A stretch of 64,000 bases of DNA from contig OX597832.1 in assembly GCA_951406725.2 (NCBI GenBank), positions 28,582,001-28,646,000 of the forward strand. Reading direction: 5' to 3'. The translations under genes and the position numbers were made by a program. Shown here in pieces: positions 1-64,000 of this stretch. The notes under the pieces were generated by a model. The model had not been told where the DNA came from and did not search any database. It worked only from the letters and a program-made list of their open reading frames with translations. How positions within the stretch are numbered: position 1 is the first letter of the stretch; every line of letters begins with the position of its first letter. This DNA is from Octopus vulgaris (lineage: Eukaryota).

Positions 1-544
1 ATATGTATTCCTGTGTATGACTAAACTGCATTTGGCAATGGGATTCTGGTTGGGAGCTCCAGGGTCTTGAGGAGTTTGGAACCGTCTCAAGGCCAATATT
101 GTTCCCAGGTCTGCTCTGACCCGGAGAATTGGCACCTTTCAGGATACCAGCTACGGTTCGAACAGCATACGTGATGGCAACCCATTTGGACACAGGAATA
201 CAGAAATACCTTTCTTTGATGTCAGGACGCGCAGCAAGATCACCGGGATTGGGGAACCCCTAGCTGTAATCATAGCACCCTTCTAGAAGAGGAACACGCT
301 AATACAAAACCTGTAGGTTCACGTGATCACCGGTCATCTCCCTTCAGTCTGTCACTAGTTACAAATCACTAAGACACAGAGAGTGGCACTCGTGATGTAC
401 AAGATCTTTCCTCCTCCATGAAACAAAGCTGTTCCCGCTGGACGTCAACTCAGTATTTCCAAGCTACGAATCGAGTGATTTATTGTAAGGTTATCTCCCT
501 AGATAGATTGCCTTCACTACGGCTAAGGAGCCCTTTCTACCCCA

Positions 545-935
545 CTGACACAAAGAAGCTTGAGAGGCGGTGGGATGGAACTTACACTCGCCTCCTTATG
601 AGAGCTCAAAATCTCTCGTGGAAGCGTCATCCAACCAAAGTACAAATATATGGGAAACTACCACCTGTATCATCTCTTGTGAAAGGTAGAAGAGTCCAGT
701 TTGCTGGACATTGTTGTAGAGCTGAAAACGAGGTAATTTCTACTCTTCACCTCTGGAAGCCATCTGCTCGCGATACCAGAGGGCGCACACTCTCCTACCC
801 TAATGTAATCTCCAGGGATACAGGCATCCAGCAACGGGACCTACGTAATGCTATGATGGACCGTGAAGTCTGGCGTAACATAGTAAATTCCATTGTCTCG
901 ACCACCACGGTCGAACAATGAAAATGATGAAGATG
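545..935 (+). mobile_element. 3' end of an RTE-clade non-LTR retrotransposon (C-terminal ORF fragment plus TGA-type tail)
   Basis: Translation DGTYTRLLMRAQNLSWKRHPT...RRVQFAGHCCRA...LHLWKP...MMDREVWR is typical of RTE/RTEX ORF C-termini; stop at 921 followed by a degenerate TGA/ATG tail. Confidence 0.8.
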
Positions 936-1539
936 TACGAGTGTTTATCGCCATAATCCGATGACGTACAGATGTCTCTTAATGGTGACTTCATTTGTCA
1001 TTCCATTTTTACCGAAACCCCGGTGGCGACGGAAGAGCCGTAGAGCGTGCAGACGTAACCAGTTGGAAGCGGACAGTAAGATACAACTTTTGTCTGTCGC
1101 CTTTGCTTCAAAATATGCAGATTTGCAATGGGACTGAATTGTCATCCGAGCGGTCATGCGTGGAAGGTCAGAAATGCCATTGCCAACGAGGAAGCACAAG
1201 GAGGCGTTTATGTATGTATGTATGTATGTATGTATGTATGTATGTATGTATGTATGCATGCATGTATGTATGTACGTATTATGTATGTATGTATGTATGT
1301 ATGTATGTATGTATGTACGTATGTATGTATATATGTATGTATGTATGTATGTATGTAATGTATGTATGTATGAATGTATGTATGAAATGTGTGTATGTAA
1401 TGTATATATGTGTGTATGTATGTAATGTATGTATGTAATGTATGCTAATGTTTGTATGCCTATTTGTATGTATGTATGTACGCATGTGTGTGTATGTGTA
1501 TAATGATTGTTATGTAAATAGAGAACACTTAAAGAATGC

Positions 1540-1597
<58 letters not shown>

Positions 1598-1935
1598 GAG
1601 AGGATCATAGAAACGTAGAAGGAGAGGGAGGACAATAGTTACGGGGGCGGGGTGGGATATGCAAATGAGTCATTATTTTTTTTCTTATTTTGCTTAAGTT
1701 AAAGGTAATAAATATATTTTCTTTCGAAAATTAATATTCATTTCGCCATTTTTTTTATAAGCACCAAGAAATTTGACAAAGATTAAACTATAATTATTAT
1801 CTGCACGCCATATTATTTTCTGATATTAACCCTGGTGGCAGAAATATATTTCCAAAGTCACTCCTCGTATCGTATGCTACTCGTTTAAGAACGCTGTTAG
1901 TAACTTCCTATTTTTTCTAATCTCTTCTATTCATA

Positions 1936-2364
1936 TACTCTTTTACTCTTTTTACTCTTATACTCTTTTACTTGTTTCAGTCATTTGACTGCGGCCATGC
2001 TGGAGCACCGCCTTTTAGTCGAGCAAATCGACCCCGGGACTTATTCTTTGTAAGCCCAGTACTTATTCTATCGGTCTCTTTTGCCGAACCGCTAAGTGAC
2101 GGCGACGTAAACACACCAGCATCGGTTGTCAAGCAATGTTAGGGGGACAAACACAGACACACAAACATACACACACACATACATATACATATACATATAT
2201 ACGACGGGCTTCTTTCAGTTTCCGTCTACCAAATCCACTCACAAGGCTTTGGTCGGCCCGAGGCTATAGTAGAAGACACTTGCCCAAGATGCCACGCAGT
2301 GGGATTGAACCCGGAGCCATGTGGTTGGTAAGCAAGCTACTTACCATACAGCCACTCCTGCGCC
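1936..2364 (-). mobile_element. tRNA-derived SINE, family B (head GGCGCAGGAGTGGCTGTGTGGTAAG, internal microsatellite, AAAAGAGT tail)
   Basis: Full-length; A/B-box-like head; about 10 similar copies in the window. Confidence 0.9.
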
Positions 2365-2524
2365 TATAATTCAATTTATGATGAAATTGTTGTGTACACC
2401 CCGCATGACGAATGTATTTATGCCGGTTATTGAGTTCGGTTTTTAATCTTAGACTAATTCTTCTCTAATACTCTTTCTTAAATTTCTTCTTCATTTCTCT
2501 GTGTTGTATCTCATCAGTTCCATC

Positions 2525-2912
2525 TAGCTGGGACGGTGACAGCGAGATCCTCGGGCCGTAGGTTTGAAGTCGGAGTTACCCTCTCCTAGGAGGGTTGCCA
2601 ACCATGGCTGACGAGCCCTTCCTTCCCGTGCCATCCAAACGATGGCGAAAGAGACACACACACACACACAAAACACTCCACACACACAAACACACAAAAC
2701 ACTCCACACACACGTTGTTGGATGGCCGTTGACTACGCTGTTGCACTTCTTCCACCCTTCGACAGGTCATTTTTTTTGTCCTGCGGGGTGTCCAACAAAC
2801 ACCCGCCTCACCAAGCAAGCCTGGTGGGGTTGCCAGTTTAGTCGCCGACGACCCGACCATGTAACAGGTTGTACTGGACTACATGGTACCAGTAGCACTC
2901 AAGTGACCTGTC
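2525..2912 (-). mobile_element. RTE-type LINE 5' UTR fragment with a structured 5' domain
   Basis: Minus-strand GGCTCGTCAGCCATGGTTGGCAACCCTCCTAGGAGAGGGTAACTCCGACTTCAAACC resembles a motif I recognise from RTE 5' UTRs; a related motif lies at 488-535 (minus). Confidence 0.5.
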
Positions 2913-3135
2913 AATAAGTTCCATCTAATCTCCAGTATTTCTATGCTTGGTTCTGGTCCAATTTTCTGGTTCCACTCTTTTCAGTTTCTTATTTAATATG
3001 TCTTCTTGCAACCTCTTTGGCTCATTTCTCTAATTCCAAACTCTTTGTATCTCGACCGAAATCATGAACAATTCTTAATAACTTTTCCATTCCATTTTTG
3101 TCTCTTGCTAATATTTTGAAGTCTTAAAAGGCGAG

Positions 3136-4240
3136 CTGGAGTTCAAATTCCTTCGAGGTCGACGTTGACTTTTATCGTTTCAGGGTCGATAATGCCAAAA
3201 TTCGAAATGACTGTTTTGAAGTCTTAAGGCTGCGCGCTGTCAGAATTATTGGTGCGCCGGGCAAAATACTTTGTGGCACTTAGTTCGTCTTGACGCTCCA
3301 AGGTCGATAAAATAATCAGTACCCGTTGATCTCTGGGGTCGATGTAATAGACTTCTCCACCCCCACCCGAAATTGCTGGGTATATACCAAGATTCGAAAC
3401 CAATATTTTGGAAGTCCACCAGAGAGAGGAGGTGGTTTATAATTTGTCCCTGTTATAATTTGTAACATTTTCACCATTTGGTAGTGTTCCAGTCAACAGA
3501 TTTGTCAATGGAATTTAGAGTTAGATAAAAGAACAGACATTAATTGTCTCATTTAAGGCGTGGGGAGCTGGCGGAAACGTTAGCACGCCGGGCGAAATGC
3601 TTAGCGGTATTTCGTCTACCGTTACGTTCTGAGTTCAAATTCTGCCGATGTCAACTTTACCTTTTATCCCCTTCAAGGTCGATAAAATAAGTACTAGTTG
3701 ATCACTGGGACCGATGTAATCGACTTGTCTCCTCTCTTGAACTTGCCGGCCTGGTGTCAAAATTTGAAGTCATTATTACATGAAGAAAGGCGGTGAGCTA
3801 GACAAAATGCTTAGAGGCACTTGTTTTTTTACATTCTGGGGTCAGTAGCAAGATCTGCTAGAGTAATTCGAGGTACTCCATACGATACCCGAGGGTTATA
3901 TGGATGTGGTCCAAGTTCTGCCGAGGTCAACTTTGGGTTAAAATAAGTACCTCTTGCGTATCGGGGTTAATGTAAACGACTTGCCTCCCTAACCCCTTAA
4001 AACTGCTAGCCTTGTGTCAAAATATGAAAACACTATCACAACACGAAGAAGGCAGAATCAGTAGAGCATCTGGAATTGAGCAAAGCATTACGAGTTCAAA
4101 TCTTGGCATAGTCAGTTTTGGTTTTCATCTTTTCGGTGGTCGATAAAATAAAGTACCAGTCAAGTACTGGGGTTGATGTACTCGACTGACTCCCTTTCCC
4201 TCAAAACCTTGTCTTGCACCTAAATTAGAATCCATTATTA
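3136..4240 (+). mobile_element. Pile-up of about five degenerate SINE family A copies
   Basis: Recurrent GGCGAGCTGG / GAGTTCAAATTC / GTCGATAAAATAAGTAC motifs at about 3130, 3230, 3560, 3790 and 4050, all on the plus strand. Confidence 0.75.
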
Positions 4241-4292
4241 GAGGATGGTGAGCGGGTTTCCTTTCAGTGAGGCGAGAATAGGTATCCTTTAA

Positions 4293-4526
4293 GGTGGCGA
4301 GCTGGCAGAAACGTTAGCACGCCCGGCGAAATGCCTAGCGGTATTTCGTCTGCCGTTACATTCTGAGTTCAAGTTCCGCCGAGGTCGACTTTGCCTTTCG
4401 TCCTTTCGGGGTCGATAAATTCAGTACCAGTTACGCACTGGGGTCGATGTAATCGACTTAATCCCTTTGTCTGTCCTTGTTTGTCCCCCTCTGTGTTTAG
4501 CCCCTTGTGGGCAATAAAGAAATAAG
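4293..4526 (+). mobile_element. SINE family A (head GGCGGCGAGCTGGCAGAAACGTTAGCAC; Deu/Nin-domain-like core) with TSD
   Basis: Full-length; flanked by GAATAGGTATCCTTTAA / GAACGGGTATCCTTTAA. Confidence 0.9.
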
Positions 4527-4945
4527 AACGGGTATCCTTTAATGAGGTACACGCCGACTACGGCAAACGGGCAAAATGAAGCTTTGTCAGGGTACGCTTG
4601 CTTTTGATACATCCATATAACCCTCGGGTATAGTATGGAGTACTCCGAATTACTCTACGAGATTTTCTTATTCTATTTGGTGTGATGTGTGCGTGTGGGG
4701 TGAGGTGGGGTGGAGGGGTTCTGGTTCATATTTTATTCTTCTTTATTGTTTTTATTGATTTTTACCAGATTTTTACTCGCTCCACCCCCACTAGCCTACA
4801 TTACCTCTTTGTACTGTCCCCAATAAGAGAAATGATCATCATCATCACCATCATCATCACCACTTCTACTACAACCGCCTCCACCACTACCATCACCACC
4901 ACCACCACCACCACCACCACCAAAACCACCACCACCACCACCACC

Positions 4946-4979
<34 letters not shown>

Positions 4980-5325
4980 TAATTATTATAATAATTATTA
5001 TTATCGTCGTTATTATTATTATTTTTGACATTTCATGGTTGCGTGAGAAAATACCCATCACCGGTCTCCATCAATATGCAAGTTCAATGTATTTTCCCGA
5101 AAGTAAAACAAAAAAAAGAAAAAAACCCCAAAAAGATCAGCAGATTTATTGCCCCAATAAACATTCTCCCGTCAGAGAATATGGTGTGTGGAACATGTGA
5201 GCATGTTATGTGTGTGTGTCTGTCTATCTACAAGATTACAAGTTTAATCACCATATATATGTATATATGTAGATATATATATATGTATATATATATGTGT
5301 ATATATATATGTATATATCTATCTA

Positions 5326-5398
<73 letters not shown>

Positions 5399-5425
5399 AT
5401 ATATATATACATACATACACACATT

Positions 5426-5459
<34 letters not shown>

Positions 5460-5552
5460 CACGTTCATACATATATTATGTATATATATATATACCTGCA
5501 TATATATATACATAGATATATATATATGCATATATACATATATATATATATG

Positions 5553-5630
<78 letters not shown>

Positions 5631-5662
5631 ATATGTATGTATTTATATATATATATACATGC

Positions 5663-5713
<51 letters not shown>

Positions 5714-5716
<3 letters not shown>

Positions 5717-5919
5717 AATCCAAACGTAAAAACACCAAGAGAAAACACAACAACGCGAGGACATGGAACAAGTATAGTGTTATTAGACGTTCAGGGAGTA
5801 AAGAAAGCAGGAGGGTTTAACGTTTCGAGCGGAGCTCTTCGTCAGAAACATAGAAAAAGGAAAGATCCAGAGAAGGGAAGACAGAGGAAAAAAAATCGCC
5901 AACGATACACACGCGGTCA

Positions 5920-5921
<2 letters not shown>
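5714..5921 (-). mobile_element. ~210-bp Penelope-like/retrozyme-type repeat containing a minimal hammerhead ribozyme (5815-5849)
   Basis: Minus strand GTTT-CTGACGA-A-GAGC tcc GCTC-GAAA-CGTT-AAAC; second copy at 32425-32634; abuts a long (TA)n tract. Confidence 0.75.
5815..5849 (-). ncRNA. Minimal type-I hammerhead ribozyme motif
   Basis: Core CUGANGA and GAAA intact, 4-bp stem I (GUUU/AAAC), 4-bp stem II, palindromic AACGUU in place of stem III, GUU cleavage triplet. Confidence 0.7.
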
Positions 5922-5979
<58 letters not shown>

Positions 5980-5992
5980 CCCAGTTACAAGG

Positions 5993-6195
5993 GGCGGCGA
6001 GGTGGCAGAAACGTTAGCATGCAGGACGAAATGCTTAGCTGTATTTCGTCTGTCTTAACGTTCTGAGTTCAGATTCCGCCGAGGTCGACTTTGCCTTTCA
6101 TCCTTTCGGGATCGATAAATTAAGTACCAGTTGCGTAATCGACTGCCCATTCTCCTCCAAAATTTCGAGCCTTGTGCTTAGGGCAGAGAAGAATA
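5993..6195 (+). mobile_element. SINE family A
   Basis: Head, core GCCTTTCATCCTTTCGGG.TCGATAAATTAAGTACCAG and an alternative tail. Confidence 0.85.
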
Positions 6196-7130
6196 TTTTA
6201 AAATTTGTCTGATCTGGAGGGAGGTTGCCGGTGAATATTACGATGATGGCGGTGATGATGATGATGATGATATGACGTCAACGACGACGACGATGATGAT
6301 GATGATGATGATGATGGCGACAACGACGACGATGATGATGATGACGACAACTATGATGAATATGATGCTGGTGATGAGGTGGTGATGGTTGTGGTGGTGA
6401 CAGTGATGATGTCGATGGAGATGCAGATGGTGATGGTGGTGGGGGCTGATGGTGTTGATGATATTGACGAAGGTGTTAGTAGAGGTGGTGTTGAAGGTGG
6501 TGGTTGTGGTGGTGGTGGTGGTGATGTCGGTCGTAGTAGTAGTGGAGGTAGCGACGGTGGAGGTGGTGCCATTGAACTTACCACTTCCCTTCTCGACTTT
6601 TCCATGGGAAATTCAGGAGGCGGAAGTAATATCTCGGGAAATGTGGTGTGTGAGGGAGAGGGGAAGAGCGAAAGTATGTCTATCTGTCTGTGTGTCTGCC
6701 GGGTAGCGAGGGTGGGGTGGGTCAGCCACCCTTTTAGAACTTTCACAAGTGGAAAGTAACCGCGACAATAAGCAGCAAAATCCACCCTGAATTAATATCC
6801 TGCCTTTCTCAAGAAGAAGAAAGGAATGCGACGCCGGGTAAAGGCAATTGTAGATATACAATTTATTGGATGGCCACAGTTGGGACGGCGTTGATTACAG
6901 TTGACCTAGGGATAAATAATATTGGCAACAGACTAGTTGGTGCCAATAAAGAAATATTTGAAACACTGTTGCTTTTGTTGTTGTTGTTGTTATTGCTGTT
7001 GTTGTTATTGCTGTTGTTGTTATTGCTGTTGTTGTTTATTCTCTGGTCCAGGGGTGGACTGAGCCGTCGGTCAATCGGGCACTGCCCAAGGGAGTGGAGC
7101 TCTGAAGAGCCAGCACTCTACGGTCTTCGG

Positions 7131-7490
7131 TTTCAGTCATTTGACTGCGGCCATGCTAGAGCGCCGCCTTTAGTCGAACAAATCGACCCCAGGACTTATT
7201 CTATCGATATCTTTCGCCGAACTGCTAAGTTACGGGGGCGTAAACACACCAGCATCGGTTGTCAAGCGATGTTGGGTGGGGGTGGGGTGACAAACACAGA
7301 CACACAAACACACACACACACAAAAACATACATGTTTGGGCTTCTTTCCGTTTCCGTCTACCAAATCCACTCACAAGGCTTTGGTCGGCCCGGGGCTATA
7401 GTAGAAAACACTTGCCCAAGGTGCCATGCAGTGGGACTGAACCTGGTACCTTGTGGTTGGTAAGCAAGCTACTTGCCACACAGCCACTCC
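7131..7490 (-). mobile_element. SINE family B
   Basis: Colinear with 1936-2364. Confidence 0.88.
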
Positions 7491-7695
7491 TCTCAATGCT
7501 AAGGGGCTCGGTAAACAGTTATGCCCGAGGGCCCTTAATACTCTCAGTTCGCCTCTGCCCGGTCACTTCATGCTCAGGCAAATTTATGATGGAAGGCACT
7601 CCCACCATGGCCATCTCACCTTTTCCTGTGTACATAGAGCTCAGGACTACACTCTCTTATGTGATTTTTACCTAAGATGGTAAACTGTAATTAGT

Positions 7696-8018
7696 GAAGG
7701 CGCGTGGCTTAATGGTTAGGGTGTTCGGCTCACAATCGTAGGGTCATGAGTTCAATTCCAGGCGATGCGTTGTGTCCTTGGATCAGACTCTTTATTTCAC
7801 GTTGCTCCAGTCCTATCAGCTGGCAAAAATGAGTAGTACCTGTATTTCAAAGGGGCCGGCCTCATCATATTCTGAGCCACGCAGAATCTGCCTGAGAACT
7901 ACGATAAGGGTTTTGCGTGTCAGAGGAATACTCGGCCACTTGCACGTTATTTCACGAAGAGGCTCTTCCATTGATCGGATCAACTGGTACTCTTATCTTC
8001 GCAACCGACGGAGTACCA
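7696..8018 (+). mobile_element. tRNA-derived SINE family C (head GAAGGCGCGTGGCTTA.TGGTTAGG; tail ending ACCGACGGAGT.CCA)
   Basis: A/B-box head; second copy at 9307-9563. Confidence 0.85.
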
Positions 8019-8835
8019 GTTAGTTAGTTACACTGTGACTCGTGTGTGATTTGGCTGCTATTTCTTCCAGGTCGAGCGACCATGTAGCGGTTCCTTCGTT
8101 GGTTCATGTTATTTCTTTGTGTAAAGAGAGCAATTGGTTGCTGTTTGTATCAAGTGGTCTCCTTCGTCGGTGAGAAGAGGAGGAGGCGGGGGACGGGGGA
8201 GTTGTGGAGGAACAAAAGAAAAAAAACAAAAAAAACAGAAGGAGGCTAAAATAAATATATATAAAAGAAAAAAAACTTTAAAAAAATGTATGAAAGAAAT
8301 TAGTGCAAAATTTGTATTAGCTTAATGAAAAGTTGAATGGTGACCTGACAGGTAAATGATGTCGGTTATAGCAGTGATCGGGAGGTTTACAGGTAAACAG
8401 AATAGCAACATAACTCCACATTTCACACCTGTGTGTGTGCATGTGTGTGGTGTGTGTGTGTGTGTTATATATGTGTATATGTATGTATGGAATGTACGTA
8501 TCTCTCCCTCCTTCTCTGTCTCTCTCTCACCCTCTTATATTTATATCATCTTCATTCAACACTCGTTTTCCATGCTGGCATGGGTTGGACGGTTTGACAG
8601 GATTTGGCTCAAATTCTCTGTTTTAACAAGGTTTCTATGGTTGGATGCTCTTTCTTTACAGAGTGTACCGGGTGCTTTTTACACGGCGCGAGCGCGGGTA
8701 CTTTTAACGTTGCACCCGTGCCGGTGCTACGTAAAGACAGCCTGATTCGGCCCCAGGCAACTTAAAGTTTCATCGGCCTCTGTCAGGTTCACGCTCAGAT
8801 TACTGAACGGCTATTCTGAGTCTGAACGAGCTAGA

Positions 8836-8975
8836 TAGCAGCTTGCTTACCAGCCACATGGTTCCGAGTTCAGTCCCACTGCGTGGCACCTTGGGCAATT
8901 GTCTTCTACTATAGCCCCAGGCCGACCAAAGCCTTGTGAGTGGATTTGGTAGACCGAAACTGAAAGAAGCTCGTC

Positions 8976-8976
<1 letters not shown>
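8836..8976 (+). mobile_element. SINE family B, 5' half ending at the internal TA tract
   Basis: Matches the head through GAAAGAAGCTCGTCG. Confidence 0.85.
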
Positions 8977-9032
<56 letters not shown>

Positions 9033-9306
9033 TGCAGTTTCGTGTAACTTCGCGTGTTCTCATCCAAAATGGAGACGAGTACGAACCGATTTGATAATTG
9101 ATAATGAGACCGATTTGATAATTGCTAAGTAATCCCTCCCTGCATGAAACCATTGATAGCCTTGTTATAAACATACAAATAAAGAATATTTATCCACCAA
9201 TGTAGGACTGAGCACTCATTCTCACTGGTCGATGTTAGCGTGTGTATAATATATGTGTGTGTCTGTGTGTCTGTGTATATATATACATACACATATATGT
9301 GTGTGT

Positions 9307-9563
9307 GAAGGCGCGTGGCTTAGTGGTTAGGGCATTCGACTGACGATTGTAAGGTCGTGAGTTCTTGTCTTGTACTACTCAGCTGGCAAAATTCAAAGGC
9401 CAGCCTTGTCACACTCTGTGTGACGCTGAATCTCCCCGAGAACTACGTTAAGGGTACACATGACTGTGGAGTGCTCAGCCACTTGCACGTTAATTTCACG
9501 AGCAGGCTGTTCCGTTGATTGGATCAGCTGGAACCCTCGTCATCGTTACCGACGGATTGCCAC
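9307..9563 (+). mobile_element. SINE family C (internal deletion)
   Basis: Same head and tail as the 7696 copy. Confidence 0.82.
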
Positions 9564-10055
9564 GTGATATATATACAAGGAAAGAAATAAGATTAAAAAC
9601 AGATTTGTTCTACAAGAATAAAAAATATACTTAGAACCGTAATAGCAAAAGTATTTTGCAATATTATACAAATAAGATTTTTTTCTTCATACACAATAAC
9701 CGGTTTCGCAGACGCTCTTTAAAGTTTGAGTGTTAAATGCAAATCGGAATGAGAAATTTTGTTTGCTAGGATATATATATATATATTGACACATAAACCT
9801 TAAAAAGTCAGGTGGTATCAGAGATGAATATATTCAATTAACCATTTGACATCCTTAGAGTCACGGCTGTTTCGCCGCCTCCTTCAAGTAGTAACAATTT
9901 GAGTGGAATAAATTGTGTTTACATGTCTGCTCTGATATGCATGCTTCACATCATACAATACAATTGTATATTCACAAACCAATGCAAACAAAAGAAGGCC
10001 AGCTCATCAGATCACCAGAATATCATGGTTACACCCACGATTCAACTATCTCTCT

Positions 10056-10137
<82 letters not shown>

Positions 10138-10367
10138 ATGTATGTATGTATTCTCATGCATATAGTTGCATATCTAGACATGAGCATATATATCTAAATG
10201 ATAAACATCTGCAAAGTTCTACAGATCTGTACAGTTCCATTGATGGGTTGGATGGATGTATGCATATGTATATGTACATATTATATATATATGCATACAG
10301 TCTCGTGTAACTTCGCGTGTTCTCATCCAAAATGAAGACGAGTACGGACGTTCCCATGAGACCGATT

Positions 10368-10431
<64 letters not shown>

Positions 10432-10456
10432 TAGCCCGAAATTCGCTTGGTTTTTA

Positions 10457-12855
<2,399 letters not shown>

Positions 12856-12870
12856 TCTGTTTGTGTGTGT

Positions 12871-12938
<68 letters not shown>

Positions 12939-13028
12939 TATATATATATACTCTGAATTCATATATTGCACTACAAATTATATATTATACTCCGTATTAT
13001 TATATATATATATACATACATACATACA

Positions 13029-13064
<36 letters not shown>

Positions 13065-13098
13065 TATATACATATATATATAAACATTCATTTATATG

Positions 13099-13203
<105 letters not shown>

Positions 13204-13975
13204 GTGATATCATATTTATGAAAGTATAAACTCATATTTTTATAATTACTAACTTTCAAACTTAAGTGTACACACGTACATGTGCCCAATATATATTTTC
13301 AGTGAATACATATATACTTTGTGTATATTCGATGTGATGCTATAAGAGACTGATTGTATACACGCTCGCGCGCGTGCGATTATTCAAACACATATATTGA
13401 GAGAGAAAGAGAGAGAGAGAAGAGGGAGGATGATACAGAAGAACGCAACCAGGACTGCATTTGGCTGTTGTTTAACCGGCAGAAGACGTCTCGAGGAAGT
13501 TTCTCATCTGATAATCTTTCCTTGAACATGTCGTGAATTTGCTGTATGGAGAATTACATTCTTTGACATGGCTTTCTTAACCAATTTTCTCCTCTCACTT
13601 CTTTACTGTCAGCATCGGATACCAAGCACAAAGCACGCTTCAAGCGCATGCACGCACGCACGCACGCACGCACGCACATACGCATACATACATACATACA
13701 TACATACATACATACATACATACATACACACATATCTATATACACACACATATACACACGTACAGAGTAAAGCAGTAAGATCCGGGGTGGTTCTGTGTAG
13801 GCAAAAGTAAAAGAAAATGATTCAACTATGGTATGTATGTATGTGTGTATGTGTGTGTGTATGTACGTATGTATGTACGTATGTATGTATGTACGTATGT
13901 ATGTATGTATGTATGTATGTATGTATGTGTGTATGTATGTATGTATATGTGTGCGTGTGTGTTTGTTTGCTTGTT

Positions 13976-14018
<43 letters not shown>

Positions 14019-14020
<2 letters not shown>

Positions 14021-14075
14021 CGAGTAAAAACAGAAGTTTAACGTTTCGGTGCTGAATACTTCTTCAGAAAGGAAG
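14019..14075 (-). ncRNA. Degenerate minimal hammerhead motif
   Basis: 14037-14070 minus: TTT-CTGAAGA-AGTATTCAGCACC-GAAA-CGTT-AAA; stem II imperfect; abuts (TG)n. Confidence 0.5.
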
Positions 14076-14223
14076 TAAATATCAATAGTTTTTGAAGGAT
14101 ATATACAATGGGATTAGTGAGGGAGAAGGGGAAAAGGTGATAAGAGAAAAGAGAAAGAAAGAGAGCGGGAGAGAGAGATTGTGAAAGAGAAAGGGGAAGA
14201 AAGAGAGAGGGAGAGAGCGAGAA

Positions 14224-14262
<39 letters not shown>

Positions 14263-14674
14263 TGAGAGAGAATTAACAGGTGTTAGCAGGGTGGGATAGA
14301 GCAGTGGCCAGAGAGGGAAGAAATTAAGGTGTTAGAGAGGAGGCAAGGACAGGCAGTCATAGAAAAGTTTCAACGGTACAGATTGCTGCACTGATGCTAC
14401 CATTCTTCATTCTTTCCTCTTCACCCCCGCCCAAGCTTCATCTGCATCTAATCGAGCGAGTCTCCTCACGCCGTATCTGCACTGACACCACGAACAGAGA
14501 GAACGATCTCGAATGGAATCAGGCTAATTTTGTCTCCACGTGGCCTTGTGCTCCAAACAATATAAAATAACGTACTCGGTACTCCACCCCTTGATATGCC
14601 TGAGACAGTTTATTATCAAGAACAACCATCAATATTGACAGCCACCGACATTAACTATCAGCCCTAAACGCATA

Positions 14675-14728
14675 AGCGCTTAGGTCGGTCGGTAGAGCAT
14701 CGCTCTTTTAATCTGGGGTTTATGGGTA
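14675..14728 (+). pseudogene. Degenerate tRNA-Lys(TTT)-like 5' portion, cut off by a SINE
   Basis: TAGGTCGGTCGGTAGAGCATCGCTCTTTTAATCTGGGGT resembles metazoan tRNA-Lys(TTT) TAGCTCAGTCGGTAGAGCATCAGACTTTTAATCTGAGGGT; a SINE starts at 14730. Confidence 0.55.
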
Positions 14729-14729
14729 G

Positions 14730-14950
14730 GGCGGCGAATTGGCACAATCGTTAGCAGGCCGGGCGAACTGCCTACCGGTATTTCGTCTGCCGCTACAATC
14801 TGAGTTCAAATTCCGCCGAGGTCGACTTTGCCTTTCATCCTTTCGGGGTCGATAAATTAAGTACCAGTTTCGCACTGGGGTCGATATAATCGACTTAATC
14901 CGTTTGTCTCTCTTTGTTTGTCCTCTCTATGTTTAGCCCCTTGTGTGTAG
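14730..14950 (+). mobile_element. SINE family A
   Basis: Full-length copy. Confidence 0.88.
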
Positions 14951-14986
14951 TAGTACAATCGATAATACAGTTTATGCGTGTATCTG

Positions 14987-15024
<38 letters not shown>

Positions 15025-15356
15025 TGTCTGTGTATGTATATATTTGTGTATATGTGTGTATGTGTATATATATGTGTGCATACAAATACGCACGCGCATA
15101 CACACGTGCATACACACATACACACACACATACACATATATGTACATATATATCCATACTTACATACAAGCACACACGCACACATATATATAGAGAGAAA
15201 GAGAGGCAGAAAGAGGAGGGACAGAGAGAGAGAGTGAGAGAGAGAGTAGGAATAGGATAGATAAATTAATAGACAGAGAGACAGACAGATAAACAAACAG
15301 ACAGACAAACAGATAGTTAGATACATAAGTAAATAGATAGAGAGACACAGATAGAT

Positions 15357-15416
<60 letters not shown>

Positions 15417-15698
15417 TGATAGATAGATAGATCGATAGATAGACAGATAGATAAATAAGTAGACATACAGATATATAGCGGTATGCGTGTATATATTCAG
15501 ACGTAAAAAGACATTCCCTGCAGTAATTGTCTGGTTATTCTATTCATAGTCGAGTTGGGCTGTTAATGACGCCATTCGATTGTCGGACACGTGTTTCTGC
15601 TCCATTATGCTTCGTCAGTGACCGACACCGCTTCAGATATTCACAGCCCTGTGGGAACTCTCATCCATATGTAAACAGCGCGGGCGTGTATACACATT

Positions 15699-16222
<524 letters not shown>

Positions 16223-16541
16223 AATGTACATACATATATTTACACACACACACACACACACACGTGTGTGTAAATATATGTAATATACACACACGTGTGT
16301 ACGTGTATATATATCACGTACTGTTTATAATTCCTTGAAATCTCCCAATAAAAAATAACAGCATTTGGTTTTAACCGAGAAGCAAAGTGCCATGTTTGGT
16401 ATTTAAATAACAATACAATGTTCAGATTGAACGATAGAAGACTCTTGCATCTTTTTAATATACGGCATTGTTGTATGGTTGAATATATTAAGTGTGCGAG
16501 TATGTACGTATGTATATACGCATATCTACATATTACGCAGT

Positions 16542-16882
16542 GGAGGCGCAATAGCCCAGATCGCGGTTTCGATTCCTAGACCGGGCGTTGTGAATGTTTA
16601 TTGAGCGAAAACACCTACAGTTCCACGAGGCTCCGGCAGGGGGTGGTGGCGAATCCTGCTGTACTCTTTCACCACCACTTTCTCTCACACTTTCTTCCTG
16701 TTTCTGTTGTTCCTGTATTTCAAAGGGCCAGCCTTGTCACAATCTGTGTCACGCTGAATCTCTCCGAGAACTACACGTTAAGAGTACACGTGTTTATGGA
16801 GTCCTCAGCCACTTGTACGTTAATCATGAGCAGGTTGTTCCGTTCATGAGCAGGTTGTTCCGTCGTAACCGACGGAGTACCA
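16542..16882 (+). mobile_element. SINE family E (GGAGGCGCAAT head plus family C tail)
   Basis: Different head and middle; from CCTGTATTTCAAAGGGCCAG onward it matches the family C tail. Confidence 0.8.
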
Positions 16883-16933
16883 TTATATATATTTCATATA
16901 TATATATATATATATTATATTGTTTTTTAAATT

Positions 16934-17245
16934 CTTTTACTTGTTTCAGTCATTTGACCTCGGCCATGCTGGAGCACCGCCTTTAGTCGAGTAAATCGAC
17001 CCCAGGACTTATTCTTTGTAAGCTTAGTACTTATTTTATCGGTCTCTTTTTCTTTTGCCGCAACGGTATGTTACGGGGACGTAAACACACCAACACCGGT
17101 TGTCAAGCGATGGTGGGGGGACAAACAGACACACAAATACACACACACATATATATATATATACACGACGGGCTTCTTTCAGCTTCCATCTATCAAATCC
17201 ACTATCAAATTCCATCTATCAAACTCAGTAAGACTGAACCCGGAA

Positions 17246-17248
<3 letters not shown>
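16934..17248 (-). mobile_element. SINE family B (internally deleted head)
   Basis: Tail colinear with the other copies; head reduced to fragments. Confidence 0.8.
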
Positions 17249-17284
<36 letters not shown>

Positions 17285-17318
17285 TATAGATATATATAGA
17301 TATAGATATATATATATA

Positions 17319-17690
17319 GGCGCAGGAGTGGCTGTATGGTAAGTAGCTTGCTTCCCAACCAGATGGTTCCGGGTTCAGTCCCACTGCGTGGCACCATGAG
17401 CAAATATCTTCTACTATGGCTTCGAGCCGACCAAAGCCTTGTGAGTAGATTTGGTAGACGGAAACTGAAAGAAGCCCGTCGTATATATATATACATGTGT
17501 GTGTGTGTGTTTGTGTGTCTGTGTTTGGCCAACGTACCATCGCTTGACAACCGATGATTGTGTGTTTACGTCCCCGTGACTTAGCGGTTCGGCAAAAGAG
17601 ATCGATAGAATAAGTACTAGGCTTACAAAGAATAAGTTTTCGGGTCGATTTGTTCGACTAAAAGGCGGTGCTCCAGTTAAAGAATAAAAG
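17319..17690 (+). mobile_element. SINE family B
   Basis: Full head and nearly full tail; head-to-head with 16934-17248. Confidence 0.9.
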
Positions 17691-17857
17691 CATACGTATG
17701 TATATGCGAGTGCCTGTGTATGTATGTATATATGTATATATGTATGTATGTATGTATGTATGTACATGGAGAGAAAGAACGAGATTGGAAACGAAGAGCA
17801 GGACCAGACAGATAGTCATACACGTACTCACACACACACACGCGCGTGCGCGCGCAT

Positions 17858-17894
<37 letters not shown>

Positions 17895-18647
17895 GAGGTT
17901 TGTATGTGTGTGTTTGTACCTGTAAACAAACTGTAGCACTTTTACATCCGTTATGAACACTATACACGAAATAAAAAAGCACCATTCATACACCCACCCA
18001 CATACAGATCTCTCCCCACCCCATTCAATGCATGTGTGCATGTACACATTTCACACACACTCACACACACACTCATGCACACATGCACATACAAATGACA
18101 AAACTCCCTTACCGTATGTCGATTGTAGCCTCACCTTTTCTCATAAAATAAGTAAACCCGACTCCAGATAAAAGGTCCTTATTTATTTGGTTGGTGCCAT
18201 GAGGCTGATTAGATCCTTGTACACTGATCCCTATTGTATGCCACGGTAAATACCGCATATAGCGGTACTGTATGTAACGAGTAATGAATGAAACACCAGT
18301 GTTCGATTAAACGTCAGAACGTCCTTAACGAGCACCTGGTATAAACAGTAACGAACCGGGAATCGATCCCTCGCTGTGTCTCCTTAAAAGTCTCACCGAA
18401 TATCTGAAGACGGTAAAGCACCGGGTTTGATCCTTCGATGTTGTTGCTGTTGTTGTTGTTTTTGTTTTCTTCTTTTTCTCAGAACGAATTCAAATAAAAG
18501 AAGTTTAGTCAATGTTGAAATGAAGAAACTCCGAGAGTCGCTCGAAGCCGTTCTTTTCGTTGTTGGCGGTTGCTAAAATTAGATGAGGCCAAACTGCTTT
18601 AAGAACCGGATCCGGTTATGTGTGGGCTTGCGTGTGTGTGTGTGTGT

Positions 18648-18684
<37 letters not shown>

Positions 18685-18877
18685 TGTGTGTGTGAGTGAG
18701 AGAGAGAGAGAGAGAAAAGGAGAGTGGGGAGGGGTGAAGGTGTACATACACATGCTCAAAAGCACGCACTGACGTACCTGTAACTATGTTTTCTCACGTA
18801 GAATAAATGTGTGTGTGTGTGTGTATGTGTGTATGTGTGTGTGTGTGTTTATTTATATATATATGCATGTACATGTA

Positions 18878-18920
<43 letters not shown>

Positions 18921-19056
18921 CCATACACACATATATATATGTACATACATGTATATGTACACACACATACACACAATCACATATATGTGGATATATTCTT
19001 GTGTGTGTGTGAGTGTGTGTGTGTATGTGTGAGCGTGTATGTGTGTGAGTGTGTGT

Positions 19057-19105
<49 letters not shown>

Positions 19106-20753
19106 CAATTGAATGCGGTGTTTTGTAAGGAGAGTCTGCGTAGTTTGTGCGACTGTGTAAAGCTAACTTTATATATTTATCACAAGAACTTTGACCTGCA
19201 ACCCAAATAAAAGACAAAGCCGTTACCTTTATGCTTAATGCCTCCACTCAAACATGGCAAATACCAATGCAAAGAAATCACCTGAAATACCAACCCTGAT
19301 TCACAAAATGGTGACACAACAATTAAACAGACACCTACGAATTAATCTCTAAAAACCCTCTCCCTTGCTGAGCTGATCGGACACAATAGCGACAGACGCA
19401 AACTTCTATCTTTTCCTTATATTCTCCATTATCTTGTCCCCTGTGCAGCCTTTGACGCTGCTCAACCAACCCCTTTCAGGTCTTCTTATACCTCTTATAA
19501 CGGGGTTTGTCAATGGATAGCCATATTTGCTGGAGTCATAGTACCCTAGTGTTGTTTTTAATAATCAAATCCCTGTTTTTCTTTTAGCTTCTTTTCATCA
19601 ATTGACAGGAGAGTTCTATGGATCGTAGTCTTCCCATCAATTTCTGTCCTAATCGTTTATCTTTCCGAAGCGTTTTAATAAGTTTGTCCTAAATGTCCAA
19701 GCTTGTTTTCAGGCTTTTAGTTAACCCTTGTTTCATTTTAAGGTTATCTCTACACAGTTTTTATAGAATTCAAAGCCAATACTGTAAGTTGCGATATTTC
19801 GTAAACAAATTCGTTTATGTAAACAAAGCGATCGAAAAGAGAAAAAAGAAGTAATTGGTGTATGTGTATATTTCGATGATTATTGTCCTCTCATCAGTAT
19901 TTCATCCAACCTATCAACTTCTTACATACGTTTTGACTAATATAAAGCTCTTCTTTCATAAGTACCAAGTTACTCGGGTGGATGACAAAAATGGGAATAT
20001 GTATCATACATAATGCATAAACATCTGGGGAAAATGTCCTGCGCATTACATATGATGCAGAGGACAGGTAAAGATAAAGACGATTTCACACAGAGATGAT
20101 TAATGGGCCGTGTTTGGTTCTTGTGTTTGTAAAACTTAGTCATGAGGAAAGATCAGTTCTCATTTAATTTCAACAGGAATTCTCTGAGTTTGGCAAGAAT
20201 TGAGAATTTATCGGGTTTATGTTAAGACTAAGCATTTATATGTTGATGTCAGAGTTCCAATAGATTAAGTTTCTAATAGATTAAGAGGAAAGGTGAAAGG
20301 TCAGTAGTAGGGAGGGGGTAGTGGAGGGCCTGATTGTCGAAACACAGTTAAGGGTAATCATACAGGTGTGGCGGTGTGGTTTTAAGAAAAGGGTATGTCG
20401 CTGGGTGGTTCAGGTGAACAGAGACAGTTGTAGTAGCTACGGTATAATAGACAATGAGAGATATCACGTCTGTGGATAAACTTTTTTATGACTCAGGGCA
20501 TAACTTTTTCAGACACTAGGGCGTGATTTGTGGGAGATTAGGTTGTTGTTTCTAGTATGTCATGCGACCTACTTATAAGCCACTAGACACTAACTTTTCC
20601 GTATCGTCTGCAATCAAAATTGTCGGCTGGGCTTCATGCAAATTGATTTCGGTGAAATGAGGCAATAAAGGAAATGGCTCTGTCCAGAAACTAGAAAATT
20701 CGTAAAAGAATTTGAATTCCTTGATCGATAGTTCAATATTTTATCTATTCAGA

Positions 20754-21210
20754 AGGCGGCGATATGGCAGAATCGCTATAGCACCGGACAAAATGCTTAG
20801 CAACATTTCTTCCGTTTTTACGTTATGAGTTCAACTTCCGCCGGGGTTGACTTTGCATTCGTCTTTTCTCTTTATGTCCGGTGTTCTATTCCTGCGGAGG
20901 TCAACTTTTAAAAATTAAGGCTGTGAACTGGCAGAATCGTTAGCGCGCCGGCCAAAATGCTTCCCGGCATTTTGTCCGTCTTTACGTTCTGAGTTCGAAT
21001 TCCGCTGAGGTTGACTTTGTCTTTCATTCTTTCAGGGAAGTAAGCTTATTACATCGACCCCAGTTCTCAACTGGTATTTATTTTATCGATCCCCGAAAGA
21101 ATGAAAAGCAAAGTCGATCTCGGCGGACTCTGGACTCAGAACATAAAGACAGACTAAATGTCGTTAAGTATTTGGCCCGGCGTATTAACGATTCTGGCAG
21201 CTCGTCACCC
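20754..21210. mobile_element. SINE family A copies: two partial plus copies and one minus copy (tail-to-tail)
   Basis: Plus heads at 20754 and 20918; minus copy at 21045-21210. Confidence 0.75.
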
Positions 21211-23101
21211 TTGATATAAACGAAAATATGGATAAAGACAAAGCTAAAAGAAGTGCACTACAGTCCCCAACATTTCCTTTATCACTAACCTTACTCCTTT
21301 CGTTGATTTTTACATTCATTACAATAAAGATATTTTATTACGAAGTTTACCATCTTCATTCTTTCACACAAAGATTCTACACGATTGTGCAAACACCTTT
21401 CTTTCCATCCGGCATCTGTAAGAGTCTGTTAACTCCGTTCCCTTACCAAGGAATTCTACAACATTCTGCAAGTACTATTCTTTCAGCAAGGTGTCGATGA
21501 GAATCTGCCATTCACCATTCCTTCGTTTAGGTATCTGTGTTTGCTAAGCAGCATTCCTTTTACCAATGGATCCACTATGACAATCACAAACCATCAAGGT
21601 GACTCCTATACCGTCACTCTATTGGTTAAAATATTTCTTATAACCAATCACCGTCAGTTTTTGTACATTCGTCATGCGATCACATGATGTCATCAGTTAC
21701 GGTTAGAGATTTTTCTGGTCACATGATATCAGTTACGGTTCAGAGGTTTTTCACGTGATAATGGTTGCCTACATTTCTACAGTGGTTTTTCTACACAGAT
21801 TTAGGAGTTTAGCAAAACATTACAAATTTTACCTTAAAGAAAAATCATTTGATTGTACCCCTCCAGTTACTGGAGGTGACCTTCAGTGATAAGAGCGGTT
21901 TGACCAGCATTAGAACACCTGGGAGAAATATATGTACCATATGCCGCCTACGTCTGAAACAACTTCTTGGTTCTGTGACCAAGAACTGAGGGCTCTGACA
22001 GTTTCTAAAAGCGAGAGAAAACTTATTTGAAAAATCTCACAAACGTTTATGTTGGTTCTCGACTCCTGGATATTCCAGATACCATTCTCATTAATTAGCC
22101 GCCCCCACACACACCCAACCACTACTAAAAACACCTTTACCAACACCAACAACACTACCACCGCTATCACCACCATAGCCATCACTAAGACCAGCACAAC
22201 TACTGCTACCGATACCACTGTACCTACCGCAAGCTCGGCAACCCAGCAGCGGCGCCGCCACTACCGCAACCACCACCACTACCACCACCACCACCACCAC
22301 CACCACCACCACCACCACTACCACCGCACAGCCGCCGCCGCTGAAACCACCACCACCACCACCACCACCATCACCACCACCACCACCACCACCACCACCA
22401 CCGCCACCACCACCACCACCGCACAGCCGCCGCCGCCACCACAACCACCACCACCTGCACAGCCGCCGCCGCTGAAACCACCACCACACCACCACTCATG
22501 AACAGTTCCTTTATGATTATTTCGTTGTTACACAATATTTTTTCTCCATTCGGTGTTAATGAATTCTTTAAACAATTAAAGTGAATGGTGCCAGATGATA
22601 ATGAGGAAGACCACCATTTGTTTGGATTCTTCTGGGAGGTTAATTGGGTCAATGAAGGGGGAGAAGAGGTGTCAAGACAATTGTTATACAACATAGCTTT
22701 GTATTTGGTAAGCTCCACTAGGTATAAATGGGGAAGGAAGAAAAATAAGGTTAATACGACGAATTATCGCATGAAATTAAGGCGTCAATATAAGAAAGAA
22801 TTCAGGAACTTCTTTCCAAAACAGAAATGTGTTACTATAATGTAGAACTCTCGAAGAACTCTGGAAGAGATTAAGTAGTTAATATATCGAGGAATTGCAG
22901 CACTTCTCGCCAAAACAGAAAGCAGTGGCGTCGCTATGATAGAGGGTAGTTCGAAGCTTTTATGCGGGGCGGCACATTTGGGGATGTTGTATAAGCTTGT
23001 ACAGACTTGGGGATCCGAAGGGGGGGAGGCACAAACTCAAGGACGGCCCCCGGGCGAAACACACCCCAGCTAAGATACTGGCAGAAAGGTATTGATGTAA
23101 G

Positions 23102-23492
23102 GCACGCCTGGCGAAATGCTTTGTGGTATTCCGTCCGCCGCTGCATTCTGAGTTCAAATTCCGCCGGGGTCGACTTTGCCTTTCATCCTTTCGAGATCGA
23201 TAAATTAAGTACCAGTTACGCACTGGGGTAGATGTAATCGACTTAATACCTATGTCTGTCCTTGTTTGTCCCCTCTGTGTTTAGCCCCTTGTGGGTAATA
23301 AAGAAATAGGTATTTTGTCTGACGCTGCATTCTGAGTTCAAATTCCACCGGGGTCGACTTTGCCTTTCATCCTTTCGGGGTCGATAAATTAAGTACCAGT
23401 CACACACTGGGGTCGATATAATCGACTTAATCCATTTGTCTATCCTTGTTTGTCCTCTCTGTGTTTAGCTCCTTGTGGGTGGTAAAGAAATA
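23102..23492 (+). mobile_element. SINE family A tandem dimer with TSD
   Basis: Two body units joined at GGTATT (about 23309); flanked by AGGTATTGAT(G/T)TAAGGC at 23087-23103 and 23492-23508. Confidence 0.85.
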
Positions 23493-24261
23493 GGTATTGA
23501 TTTAAGGCTGAGTCGATGAAATCTCGTGGAAAATAAGGAGGTTGACATAAAGAATTAGCGCAACACAGCTTTCTGAAGAAAAAAAAAAAAGATGTTAATA
23601 TAAGGAAGAATCGCAGAATTATTCCAAAGAAAAGAAAGACATTAATATATCGAGGAATGGCAAAAGTTCTCTCTCAAGATTTCAATAAATAAATACAAAT
23701 ATACAAATGGAATTTTCGATTTTTCAAATCGTTTTTTTTTTTCGGTATTCTATTCTTCACAATACAATCAACAACAACGGTAGCAGTAGTAGCAGCAGTA
23801 GCAGCAGCAACAACATCAACCACAACAACCACAACAACCACAACAACCTTAATAACAAGCACTAAGAACAACACTAACAACAACAAAAACAATATCGATG
23901 ACAACAACAAAATAACAACAACAAGCAACGACCAGTAAACTTTATTTATTACCACCAATGACTGTGTTTTGGGTGTTGTTTAATAGCACTGGCCACCCGG
24001 CTACCTCTCCTACCACCCCGCAGACAATATAGTTATTTCTGTTACGCCACTCACGAAAAACTAATTACACAACTTCATTCTTTACATTTAAATAATGAAA
24101 TAAAAAATAAAACCGGTCTTTTAGTTTGGGAATGAAATTAATGGGAAAATATTTACAAATGACCTGACAATAACAACTGGCTCCCAGCTCGGCTAATTAC
24201 CGATTTGTAAAAGATCTCACAAAAAAACACAGTAGTAACACGGTAAGCACTTCTTAAATAC

Positions 24262-24328
<67 letters not shown>

Positions 24329-24669
24329 GGTGGTGGTGGTGGTGGTGGTGGTGGTGGTGGTGGTGGTGGTGGTGGTGGTGGTGGTGGTGGTGGTAGTAGT
24401 AGTGGTGGTGGTGGTGGTGGTGGTGGTAGTGGTAGTAGTGGTGGTGGTGGTGGTGGTGGTGGTGGTAGTGGTGGTGGTAGTAGTAGTGGTGGTGGTGGTG
24501 GTGGTGGTGGTAGTAGTAGTAGTGGTGGTGGTGGCGGTGGTGATGGCGGTGGTAGTAGTGGTCGTGGTGCTAGTAGTAGTGCTAGTAGTAGTGTTGGTGG
24601 TGGTGGTGGTAATACTAGTAGTAATAGTAGTAGTAGTAGTAGTAGTAGTAGTAATAGTAGTAGTAGTAG

Positions 24670-24762
24670 TAGATAGGTAGGCATGTAGATAGGTAGGCAT
24701 GTAGATAGGTAGGCATGTAGATAGGTAGGCATGTAGATAGGTAGGCATGTAGATAGGTAGGC
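24670..24762. repeat. 16-bp minisatellite TAGATAGGTAGGCATG x ~5.8
   Basis: Perfect units adjoining a 400-bp TAG/TGG tract (24262-24670). Confidence 0.9.
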
Positions 24763-25260
24763 GGAATATGTTGTAATTAAGGTGCGCAGTCAGTACTTTT
24801 GATATTCTCCGAGTAGCAAGTATGGCGGATTTAGTTGCAATATGGCGTCAGAATATGTCTGAATTGATAACACACGTTGTTGTTGCTGATGTTGTTGTTG
24901 TTGTTGCTATTGATGTTGTTATTGTTGTGGTTGACGTTAGCAGTCAAAGCTTTGGTCATTCAAATACACTATGGTATCTACATACGGCTACGTAGACTGG
25001 ACTTGTGACAATTGCGTTGGTAATAGATGCAGTATATAGCGAAACTACACCACACTGTGGTACCTACTTACAGCTAGGTGGCCTGGGTCGTTGTCTTAGC
25101 ACAAGTCACTACACAACGTGACACTAATTTACAGTTATGTCGAAAACAAATAAAATCCACAAATTCCAACAAACTCTGTGTAATCTCCAAGGATTTTTCC
25201 TGGGGACATTACACATGCATACATGGGTTTGTTTTTCCCACATGTTTCGTTTCATCTAGA

Positions 25261-25966
25261 ACTGTTCGTGAACCTTTTTCTTCTTTCATTTCTCCCTCAT
25301 TCTCTCGACGAACTTCCACTGCCAGAAACGACAACTTGCTCCCTATTTCTTCCTCTAAGTGTAACGATATTAATTCAACAGTTCGTGAACCTTTTTTCTT
25401 CTTTCATTTCTCCCTCATTCTCTCGACGAACTTCCACTGCCAGAAACGACAACTTGCTCCCTATTTCTTCCTCTAAGTGTAACGATATTAATTCAACTGT
25501 TCGTGAACCTTTTTCTTCTTTTATTTCTCCCTCATTCTCTCGACGAACTTCCACTGCCAGAAACGACAACTTGCTCCCTATTTCTTCCTCTAAGTGTAAC
25601 GATATTAATTCAACTGTTCGTGAACCTTTTTTCTTCTTTCATTTCTCCCTCATTCTCTCGACGAACTTCCACTGCCAGAAACGACAACTTGCTCCCTATT
25701 TCTTCCTCTAAGTGTAACGATATTAATTCAACTGTTCGTGAACCTTTTTTCTTCTTTCATTTCTCCCTCATTCTCTCGACGAACTTCCACTGCCAGAAAC
25801 GACAACTTGCTCCCTATTTCTTCCTCTAAGTGTAACGATATTAATTCAACTGTTCGTGAACCTTTTTTCTTCTTTCATTTCTCCCTCATTCTCTCGACGA
25901 ACTTCCACTGCCAGAAACGACAACTTGCTCCCTATTTCTTCCTCTAAGTGTAACGATATTAATTCA
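25261..25966. repeat. Tandem array, 6 x 117-118 bp
   Basis: Units start at 25261, 25378, 25496, 25613, 25731, 25849; near-identical. Confidence 0.95.
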
Positions 25967-26080
25967 CATTGAATGCCTTGTTGTAATGTACAATTGAATA
26001 TATCGATAGATTTTTTAACCAACAATGTTGAGACGAACGTAACCCTTACGTTTATATACACAATAATATTCTTGGGCAGA

Positions 26081-26665
26081 AGGCGGCGAGCTGGCAGAAT
26101 CGTTAGCACGCCGGGCGAAATCCTTAACGGTATTTCGTCTGTCTTTACGCTCTGAGTTCAAATTCCACCGAGGTCGACTTTGCTTTCATCCTTTCGGGGT
26201 CGATTAAATAAGTACCAGTTACGCACTATGGTCGATATAATCGACTTAATCCGATTGTCTGTCCTTCTTTGTCCCTTCTGTTTTTAGCCCCTTGTGGGTA
26301 GTAAAGAAGTAGGTATTTCGTCTGCCGCTACGTTCAGAGTTCAAATTTCGCCGAGGTCGACTTGGCCTTTCATCTTTTCGGGGTCGATTAAATAAATACC
26401 AGTTACGCACTGAGGTCGATATAATTGATGGAATCCGTTTGTTTGTCTTTGTTTGTCTCTTCTGTGTTTAGCTCCTTGTGGGTAGTAAAGAAATAGAAAT
26501 AGGTATTTCTTCTGTCTTTACGTTCTGAGTTCAAATTCTGCCGAGGTTGACTTTGCCTTTCATCCTTTCGGAGTCGATAAATTAAGTAGCAGCTGCGCAC
26601 AGGGGTCACTCTAATCGACTGGTCCCCTCCCTCAAAATTTGTTTCTAGAGTAGAAAAGAATATTT
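26081..26665 (+). mobile_element. SINE family A tandem trimer
   Basis: One head, then three body units restarting at GGTATTTC (about 26129, 26312, 26502). Confidence 0.88.
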
Positions 26666-26884
26666 TGGGGGCAGAAAAAACGCAACATTTGTATATGATG
26701 CCCATCTCAACACCGTGTGGGGTTTCGTCAACCACTCCTTTTCACGAGTGCACAAGCAGCACGTTTGCTTTTTGGGGTTTTTTTTTCCTAATATTTATTT
26801 TTCGGCGTACACAAGGTCATCAAATGACTAAGACCCATTTTAAGGATCTTAGAGTCTGCTTTTCTTTTCTTTCCTGCTCTTGCT

Positions 26885-27100
26885 AGATGGGGCGGAGGTC
26901 ATCCTAGGCTAGTGGTTCCAGGGGTTACATCGTACGTAGTGCCGACCAGGTCCACCGGTGCTAGACTCTGTCTAGACTCTGGGAATCTTCCTTAATCACG
27001 TCCAGCCATCTGATGTGGGGCCTGACACGGGGCTTCTTCCAGGCTCGTAGCTGCCGCGTCGAATGAGGGTAAGGCCGTGGTAGGAGGATCAGTTTACGAC
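26885..27100 (-). mobile_element. RTE-like LINE 3' remnant
   Basis: Minus-strand translation WKKPRVRPHIRWLDVIKED matches the R-x-RGRP-x-x-RW-x-D motif of RTE C-termini. Confidence 0.55.
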
Positions 27101-27193
27101 CAGAAAATACTTCAGCCTTGAGACTTAAGTAACAATCACTTTGTGGTATGGTTCACATACATCAAACAACATTACTGCTGCTACTGCTGCTGT

Positions 27194-27242
<49 letters not shown>

Positions 27243-27525
27243 ACTGCTGCTGTTGCTGCTGTTGCTGCTGCTGCTGTTACTGCTGCTGTTACTGCTGCTG
27301 CTGTTGTGCACGGTGAAGTCAAAGTTAACGTTGACCTTCCAGAAAAAAAGAAACAGTTAAATCCTTCTAAATGGCCACACTGCAACATTGATAAAGGTGC
27401 AGTAGCGAATCTAATCTCTTTATAGGTTTGCCCGACCGCGGTTGACCAGGGGCTAAGTAGCAACAACAACAACAACAATAACAACAACAATGAAAACAAC
27501 AACTACTTCAGAAGACACGTTGAAT

Positions 27526-27884
<359 letters not shown>

Positions 27885-28439
27885 GAAGAAGAAGAAGAAG
27901 AAGAAGAAAGGAGGTAAGTAAGAGAGTTATATGGTTTAAATTCCTCCCCCTCCCCCTCCCCTTAACAATAGTCGTCATGACAACGACTCATAGACTTTAC
28001 CTGACATTTCTCTCATGGTTCAAAGCTAGAATATTCTGTATAATTTGGTCAGCAATTACATCAGAACCGGAAAGACCAGTTCTCAAACAACTACCCCCTA
28101 TCCCCCGTCCCCTACTCCCCCCTCTCTCTCATCCTTATTTTCCCCTCCCTCTCTCCCCTAGTTGTTGTTGTTGTTGTTGTTTGTTTGTTTCTAGGTCAGT
28201 GGCCAATATTTTTAGCGAGAAAAAGAAAAACCCAAGAGACGAGTTGTTTGTGAAGAAAGCTTCAAGTTTGTTATTTGATTATGTAAGAAGCACTGACGAT
28301 GACAACGGCGATGATGATGATGACGACGAGGGCGACGATGACGATGACGATGATGATGATGATGATGATGGCGATGGCGATGGTAACGATGAATTCGGCA
28401 AAGACGAAAACGCTGACGATGACAATGATGATGTTGATC

Positions 28440-28800
28440 CGTCCTACTCCACGACAACAACCGTTTCCCATAATTCCACAGGTCACAAACGTTTGGATAG
28501 TGAACGGGTGCGTCGTACAAATCGGTTTCGTCATTCTGCAACAATCCCGGTCACATCCGCTTGATCACACTACCGTACATGTACATATTGTTCCAAATCG
28601 GCAGCAATTCTCGGTCAGGAAACTTCTGGAATTTGTCCATTGTCCTTCGGAATAAGCGGATGACCTCCGTCGGTGTCCGAGAGTTTCACCGAATACGTCG
28701 TTGCACCCAGGCCAATCCCGATCCACTTTAAAATGGAAGAATTGATGTTGCAATGATCGTATTTCCAGACTTGAAGAGTCTCGTGGACACTTGACAACAT
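28440..28800 (-). pseudogene. Decayed Tx1/L1-type ORF2 C-terminal (zf-RVT-like) segment
   Basis: Minus frame MDKFQK...LLPIWNNM...*PGLLQNDETDLYDAPVHYPNVCDLWNY.KRLLS resembles LP.....CP.C...ET..H....CP....LW of L1/Tx1 C-termini. Confidence 0.5.
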
Positions 28801-28807
28801 TCACGAC

Positions 28808-28870
28808 TTGTGATTTTCAATCTGTTTAATATCCGGGCAAGATCCAAAATCCGGTTTTTTAGGGGTCACG

Positions 28871-28903
<33 letters not shown>

Positions 28904-29040
28904 GCGCACACATGAAAGAGAAAAGTGAAATACAAGTGAAAGAAAAATTAATTTTATTTATAAAGGGAAGACCGTCGGAGCCGCAGGAAGGATGCTCAAG
29001 GGCCACATGCGTCCCTAGGAGCCGCGATTGAGAACCGCTG
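28808..29040. mobile_element. Degenerate hAT-like MITE inside the Tx1-like fossil
   Basis: Ends GTGATTTTCAATC... and ...GGGCCACATGCG...GATTGAGAACCGCTG resemble Charlie-type termini; no clear TSD. Confidence 0.45.
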
Positions 29041-29044
29041 TTTA

Positions 29045-29760
29045 CTTCATCCAGGCCTGTAATTCCACCAAAGATCTGGAGGAATGCATGCCTGACAAAA
29101 TGGCAAAGACTACATGTCTGACAAAGTCATCAAAGAATTTGTGCAAGTGCCGCAGCCTCAGCTAATTCCTCTCATCACCAGCCACAACAGACGTAACCCT
29201 TTGCTCCAAAAATATCGGCACATTCCGGATATTCAGTCAGTATCAGTCATAAAGTTGGAACCGCTTGAACAGGTTTGCAAGACCTCTTCTTTCATTAGCA
29301 TTGACTACACAACCCCAGCCTGTTTCTAAGATACCATTCTTGCCATTCATTAGCATTAACAAGCTGGACGATTCCAAGAATAATTCTCACGATTTGATTT
29401 AAGAAGTATAACCATCGGACGTAGACGGAGGAGAAAGAGGCACAAGTCTGAAGGAAAGGCCATCACTGCTGCTCGCGTCCAGATCCATCGACTTTCCGTC
29501 CGAGTTCAGGAAAATCATTCGCATCTCGAAATCCAGACCTTTCCGAAACAACACAGCCACTCCACTCGATGGAAATCTATCGAAATATGTGTACACCATG
29601 TTATTGTTGAGAAGGAAAGCAGGGCGTCATATTGGCAATCTTGATTCCTTTGATGGCCATCATATCTAAATGAAGTGGAGTGAAGCTAGTAAGAAACCTT
29701 GCTTCCAAGCCAACTCCAGACCTCGACCTCATGCATTTACGTAATCGGTACCAACAACTG
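29045..29760 (-). pseudogene. Decayed Tx1/L1-type AP-endonuclease domain
   Basis: SGVAVLFRKGLDFE...DGK.MDLD...FRLVPLSPP resembles GVAILF...D..GR..LD...FRL..VYAP of LINE endonucleases; stops and frameshifts. Confidence 0.65.
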
Positions 29761-30063
29761 AGGGGTTTGGTGGAGAATGAATTAAGGAAATCAGAATCCT
29801 TAAATTCGTGACGCTTGGGCAGCCTGGTTTCGGGGTTCGACAAAAGACCCAGCATTTTATAGGTTGGTTCTACTCTGGAATTCACCTCAACCACATTATG
29901 TTGTTCTTGAGCAAGACACTTCATTTCACGCTGTCCTAGTCCACTCAGTTGGTAAAAATAAATAATAATCCTGCCGCAGACCCGCGTTCTGTCCAGGGAA
30001 AAATCATTATGTATATATGTGTGTGTGTGTGTGTAAATCAGCACACACACACTGCTGCTGCTG

Positions 30064-30096
<33 letters not shown>

Positions 30097-30494
30097 ATAC
30101 CACTGATGGCACTGCCATTTCTGCCTCTGCTTCCTATTGTTTCTGTTTTCTGGCGGCTTCTTGTAGTTGCACTTCTTTGAAGTCATTGATCTTTTGACTT
30201 GCTGTATACAAACGCCAACAGAAAAGAGAAGGTGGGGCGGGGTGAAATACGACCAAAATACCAATTAACTGATCAACTATGAATACCCAGCCACAGCGAC
30301 TGACTTACAGAGATGAAAAAGATTATAACTCCGGAACCTATATATACCGGCCAACAGCCTCACCACAAACCAGATGCAGTGGAACCACGTCAGTGACCAG
30401 GTCAAAGATGGTGCGACGAAATTTTTTAAATCAAATAATAAATGTTTAAGTGAAGTTAACATTCTTAGCAGTTAACAGTATATATGTATATGTA

Positions 30495-30658
<164 letters not shown>

Positions 30659-30660
30659 TT

Positions 30661-30868
30661 GTATGTCTGTGTTTGTCCCCCAACATCGCTTGACAACCGA
30701 TGCTGGTGTGTTTACATCCCCGTAAATTAGCGGTTCGGCAAAAGCGACCGATCGAATAAGTACTAGGCTTACAAAGAATAAGTCCTGGGATCGATTTGCT
30801 CAACCAAAAGGCGGTGCTCCAGCATGGCCACAGTCAAATGACTGAAACCAGTAAAAGAGTGAAAGAAT
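30661..30868 (+). mobile_element. SINE family B, 3' half
   Basis: Begins at the microsatellite and runs to the AAAAGAGT tail. Confidence 0.85.
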
Positions 30869-31645
30869 CTGTTTTTGAATGGCTAAAATGTGTTTTCCAT
30901 GCTGGAATTGTTTACGGCAATTTAATTTTGGATGTTGGTGGCTATAACACTGAGGCTTGTGGAATTAGAAGGAAATCACCGACAAGGCGAGCAGGCTATC
31001 TGGTTTCGAATCTTAATGATAGCTAATACATATCGCTCACTTGATTAATCTTCTTAAAACCAAGTATACAGTTCTAACCCTATTCGTACCGGCCACTCCG
31101 TATTTATACCGGCCACCACGAATTCATACAACCCTCACCGTATTCATAAACTATTTGATCCAGCCGCCCTCGCAAATTCCAACAAACTACTCGTAGATCA
31201 ACTAACGGATACCCAAAACTTGTCACAATACCTTCTGCAGATGGCAGCCATGTTTGTATTTCGCAATCAAAATAGTGAATGGGGATCATCTCAGCGAAAT
31301 CTTTATTTATTTGTAGATCAAAATTGTTGATTTAAGTAAAAGATTCTAGTTTTGTGCAGTTTTCTGTTACAATTGATTTGCGTCTGTTGCAAGTTTCTTT
31401 TTCTCTGTGAATAATTGGTTCTTTGATAAATTGGTCGTTCTATTCGATGGATACAGGATTCTTTGTAATCTAAATATTAGAAAACGACGTTTTATTTCAA
31501 CGAAATATGAAGAAATAAAGAAAAAAAACGAAAATATATTGAAACATTGAATCAACTTGCAGTCACACATAGGATAGCTGTCTTGCCTGTGCAAACACAC
31601 ATACATACATACATACATACATACATACATACATACATACATACA

Positions 31646-31679
<34 letters not shown>

Positions 31680-31920
31680 CATACATACACACATACATAC
31701 ATAAATACATACATACATACATACATACATACATACATACATACATACATACATGCATGCATACTTAGATATATGCATGCATGCATATATACATATACAC
31801 GTATACACACGCACACGCGCGCACAGACACATGTGCACATACACACACACACGCACACACTTACACATACATATATATAGAGATATATAAGTAGACATAT
31901 GTATATATAAATAATATACA

Positions 31921-32253
31921 GGCGTAGGAGTCGCTGTGTGGTAAGAAGCTTGCTTCCCAACCGCACGGTTTCGGGTCCAGTCCTACTGCGTGGTACCTTG
32001 GGCAAGTGTCTTCTACTATAGCTTCTGGCAAACCAAAGCTTTGTGAGTGGATTTGGTAGATGGAAACTGAAAGAAGACCATCGTATATATGTGTATGTGT
32101 GTGTGTATCTCCCCGTAACTTAGCGGTTCGGTAAAAGTAACCGATACAATAAGTACTAGGCTTACAAAGAATAAGTCCTGGTGTCGATTTGTTCGACTAA
32201 AGACGGTGCTCCAGCATGGCCGCAGTCAAAATGACAGAAACAAATAAAAGAAT
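31921..32253 (+). mobile_element. SINE family B
   Basis: Head GGCGTAGGAGTCGCTGTGTGG through the tail, small internal deletion. Confidence 0.88.
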
Positions 32254-32350
32254 ATATGTACATATACATATTCACATTTATGTCATATATATATTTATGT
32301 TTATATATATATATACATATATACACATATATATATGCATATAAATATAT

Positions 32351-32411
<61 letters not shown>

Positions 32412-32424
32412 TATATGTATATAA

Positions 32425-32634
32425 TGTTAATCCAAACATGAAAACACAAAGAGAAAACACAATAACGCGAGGACGTGGAACAAATATAGTATTATTGGAT
32501 GCTCAGGAAAGAAGGGAAGAAGGAGGGTTTAACGTTTCGAGCGGAGCTCTTCGTCGGACACATAGGAGAAGGAAAGATCCAGAGAAGGGAAGACAGAGGA
32601 AAAAAAATCACCAACGGTACACACGCGGTCACAT
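32425..32634 (-). mobile_element. Second copy of the hammerhead-bearing repeat (core mutated to CCGACGA)
   Basis: Colinear with 5714-5921 over its length; embedded between TA-rich tracts. Confidence 0.75.
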
Positions 32635-32682
32635 TTTGAATGTATATATGTATATATATATATGTGTATATATATATATGTA

Positions 32683-32739
<57 letters not shown>

Positions 32740-33273
32740 ATATATATACATATACATACATACATGCATATATATATATAACTACAAACACATTATTTAT
32801 AAGGGTGCATGTCTGGTTGTGTTAGTGTGTGCGTGTGTATGCACGTGAGAGTCTGTGCATGTGTGTGTGTGTGTATGTTTAGACAGACAGCTATTAATAT
32901 CCGAAAGTACACATCTGACCGCAGAAAAGGCGTTGGTTGCACAGGCATCAGTTGTCGAACAGCAACAACAACAACAACAACAACAACTACTACTACTACT
33001 ACTACTACTGGTACAAAAGGCTAAAACAACAGCGAAGGTAAAATGTCGTTTATTATATTCAATTGCGATGTTTTGTTGTAAGGTGAAACCAGTTTTGTAA
33101 GGAGCGAGTCTGGGACTGTCTTTTGGCATTGACAGCGTCAACAGGTTCCAGTAATTTCTCTCTTAATTCCACATGGAATCAAACGTGGTTCTTTGAAAGT
33201 CAATTTCACTCACAAACATAGATTGTAACCCCTTTTTACAGCTTATATTTTACGGAGTCTATCTGTGTGTCTG

Positions 33274-33633
<360 letters not shown>

Positions 33634-33769
33634 CATGAGTGTGTGTATTTCTATGCATGATTATATGAATGTAATTATATAACTTCTAATACAATACAGG
33701 CGCACAACACACACGTACGCACATATTTGCAATAAAGACGTTGGTAGTGATGGTGGTGGTGAAATGTTG

Positions 33770-33800
<31 letters not shown>

Positions 33801-34393
33801 AAGTGGTGGCGGTGATGGTGGTAGTGGTGGTGGTGGTAGTGGTAGTGTTGGTGGTGGTGGTGGTGGAAGTGGTAGCGGTGGCGGTGATGGTGGTAGTGGT
33901 GATGATGGTAGTGGTGATGGTGGTAGTGGTAGTGTTGGTGGCAGTGGTGGTAGTGGTGGTGGAAGTGGTAGCGGTGGTGATGTTGCTGGAAGTGGTGGCG
34001 TTGATGGTGGATGTATTGGTGGTGACGGTGGTAGTGGTGGTGGTGGTGGTAGTGGTGGTGGATGCGTTGGTGTCGTACAAATAAAAGAAATGCAAAAATA
34101 TGAAGACATCATGAAACAAGTTGGATTTCTTACTTCTGAGTCAACCTCTTCTGTTCCTCTCCCCCTCTCTTTTTCTCCACGCATGCATGTATGTGCCAAT
34201 GTTTGTATTTGTGTGTGTGTGTGTGTGTTTTGGCAGTCATAGCTGTGTGGCAAGCAACTTTGTATTGCAACAGCGTTGATCTAGGTTCGATCCCGTTGCG
34301 CAACATCTTAGGAAAAATGTCTTCAAGTCTAATCTCAGGTTGACCAATACATTCAGAGCCAGAAAATGTACAGAATATGTCATGTATACTAAC

Positions 34394-34760
<367 letters not shown>

Positions 34761-35289
34761 TATATATATATGGAACAAAAACGCAACAAAGAGCTTTAAA
34801 ATGTTCGGACAGGTAGACAATACAAAGGCGGACAAGAGAAACAACAATTAGAAGGACAGATAAAAAAAAGACGGGTCATTCTTGGCTTTCTTTCATCAGT
34901 CGAGTCCCAAAAGTCACGACCATTTCGGACAGTTACACTTGAGATGGTTCGATTTGGTTGCCCCACCCCAAAGTCTAAGCTAAGAGCATTGGACCCCTTT
35001 GTAAGAAAGCTAGCGAATGTGTACGGCAACAAAGACTAAAAGCAAATAAAAAAAAAAAAGAAACGGAGAATATGGTACACAATTATGAATACAAACAATA
35101 TGGCGGCTCGTGTTTAGGCACTGCAGAACTGTAGCACCCTCTATTTCCATTCGGTATAATCGATAACATTCAATATAATGAATCCCTTTTTCTTTAATTC
35201 TTTCTTTATACTTGTACATTATATAATCCTTAAGTTTAATGTCAGTAGCTGTCCCCTATTTTATGAAATGAATACAAAAATCCTTGTAT

Positions 35290-35430
35290 AGAACTGTGCG
35301 CTTTGCAGTTCCAGCGACGCGGTGTTTGGCTGTTTTGCGCATGCTCAGATGTCCGAGATAGGAAACTTCACGCTAGGGAGAGAGAGAGAGCACTGTCGTT
35401 CACGCAGCGCCGGTGAGAGGTAGTGTTTCT
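35290..35430 (+). promoter_or_regulatory. Candidate Pol II promoter / non-coding first exon
   Basis: Non-repetitive CpG-richer patch with NRF1-like TGCGCATGCTCA, a GAGA run and a possible donor CCG|GTGAGA; motif inference only. Confidence 0.25.
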
Positions 35431-35960
35431 TTTTGACTCCGTGTGTGTTGTGTTTGAAAACGTGTGTATATTCTTGAATGTGATAAAGTGTAGAATTAGA
35501 TTATTATCCTGCTTCCAGCTTCAGTGTTGCTGCCAAGATTTGAAAAATAGGGCAGATTCTCTTTCCCCCTTATTTTGTAATTTAGGGGGTTGGGATTTAA
35601 CTCCTATTTCTAACCTGTCGGAAAACCCCTTAGTTGCTTTTCCTTTCGTGTATGAGTTTTATACACACACACACACGCGCATATATATATATGCATGCAT
35701 ATATGCGCATATACATATAATACCTACATGTATGTATGTATGTGTGTGTGTGTGTGTGTGTGTGTATAAATGTGCATGTATACACAGGTGCTTCGAATGA
35801 AAACAACTAATCTTCTTTTCGCTGCCCATTGTATATTTATTTGAACCGTCTTTAAACATCTTTTGTGGGAGTGTGTTCTATGATAATACTAACGCGTATT
35901 ACTAACACTTATAAGACACTTATAAACACACACACACACGGACACACACGCACGCACACG

Positions 35961-36041
<81 letters not shown>

Positions 36042-36110
36042 CAATACGAATAAAAATGAAGATGTTGCCAATAGTTTCGAATGGTTAGAAGCGACCTTTT
36101 CGTCACTACA

Positions 36111-36352
36111 CGGTAATCCCACGACTACCGCGGGTGTTAGGTTCCAACCACCCGACCCCGCGATAGGTGAACATCCGCGAAGTAGAAACAGTACTTTACT
36201 GTATGTTTTAAAAAAAATCATTTTTATAATTTGTATATATTTATTTCAATATAAATGCAAAACCACACAACAGAGGAATCGACGTAAGCTTGAATAATAA
36301 ACCGCGATAAGTGAATCATGATAGGTGAACCGCGATATGGCGAGATATACTG
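36111..36352. mobile_element. Tigger/pogo-type MITE
   Basis: Imperfect TIRs CGGTAATCCCACGACTACCGCGG / CCGCGATATGGCGAGATATACTG followed by TA; internal CCGCGATA.GTGAA repeats. Confidence 0.7.
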
Positions 36353-36427
36353 TATATACGGGTTTGTATGCATGATTTATTAATGAATAAGTAAATAAAT
36401 AAATAAAATTGTTGTGCTGAGTTTCCT

Positions 36428-36460
36428 GTTCGATCCTCACCAGAACCTGTATACATTTTT
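36428..36460 (+). pseudogene. 3' relic of a tRNA-Val gene (T-loop, 3' acceptor strand, trailer and terminator)
   Basis: GTTCGATCCTCACCAGAACCT matches the 3' end of the GGTTCTG-type copies exactly; followed by GTATACATTTTT, resembling the trailer of the 45590 copy (GTATAAACTTTT). Confidence 0.75.
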
Positions 36461-36461
36461 A

Positions 36462-36688
36462 GGCGGCGAGCTGGCAGAAACGTTGGCACGCCGGGCGAAC
36501 TGCGTAGCTGTATTAAGTCTGCCGTTACATTCTGAGTTCAAATTCCGCCGAGGTCGACTTTGCTTTTCATCCTTTCTGGGTCGATAAATTAAGTACCAGT
36601 TACGCACTGGGGTCGATGTAATCGACTTAATCCCTTTGTCTGTCCTTGTTTGTCCCCTCTGTGTTTAGCCCCTTGTGGGCAATAAAAG
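36462..36688 (+). mobile_element. SINE family A
   Basis: Full-length; starts right after the tRNA-Val relic terminator. Confidence 0.9.
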
Positions 36689-36753
<65 letters not shown>

Positions 36754-37304
36754 TGTCTGTATGTATGTATGTATATGTAGATATAGGGAGAGAAAGAGGT
36801 AGGATAAATTTCTTTATTGGCCACACAGGGCTGCATACAGATGGGACAAGTTACAAGGTAGAGCTTTTCTTTTGGGGGATGAAAAAAACAAAAAACAAAA
36901 GAAACAAAAGAAAAGGTGGCGTAGGTTTTCGATCAAAAGGGATCGTAAAGGGGAAAAAAAGAAGAAAAAATGAAAAAAAATAATAAAAAATAAAAGAAGG
37001 AAAAGGAACAAAAGAAAGGAGAAATGAAAAAAAAAGAAGAAAAAGGGGGAAGACAGAAAGATAGATTGAAACTCATATCATGATCAATTCAAAAAAATGA
37101 TCAGCCAATTCTGTTGGGAATCCTATCAATCTGTTGTCTCTGGAATAGATTCTGTTTTGATTCCTCAACGACAGCGTTTGGGACGAGAGGGGGGAGCTGA
37201 GTGATTTGTGGAATAACTGTTGACTCAATCACGATGTAATTGTTTCTACACAAACATATACATGTATACATACATACATAGACACAAGTTAACACACACA
37301 TACG

Positions 37305-37344
<40 letters not shown>

Positions 37345-37431
37345 CATACACACACACGTATGTATATGTGTATGCATCATTTGTATGTATATCCATATAT
37401 CTTCTTTGTTGAAAGCTAGAGAGACATGATG

Positions 37432-37482
<51 letters not shown>

Positions 37483-38681
37483 CATACATACATACACACA
37501 AACACACACATATAAGGAGAGAGGGAGGGGGAGATAAACGCATAACGGGATAAACACGCACACACACACACACACACAGAAACACCTGTATAAACACACT
37601 TAGACAAATACAATCCCAAATATCAATTTCTATACTCGAGTGTGTGTGTGTGTGTGTGTGCGTGTGTGTGTGTGTGTGCGTGCGTGTATGTGTGTGCGTG
37701 TGTGTGTTTATTAATGCCGTTTCGCATCTCTCCCACAACTCTGAAAAAACACACATAGACACATGCACACACACACACATACATAAATACACTGCATATA
37801 TACATGTAGACATCTTTCTGTAAAAATGACTGCTTCACCTAAACCGAATACAAAACACACAAAAAAATTTCCTATTATTTGTAAATAAATATAAAAAAAA
37901 TACACAAAGAACAAACGCAAGAAAAAAAATGCAACTAAAGACCCTAATAAAAGACGCCTCTTGCCTTAGATTCCAGCTAATTGTTTCCATTGTCTGCGGA
38001 ATTAGCTTTTAACAGACAAAACAGCGAAGAAAAAAAATGGTGAATAAAACGATATCGGCTGGTCTGGTTGGGTGTGAGACGGTTGTTTATCACCTTTTGA
38101 CTCAATCGTATCCAGAAAACCACTCAAACAAATATGGCCGCCAATATAAATGTGTGTTGGCTTCGATAAATATTTACTTCTGCTTCAATCGACAAAATGT
38201 CGCCGTTGTTGCAGTGAATTGTTATTGTCTGTGTTTTGCTTTTTTTATTATTGTTTGTGTTGTTGTTGTGTGAATGGCACCGTCTCTTTTATTGTGAAAC
38301 ACTTCAGCATCGAATCTGGCTTGTTTGGAACAGTGTGTGGATACGGGCACACGCGTACTCTCTCTCTTTCTCTCTCCTTCTCTCTCTCTCTCTCTCTGTC
38401 TCTCACACACACAGAGAACCCTTCCCAGCCTCTGTCTCACACATATTACTCCACATAAAATCATTTTTTTTGTCTGTCGTTAGATTTTGTTTAATCAGTG
38501 ATCGGTTGTGTATGTTGATGGAAAACAAAATCACAGTGTGTAGATGTTGACTGGATAGATAGATCGATCGATCGATAGGTAGATAGATAGATAGATAAAT
38601 AGATTGATTGATTGATTGAGAGAGAGAGAGAGAGAGAAAGACAGATAGATAGATAGATAGATAGATAGATACATACATACA

Positions 38682-38715
<34 letters not shown>

Positions 38716-38995
38716 CAAACATACCTACATATGTACATACATAGACGGATGGATGGATGGTTGGGTAGATGGGTGGGTGGATGGATGGATGGGTGGATGG
38801 GTGGGTGGATGGATGGATTGATGGTGGATGGGTGGATAGATAGGTTGGTAGGTAAGCAAATCAACAGATAGGTAGATGGATAGATAGATGGGTAGATAGA
38901 TAGGTAGATAGATAGATAAATAGATAGATAAATAGGTAGGTAGGTAGGTAGATAGGTAGATAGATAGAGAAAAAGAACGAGGAAGTAAGGAGAGT

Positions 38996-39046
<51 letters not shown>

Positions 39047-39778
39047 TGCGTGTGTGTGTGTTGGTGTGTATGAATGAAAGGGAGAGCAAAGAAGAGATAG
39101 AGAGAAAAGATGGAAAGAAGGGGGCAACTTACGAGGTGGGGGTGTGTGAGTAGAACTCATGTTTACAGAGATAGGAATGAAGTGATTAACTTATGCCAGT
39201 GATAGGAACTAGAGGCGAAAGAATCACCAGAATTCTTCAAGAATTTAAAGACGAAAGATTCAGATTTTCTGCAAATGGTATAGGAATGGCGTTGTTGTTG
39301 TTTAACTGAGTAAATATGTAATCAAAGACGTTCTAGCCATGGCCATCCTGTCTGTGGAGACCAAGACTGCATCATCTAATGCATCTTTACTTGTTGAAGA
39401 CAATGGCGTGTGACCGGAAGGAGATTTGGGTGCTATTTCTAGCAATTTGAACGGCCACATAGAAGTTTTCTCGGAAGGGAAGGTCGCGTTACTATAGCAA
39501 CAGTACTGTAATGGCGAATGTAGGGGTGGGGTAGTGATGTGGCCGAGTGTTGGAGGGTGTAGGACACAATACCTTGCAGATATTGGTTCCGGGTCTCCCC
39601 GTTCTGTGTTCAGATCCTGCCGAAACCAGTTTTGCCTTTCATCGTTTCAGGGGCCGTTTAACAAAACACAAGTGGACGACGGTGGGGGCGGTCGGAATTG
39701 TGAAGGGTTTCCTTTGGACCCTCCATCACATTCTGAGTTCATGCTCGTTTTAACACTACTGGCGGTAGTAGCGGTGGG

Positions 39779-40470
39779 GTGTTGAGTCGGGGTGTTGAGT
39801 GAGAGTGTTGAGTGAGAGTGTTGAGTGAAGGTGTTTAACAGCACTGGCAGTGGTGGTAGTGGTGGTGGGGAAATGTTAAATGGGGTGTTAAGTGGGAGTG
39901 TTGAGTGGGGATGTTGAGTGAGGATGTAGAGTGGGGAGTTGAGCAGGGATGTTGAGTGGGAGTGTTGAGTAGAGATGTTGAGTGGAGGTGTTGAGTGGGG
40001 ATGTTGAGTGAAGGTGTTGAGTAATAGTGTTGAGTGGAGTGTTGAGTGGAGATGTTGAGTGAGGGTGCTGAGTAGATTGTTGAGCAGGACTCTTAAGTGG
40101 TGTGTTGAGTGGAGTGTAGAGTAGAGGTACTGAGTGGGGGGTTGAGTGAGGGTGTTGAGTGAGGGTGTTGAGTGAGGTGCTGAGAGCGGTGTTGGAATAA
40201 TCACTTTTGGATCCTCCTTCATATTCTGAGTTCTTGCTCGTTTTAATACCACTGGCGGTGGTGGTAGTGGTGGTGGGAAAATGTTAAATGGGGTGTTAAG
40301 TGGGAGTGTTGAATGGGGATGTTGAGTGAGGGTGTAGAGTGGAGAGTTGAGTGGAGAGTTGAGTGGGGGTGTTGAGTGGGGGGATGAGGGTGTTGAGTGA
40401 CTGGTTGAGTGGGTTTGAGTGAATGTGTTGAGTGGGGGTGTTGAATGAGGGAGTTAAGGAGGGGTTAAGT
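39779..40470. repeat. G-rich minisatellite (GTGTTGAGT.... ~13-bp unit) with an internal block duplication
   Basis: Dozens of TGTTGAGT cores; 39730-39930 largely repeated at 40222-40345. Confidence 0.85.
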
Positions 40471-41610
40471 GTGGGGGGAAGGGTCCGGTTTTAACGTCCT
40501 CCCTTCCAATTCTCAGTCTCGGAGGTCTCAAAACTAGATACAATATCAGAGGCACTATTCTCCCTTCCCTTTCCTGATTGGTGAAGGATCTCCGTCTTTT
40601 GACGACGAGCATTTAAGTGTTTGATCAACTGCATTATCTGTTCTTTGAATTCATCTATAAGTGGCTGAGTATTCCACAGAAAAATGCAGCCGTAACATTA
40701 TTCTGAGGCAGAATCAGCGTGACACAATGAGTGAGAAAACTGTACCTATTGAATTACGGGTACAATCCACCCGACGGGCTACTATACAGTTTCTGTCCTC
40801 CAGTTTCAAGGTATGAGTTAATCTGAAACAAGGGAAAATAACATTTTCCCAAGATGCCTGCCAGTGGGATCGAACCCACGACCTTCTGGTTGCAAAGAAA
40901 ATCCTTACCTATTTGGCCATGACATTCCTATCTCTTCTGAGTAAAAGGCAGGACCACACTTCCGCCCCCAACAAACTTTAGCAATGCCTTTAGTTCAGGG
41001 TGACATTGAGTTATCTCCCTTGTATTCGTCCCCAGTACTACCCCCATATTAAATACTCCCTTTGAAGAGAGTCTTTTCATGGCAAAAGACGAGACAAATG
41101 TCCATATTTAAATGAGGTCGATCTTCAGACATTTTGTCCGACGCTTTGGCGTAGAAACAAGACTTGTCTGGTTGCAAACTTTATTCTGTGTTCTCATTAA
41201 TAAAGAGTAGAGAGGTAGTTTGGTAATTCACAGTGTACAATAGGGAGCTTTCGTTTATACATCACATGGATAATTTCCATTAATCGAATTGTTTAAAACG
41301 CCATGTTACGAGCCCAACTTAAAATGTCGTCCATAGACTTCAATAACTTACGAAATAAGTTAGACCAGAGTTACTCTCCTTGTTTAAATCGGCTTCAAAG
41401 ATTTTAAGATGTCTTTTAGTCGAATCGTTTCCATATTTGTGTTGCAAGATTCTTCTCGTGACAATGTATGTTGAAACAGTTGTTGTTATGTTTGGGGGTG
41501 ACTACCACCAAGTAGAAGGATATTTTAGTTCTATCCTTTATCCTTTGATTGTTTTAAGCGACGATGCTGGGCACTGCCTTGAAGAATTTTGATCAAACGA
41601 ATGCACCCCA

Positions 41611-41668
<58 letters not shown>

Positions 41669-42129
41669 CCCATTGTATTTGTAAAATTATTAATTACTAA
41701 TTAATTAATTTTACCCTTATTATTATTGACAATATAAATATGCATACATACATACATACATACACACATACATACATACATACATACATACAGAGTGTTC
41801 AAAAAGTCTCTCCGCGAGAGAAACGTGACATGAAGTGATTTGCTTAAGAACGCAACGAATTGCTCCGCCCAGGAATCGAAACCACAAACTTATGATCACT
41901 CAAGCCACACGCAACTCCGCACACGCACGCAGTCACACACACACATTGAATTTTACTGCGCTGATAATTTCAAGGGAAATAACCCCGCAGAAAAATCTTT
42001 AAAGAGTGATCTCCCCTAAAAATCCACGTCGATTTTTTTTGTTAGTTTTGACATTGAAGATCGACCGGACCACTTATTTCTCATTTTTTAATAATACTGT
42101 TTACGGAAATGCATTATCAGTAAAATGCA

Positions 42130-42483
42130 TTAAAAGGTATTATCAGTAAAAGCTTGAAGGCTTTCTTCTATAAGTGCCAGCCCTTTAGCAATAATTCTTG
42201 TAGCCATTTAAATGGCATTTGTAGAAAATTCGATGTCTCATTTGTATTCTCATCTTGTTCTTTTTCTTACAGCATCAGCTTATCCTCGGATAAACCTTTT
42301 TCTCTTGGACCCTAGCTACTTAATTACATCAACCTCTATAATTTCTCCACATCTTACATCTCTTGCAACTGTCATATCTTTCCAATTCTGAGGAAAACTT
42401 GTAATATCGCAGATATAATCTGGCCCCATTCTTTTCCAAGCTCTATTCAAAGCTGAAGGTTTCACTTCATCTCATGACGCAGC
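42130..42483 (-). pseudogene. Tigger/pogo transposase fossil, C-terminal part
   Basis: Minus translation AAS*DEVKPSALNRAWKRMGP...EVDVIK*L.S....LSED matches AW.EV...T.N..WKKL.P / DV.E.L.SH...LT.ED. Confidence 0.6.
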
Positions 42484-42788
42484 TGCGTCATTCGATTAGG
42501 GTCCAAGATTTATAAGAATTAAACCGGAATTCTTTTGATCATGGATTTGCTCGATTAGGATTGACCTAGGGTTAAACAATAAGCAGCATATCAACCATTC
42601 CCACCATCAGTACCAGCACCACCACACCGCCACCACTATCATCATTACCATCATCACCATCGCCATCGTAGTGGTGTACAAGCATTCTGGTAACAACTAT
42701 AGATCTTTGTTTCAGAAAATTCGATATTTTCAAAAATCAAAATAAAAAGATAAAAGTGTGTTTTTATTAAGAAAAAAAAAAGGCCCGA

Positions 42789-42861
42789 AGGTTCCGGCGA
42801 GGATCGAACTCACGACCTTCTGCGTGTAAAGCAGATGTGATAACCACTACACCACGGAACC
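42789..42861 (-). tRNA. tRNA-Val(TAC)
   Basis: Reverse complement GGTTCCG TG GTG TAGTGGTTAT CAC A TCTGC TTTACAC GCAGA AGGTC GTGAG TTCGATC CTCGC CGGAACC T: complete cloverleaf, A and B boxes, oligo-T terminator just downstream. Confidence 0.96.
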
Positions 42862-43375
42862 CACTCACATTAGGTTGTCGAGTTTCTGACTATATTATTA
42901 ATCTATTATTAAAATAGTTGCAATAATTCATTGATTTATCCACCCTGTGAATTTCTTGCAAAAGTTGTTTGAAAGTTCTCGTATAATGTGCTTTGAGGTT
43001 TACTATCACACCTTAAGCCATTGATTGGAGCAAAGAAGAGAAATGGTAGCATCATATTATAAATATACCTTTCTCTTGGAGTATGGACAACTGCAGGTAA
43101 TGCAGAGTCAAGTATCTTGTATCCGAATCACAATGAAACAACTCGAGCCGGATCCGAACGGAGGACCCATTCGTTGGTAGACAGTCTCTTTTTATAGCCC
43201 ACAAGCCTAAAAGAATACAGTTTACACCTACATACACACACACTAAAAACGAGAACTGGAACTCCTTTGACCGTCGGTTATTTCGATCAGGGTCGACTTG
43301 GTGTTAAACAAAAAACAGACCTTCGTCTCTAGAATTACTTTTATCAAAAAAAGAAGAAAAAAAAGGCAAAGTTAA

Positions 43376-43448
43376 AGGTTCTGGTGAGGATCGAACTCAC
43401 GACCTTCTGCGTGTGAAACAGACGTGATCACCACTACACCACAGAACC
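43376..43448 (-). tRNA. tRNA-Val(CAC), variant copy (D-loop GGTGATC, U-G pair at the end of the anticodon stem)
   Basis: GGTTCTG...TCTGT TTCACAC GCAGA...GTGAG TTCGATC CTCAC CAGAACC T; oligo-T downstream. Two substitutions outside the anticodon versus the TAC copies; may be functional or decaying. Confidence 0.85.
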
Positions 43449-43496
43449 TTACGGAATTTTCTGCTTTATTTTTATGTTTATTACTCTATTATTTTT

Positions 43497-43727
43497 TTTA
43501 TTTATTTGTTTCAGTCACTTGACTGTGGCTATAGTGAAGCACCGCCTTTAGTCGAACAAATCGCCCCCAGGACTTATTCTTTATAAGCCTAATACTTATT
43601 CTATTGGTATCTTTTGCCGAAATGCTCAGTTACGAGGACGTAAACACACCAGCATCAGTAGTCAAGCGATGGTGTGGATATAGACACAGACACACACAGA
43701 AACACACACACACATATGTGTATATAT

Positions 43728-43768
<41 letters not shown>

Positions 43769-43932
43769 GACGGGTTTCTTTCAGTTTCCCCACTACCAAA
43801 TCCACTCACAAGGCTTTGGTTGGCCCGAAGTTATAGTGGAAGACACTTGCGCAATGTGCCACACAGTGGGACTGAACCCGGAACCATGTGGTTGGTAAGT
43901 AAGCTACTTACCATACAGCCACGCCTGTGCCT
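43497..43932 (-). mobile_element. SINE family B inserted in the 5' flank of tRNA-Val(CAC)
   Basis: Full-length copy; flank homology with the other tRNA copies resumes at about 43935. Confidence 0.88.
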
Positions 43933-43964
43933 ATTGTTAAAATATTTGCAGTGACTCATTGATC

Positions 43965-44213
43965 CCCGAGTTGTGTCTTGGGGATACATTCTATTTTCAC
44001 ATTATGAGGGAGGTCATCTAAGTTCGCTGGGTGGCTGGGTGCGTTGTGTTTAAAAGAACAATGCATTGTTGGAAGCATAATATGCGACACTGGGCCTTTG
44101 TCATTGCGCTTTTGTAAACCTCACATCTATGCCTCCTTATTTGAATGTCAAATCATTGGTAGATTAAACTTTGTGAAAGATTGGAAAGCCCTTGAATTTT
44201 CGGTGTGAAACAC
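43965..44213 (-). pseudogene. Tigger/pogo transposase fossil, middle (DDE) part
   Basis: Minus translation HTENSRAF...LPMI*HSNKEA*M ... HNAPSHP matches HS.NPRA...LPV.W.SNKKAWM ... DNAP.HP. Confidence 0.75.
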
Positions 44214-44226
44214 GTGCAAAGGGTAA

Positions 44227-44720
44227 AGATCCCCTTCGGGTCATGAATGACCATGAGACTGCACCTAGAAAATTAACTCCCGAGGCCCTATTCCGGGCAA
44301 GGTTGTTTCGGAAAGACCAACAGTCGCCCATGCATACCAGCTTCCTCTTTCCACGCCATTATACACGGGATAAAGAGTAAAGATCCCCTTCCGGTCATGA
44401 ATGACCACGAGATTGCACCTAGAAAGTTCCCCTCTGAGGCACAACTCCAGGCAAGGTTGTTTATGGAAGACCAGCGGTCACCCATGCATACCAGCCTCTC
44501 CTCTCAACGCCACCGATGTTATCCAAGAGAAAGGCAGAAGGGGCCGATACAGCTTGGCACCAGTGACGTCGCAACTCAGTTCTACAGCTGAGTGAACTGG
44601 AGCAACGTGAAAATAAAGTGTCTTGCTCAAGAACACAACACGCAGCCCGGTCCGGGAATCGAACTCACTACTTCATATTTGTGAGCCCGACGCTCTAACC
44701 ACTAAACCATGCTCCTTCAC
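44227..44720 (-). mobile_element. SINE family D (C-like head, different tail) with a tandemly duplicated 3' tail, inserted in the Tigger fossil
   Basis: Matches 54882-55207; tail segment present twice (44227-44355, 44381-44510). Confidence 0.85.
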
Positions 44721-44724
44721 ATGT

Positions 44725-45025
44725 AGCTACTTTAATTTCATTTCACCAGCGATGAAAGAAGTTCCAGACGAGTTTTGCAATCTTTAAATCCTGGTGTTGA
44801 TTGTTCTTCTCGATAAATCAAAGTATTTAGCAGGTATGCGCTTCCAGAAAGGGCAGTTTCATCAACGTTGTACGCTTGTCCTGGTGTGAAGCCTCCTCCA
44901 GCAACCATTTTCTTCAACTACTCAGGATAATTAGAAGCAATCTCTGTATTAGGCATCTTCACCAATTGTTTTTGTGTCGTGCAAATTCATGCGCTTCTTA
45001 AAACCATTCATACCCAAGATCAGAG
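44725..45025 (-). pseudogene. Tigger/pogo transposase fossil, N-terminal part
   Basis: Minus translation (with frameshifts) FKKRMNLH...GE...GGFTPGQAYNVDETA..WKRIP...EEQSTPGFK matches FKKR..LH..GE / FN.DETGLFWKRMP / PGFK. Confidence 0.85.
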
Positions 45026-45072
45026 ATACTTTATACAACTTTTGAAATACACTAAGATACCACATTATGTCT

Positions 45073-45404
45073 TAGAACTTCTCACCAAAAACAACATGGT
45101 ATTGATTCTGTAGCCGCCCTGTTCGTCAGATTTAACACCTGCCGACTTCCATCTCTTCCTTAAGAGGAAAATGCAGCTCAAAGGTCGACGTTTTAAAACT
45201 GTTATGGAGATCAGGAGCGAATCGCAGAAGGTCTTCAACTCGCTTACGGAAAACGACTTGCAGGCCGGATTCCAAAAGTGGCAAGAACGCTGGAACCGGT
45301 GTATTGCGGAGCAATGTGACTATTTTGAAGGAGACAATGTTGAAAATAAACTATTTTTTAAATTAAATCTAACTAGTCCAGGAACTCTTCGATACCACCT
45401 CGTA
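45073..45404 (+). mobile_element. Mariner (Tc1/mariner) 3' fragment with 3' TIR
   Basis: PPCSSDLTPADFHLF...LKGRRF...FQKWQERWNRCIAEQCDYFE is the YSPDLAP motif region and mariner C-terminus; ends in ...GATACCACCTCG-TA. Confidence 0.88.
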
Positions 45405-45589
45405 TTTTATGTAACTTCAGAACCACGAGATACTTCCGGTGACTTATTTACGTGTACTGAAAAAAAAACTCCCAAAGAACTATTACAGTCGACCATACCG
45501 ATTTATAAGGATCCTCGAAACAACAAAGGGTCATTGTTTCTAAGATTAAAAAAAGAAAACAGCTAAGGATTTAGTTTAAAAGTTTATAC

Positions 45590-45662
45590 AGGTTCTGGTG
45601 AGGATCGAACTCACGACCTTCTGCGTGTAAAGCAGACGTGATAACCACTACACCACAGAACC
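45590..45662 (-). tRNA. tRNA-Val(TAC)
   Basis: GGTTCTGTGGTGTAGTGGTTATCACGTCTGCTTTACACGCAGAAGGTCGTGAGTTCGATCCTCACCAGAACCT; TTTT about 8 nt downstream; identical to the 47376 and 53919 copies. Confidence 0.97.
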
Positions 45663-46258
45663 TTACAACAACCTTCATTTTATTTTTATGCTTATTATTG
45701 TTTGATTGAAATATTTGCCATTATTCACTACAGCCTGCTGGTGTCTGGTGATGATGTGGCACTAATCCATCAATATACATGCGCGTATGCACACACACAC
45801 ACACATACACACACAGACACACACACATACACACACATATGCACGTATATCACATGGGAACCCCAACATGGCTATTCGATAAACAAGAAACAGCTGCAAA
45901 ATTTTCCTCAAACGTCCCCTCCTCCACTCCACGCACACTCATCTAACAAAAAGGACACGTTGCATAATGCGGTCCCAGACAACCGGCATGTAAGAAAAAG
46001 ACGTGATGGCCTCAGTTGGACTGCCTTTAATCACAGGTCTGTTCGATGACGAATGACCTGGGTATAAAAAAGTTAAATAATTGAGAAAGGCATGCATGTC
46101 ACAACTTCATTTATCCATCTACCCTTCAGTTTTATACATACACGCACGCACATGTGCGCTCACATACACACACACACACACCCACACACACACACTCACA
46201 CACACATACACACACATACACTTATACACAGGTACACAAAATGCGTCAGTCTCTATGG

Positions 46259-46476
46259 CAGTGCTTTTCAAACATTTTGCTGGAGCGGAACCCCAAGGAA
46301 ACATTCCACTGGCTCGAGGAACCCCTGTGCAATAATTTAATAGTCTTGTGCACACATATCTGCACAGGAGAATTAAAATTACTGCCAGTTTTAGCAGTTT
46401 TGTAACTTCTTGCGGAACCCCCGGACTGTACTGGCGGAACCCTAAGGTTCCGCGGAACCCTGGTTGAAAACCATTG
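46259..46476. mobile_element. hAT (Charlie-like) MITE with 8-bp TSD
   Basis: TIRs CAGTGCTTTTCAA / TTGAAAACCATTG; perfect TSD CTCTATGG at 46251-46258 and 46477-46484; internal GGAACCC repeats. Confidence 0.92.
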
Positions 46477-46784
46477 CTCTATGGGGTCATTCGATTAGAG
46501 TCCAAAATTTATAAAAATTAAACTGGAATTCTTTTAATCATGGATTTGCTCGATTAGGATTGACCTGGGGTTAAACAATAATCGCCACATCAACCATTCG
46601 CACCACCAGTACCACCACACTGCCGCCACCATCATCATTACCATCATCACCATCGCCATCGTAGTGGTGTACAAGGATTCTGGTAACAACCATAGATCTT
46701 TGTTTCAAAATATCCGATATTTTCAAAGAACAAAGTAAAAAGTTAAAAGTGTGTTTTCATTTAAAAAAACCCAAAAAAACTCGA

Positions 46785-46857
46785 AGGTTCCGGCGAGGAT
46801 CGAACTCACGGCCTTCTGCGTGTAAAGCAGATGTGATAACCACTACACCACGGAACC
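46785..46857 (-). tRNA. tRNA-Val(TAC)
   Basis: GGTTCCG-type body like the 42789 copy (variable loop AGGCC); T7 terminator downstream. Confidence 0.96.
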
Positions 46858-47375
46858 ACTCATACAAAGTAGTCGAGTTTCTGACTGTATTAATCTATTA
46901 TTAAAATAGTTGCAATAATTCATTGATTTTGCTACCGTCAGCTGTTCTTTGGTGATGTTGTGGCTTTGATACGTCTAGATACATTGTTGCAACGAAACTC
47001 AATGCTGTATTGAATAACAATCGATCTATAAACATCACAAAACAAAATGTATCTGTTCATAATACAACTGGCGAACACCATTTTATGTCACAACGAGACC
47101 ACGTGATACAATTGGTGGCCATATTTTTTGCATCCACGACACCACGTGACGCAACTGCCGGTTATGCTTTGTGTAACCACCGCAGCACGTGATACAAGTG
47201 TGACCCTGATACCACGTGATTTTTTCTTTTTTGTAAAAAGCGGGTATTTTTAAGCTTCACTGATTTATGTTTGTTTGGGTGTTGTTATGGCATTTACCAA
47301 TATTCACTCCATAGTAGTTTTGAAGATGAAAAAGAAACTTATGGAATATTCCACGCAGAAAAAAGAATTAACTAC

Positions 47376-47448
47376 AGGTTCTGGTGAGGATCGAACTCAC
47401 GACCTTCTGCGTGTAAAGCAGACGTGATAACCACTACACCACAGAACC
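47376..47448 (-). tRNA. tRNA-Val(TAC)
   Basis: Complete cloverleaf identical to the 45590 copy; T6 terminator downstream. Confidence 0.97.
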
Positions 47449-47529
47449 CTTGACGTGTCAAAGATAGTTTTAGTGTCTTTGAATTTACTTATTATGATGT
47501 ATCGATGGTCCTCTAGGTGGCGTTGTGGT

Positions 47530-47745
47530 ATTATTGGTTTAAAATTTTGGCCCAAGGTCAGCAATTTCCGGGGAAGGAATAAACTGATTGCATCGACCCC
47601 AGTACTCAACGGGTGTTTCTTTCATCGACCCCGGAATGATGACAGACAAAGCCTAACACGGCGGAATTTGAACTCAGAACGCAAAGGCGGACGAAATGAC
47701 ATTAAGCATTTTACCCGACGTGCTAACGGTTCTGCCAGCTCGCTA
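47530..47745 (-). mobile_element. SINE family A (older copy)
   Basis: Reverse complement of head and core. Confidence 0.75.
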
Positions 47746-47878
47746 CCTGATGTTGAGGTATTATTGATCAACCAACAAATATGTCTTTGTACAACTGTAT
47801 GCCTTTGTCTCTTCGGGATCAATAAAATAAAGTATCGGCCTTGTGTCTATAATAGAAAAGATTATTATTATTATTATT

Positions 47879-48432
47879 GAATGAAAGAGCAGCACATGCC
47901 ATCAAAGTGACACTGGTGTAAAATATACGAAGCCCAGTATACCCATCATGACTACCCGTCTGATAAGGGTACACTAGGCACATGCATCACAACCATATGT
48001 GCGCGGCATGGTGATCTCATATCAAGATAAACAGCACATGACCTTGCAGGTGGGGCCCAGTTAGAATTTTCTTCTTGTCGAGTAACCCATCCCGCTCAAA
48101 AAGTCCCTGAATAAAGGTTGTTTAAGGATGTTGAACGAAACACCCATGTTTCCAGAGGTGAATTATTCAAACCCCAAAGAATCCTTCTCAACACATGGCT
48201 ATGATGCTCCCCCACTACATCTGCTCGTGATCAGAGATGCACATATCGTCAGCCACTAAGGGACATGCTCAACTGGTTAAGGTCAAACAACTGACAAGCA
48301 AATCTGTGGTATTGAGCAGAATATTTGCTGTAGCCCATCTTTTATACCAAGACAAAACAATGTACATGATAACACTTCCAATCAGTTAAGATCAGAAGCC
48401 ATGAGGGCCACTGCCTGGTACTGCATCAGGGC

Positions 48433-48433
<1 letters not shown>
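47879..48433. mobile_element. ~555-bp non-coding element inserted in a (TTA)n tract (possibly an R4/Dong-type derivative)
   Basis: Complex sequence flanked on both sides by (TTA)n (47861-47878, 48434-48497); no ORF; the family assignment is inference. Confidence 0.45.
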
Positions 48434-48498
<65 letters not shown>

Positions 48499-48754
48499 TT
48501 AGAACTGGTACCCAAAGGGACGTGAATAAACCACAAGGACCCATTTTATCCAACATGATAGTCAATTCTCCACATTACTATCGCCCCTGCCACCACCGAC
48601 GCTGTCACCACCATTATCGCCGCCATGGAATCTACGTCTTGGTTTATGAAGAAGAAACAACAAAAGGGGAGATAATTATAAACTAAAAAAGGCGAGAGGG
48701 GTGAAGGGAGATAAGATAGGAAAGGTAGGGGATGGTTAGGGTGTTGTAGGATTC

Positions 48755-48794
<40 letters not shown>

Positions 48795-49387
48795 GATTGG
48801 TTAATGTCCGTCAACCTCACAACCACCACCACCACCACCACCACCACCACCACAAGAACCACTACCATCGCCACCCCGCTGCCGTCGCCGCCACCGCAGC
48901 CATTACATTTAATTGCAGCGCACCACCCACCGCCTCACCTCTCAACCACCAACACTTCCTGATCAAGTGGCGAAAATTCAAACTGCAAAGTTTGTATTTC
49001 TAAGGGTTTTCTTTTTATTTTATGAACAACTAAAAGATGACACAGCTGTTTGGGGAAAAACAAATATTTGGAGATGGAATTCCGAGTTTGGTAGGAATTA
49101 CGAAGACTATTAGCAGAAAGGCAAGATATCTTACTGACAGAAACACACACACACACGACATAGTCTCTTACTATATTTCTTTTATATGTAATATATAGTT
49201 TTTATTTGTGGGTTGGTTTTTTCCCCCGTTTTTTTCTTATATTTTCCCTCGTTTTTTTTTTCTCTCTCCCCAAAAGCAACCCCAAAGTCGAGTCAGTTTT
49301 TTGTGGAAAGAACTCAAAATAAATAACAAAGTAAGGTTTTTTTCTTCGTTCTATTTGCATTTTGTGAGTGTGTGTGTGTGTGCGTGT

Positions 49388-49448
<61 letters not shown>

Positions 49449-49559
49449 AATGCGCCAAACAGGAAGTATCAACGCAACATCTGTATTTCATTAGATCTGA
49501 ACGGAAAATGGTTCAGAAGAGGAAATTGATGCGTGCCTGTCCATCTGTGGGTGGGTGTG

Positions 49560-49965
49560 TGTATGTGCGTGCACGTGTGTGTGTGCGTGTGTGTGTGTGT
49601 ATGTAAGCGTGCGTGTATATGTGTGTGTGCGTGTATGTGCGTACGTGTATGGGTATATGTGTGTATGTGTGTATATGCGTGTATGGGTATATGTGTGTGT
49701 GTATGTGTGCGTGCACATGTGTGTGTGTGAGTTCGTACGTTTATATGTGTGTGTGTGTGTTTGCGTGTATGTGCGTACGTGTGTGTGTATGCGTGAATGT
49801 GCGTACGTGTGTCTGTATATGTGTGTGTATGTGTGTGTGTATGTGCGTACGTGTATGTGTGTGTATGTGTGCGTGCACGTGTATGTGTATGTGTGCGTGT
49901 ATGTGCGAACGTGTATGTCTGTGTATGCGTGTATGTGCGTACGTGTACGTGTGTGTGTGTGTGTG
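49560..49965. repeat. Compound alternating purine-pyrimidine repeat (GTGTATGTGCGTACGT...)
   Basis: Higher-order units built from GT/AT/GC dinucleotides. Confidence 0.85.
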
Positions 49966-50349
49966 GTAAAAGGGAGCGGGTAGTGGGAGGAGGAATGTCC
50001 AATGAAGAAGAAGACCAGTTGTATGATTGTTTTTTGTTTTTATGTACAGTTTTGTTTTTCTAACGAGGTAAACTTTTAAAGCCAGACATTAGGAGAATTG
50101 GGGGGGGGGCGGAATTTGTTTATTTACGACGAAGTAACAGATTTTTCGAGAAGACAAGAGTAGCAGAGCCTTTACCAGTGGCTGATGGTTTGGGGTTCTA
50201 AGAGCCAGGGTTTAGGGTAGCTGTGAGTTCAAGTAGTTGAATGTTTAGGGTGGATGAAGATTAAGGCTACAATAAAGAACCGCTCTTTGCCGTTTCTCCA
50301 AACGCAGTTACGTGTTACCATTCTAAAGGATGCCGAAATTATCGTCCAG

Positions 50350-50855
50350 GTGAAGGTGATAAGCTCGAAGAAGCGTTAGGACGCCGGATGAAATGCTTTC
50401 AGGTATTTCGTCCGTTTTCAAAGTTTTGTGTTCAAACTCCGCCGAGGTCGACTTTGCCTACTGGGGACAATGTAATCGGCTTCCCCCCCCCCCGTTCCCA
50501 CCAAATTTCAGACCTTGTGGTTATTGTAAAAATGACATTATCGTTCAGGTGAAGACGGCGAGCTGGCAGAATCGTTGACCACACCGGATGAAATGCTTAG
50601 CGGGATTTCGTCCGTCTTATCGTTCTGAGTCCAAACTCCGCCGTGGTCGACTTTGCCTTTCATCTTTTTAGGGTCGATAAAATACATACCAGTCGAGTAC
50701 TCGGGACGATGTAATCGGCTTTCACCACCCCCACCCCGTTCACACCAAATTTCAGGCCTTATGCCTTGTACTAGTTGAGTATTGCGATCAATGTAAACAA
50801 CTCACCCCGTTTCCCCGAAATTGCTGGCCTTGTGCCAAAATTTGAAATCAATATT
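50350..50855 (+). mobile_element. Locally duplicated degenerate SINE family A copies
   Basis: Two heads preceded by the same ATTATCGT.CAGGTGAAG flank (50338, 50537). Confidence 0.7.
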
Positions 50856-51516
50856 TTCGCAATGGATGCGCAGAGGCAAGTGTTGAGCAAAATGAAAAAA
50901 ATTAACTTCTTTATTAGACTTTCTTTTATTCTTTTTTACTCTTTCGATCTTTTTACTCTTTCGTTTTTCTCTCTTTCTCTCACTTATTATTTTACCTCCT
51001 CTTCTCCCACTATTTTATCCTTTTACTCTGTCACTCTCTCTCCCTTATTCCTCCTCCTTCGGTCACGTGGCCATCACGTGACCATCAGCCATCTTTCTTT
51101 TTTCTCCTAACTTGTGTTTCTTTCTCTCCGTTGTAGCTGGAACAAGGAAGATTCGTTCTTGTCTGTCTCCTGTCCAAGCTTGATTTACGCGTTCGCCACT
51201 ACAGTCTCGTTTAGGCTGAGCAGCCCTTCCTGTTTCATTTCATTGTCCTGTTTGTGTTACCAGTTTTGACCCTCCGCAAAATCCCAAATTTTATTTAATT
51301 TGCTTTGCGGGAGCAACTGTTTTATCGAAAGCGTATGTTGTTGTTAAATGCTCGAAATACGAGAGTAGAAAAACAACCAACAACTGATGGAGGGTCGTTC
51401 TTTATATTGTTTGTCTTGTTTTCTATTTGTGTTTTTCATTGTTCGAAAAAACAGTTCGTATTCCATATACTCGTACTTCGTATTTTTGTTGCACCCGTTT
51501 CCTGACATCCTGTGCT

Positions 51517-51567
<51 letters not shown>

Positions 51568-51619
51568 CTATATATATATACATATAGGTTTATGTACATA
51601 TATATGCATATGTAAATAC

Positions 51620-51670
<51 letters not shown>

Positions 51671-51739
51671 GTATATATATATATGTATATATATATGCAT
51701 ATATATATGTATATATATATGCATATATATCTATGTATG

Positions 51740-51808
<69 letters not shown>

Positions 51809-51818
51809 AGTGTGCGTG

Positions 51819-51863
<45 letters not shown>

Positions 51864-51875
51864 ATGCATTGTGTC

Positions 51876-52118
51876 GTGGCACTCCGTCGGTTACGACGAC
51901 AAGGGTTCCAGTTGATCCAATCAACGGTATAGCCTGCCCGTGAAATTAACGTGCAAGTGATTGAAGCACTCCACAGACACGTGTACCCTTAACGTAGTTC
52001 TCGGGGAGCTTTGGGTGTTTTCGCTCAGTAAACACTCATAACGCCCGGTCTGGGGAATCGAAACCGCGATCCTAAGACCGCGTGTCCACTACCCTAACCA
52101 CTGTGCCATTGCACCTCC
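51876..52118 (-). mobile_element. SINE family E
   Basis: Head GGAGGTGCAATGGCACAGTGGTTAGGG plus family C tail. Confidence 0.82.
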
Positions 52119-52277
52119 ATACGCATTGCGTATACCTTTACCGTATGACGAATACACACCTGCACACGTGTCAATACCATAGCATCACCATACGACAACC
52201 AGTTCCATAACCCAATAAAATGACAGATGTATTATCTGAAGATAAAAGTTAATAAAATGACAGCTTTTAGCGTGACA

Positions 52278-52350
52278 GGTTCTGTGGTGTAGTGGTTATC
52301 ACGTCTGCTTCACACGCAGAAGGCCGCGAGTTCGAACCTCGCCAGAACCT
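52278..52350 (+). tRNA. tRNA-Val(CAC)
   Basis: GGTTCTGTGGTGTAGTGGTTATCACGTCTGCTTCACACGCAGAAGGCCGCGAGTTCGAACCTCGCCAGAACCT; perfect stems, T9 terminator downstream. Confidence 0.96.
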
Positions 52351-52567
52351 TCATGTTTCCTTTTTTTTTATGCCTCTTGATCTTTTTACAACCACGGAGG
52401 AGCTGCAATCAAGCAAATCTGAGACCAGAAGCACCCTAATTCTGACTACCCCTTATTTTACAATTCATTTTAGACTTCATTAACCCGATTTCTCGAAAGT
52501 CGAATATTTTCAGTTTTTTTTATTGTTCCTTCCTGTGTGGTGTGTGTCGAGACACTTTCACACTTGA

Positions 52568-52642
<75 letters not shown>

Positions 52643-52709
52643 TAACAATAACAACAACAACAACAACAACAACAACAATAATCAGAATAATTGTTCCTAC
52701 TATACGTAT

Positions 52710-52890
52710 AGGGCCTGAAACTTTGAGGAAAGGGGCCACCCGATTTCATTGATCCCAGTGTTCAACTGGTATTTACTTTATCGACCCCGAAAGGATGAAA
52801 TGCACAGTCGACCTCGGCAGAATTTGAACTCCGAACGTAAAGAGCCGAAAGATATACCGTGAAGTGTTTTGTCCGGCGTACTAATGGTTC
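52710..52890 (-). mobile_element. SINE family A (degenerate)
   Basis: Core and T-arm-like motif on the minus strand. Confidence 0.7.
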
Positions 52891-53001
52891 TAAATCAATG
52901 AAACTGAAGAAACGGTGCGCGTGTACATTAAACGGCTATTATGACTCTACCACGTTGTAACAGTTTTAAGATTTATACGGATGTAAATCAGCCTTTGGGG
53001 G

Positions 53002-53413
53002 TACTCTTTACTCTTTTACTTGTTTCAGTCATTTGACTGTGGCCATGCTGGAGCACCGCCTTTAGTCGAGCAAATCAACCCCAGGACTTATTCTTTGGAA
53101 GCCCAGTACTTATTCTATCGGTTCTTTTGCCGAATCGCTAAGTGACGGAGACGTAAACATACCAGCATCGGTTGTCAAGCGATGTTAGGGGGACAAACAC
53201 AGACACACAAACATATACACACACACACATATATATATACATACATATATACGACGGTCTTCTTTCAGTTTCCGTCTACCAAATCCACTCACAAGGCTTT
53301 GGTCGGCCCGAGGCTATAGTAGAAGACACTTACCCAAGGTGCCACGCAGTGGGACTGAACCCTGAACCATGTGGTTGGTAAACAAGCTACTTACCACACA
53401 GCCACTCCTACGC
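53002..53413 (-). mobile_element. SINE family B
   Basis: Full-length, close to the 1936-2364 copy. Confidence 0.9.
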
Positions 53414-53918
53414 ACATTTACATATACATACGCACATACATATGCACACACACACACATACGTATATATGCATACACACATACACACACGCACATACATC
53501 CGCAAACACATCTGCACACACTTCCTCATACCATATTCCAATCACCAAAGCTTTGCTCCACTCAAAGCCATCGTACAAGACCCCACCCCACAATCATGAA
53601 CCAGCGAAACGCCTTTCTTAGTCATACAACCCCCAATTAATTCTTTTATTTCATCGACCTACACCAGAAGAACGACAGCCATCGACATAGCCCGGTAAGG
53701 ATCGAACCCAGAACCCAAAAGGAACGAACAAGATGAAATGACACCGATGTATGTCTGTCGGCGAGTTTACCAATCTTCATAGAATTCAACTCGAAACGGC
53801 CATCATGACCACAGATCAATACCACAACATCAACAGGCGACTGAAAAAATCAATGTTGTATGAGAACAATATTAAAAATAGGTTAAAACATACAAAAATG
53901 GACGGCTGTGCTATCAAG

Positions 53919-53991
53919 GGTTCTGTGGTGTAGTGGTTATCACGTCTGCTTTACACGCAGAAGGTCGTGAGTTCGATCCTCACCAGAACCT
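53919..53991 (+). tRNA. tRNA-Val(TAC)
   Basis: Complete cloverleaf identical to the 45590/47376 copies; T5 terminator downstream. Confidence 0.97.
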
Positions 53992-54163
53992 GCTAATATT
54001 TTTGTACTATGGATTCCCTTTGTTTCGTTTCTTAAAAGCAAGGTCTACCTTTTGAGTCTACGACTGTTTCCTTTTTTTATCATATGTAACTGTTTTTATT
54101 ACCGTCGGGAGTGTAATTGAAGAGAAGTGGTCGCATACACATGGTCTGTCGGTGTCTGACTGC

Positions 54164-54194
<31 letters not shown>

Positions 54195-54256
54195 TTTTTC
54201 CTTATCTTTCTTTGTCTCTGTCTCTCTTTCCTTCTCTTTCTCTGTCTGTCCGTCTT

Positions 54257-54344
<88 letters not shown>

Positions 54345-54881
54345 TTTGTCTCCGTCACTCTCTTTTTTTTTTTTTGAAATTATTAGGTTGTGAAGAAAAG
54401 CGTTCATCAACCTTTAAATTTTTGGAAGTTCTTGCAAATTTTCGAAGTCTTAGATATTGTGATTATTTGTAGCGTATCAATAAGGATTTGCGTTCTCTCC
54501 ACAAGACCCCAAGACCCCAAAACCCCAAGATCGGCCTAACTTTGGTCCAGACGGGTCAGTATGTATCTTGTTGCTCCAATAATAATAGGCATAAAGCTAA
54601 AAGCGCATCTTGGGCACAGGATTTGCAAACTCCTCATCAAAGGTCCGTAAATGTTCCCTTTCTCTCATATTTTTCTAACCACATTGGTGACCAGTGGGCA
54701 GCTGATTTCCACAACAGAACATATCTTTTCTTTGTGGCCCCACGCAGCAATATCTGGCCGTTGGTGTTTTAACTTGGTGGCTGTTTTGAATTTTAACTTT
54801 TACTAATATTGTTTTGACACACAAGCCTCGATTCAGTCAACTTCCTCTGTAGGTGTTTTGTTAGTATGTATGTATGTATGT

Positions 54882-55207
54882 GAAGGCGCATGGCTCAGTG
54901 GTTAGAGCGTCGAGCTTACGATCGTAAGGTTGTGAGTTCGAATCCCGGACCGGGCTGCGTGTTGTGTTTTTGAGCAAGACACTTTATTTCACGTTGCTCC
55001 AGTTCACTCAGCTGTAGAAATGAATCACAGGTGCCAAGCTGTATCGGCCGTTGCCTTTCCCTTGGATAACACTGGTGGCGTGGAGAGGGAAGGCCGGTAT
55101 GCATGGGCGACTGCTGGTCTTCCATAAACAACCTTGTCCGGACTTATACCCGGGAGGGTAACTTTCTAGGTGCAATCCCACGGTCAGTCATGACTGAAGG
55201 GGGTCTC
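54882..55207 (+). mobile_element. SINE family D
   Basis: Head GAAGGCGCATGGCTCAGTGGTTAGAGCG...GTTCGAATCCC; central TTGAGCAAGACACTTTATTTCACGTTGCTCCAG closely matches family C. Confidence 0.88.
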
Positions 55208-55254
55208 AGCAGCAATATATGTATGTCTCTTCTATTTTTTAATTATTCTTTTCT

Positions 55255-55600
55255 TCTCTAGGCACAAGGCCTGAAATTTTGTGGGGAGGGGACCAGTCGA
55301 TTATATCGATCCCAGTACGCAACTGGTACTTAATTTATCGACCCCGAAAGGATGAAAGGCAAAGTCGATCTCGGCTGAATTTGAACTCAGAACGTAGCGG
55401 CAGACGGAATACCTATTTCTTTCTTATCCACAGAGGGGACAAACAAGAACAGACAAACGGATTAAGTCGATTATATCGACCCCATTGCGTAACTGGTATT
55501 TATTTAATCGACCCCCTAAAGGATGAAAAGCAAAGTCGACCTCGGCGGAATTTGAGCTCCTCTCCAAAAATTTCGGGGCTTATGCCTAGAGTAGAAAAGA
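55255..55600 (-). mobile_element. SINE family A dimer (headless)
   Basis: Two body units joined at AATACC|TATTTC (about 55408). Confidence 0.8.
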
Positions 55601-56231
55601 TTTCTTGCCAATAGAGAAAGAGCCAGTTTCTAACCTAGATCCAAGACTCCTTCATTGGAATTTCAACATCAACAACAGAATATTTTTGAATGTATGTATG
55701 CATATGTGTAGATTTGTATGTTCTATGTATGTATTCTCAAGCATATAGTTACGTATCTAGACATGCTCATATATATTTTAAATGATAAACTTCTGGAAAG
55801 TTTTACAGATTTTTACAGTTCCAGCGATGGACTGGATCTGCATATAAGTATGTATGTATATGTGTGTATACATAATCGTTCTATTCGTTATGTGGTGGTT
55901 TACTTTTGTAAATCTTATTTCGCAATTACAAACATTTACAATTCCCGGCTCTCTTCGTTGTCAGTCGATCCTGCGACATCTTTGGCTGAAACAATACAAC
56001 AGACGAAACTAAGCGAGACGGACAGTGATTATTAGTCGCACAAAACCAGCCAATCTCTTCCCACCACCTCCATCCCCTTTCTCTCTCTCTCTCTCTCTCT
56101 CTCTCCCTCTCTCTACTCATACAGGAAGGCAACACACCGTAATTTTTCTGTCAATTTAGAGAGAGAGCAACTTCAAAATCACAGTCAAAAAGTTATTAGG
56201 TCACTGACAGAAAATGCTTCTTCTTTGCTTA

Positions 56232-56308
<77 letters not shown>

Positions 56309-56692
56309 CTTCTTCTTCTTCTTCTTCTTGCATTCTTCCTCTTCTTGCACTTCTTTTTCTTCTACTTCCTCTTCTTTTCTTCTTTTTCTTCTTCTTCTTC
56401 TTCTTCTTCTTCTTCTTCTTCTTCTCCTCCTTCTCCTCCTCCTTCTCCTCCTCCTTCTCCTCCTCTTCTCCTTCTTCTTCTTCTTCTTCTTCTTCTTCGT
56501 CTTCTTCTTCTTCTTCTTCTTCTTCTTTTCTTCTTCTTCTTCTTCTTCTTCCTCTTCTCTTCTTCTTCTTCTTCTTCTTCTTCTTCTTCTTCTTCTTCTT
56601 CTTCTTCTTCTTCTTCTTCTTCTTCTTCTTCTTCTACTCTCTCCTCCTCTTCTTCTTCTCCTCCACCTCTCCTCTTCTTCTTCTTCTTCTTC
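56232..56692. repeat. (TAC)n then (TTC)n/(CTC) polypyrimidine tract
   Basis: Direct reading; about 410 nt nearly purine-free on the plus strand. Confidence 0.95.
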
Positions 56693-56735
56693 TTTTATAG
56701 TTTTGATTTTGCATTGCCTTTATTATTGTTACATA

Positions 56736-56780
<45 letters not shown>

Positions 56781-57126
56781 CTGGCGGATTGTATAAAGTG
56801 TTGGTGCAGGGTGTGGGGTTGCGGAGGGTAACATGAATAGTTTGCATCTTTTCGCTTTCTGGCGAAACCTTGTGAATATGGTAATATAGGAAAAATATAG
56901 GAAATAAAAAAAAAACAAAAAAAAGACCATACAAGAAGAAAAAAATCATTAATCCGTCTGTCTCGTTGCCCTCTGGTAACTGGGTCCACTAACAAAGGTA
57001 GTTTTAATAACTTGTCTGGTGCCAGTCAGGAAAATTGACTTGATGTGTTACCCTTGAAACATCAGCAATAGAAAAATAAATAAAGTATTATGTATGCACA
57101 CACTCACACACACACACACACACACA

Positions 57127-57193
<67 letters not shown>

Positions 57194-57194
57194 A

Positions 57195-57255
<61 letters not shown>

Positions 57256-57338
57256 GTATATATATATATACATATATATATATACATATACATATATATA
57301 TATATACTTATACATATATATATATATATATATACATA

Positions 57339-57408
<70 letters not shown>

Positions 57409-57718
57409 GTATATATATGTATATGTATATATATGTATATATATGTATATGTATATGTATATATATACGTATATAATAGAGCGAAAAATATGCCAGAGCA
57501 AATTTTCCATCCGTTTGCTGCGATTTTCGACCTTTTCCTCTCATCAGCGAATTCACGAATATTCGGTTTAATTATTTTTTCCCTTCAACAATCATTGCTC
57601 ACGCGTTAACCTGTTTCATATGGAACGGGAGAGATTGATGTTTCGTGTACGACTTTCAATTGGTTTGTAAATGTTTGTACATACATACATGCATGCATAC
57701 ACACATGCATACATATAT

Positions 57719-57791
<73 letters not shown>

Positions 57792-57884
57792 GTATATATA
57801 TAAAGATATACATACACATAAATATATGTGGGTACGTGCTCGCGCGTGTAAGTAATATATTTATTTTACATACACGCATATATA

Positions 57885-57925
<41 letters not shown>

Positions 57926-58615
57926 GAGATGAACTCACACATCCATAGACACTCAAAAACAAACACACAAAAATGGCGACCGCACTGTAACAAAGATTGT
58001 GCGTGTTGCAGACGACATCGGATGACCAGCCGCAATGCATGACGGGAGAATCTTACTCATATCTTTGTGGTGAATGTGTGCGGTGTGTGTTGGTGTTATA
58101 AGATATATCCCAGTCTCGTGAATCGATTAGAGAGAGAAAAGTAAGGTCAGAGAGAAAAATGACTTCCTCGTAATGAACTGCTCATGCGCAAATGTGCTTT
58201 CGGCAACGTTGGCCAATTGCGTCGAAGAGTAAAGTTGAAATTCTAATATATTATTATCTCTTTTGACGTGAAGTTTGTTATTTCAAGTAGGTTATATTGA
58301 AAATAGTGTTTTGTCTTCAAATACGAATATAAAATAAATTCGTGTTACTTAGCAACACTGATATGGCCAGCTTATAAAAGCAAAGACAGATACGAGATAA
58401 TCAGAGATCGGTGGTGAGGCTGGTGGTTGTTGTTTTTGGTGTAGGAAGGATGGAGATGGTAATGGCGGCGTGGAGTAGAGGCATTAGGAATGGTGATATC
58501 TCTAAGAATATTTCTTTGAGATGCCATTGCACAATAATGAACAAATTTCAATACAGTGCAAAGCCACCACTGTCGCTATTTTCCTCCCCACCCCCGCCCC
58601 GAAACAGCATCTATA

Positions 58616-58655
<40 letters not shown>

Positions 58656-60196
58656 TGTGTGTGTGCGTGTGTGTGTGTGTTTGTGTGTATGTTTATGTGT
58701 GTGTGTGCATGATGTTTCGGGAAGAAAAATTGCTTGTACTGCATTGTGTGTATGTGTGTGTGTTGTCTATGTATGTATGTATGTATGTATATCATATTTT
58801 AGACATATATATATATGGGCGGGCGAGCGTGTATATATACATATATATACACATATGTATAAATATATATATATATATATATGTGTGTGTGTTTATATAT
58901 ATATATATATATATATATACGCACATGCATATATGCTAATAAATAATGCCAGTATGTATAATATAAAGATATATACTTTTTTGCATTTTATGAATATGTA
59001 CAAATGTATGTATATTTATGCATGTATCTACCGATATATGTGATTGTCTATACATACATACATACATACATACATACATACATACATACATACATACATA
59101 CATACACACATACACATGCACACATACACGTGCATCATGGAAATTGAAACCAGGGAAAACAGAAGATATATGATTGTGGTTAAACAAACTGGTGTACTGG
59201 GAAAGTTTTGCGGGTGTATATGCGTGTGTGTGTGTGTGTGTCTGTATGTTTTTGAGAGTGTATGTGTGTGTAAGTGTATGTGTATTTATAGGTATGTGTA
59301 TATGTATTTGTGGTAATTGTATGTATGCGTATGAATGTGTGTGGCAATAGAAGCTCTGGGATAGAAGGAACGTGTTTGATAATAAACAGATGAAGTGTTT
59401 TTATTACAAGTAAACGAGAGCATGAGATAATGGGAGTGGGGAGGGGATAAACACACACACACACGCACACACACACACACACATACACATAAATCTGTAT
59501 CGTTATTCAGTGCTCCTTCTGATGTGTGGCTAAAGGTCGAGAACGTGATACTCCGAGTGTTGACTTGCACACAAAATCAGCTTTCAATTATTATTCCACT
59601 CTACGAGTAATTTTTCAAGCAAGTGCATTTCACACACACACACACTCTCACAGACACAGACACAGACACACACACAAACAAACAAGCACGCGCGTGCGCG
59701 TAGAGTGTTTGGAAAGTTGGGCAACATTAAGCGTTAAAATAAATTTGGATATGTTTATACGCAGTATACTGCATATAAAATCTGTATTAATGAAATTCTT
59801 ATGCAATATGGCTGATGCTTCTAGCATTTCTTATGGCCGCCATCTTTTCAGAGAAATCAAACTCAATGAAAGTATGATTCAGATACTGTTCACGAATGGT
59901 CATAGATTGCTTCTGTGATTCAGACCCAAAACTCAGCGAAAGAACATGGCTTCGATTTGTAGAAACAGCTGTTTTGACATGAGACATGGCCTCATGAAAA
60001 AAAAAAAAAATGTCTGATCAAGTCAGATCAGGCGATCGGTGGAGTTAAACAATTTGTGCAGCCATCTTGAATCACTTTTCTGAAAAGGCGTCATTCAAAA
60101 ACTATCATACACCCGAAACATAGCTTATTGAAAGAAGCTGTTTAAAGCTGGGTGTTCCGTTTTGCTTAAAGAAGACATTATCTAAACGATTAGTTC

Positions 60197-60274
<78 letters not shown>

Positions 60275-60568
60275 AGCGCCCCCTATGCGTGAATATCTAT
60301 GATTGAATAAAACCGCTTCTGGTTGAGACTGCATCTTTTTCCGTGTCATTGCGGAGAGAAACAGAGGAATCATCACCATTGCAACATTAACAGAAATATC
60401 ACCAGCAACATCAGCAGCAACAACAACAACAACAACAACAACAATAACAACAACAACAACAACAACTCTAATTATAATTGTAGCCACAAAATCAATGAAA
60501 ACGCCAATAATTCTCACAAAATTTCCTGGAATTATAAGCTAAACAACCACAACCATCACAATCAAGAA

Positions 60569-60639
<71 letters not shown>

Positions 60640-60889
60640 TTGCTGCTACTACTATTGAGTCAGACTTCCGGTGAAGATAAACATGGTGGCTGCTATTGGA
60701 AAGTTTAACTTCCGGTTGGAACACGTTTGATCGATAGAAGTGTTTGGAGAAGATGACTCAGATTCACAAGCGTACACATAAATGTTCTCACACATATTCG
60801 CATACACGAACTTACATATACACACACATACACATAAAAGGACAGATACCTATAATATATATAAATGTATATATATGTATATGTGTGCG

Positions 60890-60920
<31 letters not shown>

Positions 60921-61389
60921 AAATTTATATAGAGGGGGGTCACTAAATACACTTGTACACACGACAAGATATATATGTATACAAACACCTACATTCACGT
61001 GCAAACATACACACACATATATATATATACTACTATATATTCCTATTCCTCATATGAACACGCGCAAGAACGCACATATACGCACACTCAATTTGTACAT
61101 ATGCATCCGCAACTGTACACACACGCGCACACACACAGACATGTATGTGCACAAACATATGCACATAATGTAATGATCTTATATATATGTATGTATATAT
61201 ATCTACATATATACACGTATATATGTAGATATATATTTATGAGAATATATATATCTATATATATAATATATATACATACACACATATATATATATATACA
61301 TACATATATATACATACAAATATATATATATATATAATGTATATACATATATACACACACATATATGTGCGTGTGTGTGTATGTATATA

Positions 61390-61460
<71 letters not shown>

Positions 61461-61737
61461 ATAAATACAGTGTACATTTAAACACATAAGAGGAATCCAT
61501 CATAGGACTCCCTGCACGCTAGAGAGGACAACTAAATTCCAAACCACTATTAGGGATGAAATTTCGAAGGGAATGAAAAATAAAGATATTTACCATCTAA
61601 CTCCTGGACCAATGGTTTCAGACATTTTTTAGCAAATAAAATAATTTGCTAGGCGAAGCCTTCCTCAGCAGGTACACCTTAGATTAAATATATATACACG
61701 AGGCAATCCAGTATATGCCCCGTGCTTATACATTCTA

Positions 61738-62130
61738 ATTTTTCAAATCTACCGCGCAAGCGCAGCTTCTTGTCGGCAGTAAATAAATATGCCGGCTTTT
61801 CAATTCGAAAATTATCCAGAGAAAAAATTATTAATAATTAATAATATCAAAGGGTAATCATAAATATTAAAAATGTCCATTACCAGTGGACTAGCGTGCA
61901 AAAAATTAGTCAAAAAACTATATATTATTCATATAAATACAGTGCACATTTAAACAAATAAGGAGAATCCATCATAGGTCACTGGTAATAGAAATTTCTA
62001 ATATTTCTGATTACCCTTTGATATTATTAATTACTGATAATTTTTTCTCTGGATAATTTTCGAATTGAAAAGACGGGATATTTATTCACTGCCGACAAGG
62101 AGCTGCGCTTGCCCGGTAGGTTTGAAAAAT
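61738..62130. repeat. Inverted repeat, ~150-bp arms (61738-61888 / 61980-62130)
   Basis: Arms are reverse complements with scattered mismatches; ~90-bp spacer. Confidence 0.9.
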
Positions 62131-62944
62131 GGTGTATTTAGACTGTAAACTGTGTACCGTGTTCCCATATCCATCGTCATATCGAAATAAACTTCAGTAT
62201 CTTGTATCTGATCAACCACTAAGACAGATCTTAATCATAAAACCTTACAAAATCATTTGATGGCAGAAAAAGTTGCTTTTTTTTTCTGCCTTGATTTGTA
62301 GCAGTGAATCTTTGAGGATTGTATGGTGAAATTCTCTTTGTAGAATTAGAAGACATTTCCTTAAACCATTTTCTGCAATTCAGGTCTTCTTTGCGTTTCT
62401 TGTGGTTTAGAGATCACAGAGAAAGGAATCAAATAAAAGGCGACAAGTAATTGGTTTGTAAAATGGAGAAGCAACCTGTTTTGGAAAGGTGACAACCGTC
62501 GCCACACCAAGATGGCTGACAGTAAATATGGCCTACCGTAAACACACACACACACACACACACACTCACTCACTCACTCACTCACTCACTCACTCACTCA
62601 CTCACTCACTCACTCTTTTTCTGTCTCTCTTTCCCTCCCCTCATATGTGTGTATGTGCGCGCGCTCGTATGTGTGAGGAGAGATGAGGTAGGCGGGGAGG
62701 CAGAACAAAAATGAGGGACATACATATCTATATCGTATTGTATATATATATTCTATATAAACATAAGCGTGTGCGCATACGGACAACCACGCGCTTATCT
62801 GCCTGCCTATCTGTCTGTCTGTCTGTCTGTCTATCTGTCGATCAGTCAGTCTGTCAGTTTGTCAGTCTGTCTGTCTACCTATCTACATGTATGTATGTGT
62901 GAGCGTCGCTTGAATCATACTTGTATATACGTGTATACATATAT

Positions 62945-63358
62945 ATTTCTTTATTGCCCACAAGGGGCTACACATTGAAAGGACAAACAAGGACAGACAA
63001 ACGGATTAAATCGATTATATCGACCCCAGTGCGTAACTGGTACTTATTTAATCGATCCCGAAAGGATGAAAGGCAAAGTCGACCTCGGCGGAATTTGAAC
63101 TCAGAATGTAACGGCAGACGAAATACCTATTTCTTTACTACCCACAAGGGGCTAAACACAGAGGGGACAAACAAGGACAGACAAATGGATTAAGTCGATT
63201 ATATCGACCCCAGTGCGTAACTGGTACTTAATTTCTCGACCCCGAAAGGATGAAAGGCAAAGTCGACCTCGGCGGAATTTGAACTCAGAACGTAGCGGCG
63301 GACGAAATACGGCTACGCATTTCGCATGGCGTGCTAACGTTTCTGCCAGCTCGCCGCC
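62945..63358 (-). mobile_element. SINE family A tandem dimer
   Basis: Head at 63358; two units joined at AATACC|TATTTC (about 63125). Confidence 0.9.
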
Positions 63359-63649
63359 TTGTAAGTGTATAGGATTGGTGACGTTTGTGTATATATCTGC
63401 GTGTGTGGGGGGGAGGGGGGTTTAGACAATGAGCATATATATGCGCGCAGGTGTCTATGGGTGTGTTTGCACTAGTGCTTACCTGTGTGTGAATACATGT
63501 GTGTGTATGTGTGGTGTGGTGGAGTGTGTGTGTGCAGACGTGAAAAGTGGTATGTCTATGTTTCTGTATGTTTCTATGTATGTGTCTATGAGGGTGCTGT
63601 GTGTGCGTATGTATATGTATGTGTGTGTGTGTGTGTTTGTGTGTGTAGT

Positions 63650-63720
<71 letters not shown>

Positions 63721-64000
63721 AGGACTATAAAAAGAGCAAATCTAAAAAAGGGGAGGGCAGAAAGAAAGAGAGAAGAAGGAGGAAGAGAGAGAAAACATTA
63801 AGGAAGGATAATGAGACAAGGGGAGAGAAAGAGCGAGAGCAAGAGAGAGAGAGAAAAGAGGGAGAGAGTGAGACAGAAAAAACGAGAAGAAGACAGAAGG
63901 AGAGAGTCAGAGAGAGAGAGAGAGAGAGAGAAAGTGTGAAGGTGTGTTTGCGTGTGTGTGTGCAGAGACAAGTGTTGCAAGCTGCCCCAAGAAATGAACT

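What the first reader, a model, noticed from the sequence alone, without database searches (positions are those of the whole stretch)
5714..5921. Short microsatellite-associated elements carrying a minimal hammerhead ribozyme (intact copy)
Seen: the minus strand reads GUUU-CUGACGA-A-GAGC(ucc)GCUC-GAAA-CGUU^AAAC. This gives an intact catalytic core, stems I and II, and a palindromic AACGUU where stem III should be. The motif sits in a ~210-bp element that recurs at 32425-32634, with related motifs at 34655 and 14037. All four are on the minus strand and end, after a U-rich stretch, in a (TA)n or (TG)n tract. Established: minimal type-I hammerheads with palindromic stem III, thought to cleave as dimers, occur in Penelope-like element termini and retrozymes. 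Inference: this is a family of non-autonomous ribozyme retroelements or solo PLE termini targeting microsatellites, possibly making small circular RNAs. Four in 64 kb would imply a large genomic copy number.
Basis: partly seen in the sequence, partly recalled or inferred. Interest (0 to 1): 0.8.

Follow-up and report, generated by a model that had tools for sequence, protein, structure and literature searches.

The report
Penelope retroelement tails carrying minimal hammerhead
A letter-perfect minimal hammerhead-ribozyme motif sits in the middle of a very abundant 210-base repeat that is likely the tail of a Penelope-like jumping gene, a kind of motif published in 2014, and this lone copy is predicted not to cut itself, so the catch is correct but largely ordinary.

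Summary
The motif is real. It lies on the minus strand at 5849-5815 and has the full core, an extra base after A9, 4-bp stems I and II and a loop-less ACGU stem III. It matches the published minimal hammerhead (min-HHR) consensus of Penelope-like elements (PLEs) position by position. Only 5714-5921 and 32425-32633 are one family (185 of 208 identical); the motifs at 34.7 kb and 14.0 kb belong to other families, and three of the four are damaged. The family is high-copy: 4,843-19,821 contigs per run were laid in 4 public runs. Both window copies start at the same base and end in (TA)n, which points to a defined ~210-nt unit. A U4C core change is carried by 35-48% of contig depth, far above CpG decay (1-8%). 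Within the family the motif is no more conserved than its flanks. Best reading: solo PLE terminal-repeat units, likely copied in trans into TA microsatellites, with self-cleavage probably not needed. No PLE reading frame was linked to this family, and no circular RNA was shown. Verdict: a new member of a known kind, low interest.

The parts
5714..5921 (-). Family A unit, copy 1: 208 nt, non-coding, U/C-rich; 76 nt before C3 and 105 nt after H17; between (TA)n(TG)n and (TA)n
5815..5849 (-). Minimal type I hammerhead motif with intact core; predicted cut between 5819 and 5818
   Evidence: consensus in PMC4209133 Fig. S3
5844..5844 (-). Core position U4; C in 35-48% of family contig depth in four runs
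32425..32633 (-). Family A unit, copy 2: same 5' start, 185 of 208 identical to copy 1; motif 32527-32561 has U4C and a stem I mismatch
34562..34757 (-). Unit of a second family with the same layout (71 nt, motif 34655-34690, 97 nt) between (TA)n tracts; core A6U; stem II GAGU/GCUC
14019..14071 (-). Motif of a third family: intact core, 3-bp stem I, degenerate stem II, about 21 nt before (CA)n; 5' boundary not defined
5400..5713 (.). (TA)n-based microsatellite at the 3' end of copy 1 (likely target; extent given only as far as read)
5922..5975 (.). (TG)n and (TA)n tract at the 5' side of copy 1

Best explanation
The 208-base unit is a high-copy non-coding repeat with a minimal hammerhead motif in its middle; it is likely the solo terminal repeat (pLTR, 3' tail) of a Penelope-like retroelement, likely copied as a fixed short unit into TA microsatellites by a Penelope-type endonuclease and reverse transcriptase supplied in trans, from an RNA in which the hammerhead probably stayed uncut. 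Shown: the motif, its match to the PLE min-HHR consensus, high copy number, a shared 5' start in both window copies, 3' ends in (TA)n, and the U4C subfamily. Inferred: a GIY-YIG nick in (TA)n, target-primed reverse transcription from the unit's 3' end across the motif to the 5' start, and inertness of a lone copy (stem III cannot form without a second copy). The motif's selected role, cleavage as a dimer in tandem PLE transcripts, would belong to the parent element and not to these dispersed copies.
For: Position-by-position match to the consensus 'U-rich NNN CUGANGAH G..C GAAAN palindrome NU H NNN AU-rich'. The Acropora Neptune-PLE motif in that figure has the same CUGACGAA, the same GCUC 3' arm of stem II and the same C G U stem III. 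The one metagenome hit with this motif architecture (L001) lies about 90 nt after the stop of a broken frame that reads VY..C..C..YIG..R..H.....H..E..N on the same strand; by eye this fits the PLE endonuclease description in PMC8557442. (TA)n and microsatellite preference of Naiad and Neptune PLEs is reported there. Three of 4 motifs have a strict dinucleotide tract within 110 nt downstream (fourth 124 nt), against a baseline of 0.147. High copy number: 19821, 9115, 14763 and 4843 contigs laid. Both window copies start at TGTGACC in different flanks. Loose-end consensus in three runs continues only a few AT-rich letters past that start, within a 30-letter limit. The 34.7 kb unit has the same size and layout. 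U4C holds 44, 48, 35 and 46% of depth against 1-8% at CpG sites; U4C 'considerably decreases activity in vitro' in a viroid hammerhead (PMC3088659). A single S. mansoni min-HHR showed no cleavage and dimers only low cleavage (PMC4209133). The double-hammerhead fold of copy 1 is -7.3 kcal/mol, against -24.7 for a non-catalytic dimer and -7.7 for a monomer hairpin that buries the core.
Against: No PLE reading frame is linked to this family: none was recognised next to any of the four motifs and no genome was available. L001 is another organism's element and was one hit. Its frame got no informative Pfam match and no homologue, so the endonuclease call is by eye. The fixed 5' start rests on 2 copies plus loose-end consensus of only 0.55-0.62 agreement. 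264-910 contigs per run run over the ends of the stretch, and their continuation is not shown. The same paper that reports lower U4C activity says it suffices for viroid infectivity in vivo. Nearest-neighbour energies ignore tertiary and magnesium effects. Contig depth is not a copy count.
Confidence: 0.55

Rival explanations
1. The units are ordinary 5'-truncated insertions of an autonomous PLE; the shared start reflects a truncation hot spot, for example microhomology between ATGTG at the unit's start and the TA/TG target.
For: Most PLE insertions are 5'-truncated and most min-HHRs are single motifs 'probably related to truncated PLEs'. The distance from the 5' start to C3 (76 nt) is close to the stop-to-motif distance in L001 (about 90 nt). 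One 448-nt contig extends well past the 5' start (table 8, record 23; content not shown). The 14.0 kb motif has no defined 5' boundary.
Against: Two of 2 family copies start at the same base in different flanks; a second family shows the same unit size; loose-end consensus shows no long conserved continuation.
Confidence: 0.33
2. The family is a non-LTR retrozyme: tandem source loci are transcribed, cut by dimeric hammerheads, circularised to ~210-nt RNAs and reverse-transcribed; the dispersed units are monomer offspring.
For: Unit length is near that of cnidarian retrozymes (220-245 nt, PMC7229834). Retrozyme families can be up to 100% monomers and derive from pLTRs (bioRxiv 2026.07.22.740005). 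Three head-to-tail-type joints appear in run X8 (table 5c).
Against: No tandem copy in the window. The motif is the minimal, not the canonical, type that PMC7229834 finds in retrozymes. Each joint sits at a different position with depth 9.8-27.5 against summed depth of 10^5-10^6. About two fifths of depth carries U4C.
Confidence: 0.1
3. The motif is a chance likeness inside a pyrimidine-rich repeat.
For: No Rfam hammerhead model matches at E up to 10; the predicted folds are weak (z -0.96).
Against: Pattern counts exceed all 100 shuffles, the descriptor gives 3 hits against 0.13, and features outside the patterns (extra base 9b, G10.1-C11.1 pair, palindromic 15.2-16.2) agree with the published consensus in three families.
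Confidence: 0.02

Closest known systems
Minimal hammerheads (min-HHR) in the pLTRs of metazoan Penelope-like elements (Cervera and De la Pena 2014, PMC4209133)
   Same: Core, extra base between 9 and 10.1, G10.1-C11.1, loop-less palindromic C-G stem III, short stem I, U-rich 5' flank; thousands of mostly single dispersed motifs in several families per genome; molluscs (Lottia, Crassostrea) already in the alignment.
   Different: Stem II is 4 bp (shorter than most, like the Acropora example). A U4C form is a major subfamily here, whereas none of the rows read in Fig. S3 has C at position 4 (their descriptor fixed the core). No octopus row. No linked ORF shown here.
Neptune and Naiad PLEs that target microsatellites; non-autonomous Chlamys elements such as MRC1 (Craig et al. 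2021, PMC8557442)
   Same: Insertion in (TA)n or (CA)n; short non-autonomous partners sharing PLE 3' ends are known.
   Different: Naiads lack canonical HHRs, so the parent would be Neptune-, Poseidon- or Hydra-like; clade not determined. MRC1-type elements often form head-to-tail repeats, these are solo.
Non-LTR retrozymes (Cervera and De la Pena 2020, PMC7229834; Li et al. 2026 preprint 10.64898/2026.07.22.740005)
   Same: Non-coding, 200-400 nt, type I HHR, PLE-derived, monomers dispersed.
   Different: Defined by tandem units with complete HHRs and circular RNA; neither shown here.

Membership tests
PLE min-HHR | CUGANGA and GAAA core with NUH site | tested here: met
   Copy 1 and the 14.0 kb motif exact; 32.5 kb U4C and 34.7 kb A6U
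PLE min-HHR | [quoted passage not shown] | tested here: met
   A5838; G5837-C5827 (definition)
PLE min-HHR | Palindromic 15.2-16.2 with no or palindromic loop 3 | tested here: met
   ACGU in all four motifs
PLE min-HHR | Family-level covariation in stems | tested here: inconclusive
   One-sided C1.4 to U (15-25% of depth, keeps a G-U pair); stem II 10.4 C/U between families; no two-sided change within family A among the 40 of 42 rows shown
PLE min-HHR | Self-cleavage as dimer, not monomer | not testable with these tools
   Needs in vitro assay; folding energies only
Penelope-like element | Same terminus found as pLTR flanking an RT plus GIY-YIG ORF | tested here: inconclusive
   No ORF next to the window copies; no genome; same motif architecture follows a GIY-YIG-like frame only in the unrelated L001
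Penelope-like element | Microsatellite insertion bias (Neptune, Naiad), target duplication not discernible | tested here: met
   3 of 4 motifs within 110 nt of a strict tract, fourth 124 nt, baseline 0.147; 3' loose ends are (TA)n in 4 of 4 runs. No control with the window's SINEs was run.
Non-LTR retrozyme | Tandem repeats of two or more units with complete HHRs | tested here: not met
   No tandem in the window; only three low-depth head-to-tail joints in contigs. Tandem source loci elsewhere are not excluded.
Non-LTR retrozyme | Abundant circular monomer RNA | not testable with these tools
   Only assembled contigs were available; no run on record as RNA
Rfam hammerhead families | Covariance-model match | tested here: not met
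   2 matches at E up to 10 in 5700-5940, neither a hammerhead

The most novel reading that the evidence does not exclude
Family A is a true SINE-like, PLE-dependent retroposon with a fixed 210-nt body, in which a master with a crippled core (U4C) amplified about as well as the intact one. That would be a natural experiment showing that the PLE hammerhead serves as a recognition or folding signal for the reverse transcriptase, or is a passenger, and is not needed as a cutter for mobility, which bears on the open question of what PLE hammerheads do.
Probability: 0.25. Interest if true: 0.5.

Novelty: new member of a known kind. Interest (0 to 1): 0.24.

Why it matters
As a catalogue item it adds one more host and family to a motif class already known in thousands of copies across animals. 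Its one useful feature is the near-even split of U4 and C4 cores in a high-copy family. Craig et al. (PMC8557442) state that HHR function in endonuclease-bearing PLEs is still unclear, and two natural alleles with comparable genomic success give a cheap way to test whether cleavage matters for copying.

Tried and rejected
No whole genome is held, so there is no copy census, no consensus from genomic copies and no ORF linkage. Rfam finds no hammerhead (none among the 150 of 273 rows shown). The other GAAACGTT(A) hits at 3574, 4308, 6008, 36477 and 63343 fall in a dispersed SINE-like repeat and pass no hammerhead descriptor: rejected. Translation upstream of the 14.0 and 34.7 kb motifs showed no recognisable PLE frame. 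Viral contigs and prokaryote genomes gave 0 matches. No RNA holder was listed; X8 is only guessed to be RNA and contigs cannot show strand, ends or level, so expression is untested. A-to-I editing as the source of U4C: rejected as unsupported, since U-to-C on the motif strand is not the editing direction and the variant has similar frequency in runs guessed to be DNA. CpG decay of an ancestral C4 as the source of U4: unlikely, since other CpG sites decay by 1-8% only. Same-strand bias is not significant. The product 0.147^4 printed was not used, because copy 2 lies 124 nt from a strict tract. The L001 frame could not be named by Pfam or homologue search. A protein search to name the host gave no organism names. 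Lunse et al. 2017 on dimer cleavage is not held.

Full report
Observation. By standard numbering C3 is 5845, A9 5839, an extra A 5838, stem II 5837-5834 with 5830-5827, GAAA 5826-5823, then C, G, U16.1 and H17 = U5819, with stem I formed by 5849-5846 and 5818-5815. The two-box pattern occurs 2 times against 0.03 expected. The 12-mer ending the motif occurs 4 times against 0.28. A structural descriptor with one core change allowed gives 3 hits against 0.13 in 100 local shuffles. Rfam has no matching model.

The four motifs. Only 5714-5921 and 32425-32633 are one family, with 23 differences in 208 positions, 2 of them in the 35-nt motif. The 34562-34757 unit has the same layout (71 nt, motif, 97 nt, against 76 and 105) between (TA)n tracts, but its flanks match family A only marginally (z 2.1, 1.8, 0.4 and 1.7). 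The 14.0 kb motif has unrelated flanks. Copy 2 has U4C and a stem I mismatch, the 34.7 kb motif A6U, and the 14.0 kb motif a degenerate stem II. Flanks are 42-52% U. Three of 4 motifs lie within 110 nt upstream of a strict TA/CA/TG tract, the fourth 124 nt, against a baseline of 0.147 per position in this microsatellite-rich window; I ran no control with the window's SINEs. No PLE frame was recognised beside any motif.

Family-wide data. No genome is held. Of 24 runs listed I laid 4: the best holders of three organism labels and the best run guessed to be RNA. At 80% likeness 19821, 9115, 14763 and 4843 contigs were laid, so the family is high-copy; the tool's depth is not a copy number and I give none. 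3' loose ends are (TA)n in all four runs. On the 5' side the loose-end consensus in X1, X3 and X4 runs to the same start as both window copies and then a few AT-rich letters, with agreement 0.55-0.62 and a 30-letter limit; 264-910 contigs per run run over the ends unseen. From the 40 of 42 variant rows shown: copy 1 differs from the majority (over 90%) at 7 flank positions, and 11 positions are polymorphic at 10-90%, 2 of 35 in the motif and 9 of about 140 outside (Fisher p = 1.0). The two in the motif are C1.4 to U (15-25%, still pairs as G-U) and U4 to C (44, 48, 35, 46%). CpG positions vary by only 1-8%, so U4/C4 is a subfamily split and not decay. Three head-to-tail-type joints appear in X8 at different positions with depth 9.8-27.5 (table 5c); they fit rare partial tandems and do not show a circle.

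Context from elsewhere. One metagenome contig holds the same architecture (L001; 1 hit). About 90 nt upstream on the same strand ends a broken frame with two cysteines between VY and YIG-like boxes and later R, H, E and N residues. By eye this fits the PLE endonuclease as described in PMC8557442; Pfam and a homologue search did not name it. It shows where such motifs sit, not what family A's parent is.

Mechanism. Inserted copies carry the motif whole in mid-unit, so the template RNA was either uncut or cut and rejoined. A lone copy cannot form stem III. The double-hammerhead fold scores -7.3 kcal/mol against -24.7 for a non-catalytic dimer and -7.7 for a monomer hairpin pairing the core with CGUU (tertiary and magnesium terms are not modelled). 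With about two fifths of depth carrying U4C, I infer that copying did not depend on cleavage. The likely route is a PLE endonuclease nick in (TA)n and target-primed reverse transcription from the 3' end to a defined 5' start, with proteins supplied in trans (0.55). Ordinary truncation of an autonomous PLE at a hot spot remains a strong rival (0.33); a retrozyme circle cycle is weaker (0.10).

Comparison with print. PMC4209133 (read: main text parts 1-3 of 4, supplement parts 1-2 of 3) defines min-HHRs, reports thousands per genome mostly as single motifs, gives a consensus that this motif matches, includes two molluscs, and finds no monomer cleavage and low dimer cleavage. PMC8557442 (passages) reports microsatellite targeting and non-autonomous Chlamys elements, and says HHR function in these PLEs is unclear. 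The preprint 10.64898/2026.07.22.740005 (part 1 of 5, passages and Discussion) derives retrozymes from pLTRs and defines them by tandem units. PMC7229834, PMC6765202 and PMC3088659 were seen as passages; the last says U4C lowers activity in vitro yet allows viroid infectivity. PMC13282606 (passages and supplement list only) lists 31 recently active PLE families in O. vulgaris and does not use the word ribozyme in its main text; its unread supplement or library may hold this family. Lunse et al. 2017 was not held and is known only through PMC6765202. Five searches listed no paper whose title or abstract start describes this family or octopus min-HHRs; Dfam and Repbase could not be checked. Earlier AI notes of this scan reached the same verdict for other genomes; they are not evidence.

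Verdict. Observation confirmed, interpretation partly supported, new member of a known kind, interest 0.24. The U4/C4 split and the apparently fixed unit are the only points worth follow-up.

Noticed in passing
window 42787-53993: Seven dispersed tRNA-Val genes (five TAC, two CAC), three of them identical over 73 nt; 42487-42937 and 46486-46929 form a 450-nt duplication that includes one.
   Followed up: no
window 34770-35100, minus strand: Pyrimidine-rich stretch ending in a short (TA)n directly upstream of the 34.7 kb unit; it contains CTGATGA at about 34898 but no valid stem II or NUH partner. Possibly the tail of another element stacked in the same tract.
   Followed up: partly
table 5, window 5761-5818: Single contigs with deletions ending at 5816 or 5818, and one joint back to 5816, within 3 nt of the predicted cut site; too few to interpret.
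   Followed up: no
window 32626-32640 and L001 2036-2041: Family A starts at ATGTGA in copy 2 and the L001 frame ends in ATG TAA at a similar distance from the motif; the unit's 5' start may be the remnant of the parent's last codon and stop.
   Followed up: no
window 373-921 (+) and 45114-45566 (+): End of a LINE-type reverse transcriptase frame (relatives carry PF00078) and a fragment that looks like a mariner transposase (recalled motif; no Pfam hit).
   Followed up: partly
window 25260-25966; 10457-12855; 61738-62130: A 118-nt tandem array of about six near-identical units, a 1.2-kb tandem duplication at 93%, and a 390-nt imperfect inverted repeat.
   Followed up: no
window 1953-2367 and 3546-3726 with many copies: Two abundant SINE-like families, each with more than ten copies in the window; they resemble octopus SINEs as recalled, not tested.
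   Followed up: no
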